From: Desulfobacterales bacterium | GTDB taxonomy: Bacteria > Desulfobacterota > Desulfobulbia > Desulfobulbales > JAGXFP01 | NCBI GenBank assembly: GCA_024637225.1 | Contig: JAGXFP010000061.1 | Span: 1,217 to 65,216 of the forward strand | Direction: 5' to 3' | DNA: 64,000 nucleotides | In this document: in pieces, positions 1-64,000 of the stretch | How the letters are laid out: every line of letters begins with the position of its first letter | How positions within the stretch are numbered: the stretch's first letter is position 1 | Notes under the pieces: generated by a model | Database searches by the model: none | Told to the model about the DNA's origin: nothing | The model's input: the letters and a program-made list of their open reading frames with translations, nothing else | Made by a program: the position numbers and the translations under genes

Positions 1-1
1 G

Positions 2-1198
2 GCCCTGCGCATCCCGCTCGGCCGAAAGGATCTTGAGATAGCGGAAAGCGGCAGGAGCGGCATTCTCTGCGTCGACCGGCAAAGGGACCATCCCTGGTCG
101 GACCGGGAGCGGCGGGTGCTCAGGCTGACCGCCGGAAAATTAGGCCTGGAAATCAGCGGCTGCCGACAGCTCCTCAACATGGACCGGGAACGCGCCGCCA
201 TCCATCGCCTCTGTCACGGCCTCCGTGAACTGAACAGCGATCCCAATCTCGACTCGATCTTCGCCTCGTCAATCAAGGCGGTCAAGGCCCAGATCCCCGC
301 CGATCTCCTGGCCCTCTGCCTGAAAGAGGATGACGGTTATCAAGTCGTCATGGCCGAGGGCCGGGGAGTCGAAAAAGTGCTTAACCGCAAGTTCACGTTG
401 GAAGAAGGCCTGGTCGGCCAGGTCATTAAAACCGCGAGAACCCTGCCGGCTAACGGGCGCTACCGGGGCACGGCTCCCGTATTCGCCAGGGAGTGGAGTT
501 TCGACACCGACTATCGGTCCCTGCTGGTTATCCCCCTGCCGGACGAAGACAATATTCCCATCGGCTGCCTGGTGGCGGCCTCGGCATCCGCCGGGATTTT
601 CACGTTAAACCGGCGGGAAATCCTGGAGATAATTGCGGCCCAGATCGCGATCAAGGTGAAACTCGGGCAGGCCCATGAACAACTATCCCTCCTGGCCACC
701 ACCGACGGCTTGACCGGACTGGCCAACCACCGGGCCTTTCAGCACGGTTGCGGCGTCATGCTTGAGCGGGCCCGGAGAAATAAGACCCCTCTTTGTCTGA
801 TCCTGGGCGACCTGGATCATTTCAAGAATATCAACGACCGCTTCGGCCACCCCTTCGGCGACAAGGTCTTAAAGAAAGTAGCCGCGGTGATTGCGGATTC
901 AGGGCGGGAGGTTGATCTTGCCGCCCGCTACGGCGGCGAGGAGTTCGCCCTGGTCCTCGAAAACTGCGACCTCAAAGGCGGTCTGCTCATGTCGGAAAGG
1001 GTCAGGGACAAGATCTCCCGTCTCAACCTGTTCAACGGCGACAAACAGGTCTCGCTGACCATTTCCTTGGGCATCGCGGTTTTTCCGGAAAACTGCGGCG
1101 ACCAGTCCGGCTTGATCGAATTAGCCGACCAGGCCCTCTACCGTGCCAAGAGGGCGGGACGGAACCGAACCATCGTCTGGACCGAAACGGACGACTGA
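2..1198 (+). CDS. GAF-domain diguanylate cyclase (GGDEF); 5' end probably outside the window
   Basis: ORF 116..1198. The same frame stays open upstream to position 2, where ...ILCVDRQRDHPWSDRERRVLRLTAGKLGLEI reads like the end of a preceding GAF domain. RYGGEEF active site, with an RxxD I-site (REVD) five residues upstream. Confidence 0.85.
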   Translation, partial: ALRIPLGRKDLEIAESGRSGILCVDRQRDHPWSDRERRVLRLTAGKLGLEISGCRQLLNMDRERAAIHRLCHGLRELNSDPNLDSIFASSIKAVKAQIPADLLALCLKEDDGYQVVMAEGRGVEKVLNRKFTLEEGLVGQVIKTARTLPANGRYRGTAPVFAREWSFDTDYRSLLVIPLPDEDNIPIGCLVAASASAGIFTLNRREILEIIAAQIAIKVKLGQAHEQLSLLATTDGLTGLANHRAFQHGCGVMLERARRNKTPLCLILGDLDHFKNINDRFGHPFGDKVLKKVAAVIADSGREVDLAARYGGEEFALVLENCDLKGGLLMSERVRDKISRLNLFNGDKQVSLTISLGIAVFPENCGDQSGLIELADQALYRAKRAGRNRTIVWTETDD

Positions 1199-1234
1199 AT
1201 GCCGAAATAACAAAGATTAATTACGGAGCCGATT

Positions 1235-3013
1235 TTGGCCTTATTGTTGAACAGCGCCCAACTCCGGAAGGCCCGCGAAGCCTTCCGGGTGCTCACCCCC
1301 CTGTTCCGGAAATACCGGACCCGGATTCTCCTCGGATTTCTGGGCCTCTTGGGCGTGGACCTTCTCCAGCTCTTGATTCCCAGGGTGATCAAGAGCGCGG
1401 TCGACAGTTTACAGTACGCCGAGGCCACCGGCGCCGGTCTGTTTCGCCACGGCGCCCTGATCGTCGCCTTCGCCGCCGGCATCGCCGTCTGCCGTTTCGT
1501 CTGGCGCTATCTGATCCTCGGATTCTCCAGGATGCTGGAGCGCGATCTGCGCAACCGGTTACTGTCAAAACTGGTCACTCTGGACCGCCCCTTCTTCAAC
1601 CGCCGCCCGGCCGGGGAAATCATGGCCCTCGCCAGCAACGATCTCACCGCCGTCCAGATGGCCTGCGGCATCGGCCTGGTCTCCTTTGTCGATGCCGTCA
1701 TGATGACCGCCGCCGCCATAATGTTCATGGCCTATATCGATCCGCGCCTTACCCTGCTCGCCCTGGCGCCGATGCCGATCCTCGCCCTGCTCACCGGCCT
1801 GCTTACCGCCCTGCTCCATAAAAGGTTCAGCCGGGTCCAGGAGCAGTTTTCCCGGCTCACCGAATTCAGCCGCTCAACCCTGGGGGCGATCCGCCTGATC
1901 AAGGCCTACAACCAGGAAGCGCGCCAGACCGGCTATTTCGACAAAATGGGCCGGGAATACGTCAATAACAACCTGCGGCTCGCCGTGGTCCAGGGCGCCC
2001 TCTTTCCCTTTTCGACGATGATCGCCAATTTCAGCCTGCTGCTGGTCGTCTATTTCGGAGGGAGGCTGACCATTGCCGGCACCATCACGATCGGCGATTT
2101 CGTCGCCTTCATGAGCTATCTTTTTCTGATGACCTGGCCGATGATGGCGATCGGCTGGGTGACCACCCTGTTCCAGCGCGGGATCACCTCCCTGGACCGG
2201 ATCAACCGGGTTCTGGTCGAAGAACCGGTGATCCGGGAACCGTCCGCGCCCCTGCCGATGCCGGATTCCAACCAGCTCCTTACCCTCCGCGACCTCACCT
2301 TCGGACACCTCCCGGCCTCGCCGCCGGTCTTAAACGGGATCAACCTGGAGATAAAACCGGGCTTTACGGGGATCGTCGGCAAGACCGGGGCCGGCAAGAC
2401 CACCCTCTGTCAACTCCTGGCCCGGATCTATCCGGTCGGTGACCACCAGTACTTCTGGGGTGATACCGACGTCAATCGTTTGAGTTTGGGCGAGGTGCGG
2501 AGCCGGATCGCCTATGTTCCCCAAGACACCCTGCTGTTTTCCGACACCATCGGGGCCAATATCTGCTTTAGCCGTCCCGAAGCCGATCAGGGGGAGATCG
2601 AAAAAGCGGCCCGCCTGGCCGCGATTCACGACGAGATCAGCAGCCTCGACAAAGGCTACCAGACCAGGGTAGGTGAAAGGGGGGTGCTCCTCTCCGGCGG
2701 CCAGCGGCAGCGAATCGCCCTAGCCCGGGCCCTGCTCACCGACCGGCCGGTGATCATCATCGACGACGGCCTGTCGGCGGTGGATACCGACACCGAGCAT
2801 CGGATCATCGCCAATTTCAGAAAATGGCTGCCCGGCCGGACCTGCGTCATGGTGTCGCACCGGGTGGCCCCGATCCTGGAAGCCGATGAAATCGTGGTCC
2901 TGGCCAACGGCGCCATTGCCGCCCGCGGCACCCACCAAGAGCTTCTGGAGCGCAGCCGCTTTTACCGGACCATCCACGATCACCAGAGATCAAACACCGG
3001 GACGGGGAACTGA
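1235..3013 (+). CDS. ABC exporter, fused permease/ATPase (MdlA/MsbA-like half transporter)
   Basis: 592 aa. N-terminal six-helix TMD. Walker A GKTGAGKTT, signature LSGGQRQR, Walker B VIIIDDGLS. Confidence 0.9.
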   Translation: MALLLNSAQLRKAREAFRVLTPLFRKYRTRILLGFLGLLGVDLLQLLIPRVIKSAVDSLQYAEATGAGLFRHGALIVAFAAGIAVCRFVWRYLILGFSRMLERDLRNRLLSKLVTLDRPFFNRRPAGEIMALASNDLTAVQMACGIGLVSFVDAVMMTAAAIMFMAYIDPRLTLLALAPMPILALLTGLLTALLHKRFSRVQEQFSRLTEFSRSTLGAIRLIKAYNQEARQTGYFDKMGREYVNNNLRLAVVQGALFPFSTMIANFSLLLVVYFGGRLTIAGTITIGDFVAFMSYLFLMTWPMMAIGWVTTLFQRGITSLDRINRVLVEEPVIREPSAPLPMPDSNQLLTLRDLTFGHLPASPPVLNGINLEIKPGFTGIVGKTGAGKTTLCQLLARIYPVGDHQYFWGDTDVNRLSLGEVRSRIAYVPQDTLLFSDTIGANICFSRPEADQGEIEKAARLAAIHDEISSLDKGYQTRVGERGVLLSGGQRQRIALARALLTDRPVIIIDDGLSAVDTDTEHRIIANFRKWLPGRTCVMVSHRVAPILEADEIVVLANGAIAARGTHQELLERSRFYRTIHDHQRSNTGTGN

Positions 3014-4806
3014 TGCATTACGGCTACGGATATTTCGAAGAGGAGCGGTTGAAGAAATCAAGCGACCTGAAGCTCTGGCACCGGATCATGATCTATGTCG
3101 CGCCCAGGTGGCTCGAGGTGGCCGGGGCGATCGTCCTGTCGCTGGTCATTACCGGTTGCAGCCTGGCCCTGCCCCACCTGATCCGCCGCGCCATCGACGA
3201 TTTTATTGTCAACAGCGAACTGGACACCGTCGCCCGCCTGGCCGGGGTATCCGATCTGGCCCTGATCTTCCTGATTCTCCTGGTCACTGGATTCGCGGCC
3301 AACTTTTTACAGGTCATCGTCCTCGAGTGGACCGGTCAGCAGATCATGCATCGCATGCGCCAGGATCTGTTCAGCCACATGCTCTCCCTGGAAACCGCCT
3401 TCTTCAACCGCAACCCGGTGGGCAAGCTGGTGACCAGATTGACCAATGATATCCAGAACATGCATGAAATGTTCACCTCGGTTATCGTCACCCTGTTTAA
3501 CGATATGGTCAGGATTGCCGGCATCCTGGTGATCCTCTGCCTGATGAACTGGCGGCTGGCCCTGATCATGATGCTTCTGATCCCGGTAATCATCTTCAAC
3601 ACCGTGCTGTTCAGCCGTCTGGCCCGTCTGGCCTTCCGGGAGATCCGCACCCAGCTGGCCCGGATCAACGCCTTCCTGCAGGAATCCCTTTCCGGGATCA
3701 GCATCATCCAGCTCTTCGCCCGGGAAGAAGATACCCGCAGCCGGTTCGGCGAACTCAACGAAACTTTCCTGCAGAGGTGCTTTTACCAGATCAAGATCTT
3801 CGCTCTCTTCATGCCGATGCTGGAACTGCTCAGCGCCGTGGCCGTCGCCCTGATCATCTGGTACGGCGGCGGCCAGATCATCCGGGAGAGGATGAGCATG
3901 GGAGAGCTGGTCGCTTTCCTCACCTACATGCGCCTTTTCTTTCAGCCCCTGCGCGACCTCTCCCAGAAATATTCCATCGTCCAGTCCTCGCTGGCCTCGG
4001 CGGAACGGATCTTCCAGCTCCTCGACACCGACAGGAACCTGCCCACCGCCGCCGCGCCGAAAAAGGCGGCGGTGATCAGGGGCGGGATTGAATTCGAGGG
4101 GGTGACCTTCGGCTATGAAAAAGCCCAGCCGGTGGTTAAAGAGTTGACCTTCCGGGCCGAACCCGGCGAAACCGTGGCCATCGTCGGGTCCACCGGGGCC
4201 GGCAAGACCACGATCATCAATCTCCTGGAGCGCTTCTACGATCCGGACCGGGGCCGGATCCTACTCGACGGCATCGACCTGAAAGAGCTCGCCCCCGAAG
4301 ATCTGCGCCAGCAGATCGGCCTGGTCATGCAGGAGGTCTATATCTTCCCGGCCACCTTCAGGGAAAATATCGTCATGGACCAGACCCTCTCCCCAAAAAG
4401 GCTCGATGAAATCATCGAAGCCGCCCAGCTCACCGATTTTATCCGGAGCCTGCCGCGGGGGCTTTTGACCATGATCGGCGAAGGCGGCCAGGATCTCTCC
4501 GCCGGCCAGCGCCAGCTCCTGGCCCTGGCCCGGGTCCTGAGCCGCGATCCGCGCATTCTGGTGCTGGACGAGGCGACCTCCAGCGTCGATACCGAAACCG
4601 AGATGCTGATCGAAAAAGCCCTGGCCGCCACCATGGCCAACCGAACCAGCATCATCATCGCCCACCGCCTTTCCACGATCAGACGGGCCGACCGGATCGT
4701 CGTCATGGAGCGGGGTAGAATCGTCGAGGAGGGGGACCATGAGTCGCTGATGGCGAAGGGCGGCATCTATCACCACTTGCAACTCTTGCAGAACGGCGAA
4801 AGTTGA
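3013..4806 (+). CDS. ABC exporter, fused permease/ATPase (MdlB-like partner)
   Basis: 597 aa. Walker A GSTGAGKTT, signature LSAGQRQL, Walker B ILVLDEATS. The ATG overlaps the upstream TGA (TGATG), implying a heterodimer pair. Confidence 0.9.
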   Translation: MHYGYGYFEEERLKKSSDLKLWHRIMIYVAPRWLEVAGAIVLSLVITGCSLALPHLIRRAIDDFIVNSELDTVARLAGVSDLALIFLILLVTGFAANFLQVIVLEWTGQQIMHRMRQDLFSHMLSLETAFFNRNPVGKLVTRLTNDIQNMHEMFTSVIVTLFNDMVRIAGILVILCLMNWRLALIMMLLIPVIIFNTVLFSRLARLAFREIRTQLARINAFLQESLSGISIIQLFAREEDTRSRFGELNETFLQRCFYQIKIFALFMPMLELLSAVAVALIIWYGGGQIIRERMSMGELVAFLTYMRLFFQPLRDLSQKYSIVQSSLASAERIFQLLDTDRNLPTAAAPKKAAVIRGGIEFEGVTFGYEKAQPVVKELTFRAEPGETVAIVGSTGAGKTTIINLLERFYDPDRGRILLDGIDLKELAPEDLRQQIGLVMQEVYIFPATFRENIVMDQTLSPKRLDEIIEAAQLTDFIRSLPRGLLTMIGEGGQDLSAGQRQLLALARVLSRDPRILVLDEATSSVDTETEMLIEKALAATMANRTSIIIAHRLSTIRRADRIVVMERGRIVEEGDHESLMAKGGIYHHLQLLQNGES

Positions 4807-4822
4807 TCGTTTTTCAAAAATA

Positions 4823-4852
4823 TTGACCAGCTGGACAAAATTCGGCTAATGT
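4823..4852 (+). promoter_or_regulatory. Candidate sigma70-type promoter for the cytochrome/CcsA genes
   Basis: TTGACC (4823-4828), 18-nt spacer, TAATGT (4847-4852). Lies about 30 nt upstream of the GGAGAAAG RBS and GTG start at 4881. Confidence 0.35.
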
Positions 4853-4880
4853 CTCATAAACATGAACAAGGAGAAAGAAC

Positions 4881-5417
4881 GTGGCAAAACGGTGGCTTTT
4901 GATTTTCCTGGCGATAATCACTTTACCGGCCGCCCTGCAGGCCGGCATGAACATGGGCGGCATGGTCTTCGAGGTCAAGATCCAGACGAAAAATGTCGGG
5001 ACGGTTACTTTTGACCATACCAAGCACGGGGCTGACTGCGGCGGCTGCCATCCGAAAATTTTCATAAAGAAGAATAACAGCAACCACACCACCATGAAGG
5101 CCATGGAAAAGGGCCGTTCGTGCGGGGCCTGCCACAACGGCAAAAAGGCGTTCACCGTTGCCGAAAACTGCACGACCTGCCATGCCGGCGATATCGTCTA
5201 CAGAAATCCGGACGCCGGTGACATAACCTTCCCGCACGCCGCCCATATCGAGATGTTCGGCTGCGAAGAGTGCCATCCCGACCTGTTCAAACCGAGGAGC
5301 GGCGCCAACAGGGCGACCATGGCGGAGATGGAGAACGGCGCTTCCTGCGGCGCCTGCCACGACGGCTCAACGGCCTTCAACGTCGCCGAGGATTGCGATT
5401 CGTGCCATGCCATGTGA
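4881..5417 (+). CDS. Periplasmic hexaheme c-type cytochrome (c7/c3-type internal duplication)
   Basis: Signal peptide MAKRWLLIFLAIITLPAALQA. Six CXXCH motifs (CGGCH, CGACH, CTTCH, CEECH, CGACH, CDSCH) arranged as two similar halves. Confidence 0.9.
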   Translation: MAKRWLLIFLAIITLPAALQAGMNMGGMVFEVKIQTKNVGTVTFDHTKHGADCGGCHPKIFIKKNNSNHTTMKAMEKGRSCGACHNGKKAFTVAENCTTCHAGDIVYRNPDAGDITFPHAAHIEMFGCEECHPDLFKPRSGANRATMAEMENGASCGACHDGSTAFNVAEDCDSCHAM

Positions 5418-5437
5418 TCCCTAGTCAGCTGACTTAA

Positions 5438-5469
5438 GGGCGGCGGCGCAATCCGCCGCCCGATTTTTA
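5438..5469 (+). terminator. Rho-independent terminator
   Basis: GGGCGGCGG-cgcaat-CCGCCGCCC perfect 9-bp stem followed by GATTTTTA, 20 nt after the cytochrome stop. Confidence 0.7.
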
Positions 5470-5555
5470 CCGGGCGCCGGGCAACGATCTTGCCGCGAAT
5501 TTCCTCCCGAAAAGCCGCCCCGAACAGATAATTCACCCGAACCGAACAGGGCGCC

Positions 5556-6587
5556 ATGCCGGAATTTTTCGATCTGCACCTCTTTCAAAGCCTCGGCCGG
5601 CCGGTGATGCTTGCCATCCTGGCGGCCTCGGCACTCCTCGGCCTGCACGGATTAATCAATCTGGCCAGGCCCGAACCCTGGCGGCAGAGGGAGGCCTGGT
5701 TCGGTCTGGCGGCGGTCAACCTCCTGTTTATCGCGGGCTTCCTGTTGATCTGCTGGCTCCATCTGCGGATCTATCTGGAATTGCCCCTGGAACTCCCGGC
5801 GCGGCTGGCCGACTGGCTCAACCAACAGCTGGCCGCCGCCAACCGCGGCGCCGCTTACGGAATGCCTTTATACGACCAGGACGCTCCACCCCGCTATGTG
5901 ATCCCCCTGTGGATCGAAAACGAAAAATACTACTTCTGGTTCATGTGCTACGCCCTGATGGCGCTTACCGCCTGGCGGCGCCTTGACAACCACCGCTTCC
6001 GGGCAGCCCTGTTGCTCGTCCTGGCCGTCCAGAATATCATCCTGTTCGCGGCCGTAAACCCCTTTAGCGAAACCCTGCCCCGCTTTTTCGCGGAGATCGC
6101 CCCGTGGTTCAGCGGCGATGCCGCGCCCATGGCCAGGATCGGCCTGTTCATGCAGCTCTATCCAAAGATGATCTTCTACTACAACGCCCACTACATGTGG
6201 CTCCATCCACCGATGCTTTTTGTCGCCTACGCCTGCATCACCCTGACCTTCATCACCTCGCTGTTCATGCTGGTCCGCCGCCAGCTGGAAATCGAGACCC
6301 TGGGCTACGACTACGCCAAGCTCGGCTATCTGATGCTGACCCTGGGGATGCTGCTCGGCTACCCTTGGGCGCTTAAGGCCTGGGGGCCGAACTGGTGGTG
6401 GGACCCGAAGATCTGCAGCTCGATCATGATGTGGGCGATCTACTCCACCTACCTCCACACCCGGCTCTACGCCAATAAAGCGGCGATGTGGTATTTCTCT
6501 TCGCTCCTCGGCATCCTGTGCTTCGCGGCGATGATCTTCACCTTCCTGGCCTCGTTCTTCTTTCCGGGCGAGCACACCTTTCAATAG
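5556..6587 (+). CDS. ccsA: Cytochrome c assembly protein, CcsA/ResC family (heme-handling membrane protein)
   Basis: 343 aa polytopic membrane protein with the Trp-rich WGPNWWWDPK motif and downstream conserved His (YLHTR). Confidence 0.8.
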   Translation: MPEFFDLHLFQSLGRPVMLAILAASALLGLHGLINLARPEPWRQREAWFGLAAVNLLFIAGFLLICWLHLRIYLELPLELPARLADWLNQQLAAANRGAAYGMPLYDQDAPPRYVIPLWIENEKYYFWFMCYALMALTAWRRLDNHRFRAALLLVLAVQNIILFAAVNPFSETLPRFFAEIAPWFSGDAAPMARIGLFMQLYPKMIFYYNAHYMWLHPPMLFVAYACITLTFITSLFMLVRRQLEIETLGYDYAKLGYLMLTLGMLLGYPWALKAWGPNWWWDPKICSSIMMWAIYSTYLHTRLYANKAAMWYFSSLLGILCFAAMIFTFLASFFFPGEHTFQ

Positions 6588-6602
6588 GAGACAGGAGACG
6601 AG

Positions 6603-7247
6603 ATGCAGAAAAAAGCCTCCTACGACTTCTACCTGATCCTGGCCACCACCGTGGTCCTGGCTCTGATCTCGGCGATCTGCGTCTGGGGAATGTTCTACTT
6701 CAAGATGGCCCAGATCCACGAGATGACCCCGGCCGTGAAAATCGCCTGGCAGAACCGGATGAACACGGTGATCGCCCCGTTCATCATCGCCCTGATCGTC
6801 CTCTTGGGGATCTGCGTACCCAAGCGGCTGCTGCCCACCGCCTGGCTGAACCGCTTCGCCGTTCTTCTGGTCGCGGCGGCGGGACTGACCAGCTGGCTGG
6901 CCGGAGTCAAAAACGGGCTCCTGGTAATCCTCTGCGCCTCGCTGATCCTGCAATCAGTGATCCTGGTGATGGCGATCTTCGGCAGCGCCCGCCTCAGCTT
7001 CGAGAAAAAGGGCTACTGGGCAAGGGTCGGCTCCTCCCTGATCCACCTCGGCCTGGTCCTGTTCATTCTGGACCTCTTTTTTTACCGCCAACAGACCCTC
7101 CACCTCCTCCTCTTCTGGGTCACCACCGGCGCCTCCGTCCTGGGCATGACCTTCTGCTTCTACGCGGAATCGATTGCCGACCTGGCCAGGCGCAAATGGC
7201 CGATCAGCCTTTCCCGAGGTTCGGCGCCGGGCAGGGAAATGGAGTAA
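6603..7247 (+). CDS. Hypothetical integral membrane protein
   Basis: 214 aa with multiple hydrophobic helices. GC-rich host-like codon usage. Starts 15 nt after ccsA. No recognisable motif. Confidence 0.6.
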   Translation: MQKKASYDFYLILATTVVLALISAICVWGMFYFKMAQIHEMTPAVKIAWQNRMNTVIAPFIIALIVLLGICVPKRLLPTAWLNRFAVLLVAAAGLTSWLAGVKNGLLVILCASLILQSVILVMAIFGSARLSFEKKGYWARVGSSLIHLGLVLFILDLFFYRQQTLHLLLFWVTTGASVLGMTFCFYAESIADLARRKWPISLSRGSAPGREME

Positions 7248-7359
7248 GTAGCAACTGGCTCGGATCTCAGGGAGGCAGATTTGACAAAAAGGGCCTTTTA
7301 ATGGGGGAGTGTCCCTAGTTTTTAAGGTGTCCCTGGAATCCGAGTTATGCCCCGATTAT

Positions 7360-7836
7360 TCATTTCAGGGGGGCGAAAATCAACCAGTTACACGAAAGAA
7401 GCTCAATGTACCATTCGTTTGTCCCAGCGATTATAAAAACTAACGGCTCACAATGATGGTTCTCCAACTTGCCCCATTCTCGCCGATCTATATGTGAAGG
7501 GGTTGGTCTCTTCTCTGGATGAGTGTGCCATTCGCCCAAATAATGCACAGTTCCACCGCTAGAATCCCACTGGGAATCACATATAAGCTGATGACCGGGA
7601 TCCTTGCGCTCAAAACTACAACGCTGACGAACATCAAAAGGCATTGGAGTTGTAACATCAACGATTTCAATATGAGGGCCTCTGCGATAGCCCATCAAAA
7701 TCCCTCCCGCTTCACGAGAGAAGAAACCCTGCTGACGATGGTGCAATATGGTTTCTTGAACGGAAGGACACAACCAAAGTTCCCCTTCTTGAATAGACGG
7801 GGGCCGAATTCTCAAATCTTCGAACAAGTGCAACAC
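7360..7836 (-). CDS. cap3: CBASS Cap3, JAB/JAMM metallopeptidase
   Basis: 158 aa. JAMM motif EWHTHPEKRPTPSHIDRRE (HxH...S..D). Overlaps the cap2 3' end by 25 nt. Confidence 0.85.
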   Translation of the reverse strand: MLHLFEDLRIRPPSIQEGELWLCPSVQETILHHRQQGFFSREAGGILMGYRRGPHIEIVDVTTPMPFDVRQRCSFERKDPGHQLICDSQWDSSGGTVHYLGEWHTHPEKRPTPSHIDRREWGKLENHHCEPLVFIIAGTNEWYIELLSCNWLIFAPLK

Positions 7837-9539
7837 TCCGGTAATCTGTCTGGGTCAGAATCGGTCGTTGAGGAATTGATATGGGGACCATGACCTAAAT
7901 ATATTGTTCGGAATCTTGGGCTCTGGTTACCAGTTCTCCAATCAACTGCCATTTGTGCAGTAAGGGCCGCAGCAGTGGCTGGTGCTGTAGTGGCATAAGG
8001 GCGCATGCTATGACAACCTATCTGGCGTGTTTCAGGCAATTTTTCTAAAATTCGGAACCGTTGCCTTTCAATCTCATTGCCATCCGGCAAATATAAACAG
8101 TCATAACAGGCATGATCACCTCCATCACTAAGAAGCGCTTGAACTACTTCTCCGTTCGCAAGGACCCATGCAAAAATCATAGCTGGAGAACCATTGCCCG
8201 ATTTTATAATCTCTTGATGTCGCTCATTCAGAACAAGTGACAACGCCTCCTCTCCTGTCGCATCTATAAGTAAATCGCAATCAAAAAGGTTGTCTACGTG
8301 GCGTGCATCATTATCCACACCATAGATAGCGGCAGTTGGAAATTGACGATTCAAAAATGTCTCCATTGCTTTCGCTTTATTCTTAAATAGGAAATCGAAA
8401 CCTAGTGTGTGACGCCCAAGATTTTCAGGGACTAATATTTGAGGGTCAATAACACGAAACTCTCCTCCTTCCGCGCCTGCCCCAAGCCTAATTAGTTGTT
8501 GGGCAAGATAACTTCCAATTGCACCGACACCTACTTGATGAACTTTCAGCTTCCCAAGCCCTAACATTGTCGAAAGGTTTCTACGATAAATGAATGATTC
8601 AGTAATATCGTATGCGGAAAAAGTATTTATCTTGGCGCCTGCACCATCACCGGTTCTAAGGTAAGGTGCAAGTTTTGGATAACCACGACGGTGAAATTTT
8701 ATTCTCTTTTTGATTTTTCTAATTCTGTCTGGGACTTGCGTATCAAAACCAAACCATTTTTGGCCGTACCGAAAAACGATAGCTCCCAAAATTGCTTCTT
8801 CAAAATCTCTACTATTGACCACCTGAATAAGACGCTGGAACGCAGATTCATCAACCATTTTTAGCCAAAGCCAAACATCATGCCATGTTTTTGGCGATCC
8901 ATTTTGATTAAGCCAAGGGGCATTACGCAGCGTTATTACCCATGCCGGGAAAGACACATCTGACGACAGTTGTTTTTGGGCAATAGCATTTTTAATTTTT
9001 TGAGTTTCTTCAGGACAGTCAGATAGTAACTTAAGAGTATTACTATTTATGAAAGTGGCATTTGTTTTGTGTATTCCTTGTTCCGGTTGAACCGTCCCAA
9101 GAAGATACAAGCCGTTTTCCGACCAGTAACGAACAAATTCATATCGCGATTCATCTTGGATATATCCAGGGAAAAGCTGCCTTTCAAGTTCATCTGAAGC
9201 AAGCCCAAGACATCTTTTTACATTTTCTACTGGAAAATTACGGTCAAAGACACAAGAACCTTCTGTTAAATAGCATAGCCCACCACGTTGATCAACGTGT
9301 GGGCGAAAGCTTTCTGGCTGATCTAGTAGGTGAATCATTGGATAATCAACAAAGTCCCAATCAGTAATATCAATTCTAATATTAAAATCATTGGATTGGA
9401 TTGTTAATTGACCAACAAATGACGCTAAACAACGAAACCCATGATCATTTTTGGGAGAAGGAGCTTCCATATATCCTTGATTAAGCAGATATAAGGCGAT
9501 AGCTCTATTTGCCGTCCTACGTCTCTCCTCTTGCGCCAA
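7812..9539 (-). CDS. cap2: CBASS Cap2, fused E2-like / E1 (ThiF-type adenylation) protein
   Basis: 575 aa. N-terminal E2-like segment with PHVDQRGGLCYL. Central Rossmann motif VGVGAIGSYLAQQLIRLGAG. C-terminal Cys pairs (CYDC, GCHS). TTG start 4 nt after the CD-NTase stop. Confidence 0.85.
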   Translation of the reverse strand: MAQEERRRTANRAIALYLLNQGYMEAPSPKNDHGFRCLASFVGQLTIQSNDFNIRIDITDWDFVDYPMIHLLDQPESFRPHVDQRGGLCYLTEGSCVFDRNFPVENVKRCLGLASDELERQLFPGYIQDESRYEFVRYWSENGLYLLGTVQPEQGIHKTNATFINSNTLKLLSDCPEETQKIKNAIAQKQLSSDVSFPAWVITLRNAPWLNQNGSPKTWHDVWLWLKMVDESAFQRLIQVVNSRDFEEAILGAIVFRYGQKWFGFDTQVPDRIRKIKKRIKFHRRGYPKLAPYLRTGDGAGAKINTFSAYDITESFIYRRNLSTMLGLGKLKVHQVGVGAIGSYLAQQLIRLGAGAEGGEFRVIDPQILVPENLGRHTLGFDFLFKNKAKAMETFLNRQFPTAAIYGVDNDARHVDNLFDCDLLIDATGEEALSLVLNERHQEIIKSGNGSPAMIFAWVLANGEVVQALLSDGGDHACYDCLYLPDGNEIERQRFRILEKLPETRQIGCHSMRPYATTAPATAAALTAQMAVDWRTGNQSPRFRTIYLGHGPHINSSTTDSDPDRLPECCTCSKI

Positions 9540-9543
9540 TATA

Positions 9544-10698
9544 TCACCCAGCTTTTGTAGGTATTATTGTTGCTCGTGGCCTCTGTTCAGCAGGAATAAC
9601 ACGGATATTTGTCGGGCCGACATCAATATCAATTCCGTCAAGATCATTCGGAAACCGTTGCCCTAGGTGCCTTTGGATTAAACGAATAGCTTCTTCACGA
9701 TTTGAAGCATCTGCACCCAACGCATCTCGGACAGAATTATGGAAATTTATTGCCTCTTGCACAGACCTTTGGCGGTCAATATCTGAGAGTCGGTTCAAGT
9801 CTTCATCAGGATCAATCATTATCTCTTTCACTTGGGTACCGAGTTGTCTCGAAAGTGCTTCCGTCACATGCGCCAAAGCTAAATCATCACGACTTTCGAA
9901 ATCTGCCTGTGTTCTATCCAAAGTCTGGGTCGCACATACCATAAGAAGGATTGAGCTAGGTCCACCAGACTCCCAGGTATGATCTCGCCAAGCCTTTAGA
10001 TAACGGCAAATTCGATTCAATTGTTGTCCATGTCGATCCATTTTCTTCTTAAACCACACAACCACTTTCCCAGGATCCGAAGGGCTCCAGCTACCATCTC
10101 TACATGCGAGAGATATCCGGCTAAGTGAATCCCATGCAGACACATCAGCAAACGCAAAGCGGTTCATAAATGCTGACTCCATTGCCATCCTCGACTCCAC
10201 AATCTTTTTAAATTCCTCGTTTGGAGCCACATACAAAGGAAGATCAACATGCGCACGAGTACCATTATTAAGATTTACCCGGACACAAGTGTGTTTATTG
10301 ATAAGATTCCAATTTTTAATTTCAGCAAGAGGAGTTATTAGCCCATGAATCATGTCGTAATACACTTTGGCTGCCACCGTGGGATGTATATCGTTGTCAT
10401 TCCAAATGGAAACCGGGAGATAAATCCCTAAATCGTAATCCATTTCTTGTGGCGGATGCCAACAAGGACCATTGCACGTTTTATATGCCCAAGAACCCTG
10501 TGAACGAAAACGAGGCACAACATCTGGCTTCTCACCCAATCGCATTTCGAGCCACTTCGGGATGGAGATTTTAAGATGCTGTTGAATCTCGTTTTTTGCC
10601 TGTTTCAGTGCAATCTCCTCCTCGGTGATAGGAGAAATGTTCTTCAGGAATGATGGCTTGGAATCTTGGTTAAAAAGTTTACTAAAATTAAGTGACAT
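9544..10698 (-). CDS. CD-NTase (cGAS/DncV-like nucleotidyltransferase) of CBASS
   Basis: FRSQGSWAYKT (GS motif), MDYDLGIYLP (DxD) and AHVDLPLY (third Asp). I prefer the ATG at 10698 because GGAG lies 6 nt upstream, directly after the capV stop. The ORF track starts at the TTG at 10710. Confidence 0.85.
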   Translation of the reverse strand: MSLNFSKLFNQDSKPSFLKNISPITEEEIALKQAKNEIQQHLKISIPKWLEMRLGEKPDVVPRFRSQGSWAYKTCNGPCWHPPQEMDYDLGIYLPVSIWNDNDIHPTVAAKVYYDMIHGLITPLAEIKNWNLINKHTCVRVNLNNGTRAHVDLPLYVAPNEEFKKIVESRMAMESAFMNRFAFADVSAWDSLSRISLACRDGSWSPSDPGKVVVWFKKKMDRHGQQLNRICRYLKAWRDHTWESGGPSSILLMVCATQTLDRTQADFESRDDLALAHVTEALSRQLGTQVKEIMIDPDEDLNRLSDIDRQRSVQEAINFHNSVRDALGADASNREEAIRLIQRHLGQRFPNDLDGIDIDVGPTNIRVIPAEQRPRATIIPTKAG

Positions 10699-10710
10699 AA
10701 TGTTCTCCAA

Positions 10711-11733
10711 TCAGATTTCTGTATTTTTGTTGGGTCCGTAAAAGAAACTTGGCGGGAACGGCTCATGATTTTGTATTTTCTGCAGAAGTATTTGACTAAA
10801 TAGTTCCTGGCTTATCACATCTGCTTGCCCCAATAGCGTTTTTTGGGCTTCAGGACTGATGTTGTCTAAACCAAGGTAACTCGTTTGTTCTGGCTTGGGT
10901 TGGCCATCAATCAGGTAGTGACGATCTTCGAGCCAGTGAGCTAACATATAATTACTCATGGCCTCTTGGGAGTTGATAGTTAACTCGAATAGCCGAAAAC
11001 CCCACCCCTTTGAAGGTTGGCAACATGTACACGTTGGTGCTGAGAGAATCCCCATGTCAGGACTCAATTTTGGATCCATTGCGGTTCCTCTGGCAAAAGT
11101 GCCAATAGAGACAACATGGATTGTCTTAACATCTGGGTGATTAGCGAAGTGCATAGCTTCATGAACAGCAACTAAACCAGGGGCATTTGCCACCAATCCT
11201 CCATCCACAAAGTATTGATTACTGAAGCCGTAAACAGAGAAAAAGGTTGGGGCTGCAGCGGTTGCCATAGCAACATCGACCAACTTGTGTTGCCAATCTG
11301 TACGCAAACTAGTATGATGAGGGGTTTTAAAAAACCTGGGTGTACCTTTAGTGTAATTGACTGATGGGATCATGACTCGATGCTTTAGTTCACCAATAGT
11401 GGTAGTACCAAAGATTTCATCATTCTCTAAAAGAGCTTTCAGATTGTTATTCCGGTATTTTGGCCCAAACAAAGGAAAATATTTGGAAAAGAGACTGCGG
11501 GGCATGAAAATTTCATCTGCTTTGTCAAATAGCTCAACAAGATTAGTAGCTGGGATCTCTTTAGCCAAACCCAACGCCAAAATCCCGCCAACAGATGTAC
11601 CGGCAATCAGGTCGAAACGTTGAGCTAAAGCACAATCAATTTCATTTTCGAGATTAGCAAGCACCTTAGCGGTAAACAATCCTCTGGCCCCGCCACCTGA
11701 TAACGCCAAAATCCAGAACTCACCATCTGCCAT
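10711..11733 (-). CDS. capV: CBASS effector CapV, patatin-like phospholipase
   Basis: LALSGGGARG oxyanion motif, GTSVGG (GxSxG) and a downstream DGG. The ATG at 11733 is preceded by AGGAGG. The 47-aa upstream extension in the ORF track is unlikely. Confidence 0.88.
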   Translation of the reverse strand: MADGEFWILALSGGGARGLFTAKVLANLENEIDCALAQRFDLIAGTSVGGILALGLAKEIPATNLVELFDKADEIFMPRSLFSKYFPLFGPKYRNNNLKALLENDEIFGTTTIGELKHRVMIPSVNYTKGTPRFFKTPHHTSLRTDWQHKLVDVAMATAAAPTFFSVYGFSNQYFVDGGLVANAPGLVAVHEAMHFANHPDVKTIHVVSIGTFARGTAMDPKLSPDMGILSAPTCTCCQPSKGWGFRLFELTINSQEAMSNYMLAHWLEDRHYLIDGQPKPEQTSYLGLDNISPEAQKTLLGQADVISQELFSQILLQKIQNHEPFPPSFFYGPNKNTEI

Positions 11734-11921
11734 TAAGACACACCTCCTAAAATAGCATGTAACAAATTTTGGGTCTTGAAATGCCACATTTTTCAAGCTT
11801 GCAGAAAAGCACGCCCAACGCTTAATAATCCGGGACAGATTCCCACCCCGTTCATTTGAAACACTCCTCGTCATGAAGAGTATAGAAACAGGTTACGCTA
11901 ACTTCTGTTACCACATCATCC

Positions 11922-12155
11922 TCACTTTCTATCTTTTGGAGGGCAAGGGTCGTTTCCGTAACTATTGCCTGCTCTGATTTTTCCGTCGCGTCCGTGAATT
12001 TTTGTGTCAGAGTGCTGGTTTCTGGCAATATCCTGTGCCACCGTAATAGCTTGCGCCTGTGTCTGGGTTACCTTTGTCGCCTTGCAGTTGCCCGCACCCT
12101 TAACCGCCCACCCTTCGGGATGTTTTACAACATGCTGATTCTTACCCTTCGTCAT
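11922..12155 (-). CDS. DUF2188-family small protein
   Basis: MTKGKNQHVVKHPEGWAVKGAGN...ITVAQDIARNQHSDTKIHGRDGKIRAGNSYGNDPCPPKD matches the DUF2188 pattern as I remember it. The ATG at 12155 is preceded by GGAGG. Confidence 0.7.
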   Translation of the reverse strand: MTKGKNQHVVKHPEGWAVKGAGNCKATKVTQTQAQAITVAQDIARNQHSDTKIHGRDGKIRAGNSYGNDPCPPKDRK

Positions 12156-12359
12156 AAATAACCTCCGTATGCGTGTTTGTGACTCCATAATTATTTTTTT
12201 CGCCTATTCCACAACATATGCTCACAAACAAAAGGCGATACGCTCCATGTAGTGTTCATTTCAAATATGTTGGCTCTAAGATAAGACTCATCTAAATGTT
12301 TGGCAAGGTGAAAAATTCATTTTTGTTGAAATAAATGATTTTTTTGTGCAAGATATCCA

Positions 12360-12390
12360 TTGAAAGTCGGATTGAAAGGGACTTTGAAAG
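12360..12390 (+). promoter_or_regulatory. Three direct TTGAAAG repeats with 12-nt phasing in the divergent promoter region
   Basis: TTGAAAG at 12360, 12372 and 12384, lying 45-75 nt upstream of the ATPase start at 12435. Possible operator. Confidence 0.4.
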
Positions 12391-12434
12391 GCCTTTTCGC
12401 TCTTCAGTGACAACTTGACAATTAGGAAATAGCA

Positions 12435-13703
12435 ATGCTTATCGAATTCAATGTAAAAAATTTCCGTTCATTCTTGGATAATCAGACGCTGAGCATGGTT
12501 GCCGGATCAACCAAAGATTTGCAAAGCGAAAACACTTTTTCTCCTGATGAAAACAATATCCCCAGACTACTAAAGTCAGCCGTAGTATATGGAGCAAACG
12601 GGAGTGGTAAGAGTAATTTGATCAAGGCCCTTGCTTTCATGCAGGATCTGGTTCTCTCTTCTTCGAAAGAAAGTCAGGAAGGGGAGGCAATTAAGCGCAA
12701 ACCATTTCTGCTCCATTCCGAAGGGCCAACTCAAGAAAGTGAGTTTGAAGTTGTTTTTGTACAGGATGGCATCCGATATCAATATGGTTTTTCTGCAACA
12801 GGAACCAGGGTGACTCATGAATGGTTGTTGGCTTATTTGGGCAACAGGGCTCAACGTTGGTTTGAGCGCTCTTATAACCCAGTTAAGAAGACGGAAGAGT
12901 GGTATTTTGGACCAAAGTTCGCCGGCCCAAAAAAGACCTGGCAAGAATCTACACGGTCGAATGCCCTCTTCCTTTCAACAGCAGTTCAACTCAACAGCGA
13001 ACAGTTACAACCAGTTTATCGTTGGTTTCATAGGTTGGTTGTAATCGGCCATGGAGAAAGGATTGAAAGGATTTTTACAAATGAGCTCTGTGAGAATGAA
13101 GAAAAGTGCCAAGATGTTTTTAAATTTTTAAAAGAAGCTGGTATTGATGTAGATGGCATTACAATTAAAGAAAGAAAACTGGATAACCTCAAATTTCCTT
13201 CCGACATGCATGATGATTTAAAAGCAATCCTGGAAAAGGATTTACAAGGAAAATCATTCAAGGAAGCGTTTTTCAAACACCAATTTAATAATTCTGATGA
13301 GTTCGCTTTATTCCCGTTAACGGAAGAGTCTGATGGCACCCAAAAGCTATTTGCTTATGCCGCGCCTTGGCTGGATGTTTTGCATAATGGTCGCGTGTTA
13401 ATTGTTGATGAGCTGGATAATAGCTTCCACCCTCATTTAGTGCGTTATTTACTAAGATTGATTCATGATCAGGACTCCAACAAAGCAAATGGTCAACTCA
13501 TTTTTTCAACCCATGATACTTCAATTCTCGACTCCAAAATTTTAAGAAGAGATCAGATCTGGTTTATGGAAAAAGACAGCGATCAGGCAACACAGCTATA
13601 CCCCTTAACAGACTTCCACCCCCGCAAAAAAGAAGCATTGGAGAAGGGCTATCTGCAAGGGCGATTCGGCGCTTTACCATACATAGGAGAGGTTAAGTTC
13701 TGA
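12435..13703 (+). CDS. AAA/ABC-type ATPase (RloA/AbiLi-like, AAA_21-type)
   Basis: 422 aa. Walker A GANGSGKSN, Walker B LIVDELDNSFHP, FSTHD motif. ATGA overlap with the next gene. Confidence 0.85.
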   Translation: MLIEFNVKNFRSFLDNQTLSMVAGSTKDLQSENTFSPDENNIPRLLKSAVVYGANGSGKSNLIKALAFMQDLVLSSSKESQEGEAIKRKPFLLHSEGPTQESEFEVVFVQDGIRYQYGFSATGTRVTHEWLLAYLGNRAQRWFERSYNPVKKTEEWYFGPKFAGPKKTWQESTRSNALFLSTAVQLNSEQLQPVYRWFHRLVVIGHGERIERIFTNELCENEEKCQDVFKFLKEAGIDVDGITIKERKLDNLKFPSDMHDDLKAILEKDLQGKSFKEAFFKHQFNNSDEFALFPLTEESDGTQKLFAYAAPWLDVLHNGRVLIVDELDNSFHPHLVRYLLRLIHDQDSNKANGQLIFSTHDTSILDSKILRRDQIWFMEKDSDQATQLYPLTDFHPRKKEALEKGYLQGRFGALPYIGEVKF

Positions 13704-14362
13704 TGGGAAGTGATCAGCTCTTTCACAAGCGGAAGGCCAAGACGGCTCTTTCACTTAAAAGAAAAAAAGCCAAAAGGTCTTCGTATGATCTGGTTCTTAT
13801 TGTCTGCGAAGGCGAGAAGACAGAGCCGAATTATTTCCGTTCCCTGATTGATGACTTGCAGCTGAATACGGCAAATATCGTCATTGCGAAAAATACTGCC
13901 GGATCATCCCCTGGCACCGTGGTTGACTTTGCCTTGGCTGAATACAAAAAGCAAAAAGAGTACGATCGGGTTTACTGTGTTTTTGATAAAGATCAACATG
14001 CAAATTATGAAAATGCGCTTGATAAAATAAGAAGAGTCAGGCCTGGTAAGGGACATTTAATACTTCCCATCACCTCGGTTCCTTGTTTTGAATTCTGGTT
14101 ATTGCTCCATTTCGCCTACACCACAAAGCAGTTCGATACCGGCCCTGGCTCAATTTGTGCCAATGTTATTTCTGATCTTAAAGACTATTTGCCTCGTTAT
14201 GAGAAAGGTGATGGTGATATTTATCAGGCAATCAAAGATAAGCAGGAGGCTGCAATGACAAACAGTAAGAGAGTTAAGCGACATTGTGTCGCAGCCGGTA
14301 CGGACATGCCATCAACAAACATTCATGAACTGGTAAAATATTTACGACACTTGAAATCATAA
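13703..14362 (+). CDS. RloB-like (Toprim-like) protein, AbiLii-like partner
   Basis: 219 aa. The hallmark LVLIVCEGEKTEPNYF and VYCVFDKD motifs match the RloB family as remembered. Confidence 0.8.
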   Translation: MGSDQLFHKRKAKTALSLKRKKAKRSSYDLVLIVCEGEKTEPNYFRSLIDDLQLNTANIVIAKNTAGSSPGTVVDFALAEYKKQKEYDRVYCVFDKDQHANYENALDKIRRVRPGKGHLILPITSVPCFEFWLLLHFAYTTKQFDTGPGSICANVISDLKDYLPRYEKGDGDIYQAIKDKQEAAMTNSKRVKRHCVAAGTDMPSTNIHELVKYLRHLKS

Positions 14363-14368
14363 AATCTT

Positions 14369-14412
14369 GAATTCCGGGACGTAATACCTAGCTGCCAGTC
14401 ACGGTGAATTCA
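14369..14412. repeat. IS30-like terminal sequence adjoining the transposase stop
   Basis: gaattccgggacgtaatacctagctgccagtcacggtgaattca. Related to the copies at 15824-15885 and 16752-16794. Confidence 0.6.
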
Positions 14413-14964
14413 AATTGCAAGTGCACCACGAGCTTCTTTCCAGAATATTTCACATGGAGTCCGGTAGCCGAGACATTTACGAGGTCGATTGTTTAACCTT
14501 TTAACGGCTTGAATAACGTCTTCTTCTGTTACCTTTTTAAAATCAGTTCCTTTGGGAAAATACTGTCTCAATAACCCGTTGGTGTTTTCATTGGCGCCTC
14601 TTTGCCAGGGAGAGTAGGGCTTGGCAAAGTAAATATCCAGTCCGGTTTTTTCCTCGAATTTCTTGAAATCAGCAAATTCGGACCCGTTATCTACCGTCAG
14701 GGTTTTTCGCATTTTCCTTGGAATGGAACGGAATGATTTGTTGCCCTGGGCGGTCAACGTTGCCGCCTTTTTGTTCTCGAGTTTAGTTGCCAAAAGATAC
14801 CGGCTTTTCCGTTCGACTACTGTGGCGATATAGCCGCTACTTTTTTTACCCTCGATGGTATCGCCTTCCCAATCTCCGTATCGCTGCCGCCCATCAACGA
14901 CCTCGGGGCGCTGGGTTATGCATTTAGAGTTCCGGGGACAGTATATAGAACTACAGAAAGACAA
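14410..14964 (-). pseudogene. IS30-family transposase, N-terminally truncated (catalytic core only)
   Basis: DWEGDT...VDNGSEF...PYSPWQRGANENTNGLLRQYFPKGTDF (DDE core). The HTH N-terminus is missing. The upstream end abuts a partial IS-end repeat at 14927-14952. Confidence 0.8.
14927..14952. repeat. Partial IS30-end repeat
   Basis: gagttccggggacagtatatagaact matches the outer part of the 15824 and 16752 copies. Confidence 0.6.
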
Positions 14965-15127
14965 GGGGTCAATTCTTTATCTGTGACAGTTTGTGTTCAA
15001 TTTTCTCTACTAATCCTCTGGTGTTCTTATCCCAATCATCTAACAGTCTGAAATTGACAACTGGCAGAGTGTGTCACTAGGTGCTATAGTAATTGTATGA
15101 AAATTTCATGACCCAACATTTTGCGAA

Positions 15128-15463
15128 GTGGACAGCAAAGCAAAATATTCCGAAAATGAATTATATAAAGCATTAGAGGAAGTTCGCTCCGGGAAGTACG
15201 AAGCCAATTTAGGTGGTCATGTTTACAAAAAGAGAATCCGGTTTGAAGGCAAGGGGAAAAGTGGCAGTGGCAGAACAATTGTCTGCTACCAAAAAGGTGA
15301 CAAGGCGATATTTGTCCATGGATTTGCAAAAAACGAAAAATCAAACCTATCGAATAAAGAGCTTATCGCTTTGAAGGAGTTTGCAAAAATCCTACTCGGG
15401 TTGTCTGACGAACAAATTCAAATAGCTTTACGGGCAGGAGATTTCATAGAGGTGAAACCATGA
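15128..15463 (+). CDS. RelE/HigB-like toxin (DUF1044-type), possibly 5'-frameshifted
   Basis: LGGHVYKKRIRFEGKGKSGSGRTIVCYQKGDKAIFVHGFAKNEKSNL pattern. The family-typical N-terminus MTQHFAKWTAKQNI is encoded from the ATG at 15108 in a different frame. Confidence 0.7.
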   Translation: MDSKAKYSENELYKALEEVRSGKYEANLGGHVYKKRIRFEGKGKSGSGRTIVCYQKGDKAIFVHGFAKNEKSNLSNKELIALKEFAKILLGLSDEQIQIALRAGDFIEVKP

Positions 15464-15765
15464 GAAAATCAATCGCACAATCAATCACAAGTACCATTAA
15501 AGATTTAAACAAAAGTGGTGTGGTTGACGAAATCACAATGAGAAATATTGAAAACCTGTGTATCCCGGATGTTCACGAGTATACTCCTGAACAAATTATT
15601 ACTATCAGAAAAAAATTTCGACTTAGCCAGGCTGCATTGGCTTCAATATTCAACATAAGCCCTTCAACTGTCCAAAAATGGGAGCAAGGCAATAAAAAGC
15701 CTACGGGAGCCTCACAGAAATTATTAGACATCATTGAAAGGAAAGGAATTCAAGCCCTCGTCTAA
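15460..15765 (+). CDS. HTH (XRE-type) antitoxin partner
   Basis: 101 aa. LSQAALASIFNISPSTVQKWEQG helix-turn-helix. ATGA overlap with the toxin gene. The toxin-first order is HigBA-like. Confidence 0.75.
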   Translation: MRKSIAQSITSTIKDLNKSGVVDEITMRNIENLCIPDVHEYTPEQIITIRKKFRLSQAALASIFNISPSTVQKWEQGNKKPTGASQKLLDIIERKGIQALV

Positions 15766-15823
15766 AACACATAAAAGGATTGGCATATCAAGTTAATTCA
15801 GGTGATGAGTACGGGGTGACCAA

Positions 15824-15885
15824 GAGTTCCGGACCAAGAGTTCAGGAAACAGTATATAGAACTGCTTAGTCATTTGGTGAATTCA
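15824..15885. repeat. Solo IS30-end repeat
   Basis: gagttccgg...cagtatatagaactgcttagtcatttggtgaattca. The last 36 nt differ at one position from 16759-16794. Confidence 0.7.
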
Positions 15886-15974
15886 ATATTCTCACCGACC
15901 AATTCTTCCTAAGGCGAAAGGAAACCGTGTCTGTCCTGCGATTTCCTACATAAAAACGCTGTTCGGTTTTTCCA

Positions 15975-16274
15975 TCAGGGCTTTGTCATTAATCTTTCGC
16001 TGCGCCATACCCTGACAATTCTGACTTTCTTTTTGTCTCTTCGATAAACAATTCTGAAGGGAGGTCGAATAAGTTCCCCCAGATCAACAAGCTCGAATTC
16101 CGGGACTATTCTTCCCATATCGGGATGATCGGCAAGGAGTTCGATATCTCTTATTACTTCTCCGACAAGTTTTTCCCCAATAGAAGAAACCTCTAGCTTT
16201 TGGTAATATTCGAGAACATCCTGTAAGTCATCGAGAGCGGAAGAGGAAAAGGTGATTTTGACTTTAGCCGGCAT
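15975..16274 (-). CDS. ParE/RelE-family toxin
   Basis: 99 aa. ...HPDMGRIVPEF...PPFRIVYRRDKKKVRIVRVWRSERL pattern typical of ParE. Confidence 0.8.
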   Translation of the reverse strand: MPAKVKITFSSSALDDLQDVLEYYQKLEVSSIGEKLVGEVIRDIELLADHPDMGRIVPEFELVDLGELIRPPFRIVYRRDKKKVRIVRVWRSERLMTKP

Positions 16275-16275
16275 C

Positions 16276-16545
16276 CTATTTTACGTTCAGCTTTTTTTTG
16301 ATGTCGGCCAGGCTTATTTCCCTGCCTTCTTCCAAGTCCACCATGCCTTCGACCACCGCTTTCATGAATGCCTGCTTTTCAAGACCGGCTTCATAATCAT
16401 TCAGGTCTTGGACCACGGCTACTCCCCGACCCCTGCTGGTCAGAACCACCGGCCGATGAACCTCACGGACCTGTTTGACGATTTTGCCGGGATTTACTTT
16501 AAGGACGCTGATCGGAACAATGTCTTCGGAAAACTTGGTATTCAT
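16276..16545 (-). CDS. Phd/YefM-family antitoxin
   Basis: MNTKFSEDIVPISVLKVNPGKIVKQVREVHRPVVLTSRGRGVAVVQDLNDYE. The ATG at 16545 is preceded by GAGGAG. Ends 1 nt before the toxin start. Confidence 0.8.
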   Translation of the reverse strand: MNTKFSEDIVPISVLKVNPGKIVKQVREVHRPVVLTSRGRGVAVVQDLNDYEAGLEKQAFMKAVVEGMVDLEEGREISLADIKKKLNVK

Positions 16546-16751
16546 AAACGGCTCCTCGCTAACGACCTGTTGACAGGTCTTAAAATAGCACCTGTTAAAA
16601 GCCAGGTCAAGCCGACTTCTTCCTCGTGGCACAGGAAAGAGTTCGGAGTTCGGGGTCATAATACGAACTACTCTTTTAGAGTCGGCTCATCCGGCTTTTG
16701 AGGGAGCATAGGGGGGCGTTCTTGAATATCAAGGGGGTCATATGTCAGGTC

Positions 16752-16794
16752 AAGTTCCGGGTATATAAAACTGCTTAGTCATTTGGTGAATTCA
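16752..16794. repeat. Solo IS30-end repeat
   Basis: aagttccgggtatataaaactgcttagtcatttggtgaattca. Confidence 0.7.
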
Positions 16795-16963
16795 GGTGGA
16801 GCTGGCCCTGGTGTATTGCTTGAAAATGCGGTGCGGGACTTTCCTTAGGACCGGAATTAAGAGTACACAGGCGAAGGCCGGAGCGATGGCTGATTGGCGT
16901 ATTTCCCTTCTTTCATCCTTCGGGTATAAGTCTCATACGAGCAGACAAGCTGTCAACTCGGCT

Positions 16964-17311
16964 TTATCCTATGATCTGGTGCATGATTTCCCGGAGGGAG
17001 TGACGGTCACTTGCCGACAAACTGCCCATTTTTTTCAAGACAAGAGTTTTTTCTATCGTGGTCAGGATCGGTTTGATCAACGAAGGCTTGAGCAGTCCGG
17101 CTTCCTGCCAGTCTTTCACCTCGGCATCTCCGGTTTTACCGAGATGATGCATCTGGCTGGTGACGGCCATGAGTATGATGTCCGGTCTGTCGTTGTTGTA
17201 CGCGTCGGAGCTGATGATAACCGCAGGCCGTTTTTTGCTGGTTGACTGATCTGTGAAGGGAAACGGAACAAGGATGATATCGCCGAAATTATAGGTTGTC
17301 ATATTCGGCAT
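16964..17311 (-). CDS. PemK/MazF-family toxin
   Basis: 115 aa. GDIILVPFPFTDQSTSKKRPAVIIS hallmark. Confidence 0.8.
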   Translation of the reverse strand: MPNMTTYNFGDIILVPFPFTDQSTSKKRPAVIISSDAYNNDRPDIILMAVTSQMHHLGKTGDAEVKDWQEAGLLKPSLIKPILTTIEKTLVLKKMGSLSASDRHSLREIMHQIIG

Positions 17312-17483
17312 CGTCCGGGTTGTCCCATGCTTTCTGAAAGGATTTTTCTGAAAGCTTAGCGGCGACAGCCGTCAAATGCATGTCGTCGTCACGGTGCCGC
17401 AGAAAGTCGACAAAATCTTCGACCACGGCAATCTTCTCTGGCGGCAAGTTTTGTATCTTTTCAAACAATTCTTGTGGTTGCAT
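17289..17483 (-). CDS. Small antitoxin (DUF2281-like) for the MazF-like toxin
   Basis: MQPQELFEKIQNLPPEKIAVVEDFVDFLRHR. The ATG at 17483 has an upstream GAGG. Overlaps the toxin start by 23 nt. Confidence 0.65.
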   Translation of the reverse strand: MQPQELFEKIQNLPPEKIAVVEDFVDFLRHRDDDMHLTAVAAKLSEKSFQKAWDNPDDAEYDNL

Positions 17484-17646
17484 CGACTCGCCTCTTAATG
17501 TATCGCCCCTGACTTGGTGGCAGTCTGCTGAACTTGCTGCTGAGTTGAAATAGCCGGGCAGGCGCGCTCGGCGCACCATTCCTAAGTCGTCACAGATGAG
17601 GATATTAAATATAATAAACTATTAATGAAAACATGCAAAAATATAT

Positions 17647-17683
17647 CTCCGGAACTCGGGAACTCACTGGAGTTCCGGGACGG
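17647..17683. repeat. Imperfect palindrome at the island's right edge
   Basis: ctCCGGAACTCgggaactcactgGAGTTCCGGgacgg, with 9-bp arms and a 12-nt loop. The second arm is the junction motif found throughout the island. Confidence 0.6.
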
Positions 17684-17874
17684 TTAAAAAAAGGGTCATG
17701 CCTCGTTTTGACTCATGTTGCGCAATCTATTGATATTTAGAAGAAAAACGACCTCTTTTCCCATCGCCGCCAACCCCTAATCGTGAGTAACCCAGAATAG
17801 GCAGCGTTACCGGCTGAAAGGTCGGCATTCTTATTTCATTCAGTAAATCAGCGCTTGTTGAGCCCTGTAAAAAT

Positions 17875-18267
17875 TCAGTTTTTCAAGGCGACACTGACCA
17901 TCCGGCCGGCATCGTCGCGAAACCTGAGTTCACCCTCGACCTCGCCTTTGGCCAGCGGCCGGCCGAGCGCAAAAGAAATGGTCATCTTGCCGGGGTTCGG
18001 TTTGTTAAGCAGCCATTTCGCCACTCCGCCGGCCGGATCGTATGTTTTCAACTTCGGCTTCGAATCGATCATCTTGACCCCTTGGGGCAGGTTCTGGATA
18101 ACGATCACCAGCGATGGCGGCGGGGAGCCGATCTCAAGTTCTATTTCTATCCTCTCCCCAGCCCCTTGCAGGTAGCGGCCGGAAACCAATTCTTCCGCCC
18201 CGGCCGGGGAAGGGCCAAGCAGAACCCCCGTAAGCAAAAACGCCAACAGCAACCGATAAAAATCCAT
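17875..18267 (-). CDS. Secreted protein of unknown function
   Basis: Signal peptide MDFYRLLLAFLLTGVLLGPSPAGA. The ATG at 18267 is preceded by AGGAGAAG. Its domain resembles the periplasmic part of the upstream gene product. Confidence 0.6.
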   Translation of the reverse strand: MDFYRLLLAFLLTGVLLGPSPAGAEELVSGRYLQGAGERIEIELEIGSPPPSLVIVIQNLPQGVKMIDSKPKLKTYDPAGGVAKWLLNKPNPGKMTISFALGRPLAKGEVEGELRFRDDAGRMVSVALKN

Positions 18268-18287
18268 AGCCTCTTCTCCTGTAGAAT

Positions 18288-19241
18288 TCATTGCTTTACC
18301 TCGTAACGCCCCGCCTCGCCATTCCAGACATAGCCTTCCGCCGCCCAGATCTCATCAATCAGATCCCGGTTAAAATCAAAGCCCGCGACCCCGCTGAAAA
18401 GATCGTAGACCATCAGAATTTCCTCGTCGTCAATGCGCTGGTCCCGGTTGCGATCGGCCCAGTGAAACTCATCGACCCGCAAGCGGTTATCACCACCGAG
18501 ATCGGGCGAGGAGCCGGTCATCGGTCCGGCCAGGATCCTGCCGGAGAACACCAGTTCGCCTTTTTCCGAGGCCGGGGGGGCCTCGACCAGATAGGCAAAA
18601 AACTGCTTATCTCCCTCCAGCCGGGAAACCCATTTGACCTGCCCTTGGGATTTGTCGACGGAGGTGAATTCGGGCACCGCCGCAAGCAGCTCTGAGCCGG
18701 CAGGCAGATTTTCCTTGAGGAGCAGGGAGAAGGAGACCGGCTCGGACGCTTCGACCCGGATCAGGACCGGAAAAGGCTGGCCGGCAGGGACGTGGGGCGG
18801 CAGAATGCGGATTGCGTTAACCTTTGCCGGGGGCGGGGAAGAACTTGAATAATAACGGACCACCTGCAGAATCACCAGAACCAAGGCAACCAGGAGAATC
18901 ACCGAAAGATGGCGCTTCAAGCGGGGTGAGAGGGGCGGCAGGGCCGGATTGTCCGGCGGGCCGGGAGAAGCGGATTCATCCGTACCGGCCCCGCTTTCCC
19001 CCTCCACTTCGGAATCAAGAATTTCGGCCAGCTCCACCTCAAGGGCCGCGGCCAGCTTTTCGGCGTTTTCCCGCATGATCGAGGGATAGCGGCGGTTTTC
19101 CCAGCGGGAGATGGTGTCGGTGGTCACCCCGACGGAGGTGGCCATATAGAGCTGGGTCAAGCCTTGCCGTTCGCGAAGCTCCTTGACCCTGGCCCCGTCG
19201 ATCCGGACCATTATTCTGTTATAGTGCTCGTCGTCGTTCAT
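18288..19241 (-). CDS. Membrane-anchored HTH (XRE) protein with a periplasmic domain and an acidic Ca-binding-like segment
   Basis: LRERQGLTQLYMATSVGVTTDTISRWE HTH, a Pro-rich linker, TM helix SVILLVALVLVILQVV, and a C-terminal DRNRDQRIDDEE loop. Confidence 0.7.
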   Translation of the reverse strand: MNDDEHYNRIMVRIDGARVKELRERQGLTQLYMATSVGVTTDTISRWENRRYPSIMRENAEKLAAALEVELAEILDSEVEGESGAGTDESASPGPPDNPALPPLSPRLKRHLSVILLVALVLVILQVVRYYSSSSPPPAKVNAIRILPPHVPAGQPFPVLIRVEASEPVSFSLLLKENLPAGSELLAAVPEFTSVDKSQGQVKWVSRLEGDKQFFAYLVEAPPASEKGELVFSGRILAGPMTGSSPDLGGDNRLRVDEFHWADRNRDQRIDDEEILMVYDLFSGVAGFDFNRDLIDEIWAAEGYVWNGEAGRYEVKQ

Positions 19242-19500
19242 CAGCCGATCCCCTGTGTTTCATCCCATCCGATTGCAAATCCTAATAATAATTAGGCCGG
19301 AATGGCAACAGAAAATCCAGCCGGCGCCTGGAAAAAACCAGCTCGTGCCAAAATTGTCAAACGGCCAACCGGTTGAAATCATTAACATGTCGGGTAGACA
19401 TCACCCGATGTCACCTTTTTAGGATCTCTTTTTAAGCCTACCATGAAGACAACAGAAGGGGGAAATCCCCTTTTAACCATCCATGCAAGGAGGAGAAAAA

Positions 19501-19932
19501 ATGAAGAGCAAAGCAAGCATCGCCGCGATAATCACCACAGTTGTAGGTCTTGCCCTGGGAATCACCGCGGTCCAGGCCGAGGATCCGCTCAAGGCCCCGA
19601 CCGAACCGATCACGATCGACGGCAAAAAACCGGTACAGTTCGACCATGCCGTCCATCAAGAACTGGGGCTTGACTGCGCCGAATGCCATCATGACGGGGA
19701 GCACACCCCCCGCACCGCCGAGAACATTGCCGCCCTGTCGGACAGCGAAGTCCTGCAGTGCGCCACCTGCCATAACGAGGAATTCGCCAATCCGGAGTTG
19801 CGGGACCGGAAAACCGTTTTCCACGCCAACTGCCGGGAGTGCCATCAGGAGGGTGTCAATGGCAAAAAAGGTCCGACCAAATGCAGCGATTGCCATGTCA
19901 AGAAAGCCAGAAAAGCAATTGAAGGCTGCTAG
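19501..19932 (+). CDS. Tetraheme cytochrome c3-family protein
   Basis: AGGAGGAGAAAAA precedes the ATG at 19501. Signal peptide present. CAECH, CATCH, CRECH and CSDCH motifs. Confidence 0.88.
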   Translation: MKSKASIAAIITTVVGLALGITAVQAEDPLKAPTEPITIDGKKPVQFDHAVHQELGLDCAECHHDGEHTPRTAENIAALSDSEVLQCATCHNEEFANPELRDRKTVFHANCRECHQEGVNGKKGPTKCSDCHVKKARKAIEGC

Positions 19933-20185
19933 ACAGGGGGCCGGCCCGAAACCGGGAGGATGCCGGGAAAAGACCACGCGGATACTTTGGATACGCGGGT
20001 ACTTTCGGCCAAAAAGACCCTTTCTTACAGACACCAGCTGATTCTTCCCGCCAAGGGGACCGATGGTGGTTTCCAAACCAGGCAGGCGGTTAAGGCTCCA
20101 TTTCAGGAGTTTTAACCGCCTTTTCTTTGCCATATCAGCAAATAGGTTTATTATAATAACCCAAACTATAATCAATTTTCGGGAT

Positions 20186-20668
20186 ATGATAGTGGCCAGA
20201 AAAAAGAAAACCGTCCCCAGGCTCGACCGGGAAAACCTCTATACCGCCTTCGGGGCCGAGCCGGAAAAAAGCCCGGGCTTTTCCGAAGAACTGGAAAAGG
20301 ACCTGGCCCACAAGGATATAAAAGCGATTCTCAGGGAAAAAAGCGGAGAGGAAAAACCCCTCTCCGACCGGGAAAAACTGAAATCGTACCCTCCTCCCCA
20401 GGAAGAACTCGATCTGCATGGCCATACCGGCAGCGAGGCGGAAAGAAAGACCATGAATTTTCTCCGCCAGGCCGTCGCTCTGAACTTCAGCACCGTCCGG
20501 ATCATCACCGGCAAGGGGCTCCATTCGAACGGCCCCGCCGTGCTCCCCGATTTGGTCGAAACCCTGCTGAAAGAATTGCAGACCGAAAAACTGATCTTCG
20601 CCTTCGCCTGGGAAAAAAGGGAAAAACACCGGAGCGGCGCGGTAGTCGTCTATCTCCCTTTTCCGTAA
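20186..20668 (+). CDS. Smr-domain protein
   Basis: ELDLHGHTGSEAERKTMNFL...RIITGKGLHS Smr motif. I prefer the internal ATG at 20186 over the 20063 ORF start. Confidence 0.75.
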   Translation: MIVARKKKTVPRLDRENLYTAFGAEPEKSPGFSEELEKDLAHKDIKAILREKSGEEKPLSDREKLKSYPPPQEELDLHGHTGSEAERKTMNFLRQAVALNFSTVRIITGKGLHSNGPAVLPDLVETLLKELQTEKLIFAFAWEKREKHRSGAVVVYLPFP

Positions 20669-20789
20669 CTATCCAGCTTGATGCTAAAAACCACATAAAG
20701 GCAACTGGTGCGGTAGCACCGAAGGTGCAAGTGCACATAAGCAGGCCGACGACCCCGAAGATGCGCTCTGGTGTAAACAAATCCCGGTT

Positions 20790-21040
20790 AATCTCGGGTT
20801 AACTGTTTAGCAGTAGTGCAGATGCAAGGAAGAGGCTTGCGAAGTGTGCCGGTTGCCCATAAGCAGGCCGATGAATCTCGGGTTAACTGGCCGGCAGTAG
20901 TGCGGATGCAAGGAAGAGGCCTGCGAAGTGTGCCGGTTGCCCATAAGCAGGCCGATGAATCTCGGGTTAACTGGCCGGCAGTAGTGCGGATGCAAGGAAG
21001 AGGCCTGCGAAGTGTGCTGGTGCACATGAGCAGGCCGATG
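20790..21040. repeat. 84-bp tandem repeat, about three copies
   Basis: The unit aatctcgggttaactggccggcagtagtgcggatgcaaggaagaggcctgcgaagtgtgccggttgcccataagcaggccgatg starts at 20790, 20874 and 20958. Related half-units flank the array (20727-20789, 21035-21075). Confidence 0.9.
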
Positions 21041-21072
21041 ACGCCGCAGATGCGCTGCTGCCGGACAGTTAA

Positions 21073-21393
21073 CTAGATGGGCGGGGCGATGGTTACCAGA
21101 ATCCGCATGTCGGTGGTGGCCCTGACTCCGTGGGGCTCGATGATATCGCAGACCAGGATCTCGCCCTGGGCGGCGGGGATTTCGGCATTATCCTTGCCGA
21201 GGAAGAAACCCTCACCCTCGAGAACCTGGATCGACAGCTGGCCCTCCAGCTCGTGGGAATGAACCGGGAAGGTAACCCCGGCGGGAAGGTTAAAGTTGAT
21301 GATCCGGAACCAGGCGGAATCATGGATCAAAAACTTCTTCATGGCCTTCTCGGCAAATACCCTGGTTTCCTTCAAGTCGGTTTTATTCATCAT
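21073..21393 (-). CDS. Cupin-domain protein
   Basis: 106 aa. FPVHSHELEGQLSIQVLEGEG...HGV cupin metal-site pattern. Confidence 0.75.
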   Translation of the reverse strand: MMNKTDLKETRVFAEKAMKKFLIHDSAWFRIINFNLPAGVTFPVHSHELEGQLSIQVLEGEGFFLGKDNAEIPAAQGEILVCDIIEPHGVRATTDMRILVTIAPPI

Positions 21394-21589
21394 GGATTCG
21401 ATCTCCTCATTAAGTTTTCTCCCTTATCATCCCACATATGATGAGTTACAAACAAATTTTGATAGCGTCGCAAAAACTCGCCAAAAGATTAATGGAGCGC
21501 ACTTCGACAAGCTCAGCATGATCGCTAAATCAGCAAGTTGCCTTGCTAACCTGAGCCTGTCGTGCGGATTTCAAGAATCAGTTTAGGAG

Positions 21590-21985
21590 CGACCTGCGTC
21601 GTCACGGGGATGGCGACTTTTTGCGACGCAATTAACACCGGACAAGTTCGCAAAAAGTCGAAAAACGCTGTCATTTCGAACGAATGTGAGAAATCTTGTT
21701 CTTTAGCCCACTGGAACTATTAAAGCCGAGTTGAGCAGCTTGTCTGCTCGTACGAGACTTATGCCCTTGCGGTATAAGATATCTCCCGTTGTTCGAAATG
21801 ACATTATGGCAATTTCGCCTTTTTACGATGCAACTACAAACTCGTAAAATATCTCGGGATGGCTAAGCAAAAATCGTCAGATCCAAGGCGCGCGAATTTC
21901 GAGGAATGAAGCGTACTTCAGTACGCTGCAATGACGAGACAATTTGCAGCAACGCAGGAGCTGGCGATTTTTTGCGACGCCATCA
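21590..21985. repeat. Composite intergenic repeat region (MITE-like element plus one 140-bp family unit)
   Basis: 12-bp perfect inverted repeats gtcatttcgaac (21681-21692) and gttcgaaatgac (21793-21804) enclose the hairpin repeat at 21726-21766. The 140-bp family unit lies at 21856-21984. Confidence 0.8.
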
Positions 21986-23596
21986 ACTCTTGACCAGCAC
22001 CGTATCCTTCAACCAGTTAAGGTCATCGGCTGCCGGATGATCGACGTTATAGTGCAGCCCCCGGGACTCTTTGCGGATCATGGCGCAGCGCACGATCAGA
22101 TCGGCCAGCTGGGAGATATTGCGGAGCTCGACCAGATCGGGAGTGAGCAGGTAGTCCCGGTAATGCTGGTCGATCTCGGCGAGGAGCGGGGCCAGCCTGC
22201 TCTTGACCAGGGCCAGCCGTTTGTCGGAGCGGACGATGCCCACGTAGTTCCACATCAGGCGACGGATCTGGTCCCAGTTGTGGGTGATCAAAACGCACTC
22301 CTCAATCCGCTCGGCCCGGCCGACCCGCCAATCCCTGATCTCCAGAAACTGCAAGCCGCTGTTCTTCGGCCAGTCCGCCTCGCACTGCACGAAGGCCTGG
22401 TGGGCAAAAACCACCGCCTCCAGCAGGGAATTGCTGGCCAGTCGATTACCGCCGTGCAGGCCGGTACAGGCGGTTTCCCCGAAGGCGTAGAGGTTTTCGA
22501 TATTAGTCCTACCCATCTTGTCGGTTAGCACCCCGCCGCACATGTAGTGGGCCGCCGGCACTACCGGGATCGGCTCTTTGGTGATATCGATCCCGAAGCC
22601 GAGGCAGGTCTGGTAAATGTTGGGAAAGCGCTTGCGGACAAAATCCGCCGACAGGTGGGTGATATCGAGAAAGACGCAGTCATCGCCGCTGGCCTTCATC
22701 TCCGCATCGATGGCCCGGGCCACCATATCGCGGGTGGCCAGATCACCGCGGGGATCGTAGCTGTCCATGAAATGGCGGCCCTCTTTGTCGATCAACCTGC
22801 CGCCCTCGCCCCGCACCGCTTCCGAGATCAGAAAGTTTTTGGCCAGGGGATGGAACAGGCAGGTGGGGTGGAACTGAACAAACTCCAGGTTGGCAACCCT
22901 GGCCCCGGCCCGATAGGCCATGGCAATGCCGTCGCCGGTGGCGATATCGGGGTTGGTCGTGTAGAGGTAGACCTTGCCGGCCCCGCCGGTACAGAGCACC
23001 GTCACCCTGGCCTGCCAGGTGGTGACCACCCCGTCCGGCCCCAGGACATAAGCGCCCAGGCAGCGATCGTCATAAGATTGCCGGTTTTCGGGGGGAAAAC
23101 CGGTCTTGGAATGGAGCAGCAGATCGACGGCCAGATGATCCTCCAGCACGGTAATCCGGGGATTATCGGTCACGGCCCGCAATAGGGCCCGCTCGATTTC
23201 CTGACCCGAGCGGTCGTAGGAATGGGCGATCCGCCGTGCCGAATGGCCCCCCTCCCGGCCCAGATCGAGGCGGTCGGGATCTTTTTCGTCACGGCTGAAG
23301 GCAACCCCCAGTTCGAGCAACTCCCTGATCCGCTCCGGCCCTTTCTCGACCACCATTCGGACCACATCCTCATGGCAAAGACCGGCCCCGGAGATCAGGG
23401 TATCCCGGATATGCAGCTCGAAGGAGTCCTCACTGGACAGCACCGCGGCGATGCCGCCCTGGGCAAGGTTGGTGGCGGTGTTGACCTTATCCTTCTTGGT
23501 AATCAGGGTGACCTGCCCGAGCCGGGCCGCCTTGAGGGCAAAGGAGAGGCCGGCGATGCCGCTGCCGATAACCAGAAAATCGGTGGTGTAGTTCAT
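21983..23596 (-). CDS. nadB: L-aspartate oxidase
   Basis: MNYTTDFLVIGSGIAGLS FAD motif. Flavoprotein of the succinate-dehydrogenase/fumarate-reductase class of about 537 aa. I prefer the ATG at 23596. Confidence 0.9.
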   Translation of the reverse strand: MNYTTDFLVIGSGIAGLSFALKAARLGQVTLITKKDKVNTATNLAQGGIAAVLSSEDSFELHIRDTLISGAGLCHEDVVRMVVEKGPERIRELLELGVAFSRDEKDPDRLDLGREGGHSARRIAHSYDRSGQEIERALLRAVTDNPRITVLEDHLAVDLLLHSKTGFPPENRQSYDDRCLGAYVLGPDGVVTTWQARVTVLCTGGAGKVYLYTTNPDIATGDGIAMAYRAGARVANLEFVQFHPTCLFHPLAKNFLISEAVRGEGGRLIDKEGRHFMDSYDPRGDLATRDMVARAIDAEMKASGDDCVFLDITHLSADFVRKRFPNIYQTCLGFGIDITKEPIPVVPAAHYMCGGVLTDKMGRTNIENLYAFGETACTGLHGGNRLASNSLLEAVVFAHQAFVQCEADWPKNSGLQFLEIRDWRVGRAERIEECVLITHNWDQIRRLMWNYVGIVRSDKRLALVKSRLAPLLAEIDQHYRDYLLTPDLVELRNISQLADLIVRCAMIRKESRGLHYNVDHPAADDLNWLKDTVLVKS

Positions 23597-23937
23597 TCTG
23601 AAATATCCATTGCCATGGGGCTTGCTTTTAATAATATAGCGTTTATCTTTTTCAGGGAGCAAGCGCCTGCCTGAATGCGCCGCTTCACCTTTTTACCAGT
23701 ATCCTGAATCCGTGAGCGTTCGAGAACGCCGCAGATGCACCGTTATCGGGCGCCCCGCAGGGCGGCGGGTGTTCATGACGACCCAGGGAAAAACGATTAT
23801 TTGCTGCAATTACAAACCAATAAAGTAAAAATCACCACGAAGCCGTCACGGATTAAGGAATATACCCGGCCCGGCTTTTTTTACGAGAGCTTAAAAAAGC
23901 TTCGACGTCTCGGAACCTGACTTTTATACGGACAAAT

Positions 23938-24567
23938 ATGTCAAAACTTAAACTGATAATCTTCGATTGCGACGGGGTGATGTTCGACTCCAAAAACGCC
24001 AATCGCCATTTTTACAACCTGCTCCGCACCACCCTGAGCCATCCGCCGATGGATGAGGCGGAACTGGATTACGTCCACATGCACCATGTGACCGACTCGG
24101 TCAGCCATATCTTCCGCCACTGGCCGGACGAACTGGTAAAAGCCCACCAATTACGGCAAAGTCTGGATTACAAGGATTTCATCAAGCACATGACCATCGA
24201 GCCGGATCTGGTCGAATTTCTCGAACTGATCACCCCGAATTACCGGACGGCGATCAGCACCAACCGGACCACGACCATGTCCACCCTGCTGGACCTTTTC
24301 GATCTGCGCAAACATTTCGGCCTGGTGGTCACCGCCATGGATGTGGAAAATTCCAAGCCCCACCCGGAGGCCCTGCACAAGATCCTCGAGCATTTCTCGA
24401 TGACGGCGGAGGAGAGCATCTTTATCGGCGACTCGACCGTCGACTTTGAACACGCCGCCGGAGTCGGCATGCGGCTGATCGCCTTCAAAAATCCGGAGCT
24501 GGCGGCCGACTACCACGTCAGCAGCTTCATGGAAATTGCCGGGCTGCCGATTTTCGGGCGGGATTGA
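23938..24567 (+). CDS. HAD-superfamily hydrolase (phosphatase)
   Basis: IIFDCDGVMFDS motif I, STNR motif II, and KP...GDSTVD motifs III/IV. Confidence 0.85.
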   Translation: MSKLKLIIFDCDGVMFDSKNANRHFYNLLRTTLSHPPMDEAELDYVHMHHVTDSVSHIFRHWPDELVKAHQLRQSLDYKDFIKHMTIEPDLVEFLELITPNYRTAISTNRTTTMSTLLDLFDLRKHFGLVVTAMDVENSKPHPEALHKILEHFSMTAEESIFIGDSTVDFEHAAGVGMRLIAFKNPELAADYHVSSFMEIAGLPIFGRD

Positions 24568-24597
24568 TCCGTAAAGGACCCGGCGGCTCTGTCTTTC

Positions 24598-24716
24598 TGC
24601 GCCACCGAAAAATCGTCAGAGCCAAGGCGCGCAAATTTCGTCAGGCCCGGCACGAACGTTAAATCGATAAAACTTGAGTTGAGCAGCTTGTCTGCTCGTA
24701 CGAAACTTATGTGCCG
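24598..24716. repeat. Partial 140-bp-family unit followed by the hairpin repeat
   Basis: aaaaatcgtcagagccaaggcgcgcaaatttcg... (24609 onward) and gagttgagcagcttgtctgctcgtacgaaacttatgtgcc (24676-24715). Confidence 0.75.
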
Positions 24717-24839
24717 CGAAGCAAATGCAAGGGAGGATTGAACAGAACCCTTGGGGTGCCCCGTGGGTACACGGTTTGTTCCGCTCATCCCGAGCCGCCT
24801 GTCAAGGGAAGGCTTTTTCCGACTTTTTGCGAGAGGCCA

Positions 24840-25088
24840 TCAATGGTGATGATGGTGATGTCCTTCCTGGGAAGAACCACCCAGCTTTTCGAGCACTTCG
24901 GCTAGGACCTTGCCGGATTTTTCCATGGCCGTTACCGCTTTCCCCAGCAGTTCAACGACTTCGCGGTCGGCCTCTTCATCCGCCACGACCTGGCGCCATT
25001 TGATAAACTCGGCGATGTGATTGTTATTGTGCTCTATCCAGTGCGGCAGCAGAATCCGCAATTTCTCAACTCCCGTTTTCTCGCTCAT
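24840..25088 (-). CDS. Small helical protein with a native C-terminal His6 tract (putative metal-binding protein)
   Basis: 82 aa ending ...QEGHHHHHH, encoded by mixed CAT/CAC codons. Lies downstream of the CooT-like gene on the same strand. Confidence 0.6.
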   Translation of the reverse strand: MSEKTGVEKLRILLPHWIEHNNNHIAEFIKWRQVVADEEADREVVELLGKAVTAMEKSGKVLAEVLEKLGGSSQEGHHHHHH

Positions 25089-25140
25089 CTAAAATTTTCC
25101 TCCCTCTGTCAAGTTACCGATATCCGGCCCTGCCTGGTGA

Positions 25141-25335
25141 TCAACGGTTGGCCAGAAACACCTTGTTATTCATAAAATCGATCCTGACTACCTTCACCCC
25201 CTTCACCACCAGCGGCGGATCGAACAGGGAGCTGATCTCAACCACGTCCTCCTTGACCTCCAGGGTACTGGCGTTCTCGGTCAGCAGCTCTTCGGACTGA
25301 TCTACCTTTTCCAACATGACACTCATCTGACACAT
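25141..25335 (-). CDS. cooT: CooT-family nickel-binding protein
   Basis: 64 aa starting with MC (Cys2). Length and the ...LFDPP...V.RIDFMNNKVFL pattern resemble CooT. Confidence 0.6.
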   Translation of the reverse strand: MCQMSVMLEKVDQSEELLTENASTLEVKEDVVEISSLFDPPLVVKGVKVVRIDFMNNKVFLANR

Positions 25336-25523
25336 TTTTTCACCTAATTAAAATTATGAATTCGCAAAAAGTCTGGGGATGGCGCCACGACCCGGTAGAT
25401 CGGATTTTTTGTAACGCCATCAAGCAATTATTTGTCGCCTTTCCTGTAGCCATTAATTAAAAATATATTCAGAGCATAGCAAAAAAAACGCCGCCGCAGA
25501 AGAAACTTTGCCGTGAGGACCAC

Positions 25524-25922
25524 ATGGAAAATCTCGAAATCAGCAGAATTCTCAAGGATTACCGGAACATCGCCGTCGTCGGCCTCTCCCCCAAAAGCGC
25601 GCGGCCCAGCCACCAGGTGGCCGCCTACCTGATCGAGGCCGGCTACAATATCGTGCCGGTCAACCCCGGCCACGACCGGATCCTGGGCAGAAAGTGCTAT
25701 CCGAATCTCGAATCGATCCCCGAACCGATCGAGATCGTCGATATCTTCCGGAGACCGGAAGACGTGGCGCCCATCGTTCGCGAGGCCGTAAAGATCGGGG
25801 CCAAGGTCGTCTGGATGCAGGAGGGCATCGTTAACCGGGAGGCTGCGGCCATCGCCGCAGAAGCGGGACTGACCGTGGTCATGGACCGCTGCCTGAAAAA
25901 AGACCACCTGAATCTGGCCTGA
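25524..25922 (+). CDS. CoA-binding domain protein (YccU/YneT-like)
   Basis: 132 aa. NIAVVGLSPKSARPSHQVAAYL...VNP...IVDIFRR...VWMQ pattern. Confidence 0.8.
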   Translation: MENLEISRILKDYRNIAVVGLSPKSARPSHQVAAYLIEAGYNIVPVNPGHDRILGRKCYPNLESIPEPIEIVDIFRRPEDVAPIVREAVKIGAKVVWMQEGIVNREAAAIAAEAGLTVVMDRCLKKDHLNLA

Positions 25923-25996
25923 GCCGGGTTAAAAGGGAGCGGGCGGCATCTTTATCGCCTCCGGCCGTTCTGTCTGAAGGGAACTCTTCACGCTTC

Positions 25997-26025
25997 TTGA
26001 CTTTTAAGGTTATTTTAGCTAAATT
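25997..26025 (+). promoter_or_regulatory. Candidate sigma70-type promoter upstream of hisS
   Basis: TTGACT (25997-26002), 17-nt spacer, TAAATT (26020-26025). The same cttcttgactttt context recurs at 47871. Confidence 0.35.
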
Positions 26026-26137
26026 CACCCGCTTTCCCCTTCCAGGCTAATTATCTGAAGTTCCATGGGAAGAACGTTGCGGCAATGGCGCCGTCAAAGT
26101 CCGGCAGTGAAAATTTTTATCCGATCGAGGTTGTAAA

Positions 26138-27412
26138 TTGAGCGTACAGGGACTTAAAGGCTTCAAGGACATACTTCCCGCCGAAGCCGCCACCTGGCAG
26201 CGGATCGAGGCCACCGCCCGCGCTCTCTTTCACCGCTATGGATTTACCGAAATCAGGGTGCCGATCCTCGAAAAAACCGAGCTGTTCGTCCGTTCCATCG
26301 GCGAGGCCACCGATATCGTCGAAAAGGAGATGTACACCTTCGAAGACCGCAACGGCGCCTCGATCACCATGCGGCCGGAAGGGACCGCCCCGGTACTGCG
26401 GGCCTTTATCCAGCACAACCTCCAACTTCTCCAGCCGATCCAGCGGCTCTATACGATCGGCCCGATGTTCCGCCACGAACGCCCCCAGAAAGGCAGGCTC
26501 CGCCAGTTCCACCAGATGAGCGTCGAGGTGCTGGGCACCGACCAGCCGATGGTCGATGCCGAACTGATGGCGATGGCCTGGCAGCTCCTCAGCGAACTCG
26601 GCCTGACGGTCAGCCTGGAGATCAACTCCCTGGGCTGCCCGGAATGCCGCCCCGCCTACAACCAGGCCCTGCTCGATTTTATCGGCGAACGGAACGAGAA
26701 GCTCTGCGAGGACTGCCAACGCCGCCGGACCACCAATCCGTTACGGGTCCTGGACTGCAAGAACGAAGCGTGCCGGGAACAGTACCAGGGGATCCCGGAA
26801 CTGCCCGATCACCTCTGCCCGGCCTGCGCCGCCCATTTCGAGGAAGTACGAGGCCTCCTCGCTCTCCTGGAGATTCCCTACCGGGTCAACCCCTTCATGG
26901 TCCGGGGCCTCGATTACTACACCCGGACCACCTTCGAACTGATTACCGCCGATCTCGGCGCCCAGAGCGCGGTCGGGGCGGGGGGCCGTTACGACGGCTT
27001 GGTCGGCCAGCTGGGCGGACCGAAAAAAATGCCGGGGATCGGTTTCGCCATCGGCATGGAGCGACTGGTCCTGCTCCTCGAACAGGCCGGGGCGGCCGAA
27101 GAGGAACCGGAGCCCGATCTCTTTATCGCCGCCCTGGGCGACGAGGCCCGGCAACAGGCCTTCCGGCTGATGCAGCTCTGCCGGCAAAGCGGCCTCAAAA
27201 CGGCGATGGACCCGGCCGGCCGCAGCCTGAAAAACCAGATGAAACAGGCCGGCAAGAGCCGGGCTCGCTTCACCTTCATTGTCGGCGAGGAGGAACTGGC
27301 CCAAAAAGCCGGGATTCTCCGCGATATGGCCAGCAAGGAGCAGCAGGAGATATCCCTGGCCGGGGAGCCCGCCGGCTGGCGTGACAGGATAGTACCGATA
27401 ATCATCCGATAA
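26138..27412 (+). CDS. hisS: Histidine--tRNA ligase
   Basis: 424 aa, TTG start. GFKDILP, class II motifs (FRHERPQKGRLRQFHQ, GGGRYDGL). Confidence 0.93.
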   Translation: MSVQGLKGFKDILPAEAATWQRIEATARALFHRYGFTEIRVPILEKTELFVRSIGEATDIVEKEMYTFEDRNGASITMRPEGTAPVLRAFIQHNLQLLQPIQRLYTIGPMFRHERPQKGRLRQFHQMSVEVLGTDQPMVDAELMAMAWQLLSELGLTVSLEINSLGCPECRPAYNQALLDFIGERNEKLCEDCQRRRTTNPLRVLDCKNEACREQYQGIPELPDHLCPACAAHFEEVRGLLALLEIPYRVNPFMVRGLDYYTRTTFELITADLGAQSAVGAGGRYDGLVGQLGGPKKMPGIGFAIGMERLVLLLEQAGAAEEEPEPDLFIAALGDEARQQAFRLMQLCRQSGLKTAMDPAGRSLKNQMKQAGKSRARFTFIVGEEELAQKAGILRDMASKEQQEISLAGEPAGWRDRIVPIIIR

Positions 27413-27480
27413 TTTTTTTTTTGAAGAACAACAGGTTGCTCCGATATTTTCGGCAACCGCACCCAGGAGAATAAATCCCG

Positions 27481-29394
27481 ATGGAATCAATGGGAGCACT
27501 GAAAAGAACCCATTTCTGCAACGATCTGGGCCAGGCCGAGGTCGGCGAGGAAGTGACCCTGATGGGCTGGGTCCTGCGACGCCGCGACCACGGCGGCGTA
27601 ATCTTTATCGACCTGCGCGACCGTTACGGCATCACCCAGGTGGTTTTTAACCCGGAGCTGAACAGCGAAGTCCACGCCAAGGCCCATGCCGTCAGAAGCG
27701 AATGGGTACTGGCGGTGAGGGGCAGCGTCGCGCCGCGGCCCGAGGGCATGGTCAACGCCAAGCTCAACACCGGCGAGATCGAGATCATGGTCGATGAGCT
27801 CCGCATCCTGAACAAGAGCAAGACCCCGCCCTTCCCCTTGGACGAAGATATCGAGGTCTCCGACAACCTGCGCCTGAAGTACCGCTACATCGACATGCGG
27901 CGGCCCCAGATGGCCGAGGCGCTGGTCATGCGCCACAAGGCCTGCCAGGCCATGCGCGCCTACTTGAACGAGGAGAATTTCCTGGAGGTCGAAACCCCGA
28001 TCCTGACCCGCTCCACCCCGGAAGGGGCGCGGGACTACCTGGTCCCGAGCCGGGTCAATCCGGGCCGTTTTTACGCCCTGCCCCAATCGCCCCAGCTCTT
28101 CAAGCAGCTCCTGATGATCGGCGGCATCGACCGCTACTACCAGATCGTCAGGTGCTTCCGCGACGAGGACCTCCGGGCCGACCGCCAGCCGGAATTTACC
28201 CAGATCGACATGGAGCTCTCCTTCATCGACGAGGAAGACATCTACCGGGTGGCCGAAGGCATGATCCGCCGGCTGTTCAAGGAAACCAAGGGCCTGGAAC
28301 TTACCACCCCCTTTAAGCGAATGCCCTATGACGAGGCGATGGAACGCTTCGGCACCGACCGGCCCGACGTCAGGTTCGGCCTGGAGCTCACCGACCTGAC
28401 CGGAATCGTCGAAAATTGCGGCTTCAAGGTCTTCCGCGCCGTGGTCGAGGGCGGCGGCATGGTTAAGAGCATCAACGCCAAGGGCTGCGCCACTTTCTCC
28501 CGGAAGGATCTCGACGACCTGACCGAGTACGCCGGCAACTTCGGGGCCAAGGGCCTCGCCTGGGTCAAGATCAAGGAGGACGGGGAATGGCAGTCGCCGA
28601 TCGCCAAGTTCTTCACCGACGAGGAGCGGGCCGAGATGGCCGCGGCGCTGGAGGCCGAAACAGGCGACCTGCTCTTCTTCGTCGCCGATAAACCGGCCGT
28701 GGTCCATAGCGCCCTGGCTGAATTGCGGCTCGAGCTGGCCCGCCGCCTGGCCCTGCTGGCGGAAGGCAGCTTCAATTTCGTGTGGATCACCGATTTTCCG
28801 CTGCTGGAGTACGACCAGGATGAAAAACGCCACCACGCCGTCCACCATCCCTTCACCTCGCCGGCGGAGGAGGATATGGCCCTGCTGGACAGCGATCCAG
28901 GCCGGATCAGAAGCCGCGCCTACGACCTGGTCCTGAACGGCACCGAAATCGGGGGCGGCAGCATCAGAATCCACCAGCAGGAAGTTCAGGAAAAGGTTTT
29001 CCAGGTTATGGGAATTTCCAAGGAAGAGGCCGCGGACAAATTCGATTTCCTCCTCCAGGCCCTGGAGCTCGGCGCCCCGCCCCACGGCGGCATCGCCTTC
29101 GGTCTGGACCGCTTGATGATGATCATCAGCGGCCGGGATTCGATCCGCGACGTCATCGCCTTCCCGAAAACCCAGAAGGCAAGCTGCCCGATGACCGATG
29201 CCCCGGCCCCGGTGGCCCGCAAACAGCTGACCGAACTCTCCCTGCGGCCGGACTGGCAGGAGACTTGCGAAAGAAAATCGGCGACGATCTCCCGGACCTG
29301 CGGGTCGGGATCCTCAGCCATCCCGGCAAGCAGGGTCCGGGCCTCGTCGGTGCCGATCAGGCCGAGGAGATTGCAGGCCTCGCCCCTGACATAA
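27481..29394 (+). CDS. aspS: Aspartate--tRNA ligase, with an unusual ~40-aa C-terminal extension
   Basis: Class IIb motifs ([34 protein letters not shown]). Conserved sequence ends near 29260, but the first in-frame stop is at 29394. Confidence 0.9.
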
Positions 29395-29648
29395 GCGGTT
29401 TCATCGGCGAGGAGGGGTTCCAGGGCCGGCACGGCCCGGGCGGTCTCGTCAGGCCGGGCCGCCGCCAGTTCTTCATAAAGGACCGCCACCCCCATGCGGA
29501 CCATGAATCTTTCGTCCCGAAGGAGTTCGCAGGTGAGCTGGTGCAGGCCTGGATCCTTCTTGTACATGGCGACGATATTTTCGGCCAATCCCTTCTCCAG
29601 AAAATCGCTGATTACGGCCAACATTTCCTTGTCGGTAAATTCGGTCAT
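28986..29648 (-). CDS. HEAT-repeat protein (3' end uncertain)
   Basis: HEAT-like repeats ([32 protein letters not shown]). The first in-frame stop is only at 28986, inside aspS. Confidence 0.6.
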
Positions 29649-29806
29649 TTTTTTTACTCATTTGGATTATAAACAGGATCTTCTCTTTGCCAAAACAGGC
29701 TAAGTTGCCAAATGACGGCTCATCATCACCATAATGCCATCAACTTACCGGCTTCGGCCAACTTTGCAACCATGGCAACAATAAACACAGCGCCGGAGTG
29801 GAACCC

Positions 29807-30349
29807 ATGAACAATTCGACCTCTTTCGACCCCCGCAACGATCACGCGGCCCGGGAGATCCGCAACCGACTGGCCGAGACCTTGGTGAAATGCCTGGATC
29901 CCGGCTTTGATCTCGGCCCTGTCGCCGATCTGGCCGAGCAACTGTTGCTCAAACATCCTCTAGAGGTCTACGCGGACTACATCAGGGACCGGCAACATCG
30001 GTACGCGGCTGCAAAATCAACGATCTACACCGGGAAGATCAGCGACCCTTTCCAGCAGGCTCTGGTCCTCTGGGACCATGAACTTTTCTTCGAAACCCAT
30101 GCGGCTCTGGAACCCCTCTGGAAAGAGGCGTCCGGCACCAGAAAACTGATCATCCAGGCCATGATCAGGGCGGCCGGCTACTACCTTCACCTGGCAGAAT
30201 CCAATCAGGCAGGAGCGGAAAACATGGCGTCCCGGGCCACCGCTATTCTCCATGAATACCGGGACGAGGTGCCCTATTTCCCCGGCCTGGACCGCTTGAT
30301 TATATCCCTCGATCATCGGGCGGCCATCCCGCCAAAGCTTTTAGAGTGA
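29807..30349 (+). CDS. DUF309-domain protein
   Basis: LWDHELFFETHAALEPLWKE...IQAMIRAAGYYLHL pattern. The ATG at 29807 has GGAG 5 nt upstream. Confidence 0.7.
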   Translation: MNNSTSFDPRNDHAAREIRNRLAETLVKCLDPGFDLGPVADLAEQLLLKHPLEVYADYIRDRQHRYAAAKSTIYTGKISDPFQQALVLWDHELFFETHAALEPLWKEASGTRKLIIQAMIRAAGYYLHLAESNQAGAENMASRATAILHEYRDEVPYFPGLDRLIISLDHRAAIPPKLLE

Positions 30350-30364
30350 GGCCCGGCCGGAGGG

Positions 30365-30722
30365 AAAGGACTTCAGCATGCTGCAATGACGAGACAATTT
30401 GCAGCAACGCGGGAGCTGGCGACTTATTGCGACGCCATCACTCTTCGATGGAGATGGCTAAGCAAAAATCGTCAGATCCAAGGCGCGCGAATTTCGAGGA
30501 ATGAAGCGTACTTCAGTACGCTGCAATGACGAGATAATTTGCAGCAACGCCGGAGCTCGCGACTTTTTGCGACGCCAATCAGTTCGATGGGGGATGGCTA
30601 AGCTAAAATCGTCAGAACCAAGGCGCGCGAATTTCGAGGAATGATGCGTACTTCAGTACGCTGTAATGACGAGACAATTCGCAGCAACGCCGGAGCTGGC
30701 GATTTTTGCGACGCCATCACAA
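30365..30722. repeat. 140-bp tandem repeat array (one partial plus two full units)
   Basis: gatggctaagc... starts at 30453 and 30593, giving a 140-bp period. A partial unit lies at 30371-30440. The units contain the hairpins GCGTAC-ttca-GTACGC and CTGCAA-n12-TTGCAG. Confidence 0.9.
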
Positions 30723-30815
30723 TTGACTTGCCCGGTAAGGATAGATAAGATAACTTTTATGTGAAGAACAGTAACATTTTCTAATGATTGATAAATTAAT
30801 GAAAGGAGATTAATA

Positions 30816-31142
30816 ATGGCTGTTGATAATCTGAAACAATTGACCGACGCCGATTTCGACGCAACCATCGCTTCCGATACCCCCTGTCTAGTAGACTTCT
30901 GGGCCCCCTGGTGCGGACCCTGCAAGGCAATAGGCCCCGTGGTCGAAGAGCTGTCGACCGAGTATGCAGGCAAAGCGACTATCGCCAAGATGAACGTGGA
31001 CGACAACCCGGCAACCCCCGGAAAATTCGGGATTCGCGCCATTCCCACCTTGATCCTTTTCAAAAACGGCGAAGTAGTCGATCAGGTTACCGGCGCCGTC
31101 GGCAAATCCCAGCTGGTTGCCATGCTCGACAAGGCAATCTAG
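30816..31142 (+). CDS. trxA: Thioredoxin
   Basis: 108 aa, WAPWCGPCK. Confidence 0.95.
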   Translation: MAVDNLKQLTDADFDATIASDTPCLVDFWAPWCGPCKAIGPVVEELSTEYAGKATIAKMNVDDNPATPGKFGIRAIPTLILFKNGEVVDQVTGAVGKSQLVAMLDKAI

Positions 31143-31311
31143 TGCCGGCCCAGAAATGATCTTTTTGCCCAATATCTTCGTCGCTGCAGAGTCGGAAAGT
31201 GCTCACGGACCCAAGTACGCTGCGCTTTTCCGACATCCTTGCTTCTCGTTCTCGGACAAAAATCCTCATTCCTGGACTGACACAATTTAGCTGGAGATCT
31301 GCAGTTTAACC

Positions 31312-31352
31312 AAGCCTTACCGGCCGATCTTCGGTGCGGAGGGCTTTTTTTT
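31312..31352 (+). terminator. Possible terminator or attenuator between trxA and trxB
   Basis: Imperfect hairpin gccttaccggccga/tcggtgcggagggc followed by a T8 run. Confidence 0.35.
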
Positions 31353-31367
31353 ATTTCGAGAGTTACG

Positions 31368-32294
31368 ATGGCTGATTATCAGTTGATCATTGTAGGCGGC
31401 GGGCCGGCCGGTTTAACCGCCGGCCTCTATGCGGCCCGGGCCCGCCTTAAAACCGTGCTTCTTGAGAAAGGTGCCCCGGGCGGCCAAGTGATGAACACCG
31501 ACTGGATTGATAATTACCCCGGCTTTCCCGAAGGCATTTCCGGCTTCGATCTGGCTGAGAAAATGTTCGCCCAGGCCGCCCGTTTCGATCTCGAAACCAG
31601 GAAGAACAGTGAAGTGGTCTCCATGGACCTGCAAGGTTCCGAAAAGAAAATCGTCCTGGCCGACAATACCGTCCTGACCAGCCAGGCGGTTATTCTGGCG
31701 CCCGGGGCCAGGCCGAACAAGCTCGACGTTCCCGGCGAAACAGAGTTCGCCGGCAAGGGGGTTTCCTATTGCGCCACCTGCGACGGTCCCTTTTTCCTGA
31801 AAACCGAGATTGCGGTGGTCGGCGGCGGCAATACCGCAATCCAGGAGGCCGTCTACCTGACCAAATTCGCCGACAAAGTCACGGTCATCCACCGGCGTGA
31901 CGAGTTACGGGCCACCAAAGTCGTGCAGGAAATGGCCTTCGCCAACCCCAAGATCGAGTTTGCCTGGAACTCAACCGTCTCCAGGATAGAAGGCGGAGCC
32001 CAGGGGGTGGAAAGCTTAACCCTGCTCAACAGTGACGGCCGGGAATCAAAACTGCCGGTCCATGGCGTCTTCGTCCTGATCGGCACCATTCCCAACAACG
32101 AGATGCTGCCTGCCGATCAGCTTGAAATGCCGGAAGGCTTCGTCAAGACGGATCTGGAGATGCGGACCAACCTGCCCGGGGTGATGGCGGCGGGGGATAT
32201 CATCAATAAAAGGATCAGACAGGTGATCAACGGTGCCGGCGAAGGGGCGGTGGCCGCCATGTCGGTGGAACACTATCTTGCCGGACTGGACTGA
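31368..32294 (+). CDS. trxB: Thioredoxin-disulfide reductase
   Basis: 308 aa. GGGPAG FAD motif, redox CATCDG, GGGNTA NADPH motif. Confidence 0.93.
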   Translation: MADYQLIIVGGGPAGLTAGLYAARARLKTVLLEKGAPGGQVMNTDWIDNYPGFPEGISGFDLAEKMFAQAARFDLETRKNSEVVSMDLQGSEKKIVLADNTVLTSQAVILAPGARPNKLDVPGETEFAGKGVSYCATCDGPFFLKTEIAVVGGGNTAIQEAVYLTKFADKVTVIHRRDELRATKVVQEMAFANPKIEFAWNSTVSRIEGGAQGVESLTLLNSDGRESKLPVHGVFVLIGTIPNNEMLPADQLEMPEGFVKTDLEMRTNLPGVMAAGDIINKRIRQVINGAGEGAVAAMSVEHYLAGLD

Positions 32295-32526
32295 AAGGAT
32301 TATCGTTAGTAAATGAGCCTTCGAGCACGGGTGGGACAGTGAGGAGGTGACGACGTTGATCCATCCTGATAGAAAATCAACCCGTTACCAGCAAAACAGA
32401 TGGCCCGCCAGCAAACGACTTTCAAGGGAGATGGGGGCGCTTTCCCCACCCATCACGCCGGAACCAAACCAGCAATTACAGGCCGATAAGGTAAACGCCC
32501 AAATAGCCTGCACGGATTCAAGGATC

Positions 32527-33207
32527 ATGACTAAAACATACAAACCAATGGCCGCCCGGATTTTATCTATCCTGCTCACCCTGTTCCTCATAAGCGGCTG
32601 CGGCGGTCTCAGCCTTAAGGACCGGGATGAGATGTCGGCCGAGGAGCTGGCCAAGAGAGGTCTCGAACAGTTCGATAAGGGCAAGTACTTCCTGGCGGTT
32701 GAAACATTCGACATCATCAAGGAGCGCTTCCCCTTCAGCCGCTTTTCTCTCCTGGCCGAGCTTAAATCAGCCGACAGCAAGTTCTATATGGGCGACTACG
32801 GCGAGGCCCTGGAATTATACAAATCCTTCGAAACCAACCACCCGACCAACGAGGCGGTCCCCTATGTGATTTTCCAGATCGGCCGGAGCCATTACCGGAC
32901 CATGGATACCATTGACCGGGACACCACCGGCGCCCACCAGTCGATCCAGGCCTTCTCGAGGCTGCTCCGGACCTTTCCGGACTCACCCTACACCGCCGAG
33001 GCCAGGGCCCTTATCCAGAAGGCCAATCACTTCCTGGCCGAACATGAGCTCTATGTGGCCAATTTTTATATGCGGACCGATAAGTTTGATCAGGCCAGAG
33101 GCAGGGTGGAATATCTATTGAACAACTTCCCCGACTCGCCGGCGGCGGCCAAGGCCGAGGAGATAGTCGAAGAACTCGAAGAGTCGGGATATGGCTTCGA
33201 TGGGTAA
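32527..33207 (+). CDS. bamD: Outer membrane protein assembly factor BamD (TPR lipoprotein)
   Basis: Lipobox LISGC after the ATG at 32527. YfiO-like TPR pattern (YFLAVETFD..., YVANFYMRTDKFDQA). Confidence 0.8.
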   Translation: MTKTYKPMAARILSILLTLFLISGCGGLSLKDRDEMSAEELAKRGLEQFDKGKYFLAVETFDIIKERFPFSRFSLLAELKSADSKFYMGDYGEALELYKSFETNHPTNEAVPYVIFQIGRSHYRTMDTIDRDTTGAHQSIQAFSRLLRTFPDSPYTAEARALIQKANHFLAEHELYVANFYMRTDKFDQARGRVEYLLNNFPDSPAAAKAEEIVEELEESGYGFDG

Positions 33208-33222
33208 AAGCGACGCTCGGCG

Positions 33223-33774
33223 CTACTTGCTGTTCTTCTTGCGAAATTTCTTGTCGTAGCGTTCCTGTTCACTGTAGATGCAGCCGCAATAGGGCTGCCG
33301 GTAAATCCCCAACTCCACCGCCAGATCGATCCCCTCCTGCCAGCCTTCCCGGAAGTCCCGGTAATAAAAGGCGATACCATAGTCCGCCGCCAGCTGTTCG
33401 GCCAGCTTCCTGATCGTCTCATGCTGCTGGTAGCGGCTGTAGAGCAGGGTGGTGGAAAACGCATCGACCCCGAGCTCCTTGGCCTTCCGGACCGTCTCCA
33501 CCAGCCGCATCTCGTAACAGAGCAGGCAGCGGCGCTCCTCGTTATGGACGACCCGTCGCAGATACTCCTTGAGTCCATACTCCCGCTGATAATCGACCAC
33601 GACATGTTCCCGGCGGCAGAGCTCCTCCAGGGCCTCGATCCTTCTTTTGAATTCCCTGAAGGGATGGATGTTGGGGTTATAAAAATATCCGCGGACCTGG
33701 TGGCCTTCCTCCCGCAAGATCCGCAGGGGATAGGTGGTACAGGGCCCGCAACAGACATGGAGCAGAATATTCAT
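33223..33774 (-). CDS. queH: Epoxyqueuosine reductase QueH (DUF208)
   Basis: MNILLHVCCGPC... and C-terminal YRQPYCGC motifs. Confidence 0.85.
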   Translation of the reverse strand: MNILLHVCCGPCTTYPLRILREEGHQVRGYFYNPNIHPFREFKRRIEALEELCRREHVVVDYQREYGLKEYLRRVVHNEERRCLLCYEMRLVETVRKAKELGVDAFSTTLLYSRYQQHETIRKLAEQLAADYGIAFYYRDFREGWQEGIDLAVELGIYRQPYCGCIYSEQERYDKKFRKKNSK

Positions 33775-34052
33775 GGTTCTCCCTTAATTCTTCGATTAAT
33801 TCGTCAAAAGCCGAAAAGCCTTCCCTCGACAGGCTTCACCGCTGGTCTATTGATTATTACGTACCTTGCCGCAACTTTCAAGGTGTGAACTCTGCCTCCC
33901 TCTCTAAAGCGAAATCCCGCTCCGGGAATCCCGCCTTAATCGCCGTCAAGGCCCTGGTTACCGGTAATTTTATCTGTTGTTTCCATTCCCGGCAGAGTAG
34001 GATGGACCCCATTGCCCACCCGATTAATCTCGGCCACCCGCAAAAGGACTCC

Positions 34053-34664
34053 ATGAAAAACCTCCAGGATATCATCTGCCAGATCAAAAAACTCGAGAAG
34101 GAACTCTACGAGGAACTCCAGAGAAAGCAGGAAGATTTCTACTATAACATCCAGGGGAGAAAGGTCCGCTTCGAAGCGGCGGCCCGCCGTCGTCACAAGG
34201 CCCTGATGACCCATGTTCCCATCTACCTGATCCACGCCGGGTTCCGCAACATTCTGACCATCCCTTTTATCTGGATTTGCTTGCCGCCGGCCCTGCTCAT
34301 GGACCTTAGTGTCTCGATCTTCCAGAGGGTCTGTTTTCCGATCTACGAAATCCTCCGGGTGCGGCGAAGTGATTATATCGTCATCGACCGCCACTCCCTC
34401 GCCTATCTGAACCTGATCGAGAAAGTTAACTGCGTCTACTGCGGTTATTTCAACTGCCTGCTCGCCTACGTGCGGGAAATCGCGGCCCGGACCGAGCAGT
34501 ACTGGTGTCCGATCAAGCACGCCCGGCGGGTGGCCAACCTCCACTCCCGCTACAAATATTATCTGGAATACGGCGACGCGGAGGGTTATAAAAATGATTT
34601 TCGGGAGATAAGAAGCGCCGGTTTCCAGGACTTAAAGGAAAAAGAGACCAATGCACAGCCGTAA
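34053..34664 (+). CDS. Hypothetical membrane protein with a Cys-rich C-terminal region
   Basis: The ORF track starts at 33885. The ATG at 34053 has AAGGA upstream. One hydrophobic hairpin. CVYCGYFNC...YWCP motif. No family recognised. Confidence 0.5.
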   Translation: MKNLQDIICQIKKLEKELYEELQRKQEDFYYNIQGRKVRFEAAARRRHKALMTHVPIYLIHAGFRNILTIPFIWICLPPALLMDLSVSIFQRVCFPIYEILRVRRSDYIVIDRHSLAYLNLIEKVNCVYCGYFNCLLAYVREIAARTEQYWCPIKHARRVANLHSRYKYYLEYGDAEGYKNDFREIRSAGFQDLKEKETNAQP

Positions 34665-35919
34665 AGTAATCGTGATCGGCGGCGGCGCGGCCGGACTGAT
34701 GGCGGCCGGCCAGGCGGCCCGGGCCGGAGCCGAAACCCTGCTACTCGAAAAAATGCCGCAGCCGGGCCGCAAGATCCGCATTACCGGCAAGGGCCGCTGC
34801 AATATCACCAATACCTCCGAACTACCCGAGTTTATCCGCCATTTCGGACAAAGCGGACGCTTTCTCCATCAGGCCTTCGCCCGCTTTTTTAACCTTGACC
34901 TGATCGACTTTTTCGAAACTCTCGGCCTGGACCTGGTCACCGAGAGGGGCGGCCGGGTTTTTCCCGCCGGCGGCAAGGCCCCGGAGGTACTGGCCGTTCT
35001 CCTGGAATGGGTGCGGAAAAGCGGGGTGGAGATCAGAACCGCGGCGCCGGTCGAGGAATTGTTGATCCAAGAGGGCCGCGTCACCGGCGTCGTCTGCGGC
35101 AACGGGAAAATCGAGGCTGCCGCGGTGATTCTCGCCACCGGCGGCGCCTCCTATCCCCTTACCGGCTCCACCGGAGACGGCTACCGGTTGGCCGCCGCGG
35201 CCGGGCATCGGATCGTGCCGATCCGGCCCGCCCTGGTCCCGCTGATTACGGCCGGCAAGATAGCCGAACGGCTGTGCGATCTCAATCTGCGGAACGTCAA
35301 GGTGCGGATGCTTGTCGACAACAAGAAACAGCAGGAAGCCTTCGGGGAACTGGTTTTCAGCGATTTCGGACTCAGCGGTCCGGTCATCCTGACCCTGAGC
35401 GGCAGCGCGGTCGATGCCCTGCAAAAGGGCCGGAAGGTTACCATCTCAATCGATCTTAAGCCGGCCCTCGACGAAAACAAGCTAGAAGCCCGGCTGCTCC
35501 GCGATTTCGCCAGTCGTGGTAAGGAGGAGTTCGCCGTTTTCCTGAGGGGTTTATTGCCCCGGGAGATGGTGCCGGTCTGTCTTGAGCAGACTGGAATCCC
35601 CGCCGAACGTAAAGTGCATTCGGTCAGCGCCAAAGAGCGGCGGAGCCTGAAGGTCTGGCTCAAGGATTTTCGCCTGGAGGTCATCGGCTACCGGCCCCTC
35701 ACCGAAGCAATCGTCACCGCCGGCGGTGTCGATACCGCCGAGGTCGATCCCCGCACCATGGAATCCCGCCTGACCGGAAAACTCTTTCTGGCCGGCGAAG
35801 TTCTCGATATCCAGGGAGACACCGGCGGCTACAACCTCCAGGCCGCCTTCTCGACCGGCTGGCTGGCCGGCCGCGCCGCCGCCGGTTCCGTGGCAGGGAT
35901 TGCCTCTCCTGATGGTTAA
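34651..35919 (+). CDS. NAD(P)/FAD-dependent oxidoreductase, HI0933/YhiN (BaiN-like) family
   Basis: VIVIGGGAAGLMAA dinucleotide motif, ...ITGKGRCNITN..., 422 aa. Confidence 0.85.
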   Translation: MHSRKVIVIGGGAAGLMAAGQAARAGAETLLLEKMPQPGRKIRITGKGRCNITNTSELPEFIRHFGQSGRFLHQAFARFFNLDLIDFFETLGLDLVTERGGRVFPAGGKAPEVLAVLLEWVRKSGVEIRTAAPVEELLIQEGRVTGVVCGNGKIEAAAVILATGGASYPLTGSTGDGYRLAAAAGHRIVPIRPALVPLITAGKIAERLCDLNLRNVKVRMLVDNKKQQEAFGELVFSDFGLSGPVILTLSGSAVDALQKGRKVTISIDLKPALDENKLEARLLRDFASRGKEEFAVFLRGLLPREMVPVCLEQTGIPAERKVHSVSAKERRSLKVWLKDFRLEVIGYRPLTEAIVTAGGVDTAEVDPRTMESRLTGKLFLAGEVLDIQGDTGGYNLQAAFSTGWLAGRAAAGSVAGIASPDG

Positions 35920-35975
35920 TCGGAACCGGCAAGGATCATCGGTAAAAGTTGCCGGAGCCCGGTCAAATAAAACGA

Positions 35976-36665
35976 CTATCTACTAGCGTTGCCGCCCGGT
36001 TTAAGGTTCGGGACCTTGCGGGGCATCACCCCTATTTTCGGGCAGCGCTCCCTCAGCACGCAGCGGTCGCAATGAGGGTACCGGGGCTTGCAGGTGCCCT
36101 GGCCGAAGGCGACCAGGATCGAGTTGACCTTCAGCCAGTATTTTTGGGGCAGTTTCCGGCGCAGGGCCGTTTCGGTGGCCGTGGGATTGGCGGTTTTCAC
36201 ATAGCCCCAGATGTTCATGATCCGGTGGACGTGGGTGTCGACACAGATCGCCGGTTTTTTGAAGGCCACCGCCACCACCAGGTTGGCGGTTTTGCGGCCC
36301 ACCCCCGGCAGTCGACAGAGCTCCTCCACCGTCTCGGGAATCCGGCCGCTGAAATCCCGCTTTAATACTCCGGGCAGGTCAGCCAGATAAGCAGCCTTGT
36401 TTCTGAAAAAACCCACCGGCCGGATCAACTCCTCGATCCGTTCCCGGCCCAAACGGGCCAGCGCGGCCGGATCGGGCGCCTCCCCGAACAAACGGGTGGC
36501 GGCCTTGGCGGTCACCTCGTCACGGGTCCTGGCCGAGAGGATGGTCGCCGTCAGGATCCGGTAGGGATCGTTGGTTTGGACGGCGATCAGATCGACCACC
36601 GGCACCCGGTAGTGCCCGACCTCTTTCTCCAGGACCGTAAGGAAGTAATCTATATCGATGGCCAT
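35976..36665 (-). CDS. nth: Endonuclease III
   Basis: HhH-GPD LPGVGRKTANLV. [4Fe-4S] motif C-x6-C-x2-C-x5-C (CKPRYPHCDRCVLRERC). I prefer the ATG at 36665. Confidence 0.9.
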   Translation of the reverse strand: MAIDIDYFLTVLEKEVGHYRVPVVDLIAVQTNDPYRILTATILSARTRDEVTAKAATRLFGEAPDPAALARLGRERIEELIRPVGFFRNKAAYLADLPGVLKRDFSGRIPETVEELCRLPGVGRKTANLVVAVAFKKPAICVDTHVHRIMNIWGYVKTANPTATETALRRKLPQKYWLKVNSILVAFGQGTCKPRYPHCDRCVLRERCPKIGVMPRKVPNLKPGGNASR

Positions 36666-36928
36666 TCTGCCTGCCCTGGTAATTTTGCGCTTGAGTTTAT
36701 TGATGGAGCGCACTTCGACAACCCGCATGGCCCCGGAATTTTTTTCTCCATGAGGATACCGGCAAAACTCCGGCCCGGCAAGCCCTGCCGGGGCCGGTCT
36801 TTCGGAAGCGGTTGCCGGCGGTTGCGTTTAAAACCCGGTAAATTCTGGCGATAAGTGTTTTCTCTGTTATATTGCTTGACCAGTCGCATCTCTCTTGAAA
36901 ATTTCTGGTTCCCGAACGGAGGAAAAAA

Positions 36929-38257
36929 ATGGCAACTCTGACCGATATTATCAATTATATTAACGGTATTGTCTGGGGCGTGCCGATGCTGGTCCTGATC
37001 GTCGGGGTTGGCGCCTACCTGATGCTCGGCCTGGGCCTGATGCCGCTTCGCAAACTCGGCTACGGCTTCCGGATGCTGTTCCGGGGCCGGGCGGTGACCG
37101 GCGAGAAAGGCGAGATCACTCCCTTCAATGCCCTGATGACCGCTCTGTCGGCGACCATCGGCACCGGCAATATCGCCGGGGTGGCGACTGCCGTCTCGGT
37201 GGGCGGACCCGGGGCGATCTTCTGGATGTGGGTTACGGCGGTGGTCGGCCTGGCCACCAAGTACGCCGAGGCGGTCTGCGCCGTCAAGTTCCGCGAGGTC
37301 GACGACCGGGGCGATCACGTCGGCGGACCGATGTACTTCATCAAAAACGGCCTCGGCCCGAAATGGGCCTGGCTCGGCTTTCTCTTCGCCCTGTTCGGGA
37401 CCGTCGCCGCCTTCGGGATCGGCAACATGGTCCAGTCCAACTCCATCGCCGCCGCCCTTTACGACAGTTACCAAATCCCGAAAATCGCTACCGGCCTGGT
37501 CCTGGCGGTCTTGGTCGGCGCGGTGATCCTCGGCGGGATCAAGCGGATCGCCAACGTCGCCGGCCGGCTGGTGCCGTTCATGGCCATCTTCTACGTGGCC
37601 TGCGGCCTTGTGATCATCTTCCTGAACCTCGATAAGGTGCCCGGCGCCTTCGGGGAGATCTTCGCCCAGGCCTTCACCGGCACCGCCGCGGCCGGCGGGT
37701 TTCTCGGCATGGTCATCAAGGGCGTGGCCCGCGGAGTCTTCTCAAACGAGGCCGGCCTGGGCAGCGCCCCCATCGCCCACGCGGCGGCCCGAACCAACGA
37801 CCCGGTCCGCCAGGGCGCCATCGCCATGCTCGGCACCTTTATCGACACCATCATCGTCTGCACCATTACCGGCCTGGTCATCGTGATCAGCGGCCTCTGG
37901 AGCGGCGGTCCGAACGGCGCCGCCCTGACTTCCCAGGCCTTCGAGCTCGGTCTGCCCGGCATCGGCAGCCACGGGGTCTCGATCGGCCTGACCCTGTTCG
38001 CCTTCACCACCATGCTCGGCTGGGCATTCTACGGCGAGAAATGCCTGGAATACCTGCTCGGCACCGGAGTAATCACCGCCTACCGGATCGTCTGGGTGAT
38101 CGCGGTCTTTACCGGCACCGTCTTAAAACTCAGTTTCGTCTGGCTGCTGGCCGATACCCTGAACGCCTTGATGGCGATCCCCAACCTGATCGGCCTGCTC
38201 CTCTTGAGCCCGGTGGTCTTCAAGATCACCCGGGAGTACCGCTTCAATAACCGGTAA
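36929..38257 (+). CDS. Sodium:alanine symporter family (AGCS) transporter
   Basis: 442 aa polytopic protein. TIGTGNIAGVATAV..GGPGAIFWMW hallmark. Confidence 0.88.
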   Translation: MATLTDIINYINGIVWGVPMLVLIVGVGAYLMLGLGLMPLRKLGYGFRMLFRGRAVTGEKGEITPFNALMTALSATIGTGNIAGVATAVSVGGPGAIFWMWVTAVVGLATKYAEAVCAVKFREVDDRGDHVGGPMYFIKNGLGPKWAWLGFLFALFGTVAAFGIGNMVQSNSIAAALYDSYQIPKIATGLVLAVLVGAVILGGIKRIANVAGRLVPFMAIFYVACGLVIIFLNLDKVPGAFGEIFAQAFTGTAAAGGFLGMVIKGVARGVFSNEAGLGSAPIAHAAARTNDPVRQGAIAMLGTFIDTIIVCTITGLVIVISGLWSGGPNGAALTSQAFELGLPGIGSHGVSIGLTLFAFTTMLGWAFYGEKCLEYLLGTGVITAYRIVWVIAVFTGTVLKLSFVWLLADTLNALMAIPNLIGLLLLSPVVFKITREYRFNNR

Positions 38258-38279
38258 CTTCTAAATGTAAGGGAACTCG

Positions 38280-38520
38280 ACTTTCTGAGTTGCGCTCTGA
38301 GCTTTAAATGGCGATATAAATTTTATTACGCCATGATTTGATTGTCTGTTGAGTAAGGGGCGAGAAGTGAGGGGTGAGGAGAAAAGGCTTAATTACCCAC
38401 AGGGCATAAGTTTCGTTCGCACCCTAAAGGGCAGCAAGGCAGACAAGCTGCTCAACTCAGCTTTAACAGCTTTCTTTTTTCTTGCTCCTCACAAGCAGAG
38501 CACTTAGTAGCAGCGTGCGG
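38280..38520. repeat. Intergenic repeat region containing the hairpin repeat (reverse orientation)
   Basis: gggcataagtttcg...gcagacaagctgctcaactcagc (38402-38461), flanked by gtgaggag / ctcctcac inverted segments. Confidence 0.7.
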
Positions 38521-38664
38521 CAAGGCGTTAATAAAAGACTTGCTGTCAATGTCTTCTTCCCAATTTTCACAAGCCTCGGCAGCCAAGAAAAAGACGATGC
38601 GTCAGTAGCACTGATGTGCTACTATAAAGGTATCTTTTTTAACATGTAGCCCTTGGAGATAACC

Positions 38665-38949
38665 ATGCCCACGACCACCATCCGTTTGCCGAAAGACCTG
38701 AAAGTTCGCGTTGCCGCGGCGGCGAAACGTTCCGGCATGACCTCGCACGGCTTCATCCTTAAGGCCATTGCGGAAAAAACGGAGCAGGAGAATCTGCACG
38801 CTGATTTCGATGCGGTTGCGGAAGATCGCTATGCTCGCATCGTTGCCTCCGGGAAGACTATTCCGTGGGAGGAAATGCGCGGCTATCTGGAAAAACGGGT
38901 TGCCGGGAAAGAGGCAAAGCGTCCGGCAAGCCGCAAACTGGCACGCTGA
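38665..38949 (+). CDS. Ribbon-helix-helix (CopG-type) antitoxin
   Basis: MPTTTIRLPKDLKVRVAAAAKRSGMTSHGFILKAI. The ATG at 38665 has GGAG upstream. Confidence 0.8.
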   Translation: MPTTTIRLPKDLKVRVAAAAKRSGMTSHGFILKAIAEKTEQENLHADFDAVAEDRYARIVASGKTIPWEEMRGYLEKRVAGKEAKRPASRKLAR

Positions 38950-38952
38950 AAG

Positions 38953-39267
38953 ATGGCGCGCCTCGAATTGGCCCCGGAGCTGTGGGAGGATTTTGACCGC
39001 ATCCTCGATCATCTTGGCCAATATAAGGTTGAAGATCCGGGGGCGCGCATTCGGGAGATCATCGAGGCGATCAACGTGCTGGAACACAGCCCCCTGATCG
39101 GCCGCACCGCTAATAATGACAAGCGAGAACTGGTAATCGGGCGTCGTTCGCACGGCTATGTGGCCTCATACCGCTACGTTGCCGAAATCGACACCGTTTT
39201 TGTCCTTGCCGTGCGCAGCCAGCGGGAGGCAGGCTATACGACCGTCCCGAAAGGAGACAAGCCGTGA
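38953..39267 (+). CDS. ParE/RelE-family toxin
   Basis: 104 aa. ...LEHSPLIGR...RELVIGRRSHGYVASYRYVAEIDTVFVLAVRSQRE. Confidence 0.8.
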   Translation: MARLELAPELWEDFDRILDHLGQYKVEDPGARIREIIEAINVLEHSPLIGRTANNDKRELVIGRRSHGYVASYRYVAEIDTVFVLAVRSQREAGYTTVPKGDKP

Positions 39268-39408
39268 GAATCCAATGACCATTGAGCCACAGGCCTGATT
39301 GATGACGGGATCATTAACCGTCTGCCGGCCGATGAGGGCTGTCGCCAGTCCATGCGGGAATTTTTTCCAGCCAATAAGTTAACTCCGCTCCCCTCAACGT
39401 CCCCGTCC

Positions 39409-39744
39409 CTACTCCTGAAAAGCATTGACATTGTCAGCAATTAAAATTTTCTGTGGAGTGGGGGACATCTTCAGATTATAAGTTTTACATTCAACGATCA
39501 TGTAATTCCTCTCTTCAGCAACCTTTCTCCTCCGCGATACCGCCAAGCTGACAGCCGATTGCGATAGCCCGAGCCTCCGTTCCAGCCAGGCCGGGGTTTT
39601 CGTATTGGCAAGGATACCGCCAAGACGTTCAAGAAACTTGTCCCGGTCCGCATCATCCTTGAAAATATTCTTCCTTTCGATATCCCTGACTTTAATGTGA
39701 TGAAGAGCACGGGGGCATCGATTCTCACTTGACGGGGGATGCAA
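39409..39744 (-). pseudogene. Internally deleted IS200-like (Y1/REP-associated type) transposase remnant
   Basis: Retains the N-terminal ...ALHHIKVRDIERKNIFKDDADRDKFLERLG and the C-terminal HTH LGLSQSAVSLAVSR. Lacks the HUH/Tyr core between them. Confidence 0.6.
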
Positions 39745-39793
39745 AAAATTTATTAAAAGAATACACGTAAAGCAAAAAACTTATAATCTGAAG
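39469..39793. mobile_element. 325-bp element bounded by 18-bp perfect inverted repeats, enclosing the transposase remnant
   Basis: cttcagattataagtttt (39469-39486) and aaaacttataatctgaag (39776-39793). Confidence 0.6.
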
Positions 39794-39991
39794 AACACTT
39801 TTGCCCCACGAAAGCTTTTCAAGGTTCTAAAAACGCTGCCGCCAGCGCAACCCGTTATTCATTTTTTCATCTCGATTTTTGCAAAGTTTTTTTTCAGGAT
39901 AAGGGTGTTTAGCCTTTCTTCCTTATCAGGTTTAGCCTTTTTGGCCCTTGCCATTTGATCTTCTCCGGAATTCGGGGAAGGGTTTGCCAAC

Positions 39992-42229
39992 TTAAGGGAG
40001 ATCGTCGCCGGACTCGAAAAGTCTTGCCAGATAGGCTTCCAGGGTCGCATCGGCGATGGAAACCATTAAAGGGATATCCTTGAGCGGTGTCCCTTCATCG
40101 GCGACGGCGTTGGCGACGTGGTACATGCCGATCCAGGACACCTGCGGCCGCTGCCGGGCCGACTTGAGCCAGAGGGTGGTCAGCACCAACCGTTTCAGCC
40201 AGACCCGGCGTCGTTTCACCAACATCCTGTCGAGCAATCGTTTGATGGCCTTGGCGGGATCGAGATCCTTCCTGGTCGCGGCGGCGGCGATCGTCCGGTC
40301 CACTTCCGGACTGTCCTCGAACCAGGAAAAGGCGAAGGGCGCAAACATATGCCACTCGCCCGAATCTTCAAGGGCTTCCTCGACCACTTTCTCGGTCAGT
40401 TGGCCGGGGGCGGTCCGCGCCAGGAACTCACCGAGAGCGGCGAGTTCGCGCAGCGGCTCGAAGGGCAGGGGCTGCCATTGTTCGCGGCCCAAGCGTTCGG
40501 CGATGGCGACCAGTTCGGCGGGCGGCGCCTTGCCCAGATCCGTTCCTTCGGCCAGGGCCTGGCAGAGGCGGAGATCGAGATATTCCAAAGTAGACTCCTG
40601 GGCGCCGGTTCCCTCCTCAAGCATGGCCAGAAATTTCTTCCTGTCCCGCTTGTTTTCCAGGGGGACCATGAAGGCATCGGCCACTCCCGTTCCTTCCTTG
40701 AGGAGAATCGAGCAACTGAGAAACCCCTTGCCCTCGGGGACGATTACCTGGAAGGTCTGCGCGCCCGCCCCGTCGATGACCGAGGCCTGAACGGTCAACT
40801 TCGCTTCCGCCGCCGGCATCGGCGCGCATTCGACCCGGGCCTGACGGGCATGGGCGATGGCCTGGTCGATGTTGGCGCGGATCGGTTCGGGAAACCAGTT
40901 GCGGGACACGATCAAGCGCCGCAGGGTGGCGGGCGATAGAAGGTCGCCGGCCACCGAAGCCAATTGTTGCGCCATGCCCTCGCGAACTCTCGCCAAAGGA
41001 TGGAAGAGCATCAGGGCCGCCGTGTCCCGGATCAGCTGGGAAGGAGCGCCCAGCATCTCCCTGCCCAGGGCGGTCTCGATATCGGCATCGCCCACCGCGG
41101 TTAATTCCAGAAGGGCGTTCAGCAGCTCGAAGGGCGATTCCAGCTCCAGTTCCTCCAGACTGCGGAACAGGCCTGGCAAATCGAACTGGCCACCAAAGGG
41201 CAATATGCCTTCGGATTGGAGCCGTTCTCCCTGCGCCATGATCCGTTGCCGGCCCGCTTCGTGGAGTTGCGGCAGAATCTCGACCCGGGTCTGCAACAGT
41301 ATGTTGGTGACCGCCATGCACAATTCGTCCGGAGCGGAGCCGGTAAAGATTTGCTCGGCCAGGGCATTCTGCCAGCGCGCCATCCGCTTTTCGGCCGCCG
41401 GATCCCGCCTGTCTAACTCGGTCCGCAGAATTTCCATGGAATCGAAGAGCAGCCGCAAGGCCGCGTCAAAACCAGCCTCGTCTTCCTGACCCTCGGAAAA
41501 ATACCGGACCAGCAGAGCCGCCATTTCGGCGCCCGCCTCGGCATGGTTCAGCAGATAATGGCGGATTCCCTGCTGAAGGGCGCGATGGCTCGAAAACTCC
41601 TCGTCTCGAGGCAATTGCCGGTATAGCTCAATAAATCCGGCCAGATCCTCGGTTTGGAGGGAAGATGCGAATAAATCGAGTTGGCGGGCGTTGCCGGTCT
41701 TTCGGTCCCGGGGAGCGGGACCGGCGGCCCGGCTGGATTTCTCAAGGGAATTGGCACGCATCTCGTCCCACGGTTCCGGCTCTTCTATCTCCCGGCGAAT
41801 CCTGCCCGGTTTGGGGAAAGCTGCGCCATCATAGGCACGGCCGTCGACCCGGCGACGAACTTTTCGATAGCGTTTGTACATGCCGCTGAGCCAGGCCGGG
41901 TTGTCGTTGATGAGGTCGACGAAAATTTCCAGGAGGTCCCAGGCGACGGCGGGCTGGTCGAAATCGCTCAGAAAGGGGCCGGCGAACGACTGGTCGGGAT
42001 CGAAGCCGAAATCGATGGCCGCCCCGGTCGTGCCCTCCTTGTCTATCACGAAAACCGTGGTGCGGCGGCAGTCGCAGTCCTTTTCGATGCAATAGCTCTC
42101 GACAAACAAGTACTCCCCGGCCTTGGCCTTCCCGACCTTGACCGACAGGGTCAAGCCGAAGACCCCCTCCTTAGCCCGGGGAAAGATAGTCAGGTACGGC
42201 ACCATTCCGTCAAAATCTTCAAGATCCAT
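39992..42229 (-). CDS. Large hypothetical protein (745 aa), function unknown
   Basis: Uninterrupted GC-rich ORF. N-terminal ~130-aa domain with ESYCIEKDCDCRR (C-x4-C-x-C). The remainder is predicted to be mostly helical. No catalytic or nucleotide-binding motif recognised. Confidence 0.75.
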   Translation of the reverse strand: MDLEDFDGMVPYLTIFPRAKEGVFGLTLSVKVGKAKAGEYLFVESYCIEKDCDCRRTTVFVIDKEGTTGAAIDFGFDPDQSFAGPFLSDFDQPAVAWDLLEIFVDLINDNPAWLSGMYKRYRKVRRRVDGRAYDGAAFPKPGRIRREIEEPEPWDEMRANSLEKSSRAAGPAPRDRKTGNARQLDLFASSLQTEDLAGFIELYRQLPRDEEFSSHRALQQGIRHYLLNHAEAGAEMAALLVRYFSEGQEDEAGFDAALRLLFDSMEILRTELDRRDPAAEKRMARWQNALAEQIFTGSAPDELCMAVTNILLQTRVEILPQLHEAGRQRIMAQGERLQSEGILPFGGQFDLPGLFRSLEELELESPFELLNALLELTAVGDADIETALGREMLGAPSQLIRDTAALMLFHPLARVREGMAQQLASVAGDLLSPATLRRLIVSRNWFPEPIRANIDQAIAHARQARVECAPMPAAEAKLTVQASVIDGAGAQTFQVIVPEGKGFLSCSILLKEGTGVADAFMVPLENKRDRKKFLAMLEEGTGAQESTLEYLDLRLCQALAEGTDLGKAPPAELVAIAERLGREQWQPLPFEPLRELAALGEFLARTAPGQLTEKVVEEALEDSGEWHMFAPFAFSWFEDSPEVDRTIAAAATRKDLDPAKAIKRLLDRMLVKRRRVWLKRLVLTTLWLKSARQRPQVSWIGMYHVANAVADEGTPLKDIPLMVSIADATLEAYLARLFESGDDLP

Positions 42230-42755
42230 GTATTCCGCTCCTTTTCAATTGATCTTATCAATAATTTGAACAATGCCTTCCGACAAGTAATTTCCTCCCT
42301 TCCGATGTCTTTTTTTGCGGAAGCGGCCGGCATCCGAAGGGGGACGAGCCGTTGTGATCGCGGTTCGGCGGGAACTCGTGGAAAGTCGGGACGGGCGCGC
42401 TCATGATCGAAGCGCACGGGAGAAGAGCTTTACAAAGACAGGCCTGCCAGCGGGGCATAATGGGGGTTCCGGGGACACCATCCTCATCTATTGCTTTTTT
42501 CGGTCCCTTTTTTTGCCTTCTTTTTATTGCTGAAATCACCCTTTCTCATCATAATGCCACTTCAATTGCCGTGATTATAAGTCCCTTCTATTCAAAAAAT
42601 AGTCCTAGGGGAATTAGTTTAACCCAACTCGCCACATCCACTTCTTCTTCCCAATTTTCACGATCCTCGGCACCCAAGAAAAAGACGATGTGCCAGTAGC
42701 ACTGATGTGCTACTATAAATGTATCCTTTTTAACTTGTAGCCCTTGGAGACAACC

Positions 42756-43040
42756 ATGTCCACGACCACCATCCGTTTGCCGGAAGACCTGAAAGCCCGC
42801 GTTGCCGCAGCGGCGAAACGTTCCGGCATGACCTCGCACGGCTTCATCCTTGCGGCCATTGCGGAAAAGACGGAGCAGGAGAATCTGCGCGCTGATTTCG
42901 ATGCGGTTGCAGAAGATCGCTATGCTCGCATCGTTGCCTCCGGAAAGACTATTCCGTGGGAGGAAATGCGCGGCTATCTGGAAAAACGGGTTGCCGGGAA
43001 AGCGGCAAAGCGCCCGGCAAGGCGCAAACTGGCACGCTGA
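42756..43040 (+). CDS. Ribbon-helix-helix (CopG-type) antitoxin, second copy
   Basis: MSTTTIRLPEDLKARVAAAAKRSGMTSHGFILAAI. Confidence 0.8.
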   Translation: MSTTTIRLPEDLKARVAAAAKRSGMTSHGFILAAIAEKTEQENLRADFDAVAEDRYARIVASGKTIPWEEMRGYLEKRVAGKAAKRPARRKLAR

Positions 43041-43042
43041 AG

Positions 43043-43357
43043 ATGGCGCGCCTCGAATTGGCCCCGGAGGTGGAGGGGGATTTTGACCGCATCCTTGATC
43101 ATCTTGCCCAATTTCAGGTTGAAGATCAGGGGGCGCGCATTCGGGAGATCGTCGAGTCGATCAACGTGCTGGAACACAGCCCCCTGATCGGCAGCCCCAC
43201 GATTAATGACAAGCGAGAACTGGTAATCGGGCGTCGTTCGCACGGCTATGTGGCCTCATACCGCTACGTTGCCGAAATCGACACCGTTTTTGTCCTTGCC
43301 GTGCGCAACCAGCGAGAGGCAGGCTATACGACCCTCCCGAAAGGAGACAAGCCGTGA
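43043..43357 (+). CDS. ParE/RelE-family toxin, second copy
   Basis: MARLELAPEVEGDFDRILDHLAQF.... ATG at 43043, 2 nt after the antitoxin stop. Confidence 0.8.
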   Translation: MARLELAPEVEGDFDRILDHLAQFQVEDQGARIREIVESINVLEHSPLIGSPTINDKRELVIGRRSHGYVASYRYVAEIDTVFVLAVRNQREAGYTTLPKGDKP

Positions 43358-43489
43358 GAACCCAATGGCCATTGAACCACCTTGGGTTCGGGCCACGCTC
43401 GGCCACGCTCGGCCACGCTATGCTTAACTTTGTTATCTATTTTTAAGGTGATTGCTGGATCGAGCTGGTTTGCTTCAGCATCGAGTAAA

Positions 43490-46396
43490 TCACGGGGGGC
43501 TGTTTACGGACGGCTTTCCGGAAAAGAGCGGCGCGCGTTCGTAGGCCAGATCCGGTTCGCCGCAGTGGGCCAGCAGCCAGGTTCTGACCCGGTTACGTAA
43601 TTCCAGAGCACCCCGCCACTGGTCGTTACCGGCTTCGGACAGGATAGCTTCCGAATCGATCGGCTCGCCGATTATCACCCGGATCCGCCCCCGGCGCGGG
43701 AACCAGGACTTGGCGCGCAGAACCGAACGGCTGCCCCGGATCGCCACCGGCACCAGCATTGCCTTGCTTGCCGCCGCGGTTTCGAAGGCTCCCATCCGGA
43801 AGGGCAGCAGCCCCGGCATCCGCATGAAGGTACCCTCCGGGAAGAAGGCCAGGGAGCGGCCGCTTGCAACTTGATTGGCGAACTTTTGCGAGTCCGCTAC
43901 TCCCCTGGTCTGGTCGAACCGTTCGACAAACTTCGTTCCCAGCCGGGGCAGGAGCAGGCGGAGCAGAAAATTCCCCTGCAGTTCCGCCTTGGCGATAAAG
44001 CCGAAAGGACGGGGCAGGGCGCCGGCCAGGATGATGCTGTCCAGATAGCTCGCGTGGTTTACGGCCAGAACACAAGGGGTGGAACGCTTCGGCAAGTTCT
44101 CCAGCCCTTCGACCTTCAGGGGCATGCCGCCCAGCCTGAACACCAGTTTTACCAACAAGCGGTTGAATTGCCAGCGCAGATTCATGGTCGGCAGGAGCCC
44201 CACCGCCAGAATTGAAAATGGCGCGGCCAACCCGAAAAGCAGCCAGGCATAGGTCGCATAGCCGAGGTCGGCGAGGCTGCGCATCCCCTTGCGGAGCTGA
44301 GTGGTGGCGCTGGCCAGGGCAAAAGCGGTCAGCTGGAGCCATGGCGGCCGGGATGATTTGCCCACCCGGCCCTGTTCATAGAGTTCCCGGCAACTGTTTC
44401 TCCTGATCTTACCGCTTGAGGTCTTGAGCACCGTGTTGGGCGGGGCCAGCACCACCTCGTCGGGCGCGGTACCGGTAATATCGGTGACCGCGCTGTTGAT
44501 TTCCTGCCGGATTTTTCGCAGATCCTCCGGCCGCCGCTTGCGGGTTTCGGCCAGCACCACCAGCCGTTCGGTGCCGCTCCGCCGGTCGGTGGAGCCGAAG
44601 ACCGCCACATTGCCCTGGCGGACCCCTTCAATGGCGCCGACCGCCTCTTCGAGTTCGACCGGATAGATGTTGCGGCCGCCCTTGATAATCATATCCTTGC
44701 TGCGCCCGGTAATAAAAATTTCGCCGTCGGCCAGATAGCCGAGATCGCCGGAATCGAGCCAGGGCCCGTGGAACAGCTTGCCGGTCTCTTCGGGATTCCT
44801 GTGATAACCGCTGGTGGCGGACGGTCCCTGGAACTGGATATGGCCCTGGCGCCGGTCGGGCAGTTCCCGGTCGTGGTCGTCGACCACCCGGATCTGATGG
44901 CCGGGCAACGGAAAACCGCAGCCGGGCAGACTGAGGGCATCGCTCCGTTCCGGCGGAACCGGCTCGGCCCTGCCTTCCTTCATCAGTTTCCCCCGGTCGA
45001 TCCGGTCGACCCGTACCCCCCGTCCTAAAGACGGAAAGGCCAGACCCACCGAGGATTCGGCCAGGCCGTAGACCGGCATCATGGCTTGCGGCCGGAAACC
45101 GAAAGGGGCAAAGCGCTCGCTAAATGCGTCGATAATGGCCGGGCTGACCGCTTCGGCCCCGTTAAAGGCGCAGCGCCAGGAACTAAGATCGATGCCCTGC
45201 AGTTCGGCATTGTCGATCCGGCGCCGGCACAGTTCATAGGCGAAGTTCGGGGCGGCGGCCAGGGTCCCCCGGTGGCGGCTGATCGCTTTGAGCCAGCGGA
45301 CCGGCCGGGCCAGAAAGGTCAGGGGCGACATGATCACCAGGGGACAGGCGAAGTAAAGGCTGCCGAGCCAGGCCCCGATCAGCCCCATATCGTGGTAGAG
45401 GGGCAGCCAGCTGACAAAGACATCATCGGAGCTGACCTCGATCGCCCTCCCCATCGCCCGGATATTGGCCAGCAGATTGGCATTGCTCAGCACCACCCCC
45501 TTGGGTGTCCCGGTGCTGCCGGAGGTGTACTGGATGAAGGCGGTATCCCCGCCGCCCCGGACCGGCTGGTGGAGGGTCCGACCCCGGCCCGCCGCCTGAA
45601 GCTCGGCGACGGTGGCCACGGTTTCGAGGTTGATCGCCTTTTTATGCATCAGCCTGGTGAAGCTGAGCGCCTCCGCCATGGTGATCATGATTTTTGCCTG
45701 ACAATTCGCGGCGATGGCGGCGTGGCGCCGGAGGTGCTCTTCGATCTGTTTGATCCGCCCCGGCGGATAGACCGGCACCGGCACCGCCCCGGCCAGGAGG
45801 ACCCCGAAAAAGGAGATGAAATAGTCGCGGCCGGTGGCCAGCATGATCAGCACCGCTTCGCCGGCGGCAAGCCCCTGGCTTTGCAGGCCGGCTGCGAGGA
45901 GGGCAGCTTCGCCATAGAGGTCGGAGTAGGAGATGATCTCGTCGTCGCCCGCCTCGCGGTAAAGCCGGATATGGGTCCGGCCGCCATGGTTTTCGGCGTG
46001 ATAGCGGAGGACCTCGGCCAGGGTGACGGCGCCGGCCGGGGCGGCCAATGCTTTTCCCGGCGCCTCCTGTTGCGGCTTCGCGCTCTCCCGGTCCGGGGCC
46101 GCTGTTTCTCCTTCCTCCGCCGGACCCGCGGCCAGGGCGGCCCGCAGCAGATCGCGGGGCGTTTCGGCCCCGGCCATCACTCTTTCCGGCAGGGCGACCG
46201 CGAAACCTTTTTCGAGCCGGGCCAGAAGCTCGACCCGGGTCAGGCTGTCCAAGCCCAGATCCCGGTCCAGGGAGCTGTCTAGGGTAATGGGAAGCTGCCG
46301 GTAGGTTGAAGGATGAACTTCGGCGACCAGCTGCCGGACGATGTCGAGGACCCGGGCCTCGCCTGCCGCGGCGGGGATCGTTTTTTCAGGATTCAT
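43490..46396 (-). CDS. Tri-domain carrier protein / acyl-AMP ligase / lysophospholipid acyltransferase (Aas-like, permuted)
   Basis: PP-binding LGLDSLTRVELL. AMP-binding YTSGSTGTPKGV and GDLGY...GRSKD. TM segment. PlsC HX4D motif NHASYLD plus FPEGT. The ATG at 46396 overlaps the MFS gene end by 11 nt. Confidence 0.85.
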   Translation of the reverse strand: MNPEKTIPAAAGEARVLDIVRQLVAEVHPSTYRQLPITLDSSLDRDLGLDSLTRVELLARLEKGFAVALPERVMAGAETPRDLLRAALAAGPAEEGETAAPDRESAKPQQEAPGKALAAPAGAVTLAEVLRYHAENHGGRTHIRLYREAGDDEIISYSDLYGEAALLAAGLQSQGLAAGEAVLIMLATGRDYFISFFGVLLAGAVPVPVYPPGRIKQIEEHLRRHAAIAANCQAKIMITMAEALSFTRLMHKKAINLETVATVAELQAAGRGRTLHQPVRGGGDTAFIQYTSGSTGTPKGVVLSNANLLANIRAMGRAIEVSSDDVFVSWLPLYHDMGLIGAWLGSLYFACPLVIMSPLTFLARPVRWLKAISRHRGTLAAAPNFAYELCRRRIDNAELQGIDLSSWRCAFNGAEAVSPAIIDAFSERFAPFGFRPQAMMPVYGLAESSVGLAFPSLGRGVRVDRIDRGKLMKEGRAEPVPPERSDALSLPGCGFPLPGHQIRVVDDHDRELPDRRQGHIQFQGPSATSGYHRNPEETGKLFHGPWLDSGDLGYLADGEIFITGRSKDMIIKGGRNIYPVELEEAVGAIEGVRQGNVAVFGSTDRRSGTERLVVLAETRKRRPEDLRKIRQEINSAVTDITGTAPDEVVLAPPNTVLKTSSGKIRRNSCRELYEQGRVGKSSRPPWLQLTAFALASATTQLRKGMRSLADLGYATYAWLLFGLAAPFSILAVGLLPTMNLRWQFNRLLVKLVFRLGGMPLKVEGLENLPKRSTPCVLAVNHASYLDSIILAGALPRPFGFIAKAELQGNFLLRLLLPRLGTKFVERFDQTRGVADSQKFANQVASGRSLAFFPEGTFMRMPGLLPFRMGAFETAAASKAMLVPVAIRGSRSVLRAKSWFPRRGRIRVIIGEPIDSEAILSEAGNDQWRGALELRNRVRTWLLAHCGEPDLAYERAPLFSGKPSVNSPP

Positions 46397-47684
46397 GCTT
46401 ATCGTACCTGCCCGAAACCGCCAGACCTTCGCGCTCGTCAACCCGGAGGAGCAGCAGGCCGCCGCCGATAAACATCAAAAGCACGGTCGACATCCCGAGC
46501 CGCTGGGAGCCGAAAACCTCGGTCAATATCCCCAGGATGAACGGTCCCAGAAAGGCGGTGAATTTACCGGAAAAGGCGAAGAAGCCGAAAAACTCGTTTT
46601 CCATGGCCGGCGGGGTCATCCGGGCCAGGAGCGAACGACTGGCCGACTGGTTTGGTCCGGAGAAGATCCCGATCAGGATCCCGGCGAGCCAGAGCCAGAT
46701 TTTTTCGGTCGCAGTCAGGGCGACCAGCGATGCGACAATCAGGCCGCCGATGCTGATCAGGATGGTGGTCTTCCCGCCGAGCCGGTCGTCGCAGTAGCCG
46801 AAGGCGAAGGCGCCCAGCCCGGCCGTGACGTTTAAAACGATGCCGAACAGCATGATCTCCTTGAACGAAAAGCCGAAGGTGCCGGCCGCGTAGATGCCGC
46901 CGAAGGCGAAGATCGTGATCAGGCCGTCATTGTAGATCAGCCGGGCGAGGAGGAAGCGGAAGATCTGCCGGTATCTGCCGATCTGTTTGAAGGTATCGCC
47001 GAGCCTGCGGAAGACGGCGGCGGGGCTGAAGGGGAGCGGCCGGGCGAGGCGCTTTTCCTTGACCAGCAGAAAAAGCGGCAGGCTGAACAGGGCGAACCAG
47101 CCGGCGACCAGCAGGTTGGTCGCCCTGATGTTTTCACCCAGTTCCCGGCTCAGCCCGAACCAGGGCGTTTCCGGGTTGACCATCGAGATCATCGCCAGAA
47201 ACATGGCGATCAGGCCGCCGATATAACCGACCCCCCAGCCGAGGCCGGAGGTCGAGCCGATCTTGTCCGGCGGGGCGATATCGGGCAGGAAGGCGTTATA
47301 AAAGACGCAGCCCAGTTCGAAGGCGATATTGGCGATGGTGAACCAGATCAGGGCCGGGAGCACCTGGCCCGGCAGGATGCGGTAGAGCATGGCGGTGCAG
47401 ATTACCGCGGTCAGGGTGAAAAAGAGCAGATATCTCTTGCGGTGGCCGCCCTGGTCGGCCATGGCCCCGAGAAAGGGCGAGGCCAGGGCCACGGTGAGGC
47501 CGCAGATCGTGATGGCCCGGGACCAGAGCACGGTGCCGGTGATTTCATCGGGGGCGATGGCCTGGGTGAAGTAGGTCGCGTAGATAAAGGTGACGACCAG
47601 GGTGGTGAAGGCGGAATTGGCAAAATCGTACATGGCCCAGCCGAACAGGGCTTTGCGGGCGTACTTGTTCTTCCGGCTTGACAT
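46386..47684 (-). CDS. MFS transporter (UMF1/Atg22-like)
   Basis: About 12 TM segments. N-terminus ...FGWAMYDFANSAFTT. The ATG at 47684 is preceded by GAGGAG. Confidence 0.8.
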   Translation of the reverse strand: MSSRKNKYARKALFGWAMYDFANSAFTTLVVTFIYATYFTQAIAPDEITGTVLWSRAITICGLTVALASPFLGAMADQGGHRKRYLLFFTLTAVICTAMLYRILPGQVLPALIWFTIANIAFELGCVFYNAFLPDIAPPDKIGSTSGLGWGVGYIGGLIAMFLAMISMVNPETPWFGLSRELGENIRATNLLVAGWFALFSLPLFLLVKEKRLARPLPFSPAAVFRRLGDTFKQIGRYRQIFRFLLARLIYNDGLITIFAFGGIYAAGTFGFSFKEIMLFGIVLNVTAGLGAFAFGYCDDRLGGKTTILISIGGLIVASLVALTATEKIWLWLAGILIGIFSGPNQSASRSLLARMTPPAMENEFFGFFAFSGKFTAFLGPFILGILTEVFGSQRLGMSTVLLMFIGGGLLLLRVDEREGLAVSGRYDKHES

Positions 47685-48005
47685 GGTGCGGCTCCTCATC
47701 CTCTCTTGATTGCTGTCACCAACTTAACACAATTGCCGAAGAAATGAACAGGCTAAGGATGATCCGTTTTCAGTCCGCGGCAAGGCCGGCATCTTTATCC
47801 CCGGAGCTCTTCTTACCCCGTTGGCCGTTTTTTTTCGGGGCAAGCCTTTTCCGGCATCGATCCCGCAACCTTCTTGACTTTTGCAGAGTGCATGTAATTA
47901 TGGCAAGATCAAATCTCATCTCTGGAAAAATCCTCCTGCGACAGGTCCCGGACCGGCTGGCAAGACGATCTTGTCCAAGATGCTCAACCCTACCGGAGAA
48001 TACCC

Positions 48006-48407
48006 ATGAAAGAGTTTTTTGCCGCCGCCCTTATCCTGCTTTCGCTCTTCACCTTCGCCGGCTGCTCCCAGGCCGAGGACTCCGCCGATGAAGCCGGGGA
48101 AGTCGTCCCCGGCATCCCGGTCAAAGACACCGTGACCATGGTCGATCTCGGCGCCAAAACCTGCGTCCCCTGCAAGTTGATGGCGCCGATTCTGGAGGAG
48201 CTGAAGGAAGAGTACCGGGGCCGGGCCGAGGTGATCTTCATCGATGTCTGGGACCGGGCCAACGAGGGCAAGGCCCGGGCCTTCAAGGTCATGGCGATCC
48301 CCACCCAGATTTTCTATGATCGACAGGGGAAAGAAACCTTTCGCCATACCGGCTTTTTCGACAAGAAATCAATCGCCGCCAAACTGGACGAGCTTTTGGA
48401 ACAGTGA
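48006..48407 (+). CDS. Thioredoxin-fold lipoprotein (TlpA/periplasmic thiol:disulfide oxidoreductase-like)
   Basis: Lipobox LFTFAGC. CVPC active site. Thioredoxin-fold ...MAIPTQIFYD. Confidence 0.8.
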   Translation: MKEFFAAALILLSLFTFAGCSQAEDSADEAGEVVPGIPVKDTVTMVDLGAKTCVPCKLMAPILEELKEEYRGRAEVIFIDVWDRANEGKARAFKVMAIPTQIFYDRQGKETFRHTGFFDKKSIAAKLDELLEQ

Positions 48408-49105
48408 GCATGGACGATATTCTTTTAACAATCACCGCATGGCTGACCTCCGGTCCAGCCATTGCCTTGCCGGCCGCCTTTCTCTGGGGCATGGTCAGCG
48501 TGCTCCTGTCCCCCTGTCACATCGCCTCGATTCCCCTGATGATCGCCTATGTAGCGGGGCAGAAAATCATCCCGCCGCCGCGCCAGGCGGCCCGTTACGC
48601 CGTCCTCTTCGCCGGCGGCATGTTCCTGACCATTATGGCGATCGGCCTGATCTGCGCCGCCGCCGGGCGGATGCTCGGCGACATCGGCCCGTGGTGGCAG
48701 GCGGCGGTGGGAATCCTCCTGCTCTGGGTAGCCTGGACCCTGTTCAGGCCGCCGCAATGCTCCGCCACCGGCAACGTCCTCAGCCGCTTGAAGATCCAGG
48801 GGGCCCCGGGCGCCTTGGTCCTCGGTCTCGCCTACGGGTTGCTCTCCGGGGTCTGCACCTTCGGCTTCATCACCCCGATCCTCGGGATCATCACCCTGCA
48901 GGAGGAGATTGCCATCGGGATCGCCATGCTGGTCCTCTTCGGGATCGGCCACTGCCTGCCCCTGGTGGTCTGCGGGATCTTTTCCGCCCGGACCATGGAG
49001 CTGCTCCACGGTCATGCCGGTCAAAGGGTGGTGGCCACGATGCGTAAACTGGCGGCGGTGGTGATTGCCGGACTGGGGATCTATTTTCTCCTTGCCGCGT
49101 GGTAA
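48404..49105 (+). CDS. ccdA: CcdA/DsbD-type transmembrane thiol:disulfide electron transporter
   Basis: 233 aa, six TM segments. Membrane-embedded Cys in LLSPCHIASIPL and SGVCTFGF. Start overlaps the thioredoxin stop (GTGA). Confidence 0.75.
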   Translation: MSMDDILLTITAWLTSGPAIALPAAFLWGMVSVLLSPCHIASIPLMIAYVAGQKIIPPPRQAARYAVLFAGGMFLTIMAIGLICAAAGRMLGDIGPWWQAAVGILLLWVAWTLFRPPQCSATGNVLSRLKIQGAPGALVLGLAYGLLSGVCTFGFITPILGIITLQEEIAIGIAMLVLFGIGHCLPLVVCGIFSARTMELLHGHAGQRVVATMRKLAAVVIAGLGIYFLLAAW

Positions 49106-49269
49106 TCACCCGACAAGACTTCACCCTGGCCGCCCCCCCACCCCTAATCCTTGTGATTCCATCCCATTCTGCGACAATTTGCCACATTTTCAACCTTGCC
49201 ACACCGTGGTACATATCCCCTAATTAAAATTTATTTTACCCTCTGCAACACCTCTAGAGAGCCTTTTCA

Positions 49270-51351
49270 GTGATTTTTCTTAAAAACAGGAAGGAGACAT
49301 TCTTGCGATATTATTTTTTGATGATGACGATGACGGTTGCCTTGATGCCACGTTGGTTGCATGGGGCGGAAGTGCAACAGGAACTTGATGAAGTGGTCGT
49401 AACGGCCTCAAGGGTCAGCGAAAAGATTAAAGACACCGCGGTCACCGTTAATGTGCTCTCCGAACCGGAATTGGAGAAGGTGAAGGCCAGGAATCCGGCC
49501 GATTTTCTGAGCCGCCTGCCGGGAATCAACTCCCAGAACCTCGGCGGCGAATCAGAGCTTACCGCCATCAGGGTTCCGACTCATTTCACTAATCCCTATA
49601 CCATCGTCCTGCTGGATGGAGTACCGGCAGCCAGTTACGGATCAGGCAGTTCCAGCCAGTTCAGCCAGCTGAATAGCGACAATATCGCCAGGATTGAGGT
49701 CATTAAGGGTCCAGCCTCCGCTCTCTATGGCAGTAATGCCATCGGTGGCATCATCAACGTCATCACCAAGAACCCCTCCGCCAAGCCGCAAGTCAAAATC
49801 TGGAGCGAATTGGGGGATTACAAGCAGTGGCGCAGCGGCCTCTCCGGCAGCGGCGGCAGTGGCCCTTTCGGGTTCAATCTCGATCTGAGCCGGATTGACA
49901 GCAAAGGCTGGCGCGACAATAATAGACTCGATAAAAAAGCCGCCACGATCAAATCCATCTATACCAACAACGATGCCTCGCTACTTTCATTCAAAATAGA
50001 TCTGCTCAGTTCCGAAAATGAAACGCCCGGCACCTTGAGCGCGGCCGATTTTTACCGGGACTGGCAACACAGCTATCAAACCTTTACCTATAAAAAATCC
50101 AATAAGTTTGCCCCGGCCCTCTCCTACAACCATTACTTTGCGGCCTCGGAGTTCAGTGCCACCCTGGCCCTGCGCGATATCGAAGAAGAAAGCATACCCA
50201 ATTACAGTGTACGCCAGTTGCCCTATGGGCCCACCCCGCGCCCCTATATCGGCAGCAAGACAACCTCCGACAGCCGGGATGTTGACCTGCAACTTTTATA
50301 CAGCCATAATTTCAGCCAGGGCCGCAGCAAGGTCAATTCCGGTCTCGATCTGGTTCGGGGCAGCAATGAAGCCGACAACTACGACCTGGCCGTGACCTAC
50401 GACCCGGTCCAGGACCTGTACACCTCCTACACCATCGGGGCCCTGGCCAAATCATACGATATCACCAGCAAAGTCATCGCGCCCTACCTGCAGCTGGAAA
50501 CTTCCCCCCTTGAAAAACTGCGGTTCAGCGCCGGGGGCCGTTATGACTCCGCGGAATATGAGGTTGATGACCTGTTGGGCGGCGGCACCGGTGGCGACAA
50601 GGAATTCTCCAAATCCAGCCCCAAGGTCGGCCTGACCTACGACATTTCAGCCTCACTGAACGGTTATCTCAGCTACGCGGAAGGCTTCATCGTCCCAACC
50701 ACCAGTCAGTTATGGACCTCCCGTTATGACAACAGTGATCTGGCTCCGGAGAAGGCCAAGAATTATGAGGTCGGCCTGCGGTCAAGTTTCATGCGGAACC
50801 GGTTGAAGGTCGATGGCTCAATCTATGCCATGGATATCACCGACAAAATCGTGGTCGATGCCACTGACACCATGTACATCAATGCCGGCGAGACATCCCA
50901 GGAAGGCGTTGAGCTCATGGCAACATATGCCCCCCTTGCTCTGGCCCGTCTGACCGTGGCCTACACCTATGCCCTTAACAAATATCAGGTTTATAGCACC
51001 GGCGGGATCGACTACAGCGGCAACTACCAGCCCCGTTCTCCCAAACACCATCTCAATGCCAGACTTACCCTGGTTCCCGCCCGGGACCTGGAGGTGGAAC
51101 TGGAGGTTGACGAGATCAGCGCCCAATATGCCGACGACGCCAATCTCCATGAATACAACCGCCCTACTCTGTTAAACCTGCGGGTCGGCTATGCCTGGCA
51201 AAGCTGGTCCGTCTGGGGCCACATCCTAAATCTGACCGATGAAACCTTTGCCGCCTATATAAGCGATGATGCCGCCGACATGAACCTTTATCCCGGCGCC
51301 CCGCGCACGATTTTTGCCGGCCTTTCCTATAGATTCGGAGGAAACAGGTAG
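49270..51351 (+). CDS. TonB-dependent outer-membrane receptor
   Basis: 693 aa. TonB box/plug DEVVVTASR. IEVIKGPASALYGSNAIGGIINVITK. C-terminal beta-barrel ending ...AGLSYRF GGNR. Confidence 0.9.
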   Translation: MIFLKNRKETFLRYYFLMMTMTVALMPRWLHGAEVQQELDEVVVTASRVSEKIKDTAVTVNVLSEPELEKVKARNPADFLSRLPGINSQNLGGESELTAIRVPTHFTNPYTIVLLDGVPAASYGSGSSSQFSQLNSDNIARIEVIKGPASALYGSNAIGGIINVITKNPSAKPQVKIWSELGDYKQWRSGLSGSGGSGPFGFNLDLSRIDSKGWRDNNRLDKKAATIKSIYTNNDASLLSFKIDLLSSENETPGTLSAADFYRDWQHSYQTFTYKKSNKFAPALSYNHYFAASEFSATLALRDIEEESIPNYSVRQLPYGPTPRPYIGSKTTSDSRDVDLQLLYSHNFSQGRSKVNSGLDLVRGSNEADNYDLAVTYDPVQDLYTSYTIGALAKSYDITSKVIAPYLQLETSPLEKLRFSAGGRYDSAEYEVDDLLGGGTGGDKEFSKSSPKVGLTYDISASLNGYLSYAEGFIVPTTSQLWTSRYDNSDLAPEKAKNYEVGLRSSFMRNRLKVDGSIYAMDITDKIVVDATDTMYINAGETSQEGVELMATYAPLALARLTVAYTYALNKYQVYSTGGIDYSGNYQPRSPKHHLNARLTLVPARDLEVELEVDEISAQYADDANLHEYNRPTLLNLRVGYAWQSWSVWGHILNLTDETFAAYISDDAADMNLYPGAPRTIFAGLSYRFGGNR

Positions 51352-51374
51352 TGTTTCCCCTTCCTGACTTGACT

Positions 51375-52424
51375 ATGAAAAGACCGAACTTAAACCGCAG
51401 CCGGACCCTGATCTTCGCCTTGTTCTTGCTTGTGGGGGTGACCCAGGCCAAGGCCCGAGATTTGCCGCCATTACGTCTTTCTCCGGCCCCGGCGGCCAAT
51501 GTTGAAGATTGCGAACAACACGGTCCGCAACCGACCCAAGCTGAGGCCCCCAAAGGCCGCGGCGGCGGCCCCGGCGGCCGACCGGGCCGGAAGGCAGCAC
51601 TGGAATCGGAACATCGCCCCCAACCGATGCGGACCTATGCCTTTAACGAGCATCGCCGCCGAGCCCGGATCGAGGCCTTTGTCAGACGCCCGGATGGCTC
51701 GGTGATTCAGCCGACCCTGCAGCTCGGAGTCAACCCTAACCTCTCTTTCCCTACCCCGATGGGGGAAGGGCCAAGCCATGGGGCCAACAATGTTTATCTA
51801 ATTGAACAGGGCGTCGAAGATCGGGTCCTGGTAGTGCGGATTGCCCAATGGCTGACCATGCACCATAACTGCGGCTGGGGCCATGAGCATAAGTTCGACG
51901 AGCAGCGCACCCGGCCCCAGGCCCTGGAAACCATTCCCCTGGAGATCGTCATCGACGAGCTCTGGGACCCGAATTTCCATGCCAAGGTAACTTCCGGCCA
52001 ACAACTGAAAATTATGGTTTTGCGCCATGGTAAACCATTGGCGGGTGCCAAGGTTCAACTCCAGACCGCCGAAAAATGGGTCAAGGAAGTAATCACCGGT
52101 AAGGATGGCATCGCCTCCCTGCAGTTGATCAAAGATTATTACCCGGCCAAATGGGCGGATTTCCTCCGGACCAAAAGGGCGGAATTCCTGGTAACCGCGT
52201 ACGCTGAGGTTGACGAACCAGGGACCTTCGCGGAACTCCCCTATCAAAGGGTGCGTTATATCTCCACCCTGCCTTGGCAGTATGCTCCGGCCCGGGCAGA
52301 CTATACCTCATACGGCCTGGGACTGCTGATCGGCCTCATGGGCTTTACCCTCACCGGCGGCGGCATCTATTTCTACCGGGAGCGGCGGAAGAAACCCTAC
52401 CAGGGGATTGACCTTGATGGGTGA
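51375..52424 (+). CDS. DUF4198-like periplasmic protein with a C-terminal membrane anchor
   Basis: Signal peptide after the ATG at 51375. Gly/Pro-rich linker. GQQLKIMVLRHGKPLAGAKVQL beta-sandwich pattern typical of DUF4198. C-terminal TM followed by RERRKK. Confidence 0.65.
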   Translation: MKRPNLNRSRTLIFALFLLVGVTQAKARDLPPLRLSPAPAANVEDCEQHGPQPTQAEAPKGRGGGPGGRPGRKAALESEHRPQPMRTYAFNEHRRRARIEAFVRRPDGSVIQPTLQLGVNPNLSFPTPMGEGPSHGANNVYLIEQGVEDRVLVVRIAQWLTMHHNCGWGHEHKFDEQRTRPQALETIPLEIVIDELWDPNFHAKVTSGQQLKIMVLRHGKPLAGAKVQLQTAEKWVKEVITGKDGIASLQLIKDYYPAKWADFLRTKRAEFLVTAYAEVDEPGTFAELPYQRVRYISTLPWQYAPARADYTSYGLGLLIGLMGFTLTGGGIYFYRERRKKPYQGIDLDG

Positions 52425-53415
52425 GATAATGGGCAATTTCCGGAGAGCAATCAATAACACCAGCCTGAGCCGCTTCCGCTTCTATTTTCAAGCCGCTTCT
52501 TTTCTCCTCCTGATCTATGGCGGTTATCTGGCCTTAAATCTCGGCGACCAGCTCCCGACCTTTGCCTGCATCTTCAGCGAACCGCGCGGCGGCTCCTGCT
52601 ATCTCTTCGGCTTGCAGCATCAGATGACCACCCCCTGGACGAGTTATTTATCCGGGCGCGGGATCGGCTTACTCGTCGGGTTTCTGACTTTTATCGCTTT
52701 TTTCATCGTCTTCAACAAGGCCTGGTGCGGCTTTGCCTGCCCCCTGGGGACCATTCAGGACTGGTTGACCGCGCTCCGCGCCAGGTTCAAGATCAGATAT
52801 GCCAACTATGCCGAGCCCACATTTCAAAGACTCAAAAAGATAAAATATATCCTGTTGGCCCTGCTGATTCTGATTCCCATGGCCATCGGCAACTCATTTT
52901 TCGGGCTGCCCAAACTGAATCATGATTTTGGCGTGCCCTTCTGCATGATCTGCCCGGGGCGCACCATCCTGCCGCTCTTCAGCGGCGACTTCTCGCAATT
53001 GGCCCTTGATCTGAGTTCTAAAAGCAAGATGATTCTCACCGCCCTTGGTCTCATGGTCACCGGAATCTTTCTGTCCGGCTCATTCATCAAGAAACGTTTT
53101 TTCTGCCTGTTCTGCCCGATGAGCGCCTTCCATTATATCTTTGCCAATGCCGCTCTTTTGCGATTAAGCAAGGACGCCGGCAAATGCTCCAGGTGCGGCA
53201 ACTGCTATCGAGCCTGTGATGTCGGGATCAGGGCGATTGCCGATGATCTCCAACACAAAAATATCGTCAAGGATGATTGCATGCTGTGTGGCAAATGCGT
53301 GGAGATGTGTCCGGAAGAGGGCTGCCTGCAGGTCAAGTTCCTAGGTCTGCCGATTTATCAATCCACCGCCGAGGGCTTCTTCAAGCGGATGCAGGGGCGT
53401 AACAATGCAAAGTGA
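52408..53415 (+). CDS. NapH/MauN-type membrane polyferredoxin (4Fe-4S binding)
   Basis: TM helices. WCGFACPLGTIQDW motif. C-terminal CSRCGNCYRAC and CMLCGKCVEMCP clusters. The start may instead be at 52417 or 52429. Confidence 0.8.
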   Translation: MTLMGEIMGNFRRAINNTSLSRFRFYFQAASFLLLIYGGYLALNLGDQLPTFACIFSEPRGGSCYLFGLQHQMTTPWTSYLSGRGIGLLVGFLTFIAFFIVFNKAWCGFACPLGTIQDWLTALRARFKIRYANYAEPTFQRLKKIKYILLALLILIPMAIGNSFFGLPKLNHDFGVPFCMICPGRTILPLFSGDFSQLALDLSSKSKMILTALGLMVTGIFLSGSFIKKRFFCLFCPMSAFHYIFANAALLRLSKDAGKCSRCGNCYRACDVGIRAIADDLQHKNIVKDDCMLCGKCVEMCPEEGCLQVKFLGLPIYQSTAEGFFKRMQGRNNAK

Positions 53416-54682
53416 TGCTGATAAAAGATTTGCCAGAATGCAAAAGGCCACCGCCCTTCACCTGGCCATGGAAGGTGAGGAAACCCTGCAACACCTGACG
53501 GAATTTTCGGACAATCCCAAGGCCATGGACTATTTTTACGACCTGTTCCGGAATCTTTACAAAAACGGCCACAAGCTCCCGACGGACAAAAAAGTAATCG
53601 GCACCATGTGCCTGCAGGTGCCGGATGAACTGATCTATGCCGCAGGCGCGGTGCCCATGCGAATGTGCAGCGGCGCCTATGCCTATGAGCAGGTAGGGGC
53701 CGAGTTCATGCCGGCCAAATCCTGCCCGGTGGTCAAGGCCACTACCGGCATGCTCCATGTCAATCAGGCCCTGTGGGGCGAGGCCGTGGCCTCGGTGGTG
53801 CTCCCCACCACCTGTGATCAAAAAAAGAAGTGCGGCGAAATGCTGAAAGAGATGGGCTACCCGGTCTACATTCTGGAGATGCCCTCCAGCAAGGACAGCG
53901 AGGGGGCCAGGTTCTACTGGCAGGAATCGATCAAGAAATTCACCCTCGATCTGCAGAAGATCACCGGTAACAAAATTACTTCCGGCAAACTCCAGACCGT
54001 AATTGCCGACATGGCCGAATGTTCGCGCCTGTTCCGTAAGCTTAACGACCTGCGTAAATCAAAAACCCCGCTGATCTTCGGCAAGGATATTTTCCTGGTG
54101 ACCAGCGCCTATTTTATTGACGAGATGGCGAGCTGGCGGCAGGCCGTTCGCCAACTCATTGAAGAACTGGAAGTATGGCGGCAGAATGATATCGCCATCA
54201 CCAACCGGCAGGCCCCCCGCATGCTGTTGACCGGTTCCCCGCCCATCTTTCCCAACCTCAAAGTGCCGATTCTGGTCGAACAGGCCGGCGGGATCATTGT
54301 GGCCGACGAGGTCTGCTCCTCAAACCGGTTGCTGCACGATGCCGTGGCCTATGACGAAGCCAATCTTAATGACATGGCGGCGGCCCTGGCCGACCGCTAT
54401 CTCAAGCCTTGCACCTGCCCCTGCCTCACTCCCAATACCGATCGCAATCGGAAACTTGCGGAACTGGTCAAAAGTCATGCGGTAGAAGGCGTGATCTATC
54501 AGGCATTTTCCGGCTGTTTGCCGTACGAGATGGAGCAAAAGCAGATCAGCAATACCTTGAGTAAGGCCGGGGTGCCCATGCTCTATCTGGAAACGGATTA
54601 CAGCAGCGAAGACCTGGGCCAGTTATCAACCAGGGTTGAAGCCTTTATCGAATCGATCAAGGCCAGAAGGAGGAAGAAATAA
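53405..54682 (+). CDS. HGD-D family protein (2-hydroxyacyl-CoA dehydratase / double-cubane cluster protein-like), single subunit
   Basis: 425 aa with many conserved-looking Cys contexts (GTMCLQVPDE, AKSCPVV, PTTCDQKKKCGE, EVCSSN, KPCTCPC, FSGCLPY). Overall BcrC/BadD/HgdB-like layout. Confidence 0.75.
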   Translation: MQSDADKRFARMQKATALHLAMEGEETLQHLTEFSDNPKAMDYFYDLFRNLYKNGHKLPTDKKVIGTMCLQVPDELIYAAGAVPMRMCSGAYAYEQVGAEFMPAKSCPVVKATTGMLHVNQALWGEAVASVVLPTTCDQKKKCGEMLKEMGYPVYILEMPSSKDSEGARFYWQESIKKFTLDLQKITGNKITSGKLQTVIADMAECSRLFRKLNDLRKSKTPLIFGKDIFLVTSAYFIDEMASWRQAVRQLIEELEVWRQNDIAITNRQAPRMLLTGSPPIFPNLKVPILVEQAGGIIVADEVCSSNRLLHDAVAYDEANLNDMAAALADRYLKPCTCPCLTPNTDRNRKLAELVKSHAVEGVIYQAFSGCLPYEMEQKQISNTLSKAGVPMLYLETDYSSEDLGQLSTRVEAFIESIKARRRKK

Positions 54683-55497
54683 TGCACTATTTTGCCGGAA
54701 TTGATATTGGCTCCACCACCATCAAGATCGTCTTGACCGATGCCGGCGACCGAATCGTCGCCCAGGACTGCCAGCCCACCGGCTGTCATTTTCACAAAAA
54801 CACCCTGACTGCCTTTGAAAGTCTCCTGGCCCGGGCGGAACTCACCCGTCATGACGTGGCATACATATTTTCAACCGGTTATGGACGCAAGCTCTTCAAG
54901 GAGGCGGATGAATCAATCAGCGAAATCTCCGCCAATGCTATGGGCGCCAATAAGGCCGCCGAAAAATATGGCACGATCAAGACCATTATTAACATCGGCG
55001 GCCAAGACCTTAAGGTCATTGGTCTGGACGAAGACGGCCACGTTAAAAACTTTACCATGAACGATAAATGCGCCGCCGGCACCGGCCGTTTCCTGGAAAT
55101 GACCGCCCGCAACCTGGAAATGGATGTGGCGCAACTGGGCGCTTGTCATAAGCAGGCCCGGGGGGTGCCGTTGACCATCAACAGTACCTGCACGGTCTTT
55201 GCCGAATCGGAGATCATCGGTCTGCTGGCCAACGGCAACGGCAAGGAGGAACTGGTGGCGGGCGTTCATTACTCCATCGCCCGGCGAATCAGTCGTCTGG
55301 CCAAAAGAGTCGGCATTGAAGGCACGGTCTTTTTTGATGGCGGTCCGGCCCTAAACGAAGGGCTGGTTGAAGCCCTGGAGATCGAGCTGATGCGCAAGGT
55401 GGTGGTGCCAGAATTCCCGCAGACGACCACGGCCCTGGGTGCCGCGTTGATCGCCAGAGAAACCTTTTGTTATCTGGGAGAAGCCGTCAATGACTGA
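54682..55497 (+). CDS. BcrAD/BadFG/HgdC-type ATP-dependent activase (electron-injecting ATPase)
   Basis: AGIDIGSTTIKIV ASKHA phosphate-1 motif. Cluster Cys contexts NDKCAAGTGRFLE and NSTCTVFAESE. ATAATG overlap with the previous gene. Confidence 0.88.
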   Translation: MHYFAGIDIGSTTIKIVLTDAGDRIVAQDCQPTGCHFHKNTLTAFESLLARAELTRHDVAYIFSTGYGRKLFKEADESISEISANAMGANKAAEKYGTIKTIINIGGQDLKVIGLDEDGHVKNFTMNDKCAAGTGRFLEMTARNLEMDVAQLGACHKQARGVPLTINSTCTVFAESEIIGLLANGNGKEELVAGVHYSIARRISRLAKRVGIEGTVFFDGGPALNEGLVEALEIELMRKVVVPEFPQTTTALGAALIARETFCYLGEAVND

Positions 55498-55672
55498 CGG
55501 CGTCGTAAAAAAATCACGATCTCCCGCGTCGCAAGGACTTTTTGCTCACTCGCCATGCCGGATGTATGGCCTCGCTCGCAAAAACACCCTGCCCATTGCA
55601 TATCAAACTTTTTATTTAGCCATCCCAAAGCTTTTTTATCTACGTCCAAACTTGTTATCCGCGAGGAAATAA

Positions 55673-56296
55673 ATGGTTGAATTTGATGCGGCCGGTCTCT
55701 TTACCCTGGGTCTGGTCTATGGCACCACGGTCTGCAGTCTGACCTGCCTTTCGTATCTTGGCCCCTATCTGTTGGGGACCGGCGATGGTTTTCGGGACGG
55801 GGTGCTAAGCATTCTCGCCTTCGGCCTCGGCAAGATCTGCTGCTACGTATTCCTCGGGGGGTTGGCGGGCTACCTCGGCCAGAAACTGAGCTATAGCCCG
55901 GCCCATTCCTGGGCGATGGGCCTGATTTTAATCGGGGTGGCCCTCTCCATGCCTTTGGCAACCAAGCGTGGTTGCCGAAAAAAGTGTCGGCCGGGGGGTA
56001 AACGGGCCTCACTCCTGACCCTGGGCGCGGCCACCAGCCTGATACCCTGTCCGCCGGTACTCGCCATACTGGCTCTGGCGGCCGGCCAAGGCTCAATGGT
56101 TACCGGCATGGGCTTCGGCCTCGTTTACGGGCTGGGCATTATCATCTCCCCCCTGCTGGTGATCGGGGGGAGCCTGGCCCTGGTTTCCCAGAAACTCCGC
56201 CAGGAAGCAAAAAGTTTCATGCCCTACATCCAGAGTCTGGCCATGACGATCATGATTCTGATGGTCGTCAATATTTTCCATGGGGGCATCCGCTAA
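55673..56296 (+). CDS. DsbD_2/CcdA-like membrane protein with paired Cys motifs
   Basis: 207 aa, about six TM segments. VCSLTCLSYLGP and LIPCPP motifs, plus a cytoplasmic CRKKC loop. Confidence 0.65.
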   Translation: MVEFDAAGLFTLGLVYGTTVCSLTCLSYLGPYLLGTGDGFRDGVLSILAFGLGKICCYVFLGGLAGYLGQKLSYSPAHSWAMGLILIGVALSMPLATKRGCRKKCRPGGKRASLLTLGAATSLIPCPPVLAILALAAGQGSMVTGMGFGLVYGLGIIISPLLVIGGSLALVSQKLRQEAKSFMPYIQSLAMTIMILMVVNIFHGGIR

Positions 56297-56721
56297 TGGA
56301 CTGGCTCAAATACGCAATCGACTACGGGATCATCGGCCTGCTGCTGCTGATGAGTTTTGTGGTGGTCAGTGTCGGGGTGGAACGCTATCTGCTCCTTAAA
56401 AAAATAAGAATCGAGGATTTTATCGACAGGAGAAGTCTGGAACTTGAATTGAGCAGCAAGATGCACCTGATCGCCACCATCGGCAGCAGCGCCCCCTATA
56501 TCGGCTTGCTGGGCACCGTTTTAGGGATCATGTTGACCTTTTACTCCATGGGCAAGAGCGGTTTCATGGATACCAACAAGATCATGGTCGGCCTGGCCCT
56601 GGCCCTGAAGGTCACCGCCGTCGGCCTCCTGGTCGCCATTCCGGCGGTCATCATCTACAACCTGCTGCTCAGGAAAATCAAGGTCCTGATCATGCAATGG
56701 GAGATCCGCGATGGACGATAG
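56296..56721 (+). CDS. exbB: MotA/TolQ/ExbB proton-channel protein
   Basis: 141 aa. ...IGSSAPYIGLLGTVLGIM... hallmark. Confidence 0.88.
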   Translation: MDWLKYAIDYGIIGLLLLMSFVVVSVGVERYLLLKKIRIEDFIDRRSLELELSSKMHLIATIGSSAPYIGLLGTVLGIMLTFYSMGKSGFMDTNKIMVGLALALKVTAVGLLVAIPAVIIYNLLLRKIKVLIMQWEIRDGR

Positions 56722-57091
56722 CGGGTTTGAATCGATAAATATCATTCCGCTGGTTGATGTGATGCTGGTGCTTTTAACCATCGTCCTGACCACCTCGACC
56801 TTTATTGCGGCCGGCGCCATCCCGCTGCAATTGCCCATGGCGGCGAACGCCACTACCGCCCCCTTAAAATCCGCAACCGTGGTGATCGACAAAGGGGGCC
56901 GGCTCTATCTGAACTCGCAATTGGCCAGCCTCGAAAAACTGGGACGGGACTTAATGGGGATCGACAGGGAAACGCCGATCCTGATTCGGGCCGACAAAGC
57001 GATCGCCCTTGAGGTTTTTGTGGAAGTGATGGATCTGGTGAAAGGCTTAGGCTTTACCAAGGTAAGCCTGCAGACCGAGGCCGCAAGATGA
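56711..57091 (+). CDS. exbD: ExbD/TolR biopolymer transport protein
   Basis: 126 aa. INIIPLVDVMLVLL TM with the conserved Asp. Confidence 0.88.
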   Translation: MDDSGFESINIIPLVDVMLVLLTIVLTTSTFIAAGAIPLQLPMAANATTAPLKSATVVIDKGGRLYLNSQLASLEKLGRDLMGIDRETPILIRADKAIALEVFVEVMDLVKGLGFTKVSLQTEAAR

Positions 57092-57837
57092 ACAACAACG
57101 TTAAGGGTCTCGGTATCTCATTGGTTTTGCATGGGGCTATCCTCTATTCGTTGTCCCTAACCACTCTGCTGCCGGTAGCCGAGATACCCAAGGTCATAGA
57201 TCTCAGTCGGGTCGAACACCTTGGCGCTCGCCACCAAGAACCTGTCAAAAGACCCCCGGCTTTGCGGGCGCCCTCCGTGCTTAAGCCGGCAGCAAAAACC
57301 CCAAGAGCTCCCATGGTTGCGAAAACCACGGTGCCGATCTTAGCTGAAGAGCCTATTGCCGAGCAAGAGCTGCCCCCGGAACCATTGAACGAGGCGCCGG
57401 TCATGGCGGAAAAGATCAGCGAGGAAGAGGTATATGAGGCCCAGGTCGCAACCTTGGCTGAAACAGAAACCACCACCGCTCCGCCCCCGGCAACGGAAAG
57501 CGCTGCCCAAGCCATAAACTCAACCAGCTCCGACCTCGCCGACGTGGGTTTAAGCAAAGGGCTCTACGTTGAGGCAAACTTTCACCACATTAAGGACAAT
57601 ATCCAAAAAGGTATCACGTATCCGCGCATTGCCCGGCAAATGGGCTGGGAAGGTAAGGTCATCGTCAGTTTTGTGGTTGGCAGGGATGGCACCGTTCAGG
57701 ACGTGCATATTGTCGAGAGTTCCGGTTTTGCCGCTCTGGACAAAAACGCCATCGCCACCATCAAAAAGGCGGCCCCCTTCCCCTGCCCGCTGGTCAGGGC
57801 TGAACTGGTGGTCCCGGTCATTTATCGGCTGGCGTGA
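57088..57837 (+). CDS. tonB: Energy transducer TonB
   Basis: N-terminal TM, Pro/Ala-rich spacer, C-terminal YPRIARQMGWEGKVIVSFVV...G.V..V.IV.SSG...LD.A. Confidence 0.88.
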   Translation: MNNNVKGLGISLVLHGAILYSLSLTTLLPVAEIPKVIDLSRVEHLGARHQEPVKRPPALRAPSVLKPAAKTPRAPMVAKTTVPILAEEPIAEQELPPEPLNEAPVMAEKISEEEVYEAQVATLAETETTTAPPPATESAAQAINSTSSDLADVGLSKGLYVEANFHHIKDNIQKGITYPRIARQMGWEGKVIVSFVVGRDGTVQDVHIVESSGFAALDKNAIATIKKAAPFPCPLVRAELVVPVIYRLA

Positions 57838-58045
57838 ATACTTGCCCGAATGGCAGTCTGTGGAGTACCTTGAGTTCCGATTGAATCCCGATGACACCCC
57901 CTCCCCCTAAACTGTCCCATGGATGATAACCTCAATCAGCATCATAGATAGAGAGGTTGCGGCATTCAGAGTTCCCGGGGCGGTTCTCCGTAAACCGGCG
58001 GCGGGGGTGAGTGCCGGGGTTGATTGCTATATTTACGGTGAGCAC

Positions 58046-58489
<444 letters not shown>

Positions 58490-58584
58490 CGTTCATCCCA
58501 TAGGCACGGGACGCCGTGCCCCTAAGTGTGTGGTGGTGGTTCGGGAATGGGTGGCCGTTGTTTATAAAGGTGGTCCTGATCCCC

Positions 58585-59673
58585 TCACGGCTCGCATGAC
58601 AGATGGCAGACCCCGGTGGGGGTTTCCCTGGCGTAAGGGAAATATTTCTTCTTGATGCGCAGGGCGACGCCGACCAGGCCGATCAGGACCGGCACCTCGA
58701 CCAGGGGTCCGATCACCGCCGCGAAGGCCACCCCGGAATCGATGCCGAAGACGGCGATGGCCACGGCGATGGCCAGCTCGAAGTTGTTGGAGGCGGCGGT
58801 AAAGGAGAGGGTGGTGGCCTGCTCGTAGGTGGCCCCGACCTTCCTCGACATGAAAAACGAGACCAGGAACATCACCAGGAAATAAATGGTCAGCGGCAGG
58901 GCGATCCGCAGCACATCCAGGGGCAGCTGGACGATGTATTCGCCCTTCAGGGAGAACATCACCAGGATGGTGAAGAGCAGGAAAACCAGGGTCAGGGGGC
59001 TCAGTTTCGGCAGCAGTTTTTCCCGATACCACGCCTCGCCCTTGCTCTTCAGGCCGATAAAGCGGGTCAGCATCCCGGCGAGGAAGGGGATGCCCAGATA
59101 GATGAAGACGCTCTCGGCGATCTGGCCCATGGAGATATCGACCAGGGCTCCTTCGATCCCCAGCCAGCCGGGCAGGATGGTCAGGAAAAACCAGGCATAG
59201 AGCGGGAAGAACAGGACCTGAAAGATCGAGTTGAAGGCGACCAGGCCGGCACAGTATTCGGTGTCGCCGGCGGCCAGGTCGTTCCAGACGATGACCATGG
59301 CGATGCAGCGGGCCAGGCCGATCAGGATCAGGCCGACCATGTAGTCGTGATGACCCGAGAGAAAGGCCACGGCCAGGCCGAACATCAGGACCGGGCCGAT
59401 CAGCCAGTTCTGGACCAGGGAGAGGGCAAGCACCTTGAAATTGCGGAAGACCTCATGGAGTTTTTCGTAGCGGACCTTGGCCAGGGGCGGATACATCATC
59501 AAAATCAGGCCGACGGCGATGGGGATATTAGTGGTCCCCACCTGGAAGGAGTTGATCAGGTCCTTGACCCCCGGCAGGAAATAACCGGCCATGACCCCGG
59601 CCAACATGGCCAGGAAGATCCACAGGGTCAGAAAGCGATCGAGGAATGAGAGTTTTTTCAGTTGGGCCGGCAT
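58585..59673 (-). CDS. acr3: ACR3-family arsenite efflux permease
   Basis: About 10 TM segments. ...[12 protein letters not shown]... motif. The ATG at 59673 leaves 34 nt after the arsR stop. Confidence 0.88.
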
Positions 59674-59707
59674 GGCGTTCTCCGTTTTGCTGATTTTTCC
59701 GGAAGGT

Positions 59708-60055
59708 TTATCGACAGGCATCTTCCTTTTTGTGCATCAGGTAGGAGCGCAGCCGGTGCAGATCGGCCGCCCCCTGCCCGGTCCGGGGCAGATCGGCGGC
59801 AAGGATCTGCCGCAAGCCCTCCCGAAACTCGTCGCTTTTTTCGGCCAGCCGGTAATACATCCAGACTCCGCGCCGTTCGCCCGCCACCCAGCCGGCGTTT
59901 TTCAGGTAGGCAAGATGGCGGGAGATCGTCGACTGGGGCAGGTCGAGCACCGCCATCAGATCGCAGACGCAGCGCTCCCCGTCAAGCAGCAACGAGAGGA
60001 TGCGGAGCCGGACCGGCTCGGCAAGGGCCTTGAATAGCCGCGCGATGGATTCCAT
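59708..60055 (-). CDS. arsR: ArsR/SmtB-family metalloregulator
   Basis: 115 aa. ERCVCDL metal site within the wHTH. Confidence 0.9.
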
Positions 60056-60066
60056 ACAATTCTTGT

Positions 60067-60082
60067 ATCCGCCTAGGCGGAT
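60067..60082. promoter_or_regulatory. Perfect 16-bp palindrome, candidate ArsR operator
   Basis: ATCCGCCTAGGCGGAT, 12 nt upstream of the arsR start codon. Confidence 0.5.
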
Positions 60083-60524
60083 GCGGTCAAGCAGAAATTT
60101 ATCCAGGTAACTTGCTTTTTTCCGGCGCCAACCTTAATCCGATCCCGACTTGCGATCGGCAGCTAGTAACGAATATACATTGACTTACGGGAGACGGCAC
60201 TGTAGTGTTGTTCTATCACCGTTGCAAAGTGGCCATACGGTTCTTCTGGCAATTGAATCCCTTTTTTTCCCACTTAGTTCATTTCTTTCCTACTACCAGG
60301 CTTTATGGCCTTCAGCTCAAATTACTTTGCCAATCGGCAGGGAATGATAGCTGAACCATAAAACTGTACCGTCTTGTTCCCTTCTTTTTTAGTTCGATCT
60401 ATTGCATGCCTTTATGCCTTTCAGCCGGATTAGCTGATCCAATCGGCACCATACCCTATCATCTACAAGCTGTGCCGTGTTGTGGTCCCCGACGTGGTCC
60501 GGTTGTAATTCGGAGGAAAAATAC

Positions 60525-61421
60525 ATGGAGCACAAAAGTGTTGGTCTCGGCCGCAAGAATGAACCGATAAGCACGGCCCTGCTGTTGGCTGCCGGTACCG
60601 GTAGCCGCCTTGCCCCTTTGACCGACGGGATGCCCAAATGTCTTGTGCCGGTCAATGAAATATCAATTCTCAAGAGGCTGGTCGATTCCCTCCAGGAACA
60701 CAATTTCAAACGGCTGGTGATCGTTGTCGGTCATCAGGCCGGCTGTATCCGGAAGTTTCTGGGAGCCTTCGCCGGGGGGATGGAAATCGTTTACGTCACC
60801 AGCCCCTTGTACAAAACCACCAACAATATCTATTCCTTATGGCTGACCAGGAAGTTAATCGATGAACCCTTTCTGTTGCTGGAAAGCGATCTGGTTTTCG
60901 ACTCGGAAATGCTGAAGGATATGCTGGTTCCCGACCGGATTGCCGTGGCCAAATTAAATTCCTGGATGGACGGCACCACGGTGACCATCAACAAGCAGCA
61001 GAAGATCGGAGCCTTCTACGGCAGCGACCATAAACGGGATGGTCAACATTACAAGACCGTCAATATCTACAGCCTTTCCCGCCAAAGCTGGGATCTGGTC
61101 CGGGAAAGATTGGAGCGGCGGATTGCCGCCGATAAGAAGAGCGGTTATTACGAGACGGTTTTCGCGGATCTGGTCAACGAGGGCTGTCTGTCGTTTTCGC
61201 CGGTTTTCTTTGATCCCAAACGGTGGTATGAGATTGACAATCATGCGGACCTGCGGGCGGCCGAAAGGATGTGCGCGCGCTCTTACCGCCCCCCGGTCCT
61301 GGGCGCCGGGCACCTGGCCGACAAGCACAAAGAGCGGAGTTCCCCTGCCGCCAGGCCCCTGAAAGGTCTTGACCCCTTCAACAAGGTGGCGGCGCCGGTG
61401 CCGGCCCCCCTCAACACTTAA
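60525..61421 (+). CDS. Nucleotidyltransferase (LicC / phospho-alcohol cytidylyltransferase-like)
   Basis: LLLAAGTGSRLAPLT...PKCLVPV signature. ATG at 60525. Low-complexity C-terminal tail. Confidence 0.75.
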   Translation: MEHKSVGLGRKNEPISTALLLAAGTGSRLAPLTDGMPKCLVPVNEISILKRLVDSLQEHNFKRLVIVVGHQAGCIRKFLGAFAGGMEIVYVTSPLYKTTNNIYSLWLTRKLIDEPFLLLESDLVFDSEMLKDMLVPDRIAVAKLNSWMDGTTVTINKQQKIGAFYGSDHKRDGQHYKTVNIYSLSRQSWDLVRERLERRIAADKKSGYYETVFADLVNEGCLSFSPVFFDPKRWYEIDNHADLRAAERMCARSYRPPVLGAGHLADKHKERSSPAARPLKGLDPFNKVAAPVPAPLNT

Positions 61422-61442
61422 ATTTTTATAAAGATACCGAAG

Positions 61443-62549
61443 ATGACCAAAAATCACTCCAGCGCTGAACAGCGCTACGCAGATGTTTCCGGGCAACATG
61501 GCGGCTATTGGCGGCATGATTTCATTGACCATAACTATCTCTACAACCTCTATTTCCCGCCGGAGGATTTTTTCAGCCGCCTTAGCAGGCAGATCCGTCA
61601 GCTGGTCTTAAACTATCCCGTAGGCCAGCAGGAGGTGGCCGCTCTGGTCGGCGAGCTGATCGACCAGCCGGCGGAGCGGATTGTCGTCGGCAATGGGGCG
61701 GCGGAGCTGATCAAGATTCTCGCCGGCCTGGATCGTAAATTAATTGTGCCGGTGCCCTCGTTTAATGAATACGCCAATGTGATGCCGGCCGGCAAGGTCG
61801 TTGAATTTGCCCTCGAAGCGCCTTTCTTTCAGCTGGATGTGGATAAATTCGCCGCCGCGGCCATCCGCTCCAGGGCCAGTCTGGCCGTGGTGGTCAGCCC
61901 GAACAACCCCACCTCCCTGCTGGTTCCGAAGGCGGAACTCAGGCGTTTAGCCGATAAACTGGCCGCGCACGACTGTCTGCTCATCGTTGACGAATCATTT
62001 ATCGATTTTGCCGCCAATCGGGACCGGGAAAGCCTGGAACCGGAGATTGACCGATATCCGAACCTGGCGATTTTCAAGAGCATGAGCAAGGCCTACGGCA
62101 TCTGCGGGATCAGGATCGGTTATATGCTCACCGCCAACCCCGACTTCGCGGCCAGGGTCCGGCAGGGGCTCCATATCTGGAATCTTAATGGTTTCGCCGA
62201 GGAATTCCTGCGCCTTGCCCCCCGGTACCGGCAGGCCTTCAGCGAGAGCTGCGCGCAGGTCAGGGCGGACCGCGACCATTTTTACGAGCAGCTGCAGATG
62301 ATCCCGGGCATGACCGTTTATAAGCCCGAGGCCAATTATATCTTCTGCCGGCTCCCCGATCATGCCGCCTCCGGGCCGGAGGTTACGGAGCAGCTTTTCG
62401 TGCAGGACAATATCTACATTAAACATTGCCGGGGTAAAACCATGCCGGAAGCGGACCGCTACCTGCGGATCGCCAGCCGCACCCGGCCCGAAAATACGAG
62501 GCTGGTTGCCGCCCTGGGCGAGCTTCTCGGCCGGGAGCACAGATCATGA
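61443..62549 (+). CDS. Class I/II PLP enzyme (HisC/CobD-like aminotransferase or phospho-amino-acid decarboxylase)
   Basis: 368 aa. ...SPNNPT..., DESFIDF, and the SMSKAYGICGIRIGY PLP-lysine motif. Confidence 0.8.
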   Translation: MTKNHSSAEQRYADVSGQHGGYWRHDFIDHNYLYNLYFPPEDFFSRLSRQIRQLVLNYPVGQQEVAALVGELIDQPAERIVVGNGAAELIKILAGLDRKLIVPVPSFNEYANVMPAGKVVEFALEAPFFQLDVDKFAAAAIRSRASLAVVVSPNNPTSLLVPKAELRRLADKLAAHDCLLIVDESFIDFAANRDRESLEPEIDRYPNLAIFKSMSKAYGICGIRIGYMLTANPDFAARVRQGLHIWNLNGFAEEFLRLAPRYRQAFSESCAQVRADRDHFYEQLQMIPGMTVYKPEANYIFCRLPDHAASGPEVTEQLFVQDNIYIKHCRGKTMPEADRYLRIASRTRPENTRLVAALGELLGREHRS

Positions 62550-63199
62550 CCGACCTTCATCCGAAAGATTCCCCTCCGTCGATCCTCTCTTTTGCCAAAG
62601 ACCTGCCGAACCTCTGTTCCCTGGCCGGCCTGCTCTGCGCGCTCCTCGCTATTTATTTCGCGGTCCTGGCCAACTTTCCCGCCGCGATGATCGGCCTGGT
62701 CTGGGCGATATTCTTCGACTGGAGCGACGGCATCATCGCCCGCCGTCTCGAAGGGCGAAACGCCAAACAACGGGCCTTCGGGGGCCAGCTCGATTCCCTG
62801 ATCGATATTATCAGCTTCGGCATTTGTCCGGCCCTGGTCCTGTTAAGCTACGGAAACTTCAGCCCCTGGTTTCTGCCCGGAGCCTTTCTGGTCCTGGCGG
62901 CCGGGGTGCTCCGCCTCAGTTACTACAATGTCTTCGGCCTGGTTGGCGGCTCGACTTACCGGGGCTTGGCAATCGACAACAACGGCATCATTCTGACCTT
63001 TGTCTTCCTCTTTAACACCGTGATCACCAAGGATCTTTTCACGGTTGGCCTCTACATCCTGATTGTGGGGCTGGCCGCCCTGAACGTGGCACCGATCCAT
63101 ACTCCCAAACTGACCGGGCGCTGGTATTACGTCCTGATCGCCTATACCCTCGCCCTGTCGATGATATATGGCCGGCAGTTATTGCCCGGCTTGAATTAA
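62546..63199 (+). CDS. CDP-alcohol phosphatidyltransferase family membrane protein
   Basis: DWSDGIIARR...GGQLDSLIDI, which fits D-G-x2-A-R...G-x3-D-x3-D. ATGA overlap with the previous gene. Confidence 0.85.
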   Translation: MTDLHPKDSPPSILSFAKDLPNLCSLAGLLCALLAIYFAVLANFPAAMIGLVWAIFFDWSDGIIARRLEGRNAKQRAFGGQLDSLIDIISFGICPALVLLSYGNFSPWFLPGAFLVLAAGVLRLSYYNVFGLVGGSTYRGLAIDNNGIILTFVFLFNTVITKDLFTVGLYILIVGLAALNVAPIHTPKLTGRWYYVLIAYTLALSMIYGRQLLPGLN

Positions 63200-63200
63200 G

Positions 63201-64000
63201 ATGGCGGCCTACCGACCACTCCGGGAATGCATCTCGGATAATGCCGACGAACTGGTAATCCACGGGGCGGACAGCTTCTCCCAGTTCCCCCGGCGCGACG
63301 GTTCGGTCCGTTCAAAGTGCGACCGGGCCCTGGCCGCCGCCGGCGGGGAAGATCTGGTGATTCTGCGCACCACCCTGGACCGTGATTACCATGCCTGGCT
63401 GCGCGGGTGCGGTCTGGGCTCCGGCCATATCGTCGAATATGATACCGCAAGCGCCGGGATGAGTCTCTCCGAGCTGATCATCGCCGATCCCGGCCCGGTT
63501 TTGCGGGTCATCAAGAAGCTCGGCCGGCAGCCGGTCTACGCGCCATGGTTCAGCGGCGTTCTGGAGGAAAAGGCGGCCCGGCTCCTCGGCGCCGCCCATT
63601 TCGGGACCTCCCCGGCGGTTTCCCTGAAATATAACGACAAGGGCTCGTTTAAGGCGATCTGCCGGAAACTGGCGATCCCGGTGGTTAGCGGCGATACCTT
63701 TACCTTGCAGCCCCGGGACCCGGATAATTGCCAGACAATGCGCGAGGTGGTCGAAGGTTGCCTGGCCAGCCACCAAACCGTGATTATCCGCGGCACCCTG
63801 GCCGAATCCGCCATGTCGTTATACAAGACGTCGGGTACCGACCTGGAGGGCTTGTACCGGGAAATTGCCGGCAGCGGCGAAAGGCAGGTTCTGATCGAAC
63901 CCTTTCTCGAGGTCACCTCGACCCCGAACGATCAATGGGCGATCGGGCGGGACGGCACCATCGACCACCTGGGCATGCTGGACCAGGTCTGCGAGCGAGG
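63201..64000 (+). CDS. ATP-grasp-like protein, 3'-truncated by the window end
   Basis: Not in the ORF track because no stop is reached. The frame from the ATG at 63201 stays open for 266 codons (MAAYRPLRECISDNADELVIHGA...KYNDKGSFKAICRKLAIPVV...). The layout resembles a pre-ATP-grasp/ATP-grasp enzyme. The family call is tentative. Confidence 0.5.
   Translation, partial: MAAYRPLRECISDNADELVIHGADSFSQFPRRDGSVRSKCDRALAAAGGEDLVILRTTLDRDYHAWLRGCGLGSGHIVEYDTASAGMSLSELIIADPGPVLRVIKKLGRQPVYAPWFSGVLEEKAARLLGAAHFGTSPAVSLKYNDKGSFKAICRKLAIPVVSGDTFTLQPRDPDNCQTMREVVEGCLASHQTVIIRGTLAESAMSLYKTSGTDLEGLYREIAGSGERQVLIEPFLEVTSTPNDQWAIGRDGTIDHLGMLDQVCER

What the first reader, a model, noticed from the sequence alone, without database searches (positions are those of the whole stretch)
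48006..57837. TonB-dependent uptake operon coupled to redox machinery instead of an ABC importer
Eleven co-directional genes are packed with overlapping or abutting stop/start junctions: 48404-48407, 51351, 52408-52424, 53405-53415, 54682, 56296, 56711-56721 and 57088-57091. That packing indicates a single translationally coupled operon. In order the genes encode a thioredoxin-fold lipoprotein (CVPC), CcdA, a TonB-dependent receptor, a membrane-anchored DUF4198-like protein, a NapH-type membrane polyferredoxin, a single HGD-D family protein, an HgdC/BcrAD-type ATP-dependent activase, a DsbD_2-like membrane protein, and ExbB, ExbD and TonB.

Classical TonB loci pair the receptor with a periplasmic binding protein and an ABC permease/ATPase, and none is present here. 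Instead the locus has three different ways to move electrons or thiol equivalents across the inner membrane, plus a cytoplasmic ATP-driven low-potential electron injector. I infer that the imported substrate is reductively processed during or after import. The substrate could be a metal chelate, since DUF4198 is typical of Ni/Co uptake loci, or possibly a metalloid. I do not know of a described system with this composition.
Basis: partly seen in the sequence, partly recalled or inferred. Interest (0 to 1): 0.72.

Follow-up and report, generated by a model that had tools for sequence, protein, structure and literature searches.

The report
TonB uptake operon with double-cubane reductase
This is a real gene cluster, shared by many bacteria of oxygen-poor habitats, that joins an outer-membrane import machine to a rare ATP-driven iron-sulfur reductase whose natural job is unknown; it most likely helps cells obtain a scarce trace metal, with copper the best guess.

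Summary
The lone HGD-D protein is a double-cubane cluster protein (DCCP): NCBIfam NF040772, PDB 6ENO/7YYL at E 1e-68, all seven cluster cysteines present. An activase follows it.

There are three blocks, not one coupled string. Thioredoxin-CcdA (48006-49105) is absent from all 79 related loci. The conserved unit starts at the receptor gene (49270), behind a 164-nt spacer holding a conserved RegA-type box (49170-49188).

The core is: membrane-anchored DUF4198-fold protein, NapH-type polyferredoxin, DCCP, activase, DsbD_2 protein. It recurs in this order across Desulfobulbales, Nitrospirota, Gamma-, Beta- and Alphaproteobacteria and Spirochaetia (183 hits among GTDB species genomes). A TonB-dependent receptor usually precedes it. 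No ABC importer is ever present.

A variant without DCCP/activase exists, as do fusions of the DUF4198-like domain with a NapH-like membrane domain and a NosL copper-chaperone domain.

Best reading: redox-regulated, TonB-dependent acquisition of a sulfide-loving trace metal (copper most likely, Ni/Co/Zn possible), with ATP-driven reductive processing. The substrate and the DCCP's exact role are inferred. I found no published description.

The parts
48006..48407 (+). Thioredoxin-fold lipoprotein (lipobox FAGC, active site CVPC). An accessory of this genome, not part of the conserved module.
   Evidence: Pfam Thioredoxin 45 bits. No homologue in any of 79 related loci. A promoter-like site lies at 47874-47901.
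48404..49105 (+). CcdA-type thiol-disulfide membrane transporter, overlapping the thioredoxin gene by 4 nt. An accessory of this genome.
   Evidence: Pfam DsbD_TM 37.5 bits. Absent from the related loci.
49170..49188 (+). Conserved 19-nt box TGCGACAATTTGCCACATT, 82-100 nt before the receptor start codon. Probably the binding site of a RegA/ActR/PrrA-type redox response regulator.
   Evidence: It is the only match in the window; 0.05 are expected by chance at up to 3 mismatches. The same box (up to 2 mismatches) lies upstream of the receptor gene in L002, L005, L006, L008-L010, L014, L036, L071, L073 and D. alkaliphilus. RegB/RegA genes are adjacent in L007, L008, L036 and in 20 of 120 metagenome loci carrying the box. 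It fits the RegR box GNGRCRTTNNGNCGC (PMC5506826).
49270..51351 (+). TonB-dependent outer-membrane receptor (693 aa) with TonB box DEVVVTA. First gene of the conserved operon.
   Evidence: Pfam Plug 80 bits and barrel 144 bits. Nearest solved structures are YncD, PqqU and BtuB. A receptor lies directly upstream of the core in 33 of 49 loci with enough flank. No conserved Cys/His/Met cluster.
51351..52424 (+). Periplasmic DUF4198-fold metal-capture protein. It has a signal peptide, a low-complexity linker, a C-terminal transmembrane anchor and a conserved cytoplasmic RERRKKP tail. The likely true start is ATG 51375.
   Evidence: AlphaFold2 model with pLDDT 83. Foldseek best hits are Zcp with Cu/Zn/Co (E 7e-10) and a Ni-bound DUF4198. 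Invariant motifs are ESEHRP, HG, HHxCGWGH and NFH. The family is small: 214 representatives in 1.84 billion.
52408..53415 (+). NapH-type membrane polyferredoxin with 4 transmembrane helices. On the cytoplasmic side are CX3CP, CX2CP and two 4Fe-4S motifs. Four conserved cysteines (C54, C64, C179, C182) lie in the predicted periplasmic loops.
   Evidence: Pfam Fer4_5 and Fer4_10. NapH models score 75-79 bits, below cut-off. Conservation, topology.
53405..54682 (+). Double-cubane cluster protein (DCCP), a single HGD-D-fold subunit.
   Evidence: NCBIfam NF040772 at 353.5 bits (cut-off 350). PDB 7YYL/6ENO at E 1e-68 with all 7 cluster cysteines aligned. 52-87% identical across phyla.
54682..55497 (+). 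ATP-dependent reductase/activase of the HgdC/HadI/DCCP-R family. It carries the cluster-bridging cysteines in DKCAAGTG and STCTVF.
   Evidence: Pfam BcrAD_BadFG 183 bits; TIGR00241 233 bits. PDB 4EHT 2e-62, 1HUX 1e-50, 7YYL chain E 1e-41.
55498..55672 (.). 175-nt spacer specific to this lineage. Function unknown.
   Evidence: In the close relatives L002 and L005 the DsbD_2 gene abuts the activase gene. The spacer is not repeated in the window or in other loci.
55673..56296 (+). DsbD_2-family membrane protein with 6 transmembrane helices and conserved cysteines C21, C25 (helix 1) and P125-C126 (helix 4). Candidate inner-membrane permease for a soft metal, or a thiol-disulfide relay.
   Evidence: Pfam DsbD_2 63 bits. 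Conservation, topology. No solved relative.
56296..56721 (+). ExbB (short ExbB2 type).
   Evidence: TIGR02805 161.8 bits (cut-off 135).
56711..57091 (+). ExbD.
   Evidence: Pfam ExbD 86 bits.
57088..57837 (+). TonB.
   Evidence: TIGR01352 TonB C-terminal domain 70.6 bits.

Best explanation
The conserved unit is a nine-gene operon (49270-57837). It is a TonB-dependent acquisition system for a scarce, sulfide-loving trace metal species. Copper is the best single candidate; Ni, Co or Zn are not excluded. It is used under oxygen-poor, reduced conditions.

Shown:
- The receptor with ExbB-ExbD-TonB is an outer-membrane import machine.
- Gene 4 is a membrane-anchored periplasmic protein of the DUF4198 metal-capture fold with an invariant His/Cys/Glu site.
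- Gene 6 is a double-cubane cluster protein and gene 7 its ATP-driven reductase.
- These genes, with a NapH-type polyferredoxin and a Cys-lined DsbD_2 protein, form one conserved module with no ABC importer.
- A RegA-type box precedes the operon.

Inferred:
- The receptor brings the metal, probably as a complex, into the periplasm, where the DUF4198-like protein captures it.
- The NapH-like protein is the membrane redox hub. It links its cytoplasmic Fe-S domain, in contact with activase/DCCP, to four periplasmic cysteines next to the capture protein.
- The activase/DCCP pair spends ATP to deliver very low-potential electrons. These free the metal from its ligand, or change its state, during or just after passage.
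- The DsbD_2 protein is the route across the inner membrane. It takes the place of the missing ABC importer.
- A RegB/RegA-type redox sensor switches the operon on when the cell is reduced or anoxic, which also protects the oxygen-labile DCCP.
- In this genome an upstream thioredoxin-CcdA pair probably keeps the periplasmic cysteines reduced. A redoxin gene does so in the Sedimenticola variant.
For: - Identity of the parts.
- Conservation of order D4198-like, NapH-like, DCCP, activase, DsbD_2 in 79 loci from at least 8 bacterial classes. The scan found 183 hits among 185,579 species genomes.
- A receptor lies directly upstream in 33 of 49 loci. Flanking genes are otherwise heterogeneous and no ABC importer recurs.
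- Metal: DUF4198 fold with Cu-, Zn-, Co- and Ni-bound structural relatives, and invariant ESEH, HHxCGWGH and NFH motifs.
- Small Cys/His-rich periplasmic proteins sit inside some clusters (L074, L018).
- The variant without DCCP has a divergent ArsR/SmtB-family regulator.
- Copper, direct clues: protein P0447 fuses a Fer4_5 membrane domain, a NosL domain and the D4198-like domain inside a complete cluster. NosL genes lie near the cluster in L007 and L013.
- Copper, indirect clues: MopE-type Cu-binding motif in two flank proteins. Genes next to the same box in metagenomes include 20 receptors of 71, DUF1775/YcnI, a cupredoxin and 3 multicopper oxidases.
- Physical coupling of the capture domain with a NapH-like membrane protein: fusions P0402 and P0447.
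- Regulation.
- From knowledge, not tested here: CcoG, another Fer4_5 membrane polyferredoxin, is a cupric reductase. NosR belongs to the same family. NosA/OprC are anaerobically induced copper receptors. UreH/SodT nickel permeases belong to the DsbD_2 family.
Against: - No experiment or expression data bears on the system.
- The receptor has no conserved Cys/His/Met site like OprC. Its nearest solved relatives carry organic cofactors (PqqU, BtuB).
- No metal-responsive box (Fur, Zur, NikR, ModE) and no riboswitch was found.
- Reducing Cu(II) to Cu(I) does not need a low-potential ATP-driven reductase, so the chemical need for a DCCP is unexplained.
- A variant works without DCCP/activase, so these may serve another step.
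- DsbD_2 could be a thiol relay rather than a permease. It is paired with a redoxin in Sedimenticola, like CcdA with TlpA.
- About ten gammaproteobacterial loci have no adjacent receptor.
- The copper clues come from a minority of loci.
Confidence: 0.45

Rival explanations
1. Outward electron flow with no inner-membrane import. ATP-energised electrons from activase/DCCP pass through the NapH-like polyferredoxin to the periplasm. There they reduce a TonB-imported substrate held by the DUF4198-like protein, for example delivering reduced copper to periplasmic cuproenzymes. DsbD_2, with thioredoxin or redoxin, is only a thiol-reducing relay.
For: - Four conserved cysteines lie in the predicted periplasmic loops of the NapH-like protein.
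- DsbD_2 carries the Cys-in-helix-1 and PC-in-helix-4 pattern of CcdA-type relays.
- DsbD_2 is followed by a redoxin in Sedimenticola, and a thioredoxin-CcdA pair precedes the operon here.
- NosL, which is fused in P0447, acts in the periplasm.
Against: - A DCCP used as a pure electron pump, with no substrate of its own, has no precedent.
- The DCCP is the most conserved protein of the module (52-87% identity), which suggests a constrained active site.
- The topology is only a hydropathy prediction.
Confidence: 0.2
2. The substrate is a chalcogen or metalloid (elemental or mineral selenium, tellurium, arsenic-sulfur species or sulfur). It is imported and reduced at very low potential, for example Se(0) to selenide for selenoprotein synthesis.
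For: - A preprint reports that DCCPs of family NF040772 occur almost only in genomes with the selenophosphate synthetase SelD, and next to a transporter with metal-binding selenocysteines (10.1101/2022.07.06.499078).
- Thiol-redox accessories are present.
- The variant's ArsR-family regulator has an atypical Cys pattern.
- NifS-type desulfurases lie nearby in D. alkaliphilus and S. thiotaurini.
- A PhsA-like molybdoenzyme operon shares the box in L008.
- Such a reduction would justify a low-potential reductase (from knowledge).
Against: - The capture protein has a His-rich cation-type site and a DUF4198 fold.
- NosL fusions point to copper.
- The adjacent ars operon in the window is not conserved elsewhere.
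- No selenium gene recurs in the flanks.
Confidence: 0.1
3. The receptor imports an organic small molecule or cofactor, which the DCCP reduces in the cytoplasm as a nutrient, electron acceptor or salvaged cofactor. The DUF4198-like protein acts as a non-metal binding protein.
For: - The receptor's nearest solved relatives are PqqU, YncD and BtuB, and it lacks conserved metal ligands.
- DCCPs reduce small unsaturated molecules in vitro (background restated in the preprint read; titles of PMC9351452 and PMC7317905).
- Regulation is by redox state, not by a metal.
Against: - Gene 4 has invariant His/Cys/Glu motifs.
- NosL fusions exist.
- No catabolic genes recur nearby.
- A variant exists without the reductase.
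Confidence: 0.1
4. The DCCP/activase pair is merely adjacent to a TonB locus and is functionally unrelated to it.
For: Some loci lack an adjacent receptor, and a variant lacks DCCP/activase.
Against: - The DCCP and activase genes sit between the NapH-like and DsbD_2 genes in the same order in 79 loci from distant phyla, with overlapping or abutting junctions.
- All 79 loci recovered for this DCCP clade show the module or a contig-truncated part of it (L056 and L077 slightly rearranged, L030 with an extra NapH-DCCP pair). No alternative context was seen in the best 80 of 183 hits.
Confidence: 0.03

Closest known systems
Double-cubane cluster protein DCCP with its reductase DCCP-R (Carboxydothermus hydrogenoformans; PDB 6ENO, 7YYL)
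   Same: Gene 6 aligns over its full length at E 1e-68 with all seven cluster cysteines. Gene 7 matches DCCP-R, HgdC and HadI. The logic is the same: an ATP-driven reductase next to a single HGD-D-fold subunit.
   Different: The characterised system is soluble, its physiological substrate is unknown, and it has no reported membrane or transport partners. Here the pair is embedded between a membrane polyferredoxin and a DsbD_2 protein inside a TonB operon. The score is only just above the NF040772 cut-off, so this is a divergent branch.
TonB-dependent uptake coupled to an inner-membrane reductase instead of (or before) an ABC importer, such as FoxB/PepSY-type siderophore reductases often encoded with DUF4198 proteins (from knowledge)
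   Same: A receptor plus a periplasmic DUF4198-type protein plus a membrane redox protein, giving reductive release of the metal.
   Different: The redox protein here is a NapH-type Fe-S protein, not a di-haem PepSY protein. An ATP-driven DCCP is added. No Fur box was found.
CcoG/FixG cupric reductase and the NosR/NapH family of Fer4_5 membrane polyferredoxins (from knowledge)
   Same: Fer4_5 CXnCP motifs with two cytoplasmic 4Fe-4S clusters on a polytopic membrane protein. The family is linked to copper enzymes. An Ig-like periplasmic domain is associated: FixG_C in CcoG, and the D4198-like domain fused in P0402/P0447.
   Different: There is no FixG_C or NosR flavin domain. The NapH models score far below cut-off (75-79 vs 213-234 bits). 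No NapG/NapAB or NosZ genes are adjacent. Four conserved periplasmic cysteines are present.
Zcp and other DUF4198 periplasmic metal-capture proteins (PMC12663993; PDB 9MHL, 9MHM, 9MHN, 9GCB)
   Same: Same fold by Foldseek (E 7e-10, TM-score about 0.6 on the target). Periplasmic location and His-based metal binding.
   Different: No detectable sequence similarity, and the Pfam score is below cut-off. Gene 4 has a membrane anchor with a conserved cytoplasmic tail and a different, richer motif set that includes a cysteine. Zcp is soluble and works with ZnuABC.
FtrABCD iron uptake (Bordetella/Brucella), with the polyferredoxin FtrD (from knowledge)
   Same: A metal uptake system that includes a NapH-like membrane polyferredoxin and no ABC importer.
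   Different: There is no Ftr1-type permease, P19 or cupredoxin here. Electron flow in Ftr is thought to be oxidative. Ftr has no receptor and no DCCP.
SAO (selenocysteine-assisted organometallic) locus with neighbouring DCCPs (preprint 10.1101/2022.07.06.499078)
   Same: An independent genomic link between DCCP/activase and an uptake transporter with soft-metal-binding residues.
   Different: SAO uses an ABC importer, selenoproteins and a MerB-like lyase in Clostridia and other anaerobes. None of those genes is present here.

Membership tests
Double-cubane cluster protein (NCBIfam NF040772) | Score above the curated cut-off and full-length match to the solved DCCP | tested here: met
   353.5 bits vs cut-off 350. 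7YYL/6ENO at E 1e-68 over residues 37-419.
Double-cubane cluster protein (NCBIfam NF040772) | Seven conserved cysteines that ligate the 8Fe-9S cluster | tested here: met
   C69, C88, C107, C137, C304, C338 and C371 align with the cysteines of 7YYL and are invariant in 18 homologues.
Double-cubane cluster protein (NCBIfam NF040772) | Single HGD-D subunit (no alpha/beta pair) with an adjacent ASKHA-type ATP-dependent reductase | tested here: met
   There is one HGD-D gene, followed by the activase with a 1-nt overlap.
Double-cubane cluster protein (NCBIfam NF040772) | ATP-dependent reduction of small molecules at the cluster | not testable with these tools
   Needs anaerobic biochemistry.
2-hydroxyacyl-CoA dehydratase / class I benzoyl-CoA reductase | Two different HGD-D-type subunits forming a heterodimer | tested here: not met
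   There is only one HGD-D gene in the window cluster and in the related loci. The specific models score far below cut-off.
TonB-dependent transport system | Receptor with Plug and 22-strand barrel domains and a TonB box, plus ExbB, ExbD and TonB | tested here: met
   The TonB box DEVVVTA was read directly from the sequence.
Classical receptor + periplasmic binding protein + ABC importer locus | Cluster A binding protein, permease and ATPase genes | tested here: not met
   None in the cluster or as a recurrent neighbour. The two ABC_tran hits in the flanks belong to MacB-type efflux systems.
DUF4198 (PF10670) / Zcp-type metal-capture proteins | Pfam gathering score | tested here: not met
   23.4 bits vs 34, over residues 196-259 only. 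No PDB sequence match.
DUF4198 (PF10670) / Zcp-type metal-capture proteins | Two-domain beta-sandwich fold of Zcp | tested here: met
   Foldseek E 7e-10 to 9MHM/9MHL and 1e-5 to 9GCB; the model has pLDDT 83.
DUF4198 (PF10670) / Zcp-type metal-capture proteins | Histidine-based metal site | tested here: inconclusive
   Invariant H80, H135, H163, H164, C166, H170 and H202 (mature numbering). Their spatial clustering and equivalence to Zcp H29/H31/H142 could not be checked.
NapH (quinol dehydrogenase subunit of periplasmic nitrate reductase) | Score above the NapH model cut-off, with nap partners (NapG, NapAB) | tested here: not met
   78.8 and 75 bits vs cut-offs of 234 and 213. No nap genes nearby. 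The 4-helix, 2xCXnCP, 2x4Fe-4S architecture is shared.
CcoG/FixG cupric reductase | Fer4_5 + Fer4_18 + FixG_C domains, in a cco/fix context | tested here: not met
   Only Fer4_5 and generic Fer4 domains were found. There is no FixG_C domain and no cco genes.
DsbD_2 (PF13386) | Pfam gathering score and a 6-helix core with conserved cysteines | tested here: met
   63.4 bits vs 24.9. Six predicted helices; C21, C25 and P125-C126 are conserved. Whether it is a permease or a thiol relay was not resolved.
RegB/RegA (ActS/ActR, PrrB/PrrA) regulon | A RegR/PrrA-like box upstream, with the cognate regulator genes linked to the box | tested here: inconclusive
   The box fits GNGRCRTTNNGNCGC at 9 of 11 specified positions. 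reg-like genes lie next to the box in L007, L008, L036 and in 20 of 120 metagenome loci. The L008 kinase and regulator score below the NCBIfam cut-offs (225 vs 350; 188 vs 250). No binding assay was possible.

The most novel reading that the evidence does not exclude
This module gives the double-cubane cluster protein its first physiological setting. In this reading an ATP-driven, very low-potential reductase is wired through a NapH-type membrane polyferredoxin to a TonB-dependent receptor and a periplasmic capture protein. Together they form a new, ABC-independent class of 'reductive' importers. Such importers would let anaerobes and microaerophiles pull copper, or another sulfide-locked metal or chalcogenide, out of otherwise inaccessible complexes in sulfidic habitats.
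Probability: 0.3. Interest if true: 0.85.

Novelty: new variant of a known kind. Interest (0 to 1): 0.72.

Why it matters
The natural substrate and role of double-cubane cluster proteins have been open since their discovery. These enzymes are related in their chemistry to nitrogenase.

This cluster ties one well-defined DCCP clade to a specific cellular process with cultured hosts: Desulfurivibrio alkaliphilus, D. dismutans and Azonexus caeni. Sedimenticola carries the variant without DCCP. That makes the question directly testable.

If the metal reading is right, it reveals how sulfur- and iron-oxidisers, sulfur disproportionators, methanotrophs and anammox relatives obtain trace metals that sulfide makes almost insoluble. 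It also shows that TonB-dependent uptake can be completed without an ABC importer.

The conserved RegA-type box in front of many receptor genes also suggests that a redox two-component system governs a set of outer-membrane importers.

Tried and rejected
- Rfam, whole window at gathering thresholds: no riboswitch or other RNA family.
- Scans of 31 upstream regions for Fur, Zur, NikR and ModE consensus boxes: only weak scattered Fur-like matches and nothing conserved.
- Sigma-54 reading of the box: spacing does not fit (by inspection).
- Promoter/terminator scan: counts no higher than in shuffles, and no convincing internal terminator.
- Repeat search in the cluster: only chance-level repeats. 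The 175-nt spacer is not a repeated element.
- Conserved metal ligands in the receptor: none.
- Apparent fusion P0215 (D4198-like + NapH-like): rejected as a frameshift artefact, because the middle of the protein is out of frame. Genuine fusions were found later (P0402, P0447).
- Sequence searches of PDB with gene 4 (as a profile) and with DsbD_2: nothing usable.
- Expression data: the source is a cold-spring metagenome.
- Flank enrichment: three batches of neighbouring ORFs scanned against Pfam showed no dominant family. One attempt failed on a size limit.
- The 120 metagenome loci with the box contain no copy of the DCCP module. They therefore inform on the regulon only.
- Literature searches for the gene combination, for DCCP with TonB, for YjiM/YjiL and for D. 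alkaliphilus found no description.
- The adjacent ars operon as part of the system: rejected. It is on the opposite strand and not conserved in other loci.

Full report
OBSERVATION. Profile searches confirm the identities:
- a thioredoxin-fold lipoprotein (lipobox FAGC, CVPC motif)
- CcdA
- a TonB-dependent receptor (Plug + barrel, TonB box DEVVVTA)
- a protein with a weak DUF4198 match (23.4 bits, below the cut-off of 34)
- a NapH-like membrane polyferredoxin (Fer4_5 plus two 4Fe-4S motifs)
- one HGD-D protein
- a BcrAD_BadFG activase
- a DsbD_2 protein
- ExbB (ExbB2 type), ExbD and TonB

The eight overlapping or abutting junctions are real. Two of them depend on the longest possible ORF. Gene 4 probably starts at ATG 51375, where a signal peptide begins and homologues align. 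The NapH-like gene probably starts at ATG 52417 or 52429. Both junctions remain tight.

Rfam finds nothing in the window. The terminator scan finds nothing convincing inside the cluster. No ABC importer or binding-protein gene is in or next to the cluster.

WHAT THE ENZYME PAIR IS. The single HGD-D protein is a double-cubane cluster protein (DCCP).
- It passes the curated NCBIfam model NF040772 (353.5 bits, cut-off 350).
- Its best solved relatives are the Carboxydothermus DCCP entries 7YYL and 6ENO (E 1e-68).
- All seven cluster cysteines are aligned: C69, C88, C107, C137, C304, C338, C371. They are invariant in 18 homologues.

The next gene matches the activators HadI and HgdC and the DCCP reductase. 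It is not a 2-hydroxyacyl-CoA dehydratase or a benzoyl-CoA reductase, because those need two different HGD-D subunits. The physiological substrate of DCCPs is unknown (preprint 10.1101/2022.07.06.499078; PMC9351452 and PMC7317905 listed).

GENE 4. With an alignment of 37 homologues, AlphaFold2 gives a confident model (pLDDT 83).
- Its best structural matches are the periplasmic zinc-capture protein Zcp solved with Cu, Zn or Co (E 7e-10), and a Ni-bound DUF4198 protein (Zcp paper PMC12663993).
- There is no sequence-level similarity.
- The family has invariant motifs ESEHRP, HG, HHxCGWGH and NFH. It also has a C-terminal transmembrane helix and a conserved cytoplasmic tail RERRKKP.
- It is a small family: 214 representatives at E <= 0.001 among 1.84 billion.

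MEMBRANE PROTEINS. Hydropathy and the positive-inside rule, combined with conservation, give the following picture.
- The NapH-like protein has four helices. CX3CP, CX2CP and two 4Fe-4S motifs lie on the cytoplasmic side. Four conserved cysteines (C54, C64, C179, C182) lie in the periplasmic loops.
- The DsbD_2 protein has six helices, with conserved C21 and C25 in helix 1 and P125-C126 in helix 4.

This pattern fits either a soft-metal path or a CcdA-like thiol relay. These data do not decide between them.

CONSERVATION. A scan of one genome per GTDB species with a DCCP alignment matched 224 stretches. Of these, 183 encode a relative, and the best 80 gave 79 loci.
- Mapping the eleven window proteins onto them shows the order D4198-like, NapH-like, DCCP, activase, DsbD_2 in essentially every locus, wherever the contig reaches far enough (clustering).
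- The hosts are Desulfobulbales, Nitrospirota, Gammaproteobacteria (Thiodiazotropha, Sedimenticolaceae, Thiohalomonadaceae, Methylomonas), Betaproteobacteria (Rhodocyclaceae, Azonexus, Thiobacillus, Sulfuricella, Gallionellaceae, Sideroxydans), Alphaproteobacteria, Spirochaetia, Nitrospinia and Krumholzibacteriia. A Planctomycetota hit appears.
- The DCCP is 52-87% identical across these groups. The receptor is only 24-76% identical.
- A receptor gene lies directly upstream in 33 of 49 loci with enough flank. In several more it is separated by one small gene or oriented divergently.
- About ten gammaproteobacterial loci have none nearby.
- ExbB-ExbD-TonB follow the core in Desulfobulbales and Nitrospirota and are elsewhere in most Proteobacteria.
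- Thioredoxin and CcdA were found in none of the 79 loci. That includes L005, whose DCCP is 85% identical and which has 5.9 kb of upstream sequence.
- Flanking genes are heterogeneous, and no ABC importer recurs.
- Desulfurivibrio alkaliphilus AHT2 carries the same nine-gene operon, followed by nifU-nifS.

The conserved unit starts at 49270.

VARIANTS AND FUSIONS. A paralogous cluster without DCCP and activase exists in L063 and L077, beside the DCCP form.
- In Sedimenticola thiotaurini it reads receptor, DUF4198-like, NapH-like, DsbD_2, ExbB, ExbD, TonB-like, redoxin. A divergent ArsR/SmtB-family regulator with an atypical cysteine pattern sits upstream.
- So the fixed scaffold is capture protein + NapH-like + DsbD_2, and the DCCP pair is an insertion between the last two.
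- Two genuine fusions link the capture domain physically to a NapH-like membrane domain. P0402 is Fer4_5 membrane domain + D4198-like. P0447 is Fer4_5 + NosL + D4198-like. P0447 lies inside a complete cluster with a separate NapH-like gene, DCCP, activase and DsbD_2 (L205).
- An earlier apparent fusion (P0215) is a frameshift artefact.
- NosL-family genes also lie near the cluster in L007 and L013.
- Small Cys/His-rich periplasmic proteins occur inside the clusters of L074 and L018.

REGULATION. No Fur, Zur, NikR or ModE box is conserved. Instead a 19-nt box, TGCGACAATTTGCCACATT (49170-49188), lies 82-100 nt before the receptor start.
- It is the only match in the window; 0.05 are expected by chance.
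- It recurs upstream of the receptor gene in at least twelve related loci from Desulfobulbales and Betaproteobacteria, including D. alkaliphilus.
- In L008 the same box precedes a TorD-like/PhsA-like/Fe-S operon, and a RegB/RegA-like pair lies next to the cluster. reg-like genes also flank L007 and L036.
- A metagenome scan returned 120 loci with the box. In 20 of them a RegA-like gene lies beside it.
- Of 71 ORFs just downstream of the box, 20 are TonB-dependent receptors. Others include C_GCAxxG_C_C proteins, a DUF1775/YcnI protein and a cupredoxin. Three multicopper oxidases are among the neighbours.
- The box fits the published RegR box GNGRCRTTNNGNCGC at 9 of 11 specified positions. Variants ending GYCGC fit better (PMC5506826).

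I conclude that the operon is probably controlled by a RegB/RegA-type redox system. This rests on association, not on a binding test.

MECHANISM.
Shown:
- an outer-membrane TonB import machine
- a membrane-anchored periplasmic protein of a metal-capture fold with an invariant His/Cys/Glu site
- a NapH-type membrane Fe-S protein
- a DCCP with its ATP-driven reductase
- a Cys-lined DsbD_2 protein
- all conserved as one module without an ABC importer

Inferred:
- The receptor imports a scarce, sulfide-loving metal species, and the anchored protein captures it.
- The NapH-like protein connects cytoplasmic Fe-S chemistry with periplasmic cysteines.
- The activase/DCCP pair injects ATP-energised electrons to release or transform the metal.
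- DsbD_2 carries the metal inward.
- Thioredoxin-CcdA (here) or a redoxin (Sedimenticola) keeps the periplasmic thiols reduced.

Copper is the best candidate for four reasons. First, the NosL fusions and NosL neighbours. Second, the copper-flavoured genes sharing the box. Third, the Cu-bound Zcp structure. Fourth, from knowledge, the roles of CcoG and NosR in copper biology and the anaerobic induction of the NosA/OprC receptors. The DUF4198 and DsbD_2 (UreH/SodT) families equally allow Ni, Co or Zn.

Weak points:
- Cu(II) reduction does not need a DCCP.
- The receptor lacks an OprC-type site and resembles cofactor importers.
- The variant works without the DCCP.
- There is no expression or experimental evidence.

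Rivals are outward electron delivery with no inner-membrane import, a chalcogen or metalloid substrate, an organic substrate, and mere adjacency. The last is contradicted by the conservation.

COMPARISON AND NOVELTY. Each part belongs to a known family. The assembly resembles receptor-plus-membrane-reductase systems (FoxB type), FtrABCD with its polyferredoxin, and CcoG/NosR copper biology. It also echoes the reported genomic link between DCCPs and the SAO transporter. None of these contains this combination.

NCBIfam has no model for gene 4 or for this DsbD_2 protein. Nine literature searches found no description. I rate it a new variant of a known kind (TonB-dependent metal acquisition with a membrane reductase). 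The added feature is that it supplies a first physiological context for a DCCP.

The interest is high because cultured hosts make the hypothesis testable. It remains a comparative-genomics inference.

Noticed in passing
window 7812-14362: A low-GC island (GC 0.41-0.43 against 0.55-0.64 around it) carries two anti-phage systems. One is a type II CBASS on the - strand: E1-E2/Cap2 at 7812-9539, oligonucleotide cyclase at 9544-10710, patatin phospholipase effector at 10711-11874. The other is AbiL on the + strand: AbiLi at 12435-13703 and AbiLii at 13703-14362.
   Followed up: partly
window 58046-60055 (- strand): An arsenic resistance operon converges on the tonB gene: ArsR with the canonical CVC motif (59708-60055), an ACR3 arsenite efflux carrier (58585-59721) and a low-molecular-weight ArsC (58046-58489). 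It is not found next to the module in other loci, so it is probably unrelated.
   Followed up: partly
window 55498-55672: A 175-nt spacer lies between the activase and DsbD_2 genes. It is absent in the closest relatives (L002, L005), where the two genes abut. It is not a repeated element and has no family match.
   Followed up: partly
window 49170-49188; L008 5137-5155, 5763-5781, 15066-15084; metagenome loci L081-L200: A RegA/RegR-like box occurs widely in metagenomes. It lies beside RegB/RegA-like genes (apparent autoregulation) and in front of many TonB-dependent receptor genes. This suggests a redox two-component regulon of outer-membrane importers.
   Followed up: partly
L008 5137-5590 vs 15066-15830: A partial duplication: the box plus a truncated copy of the TorD-like chaperone gene is repeated upstream of the receptor operon.
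   Followed up: no
L201 5206-13086 (Sedimenticola thiotaurini CP011412), L063 16020-20865, L077 666-5550: A paralogous cluster without DCCP/activase reads receptor, DUF4198-like, NapH-like, DsbD_2, ExbB, ExbD, TonB-like, redoxin. In Sedimenticola it has a divergent ArsR/SmtB-family regulator (ELCVFDL plus a C-terminal Cys). It coexists with the DCCP form in L063 (Sedimenticolaceae) and L077 (Sulfuricellaceae).
   Followed up: partly
L027 17838-19067, L074 11917-13146, L112 466-1668: A BNR/sialidase-like beta-propeller protein with conserved CxCC and CPH motifs recurs next to receptor genes of these clusters and downstream of the box. Its function is unknown.
   Followed up: no
window 43490-47699 (- strand): Upstream neighbours are a 983-aa AMP-ligase/acyltransferase fusion (Aas-like by eye) and a 437-aa major-facilitator transporter. 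They are divergent from the thioredoxin gene. They were not profiled.
   Followed up: no
L203 14634-16696 (D. alkaliphilus), L014 14077-16139: nifU and a nifS-type cysteine desulfurase follow the tonB gene on the same strand in the two Desulfurivibrio genomes. This could link to Fe-S supply for the DCCP, or it could be coincidence.
   Followed up: no

Follow-up and report, generated by a model that had tools for sequence, protein, structure and literature searches.

The double-cubane cluster protein (DCCP) of Carboxydothermus hydrogenoformans and its reductase DCCP-R (structures 6ENO, 7YYL and 7YZM; Jeoung & Dobbek 2018, 2022) belong to a group of enzymes whose potentials go beyond that of dithionite and which act as reductases of acetylene, azide and hydrazine (PMC9351452, PMC11971306). 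The physiological role of the protein has been open since 2018. A double-cubane cluster can also serve as an electron store, as shown by BzdN (PMC11971306). Two further kinds of protein bear on the locus described here: the Fer4_5 polyferredoxin CcoG, which is a cupric reductase with an unknown electron donor (PMC7558416), and proteins of the DUF4198 fold, which bind Zn, Cu, Co or Ni (PMC12663993, PMC12537917). In the searchable literature, double-cubane proteins are nowhere linked with TonB-dependent transport, and we found nothing that joins NosL, TonB and an activase, and nothing on PF13386.

The window, by which we mean the whole stretch of 64,000 nucleotides that was analysed, contains a series of genes that share one orientation and overlap or abut at their ends, and which code for a TonB-dependent receptor, a DUF4198-like protein, a NapH-like polyferredoxin, a DCCP-like protein, an activase, a DsbD_2 protein, ExbB, ExbD and TonB (Table 1). 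A thioredoxin/CcdA pair located upstream (48006-49105) was considered as a part of the operon and rejected because, with thioredoxin alone as the query, it was not conserved beside the cassette in the relatives.

Table 1. Coordinates of the cassette genes and of the upstream box in the window.
Feature	Position	Strand	Description
Conserved box TGCGACA-ATT-TGCCACA(TT)	49170..49188	+	Upstream of the receptor gene
TonB-dependent outer-membrane receptor	49270..51351	+	Pfam Plug and TonB_dep_Rec_b-barrel
DUF4198-fold periplasmic protein, putative metal capture	51351..52424	+	Weak Pfam DUF4198 match (23 bits vs 34)
NapH/CcoG-type membrane polyferredoxin	52408..53415	+	Fer4_5 and 2x[4Fe-4S]; Pfam Fer4_5, Fer4_10
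DCCP-like protein	53405..54682	+	Single HGD-D subunit, 425 aa; Pfam HGD-D 1e-90
ATP-dependent activase/reductase	54682..55497	+	ASKHA fold, 271 aa; Pfam BcrAD_BadFG 1e-53
DsbD_2-family inner-membrane protein	55673..56296	+	Pfam DsbD_2 3.5e-17
ExbB	56296-56721	+	Pfam and NCBIfam matches; energises receptor
ExbD	56711-57091	+	Pfam and NCBIfam matches; energises receptor
TonB	57088-57837	+	Pfam and NCBIfam matches; energises receptor

The first-pass annotation had reported two open reading frames, an HGD-D protein and an activase directly adjoining it, and both were recovered as tabulated with all of the cysteine contexts quoted for them. Their adjacency is confirmed by an overlap of the HGD-D stop and the activase start (TAATG), with an AGGAGG ribosome-binding site in front. 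The cysteine contexts of the HGD-D protein are GTMCLQV (C69), AKSCPVV (C107), PTTCDQKKKCGE (C137/C143), EVCSSN (C304), KPCTCPC (C336/338/340) and FSGCLPY (C371). The protein passes the double_cubane model NF040772 only marginally (353.5 bits vs a cut-off of 350), and DCCP is its best PDB match by sequence (6ENO/7YYL, E 1e-68). DCCP is also the nearest fold: with the AF2 model (pLDDT 83.8, pTM 0.86) as the Foldseek query, 6ENO came out on top (E 7e-30, TM 0.83) and ranks 1-5 were all DCCP chains (E 7e-30 to 2e-27, TM 0.81-0.86), with BzdN and HadC placed lower. As candidate ligands we took the cysteines common to DCCP (6ENO) and BzdN, the two known holders of an [8Fe-9S] cluster. Six residues, C69, C107, C137, C304, C338 and C371, align with cysteines in both 6ENO and BzdN (8S02_B), are invariant across 19 orthologues and are predicted to bind the [8Fe-9S] cluster; their loss had been named as a sign against a likeness to DCCP, and all six are kept.

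The activase scores 233.5 bits with TIGR00241 (cut-off 125.4) and is the sole BcrAD_BadFG gene of its genome. Its C130 (NDKCAAGTG) and C170 (NSTCTVFAESE) are invariant in 20 orthologues and correspond in the alignment to C115 and the second DCCP-R ligand, as well as to the ligands of HadI and HgdC; a [4Fe-4S] cluster bridged by the two residues is predicted for an activase homodimer. Among the PDB matches, HadI (2e-62) is closer than DCCP-R (7YYL_E, 1e-41). The original comparison of the pair to DCCP and its reductase is thus supported, with two refinements: the HGD-D protein falls in a paralogous sister clade of DCCP, and the activase is nearer in sequence to HadI than to DCCP-R. The suggestion that the HGD-D protein is the only one of its kind was extended to the genome: the 3.28-Mb assembly (88% complete) gave one PF06050 match and one PF01869 match, and a search for a second subunit revealed no further HGD-D gene there or in four other carriers, which have exactly one PF06050 gene each (the closed genome G031, and G007, G033 and G035).

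The partners of the pair are membrane and uptake proteins. The true start of the receptor is probably a TTG codon at about 49303, preceded by a GGAGA site. Among solved structures, YncD and PqqU (1e-32) come closest to it, and an OprC/NosA-like identity was rejected. In the DUF4198-like protein (357 aa), a signal peptide and a C-terminal transmembrane anchor accompany an HHxCxxGHxH motif (H171-H180), and both the motif and the cytoplasmic tail are conserved. A phmmer search of this protein against the PDB gave no match, and its relatives emerged solely from a fold search with the AF2 model (pLDDT 79.1), in which the best Foldseek matches were Zcp with Cu, Zn or Co (E 1e-9) and the Ni-bound DUF4198 protein 9GCB. 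The gene for the NapH-like protein overlaps both of its neighbours, and the protein matches the NCBIfam NapH models only weakly (NapH 79 bits vs 234). Eight ferredoxin cysteines and C54, C64, C107, C111, C179, C182, C233 and C236 are invariant in its 20 orthologues. Four transmembrane helices are predicted, and these would put the cysteine pairs C54/C64 and C179/C182 outside and the pairs C107/C111 and C233/C236 inside. The gene for the DsbD_2 protein lies beside the pair or not far from it at almost every related locus. The protein shows a conserved CxxxC in the first transmembrane helix together with a PC motif (C21, C25 and C126 invariant), and could either relay thiols or act as a channel through which a thiophilic metal passes.

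The same association recurs in distant lineages. The clade is always found with a DUF4198-fold binder, a NapH-like polyferredoxin, DCCP, activase and a DsbD_2 membrane protein, and this core set is joined by a TonB-dependent receptor and often also by ExbB/ExbD/TonB, in a range that covers the Desulfobulbales, Gammaproteobacteria, Nitrospirae and Campylobacterota. The complete set of nine genes is syntenic in 8 genomes from several Desulfobulbales families, and the first five are present at a ninth Desulfobulbales locus that is ended by a contig edge. Synteny of the core four or five genes extends to Thiodiazotropha, Thiohalomonas, Nitrospirae, an alphaproteobacterium and Campylobacterota, that of ExbB/ExbD/TonB to the Desulfobulbales and Nitrospirae loci, and the Fer4_5, HGD-D, activase and DsbD_2 genes are kept together in metagenome contigs down to 33-40% identity. 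In the Campylobacterota, the cassette of the Sulfurovum-type loci includes a fused NosL domain. Receptor identity between distant cassettes is just ~25%, and the cargo may therefore differ among clades. It had been anticipated that a place inside an uptake operon would provide a functional context for the pair, and since this context is conserved across phyla, it does so. Cultivable carriers include Sulfurovum, Sulfurospirillum, Aliarcobacter and Thiohalomonas.

Upstream of the cassette, 8 loci have in common a conserved box of 18-19 bp, which is likely to be a transcription-factor binding site. It occurs in three exact copies in the window genome (control 0) and at 4-7 sites per genome in five relatives. 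The genes downstream of these sites form conserved groups in six genomes, including NosL-like and C_GCAxxG_C_C genes, and in five of the six genomes the box precedes NosL-like genes as well as the cassette. The sharing of the box by the cassette and the NosL-like and C_GCAxxG_C_C genes is new here. A sigma-54 promoter was rejected as an explanation for the box, because its GG and GC elements are one base too close together and the match is on the wrong strand, and a scan for consensus promoters and terminators gave sites no more numerous than in shuffled sequence. As for structured RNAs, the Rfam hits in the window and 24 related loci were solely RNase P, tRNAs and one c-di-GMP-I riboswitch, which in locus L037 precedes the receptor gene by ~1.4 kb.

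We think it reasonably probable that the pair is a double-cubane-type reductase with an ATP-hydrolysing activator, from a sister clade of DCCP, which acts as the low-potential engine of TonB-dependent metal acquisition. What we observed is the family and fold, the conservation of the ligands, the presence of a single subunit gene, the conserved synteny and the co-regulation, whereas we infer the cluster type, the oligomeric state, the cargo and the direction in which electrons flow. The reductase would be a homomeric HGD-D protein with one [8Fe-9S] cluster per subunit, the activator a homodimer with a [4Fe-4S] bridge at C130/C170, and the two together would make up the cytoplasmic, very-low-potential part of a membrane-bound module. 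The cargo would enter via the outer-membrane receptor and be taken over in the periplasm by the membrane-anchored DUF4198-fold protein, while the NapH-like polyferredoxin would link the membrane with the activase/DCCP pair. ATP-driven reduction would then release or convert the metal or its ligand, and the DsbD_2 protein and NosL-type chaperones would deal with the product.

The cargo is probably a thiophilic transition metal, and copper is our leading guess because of the NosL fusion and the co-regulation with NosL-like genes. Genes for a haem-copper oxidase are present in the window genome. Ions of Cu(II), Ni, Co or Zn do not by themselves call for a potential below -500 mV, which leaves so strong a reductant without an explanation, unless what is really reduced is a ligand or an unusual complex. 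One tentative hypothesis, which we would not yet call probable, is that the sister clade drives an undescribed, oxygen-free, ATP-dependent reductive acquisition of metal, at a guess copper, in sulfur-cycle bacteria, with a dedicated regulon that is probably run by a two-component system. Electrons from below the normal biological window would, in such a process, free a thiophilic metal from an imported and otherwise inert complex. If true, this would for the first time assign a physiological function to a double-cubane enzyme.

We also considered the possibility, rather unlikely in our opinion, that the DCCP-like protein stores or relays electrons as BzdN does and is not the catalyst. ATP-energised electrons would flow out via the cysteine sites of the NapH-like protein, and a substrate held on the DUF4198-like protein would be reduced at the periplasmic face. 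Besides the precedent of BzdN (PMC11971306), the invariant cysteine pairs that the NapH-like protein adds to its two ferredoxin clusters on both predicted faces are consistent with such a relay, as are the membrane anchor and the conserved cytoplasmic tail of the DUF4198-like protein. However, the topology of the NapH-like protein is inferred from sequence alone, the clusters of NapH and CcoG are cytoplasmic, a periplasmic redox cofactor domain is absent, and canonical DCCP uses its own cluster to reduce small molecules (PMC9351452).

It is less plausible still, and in our view improbable, that the module acts on an imported corrinoid or cobalt complex by reducing or remodelling it, such as through Co(II)/Co(I) chemistry. 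Such a role would account for an ATP-driven source of low-potential electrons, which Co(II)/Co(I) reduction needs (RACE-type activators), and the plug of the receptor resembles that of BtuB (82 bits). The receptor nevertheless scores 156 bits with the B12-receptor model TIGR01779, which has a cut-off of 600, cob or cbi genes are not adjacent, and neither a cobalamin riboswitch at gathering score nor any riboswitch tied to the cassette was found with Rfam in the window and the 24 related loci. The clade has instead a candidate protein-type operator, in common with NosL-like genes.

The marginal pass of the NCBIfam equivalog cut-off and the best PDB match could also suggest a plain orthologue of the Carboxydothermus enzyme, with the same soluble role and an incidental position in an uptake operon. 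We consider this highly improbable, as it is already contradicted by the tree and the synteny. The relatives own separate canonical DCCPs as stand-alone pairs (487-491 bits with NF040772, 6ENO E 2e-142), and in one genome (G024) such a pair shares a contig with the cassette copy. In a tree made with FastTree only, the cassette proteins and the canonical DCCPs form separate clades with SH-like support of 100 each, and the synteny of the cassette is held over four phyla down to ~47% identity. By its position in this tree, the window protein is placed in a paralogous sister clade of the characterised DCCP and is not its orthologue. The clade scores 307-365 bits with NF040772, with members below the cut-off at 307-347 bits, and since it straddles the cut-off its members are variously named double-cubane reductase or dehydratase family protein. 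Least credible of all is one subunit of a 2-hydroxyacyl-CoA dehydratase or class I benzoyl-CoA reductase with a partner encoded elsewhere, for although the HGD-D Pfam family is shared and the activase is most like HadI, there is no second HGD-D gene in the five genomes named above, the curated models for HadB, HadC, BzdN and BcrC give 18, 99, 115 and 88 bits vs cut-offs of 750, 700, 454 and 421, and no CoA-transferase or acyl-CoA genes are nearby.

Our findings place a paralogous clade of double-cubane proteins in a membrane and uptake gene set that is fixed over four phyla and co-regulated with NosL-type metallochaperone genes, and the uptake operon makes the physiological role testable. For experiments, the locus offers a set of identified partner proteins, a class of candidate cargo, a putative operator and carriers that can be cultivated. 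Metal acquisition driven by the DCCP-like pair would bear on the supply of trace metals to bacteria in sulfidic water, where metals are locked up, and on the electron donor of CcoG-type membrane metal reductases.

Compared with known systems, the pair is most similar to DCCP/DCCP-R. Both have one type of HGD-D subunit and one ASKHA activase, the fold of the window protein is the same (TM 0.83-0.86), and all six cysteines common to the [8Fe-9S] binders and both cluster-bridging cysteines of the activase are kept. The window protein is, however, ~32-34% identical to DCCP over the Foldseek alignment, and its clade is tied to genes for a NapH-like polyferredoxin, a DsbD_2 protein, a DUF4198-fold protein and TonB-dependent import, whereas the characterised DCCP/DCCP-R is regarded as a soluble system of two components. 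BzdN of the BzdNOPQ complex (PDB 8S02) likewise has the HGD-D fold and holds an [8Fe-9S] double cubane on six cysteines that align with those of the window protein, but it requires a distinct partner, BzdO, with a catalytic [4Fe-4S]-OH2 cluster, and a CoA-ester substrate. The window system has neither a partner subunit nor a CoA pathway, and its score with TIGR03190 is 115 bits vs a cut-off of 454.

The NapH-like protein (335 aa) shares with CcoG/FixG and NapH/NosR the Fer4_5 transmembrane module, CxxxCP-type motifs and two [4Fe-4S] clusters, but all curated models score it far under their cut-offs, and the cassette carries its own dedicated ATP-driven reductase alongside. The Cu(II) reductase CcoG has a periplasmic Ig-like domain, whereas the periplasmic beta-sandwich of the cassette is a separate protein of the DUF4198 fold. 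This protein has the fold of Zcp from Neisseria gonorrhoeae and of the Ni-binding IsDUF4198, and its gene is near a receptor gene, just as DUF4198 proteins that bind Zn, Ni, Co or Cu adjoin TonB-dependent receptors. It differs from both in its candidate site, HHxCxxGHxH, in its C-terminal membrane anchor with a conserved cytoplasmic tail, and in that the version in the Campylobacterota cassettes is fused to NosL and Fer4_5 domains.

Both open reading frames named in the first-pass annotation, the 425-aa HGD-D protein P0001 and the 271-aa activase P0002, were recovered with identical boundaries, and all of the cysteine contexts quoted there are present in the two proteins. The stop codon of the first gene overlaps the start codon of the second (TAATG) and is preceded by an AGGAGG site, the usual sign of translational coupling. 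Downstream of the activase gene, a 175-nt non-coding gap (55498-55672) precedes the DsbD_2 gene; these genes abut in relatives of the same genus, and a pattern scan of the gap found no clear terminator.

Coordinates of the cassette genes, the candidate operator and related features (window positions unless a contig or locus is named)
Feature	Position	Strand	Remarks
Box, TGCGACAATTTGCCACATT	49170-49188		~100 nt upstream of the receptor gene
TonB-dependent receptor	49270-51351
DUF4198-like protein	51351-52424
NapH-like polyferredoxin	52408-53415
P0001, HGD-D protein, 425 aa	53405-54682	+	Pfam HGD-D 1e-90
P0002, activase, 271 aa	54682-55497	+	Pfam BcrAD_BadFG 1e-53
DsbD_2 protein	55673-56296
ExbB, ExbD, TonB	reach 57837		after DsbD_2
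Other box copies, own genome	C11:6585, C15:16842, C62:103953		with the window copy, loci L046-L049
Canonical DCCP and activase pair, genome G024	L094:5128-7381		same contig as the cassette copy
~919-aa Fer4_5/NosL/DUF4198-like fusion	L038:6225-8984		Sulfurovum sp. CS9; equivalents in L039-L041

P0001 scored 353.5 bits on NF040772, the NCBIfam equivalog for double-cubane-cluster-containing anaerobic reductases (cut-off 350), versus 115, 99, 88 and 18 bits on the models for BzdN, HadC, BcrC and HadB (cut-offs 421-750). In a sequence search of the PDB, its best solved relatives were the chains of the double-cubane cluster protein (DCCP) from Carboxydothermus (7YYL_C, 1.1e-68; 6ENO, 3.9e-68), followed by BzdN (2e-30) and then HadC and MbdN. 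An AlphaFold2 model built from 19 orthologues (pLDDT 83.8, pTM 0.86) likewise retrieved DCCP chains at ranks 1-5 in Foldseek (E 7e-30, TM 0.81-0.86), with BzdN and HadC lower. The [8Fe-9S] cluster in BzdN is held by six cysteines (PMC11971306), and we deduced the ligands of P0001 from the cysteines common to the query, DCCP and BzdN in sequence alignments. Exactly six were common to all three (C69, C107, C137, C304, C338 and C371), while C88 and C340 were matched by cysteines in DCCP only, not in BzdN; the six and C88 are invariant across 19 cassette orthologues. The proposed likeness to DCCP is thus borne out by the best sequence and structure matches and by the six conserved cysteines.

The claim of a lone HGD-D subunit also held: the P0001 gene was the sole PF06050 match in the whole 3.28-Mb assembly (88% complete), and the adjacent activase gene the sole match to PF01869. 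The same was true of four further cassette carriers, including the closed, 100%-complete genome G031, and the second condition named in the first-pass annotation as refuting its reading thus also left that reading standing. The activase scored 233.5 bits on TIGR00241 (cut-off 125.4), and its closest solved relative in the PDB search was HadI (2e-62), with the DCCP reductase, DCCP-R, ranking fourth (1e-41). In the DCCP-R dimer, a [4Fe-4S] cluster is bridged by C115 and a second ligand in the INSxCTVFAESE helix (PMC9351452); C130 and C170 of P0002 align to these two ligands, respectively, and are invariant in 20 of 20 orthologues.

A second type of pair was identified in relatives of the same order, with about 30% identity to P0001, which stands alone, without a NapH-like or DsbD_2 neighbour. 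This stand-alone type matches 6ENO at 2e-142 and scored 487-491 bits on NF040772, versus 307-365 bits for seven other proteins encoded in a membrane-module context; together with P0001, these show that cassette members straddle the cut-off of the model. An eighth, P0025, which has a Fer4_5 neighbour and no adjacent activase, scored 405.5 bits. This split between canonical and cassette types, as measured on NF040772, is added by the present analysis. In a FastTree phylogeny of 123 sequences from the loci and 50%-identity representatives (drawn with midpoint rooting and containing several long branches), 18 cassette orthologues and six representatives formed one clade and the canonical proteins another, each with SH-like support of 100, and further representatives that have Fer4_5 and DsbD_2 neighbours fell in at least two more places. 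The match to DCCP therefore stands for family, fold and ligands, but not for orthology, given the separate clades and the coexistence of canonical pairs in relatives. Judged from these sequences, P0001 is a paralogue and not an orthologue of the characterised enzyme, and its clade has constant membrane and uptake partners. With only 232 representatives matching at E<=1e-30 in a library of 1.84 billion proteins, the family as a whole is small. In related Desulfobulbales genomes, canonical stand-alone pairs (L093-L096) occur either alongside the cassette type or instead of it, and in G024 both types share one contig.

Eight genomes, drawn from several families within the order, show the nine-gene synteny (DCCP identity 57-86%), and a ninth locus (49% identity), which ends at a contig edge, contains the first five cassette genes. 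The close relatives are Desulfobulbales (Desulfurivibrionaceae, Ca. Desulfobia). Furthermore, a core of DUF4198-like, NapH-like, DCCP and activase genes, with DsbD_2 and a receptor nearby, is found in Ca. Thiodiazotropha, Thiohalomonas denitrificans, one Nitrospirae MAG, one alphaproteobacterial MAG, Sulfurovum, Sulfurimonas, Sulfurospirillum and Aliarcobacter, and the order Fer4_5/HGD-D/activase/DsbD_2 persists even in representatives from metagenomes that are only 33-40% identical. Distant versions share no more than about 25% identity in their receptors, and what stays constant in the cassette is thus the membrane-plus-reductase core. Cultivable carriers include Sulfurovum sp. CS9, Sulfurospirillum, Aliarcobacter butzleri and Thiohalomonas denitrificans. 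Our literature search found no paper that joins double-cubane enzymes to TonB systems. Neither the window nor 24 loci of the P0001 clade yielded a B12 riboswitch, and a B12 link would therefore hold, if at all, for other clades.

Several other features were observed around the cassette and in its variants. Two genes directly upstream of the candidate operator (48006-49105) encode a lipoprotein thioredoxin of 133 aa with a CVPC motif and a 233-aa CcdA/DsbD_TM protein, which probably form a separate periplasmic thiol-reducing pair; a search with the thioredoxin did not find it beside the cassette in any relative. Downstream of the TonB gene lies a 146-aa ORF (57923-58360) that matched neither Pfam nor NCBIfam models and lacks a counterpart in related loci. 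A distant variant with 33% identity (L062:4647-9753, GCA_013332095.1) has an OmpR-type two-component pair downstream of Fer4_5/HGD-D/activase/DsbD_2 and a second HGD-D gene (382 aa) two genes upstream of this set; it may represent a heteromeric form. In another variant (L060:11-3706), Fer4_5 and HGD-D are followed directly not by an activase gene but by one for HcyBio (PF01837), and cytochrome c maturation genes adjoin. Elsewhere in the window, a stretch at about 8000-18000 has a G+C content of 0.41-0.48 versus about 0.55-0.62 across the rest, and looks like an acquired island.

The 357-aa DUF4198-like protein combines a signal peptide with a beta-sandwich body and ends in a C-terminal transmembrane helix and a conserved cytoplasmic tail; its periplasmic domain covers about residues 85-315. 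In fold, its model came closest to structures of Zcp binding Cu, Zn or Co (E 1e-9) and to a DUF4198 protein with bound Ni. DUF4198 proteins are periplasmic metal binders that often adjoin TonB receptors (PMC12663993, PMC12537917). Versions from Desulfobulbales, Nitrospirae and gammaproteobacteria share an HHxCxxGHxH motif (H171-H180) that those of the Campylobacterota lack. In the Campylobacterota, the DUF4198-like part is preceded by Fer4_5 and NosL domains within a single protein of about 919 aa, whose gene lies immediately before that of the NapH-like protein. In Sulfurovum sp. CS9 and L039-L041, the activase gene is followed by one for an AcrB-type RND pump. Eight ferredoxin cysteines and four further cysteine pairs are conserved in the NapH-like protein, whose ferredoxin domain is C-terminal, and hydrophobicity and charge suggest that two pairs lie on each face of the membrane. 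In the DsbD_2 protein, a CxxxC and a PC motif are conserved.

The 19-bp box upstream of the receptor gene is conserved at the same place in seven relatives and reads as a direct repeat, TGCGACA-N3-TGCCACA (TGCGACA-ATT-TGCCACA in the window copy). Three exact copies and one with three mismatches were found in the own genome (reversed control, 0), and five relatives have 4-7 sites each versus at most one in the control. One copy in the own genome, on contig 11, precedes a NosL-family gene, after which come genes for a PilS-like histidine kinase and a REC-HTH_8 regulator, another precedes a C_GCAxxG_C_C gene, and another the gene for a 789-aa unknown protein adjoining an FtsX-type permease. Across genomes, the genes downstream of the box include the cassette receptor (6/6), NosL-like genes (5/6), C_GCAxxG_C_C genes (4/6) and also the kinase, and a genome of the same genus keeps the order sigma-54 regulator, box, NosL, kinase, regulator. 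The direct repeat would define a small conserved regulon comprising the cassette, the NosL-kinase-regulator operon, the C_GCAxxG_C_C gene and the 789-aa protein with its permease. This shared candidate operator and NosL regulon are new here. In relatives, the box also precedes multihaem cytochromes and a ferredoxin. An extended -10-like TGnTA element lies about 20-25 nt downstream of the box.

Thus, two independent lines tie NosL-type proteins to the cassette: the fusion in the Campylobacterota and the putative co-regulation through the shared box in the Desulfobulbales. In the sole case studied, NosL acts as a chaperone for Cu(I) (PMC7558416). The own genome encodes a haem-copper oxidase and hence has a demand for copper. 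A second NosL gene (C54:19093-22467; L056:5186-10349) lies among genes for a TlpA-like redoxin and MacB/FtsX-type ABC proteins, and not beside nosZ or nosDFY.

The favoured hypothesis is that the receptor imports a metal complex that would be captured by the DUF4198-like protein, and that the NapH-like protein would couple the activase/DCCP pair to the membrane. Electrons of very low potential, driven by ATP hydrolysis, could then reduce the cargo or otherwise bring about its release or conversion, and the product may be handled by DsbD_2 and NosL-type proteins. The chemical weak point of this mechanism is that so strong a reductant is not needed for free ions of Cu, Ni, Co or Zn, and the true substrate is therefore probably a ligand or an unusual complex.

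CcoG, a Fer4_5 polyferredoxin that acts as a cupric reductase and has a periplasmic Ig-like domain and an unknown electron donor (PMC7558416), provides a useful precedent. The gene pair itself displays every sequence-level feature of the DCCP/DCCP-R family that we examined, and may well work in the same manner as DCCP and DCCP-R.
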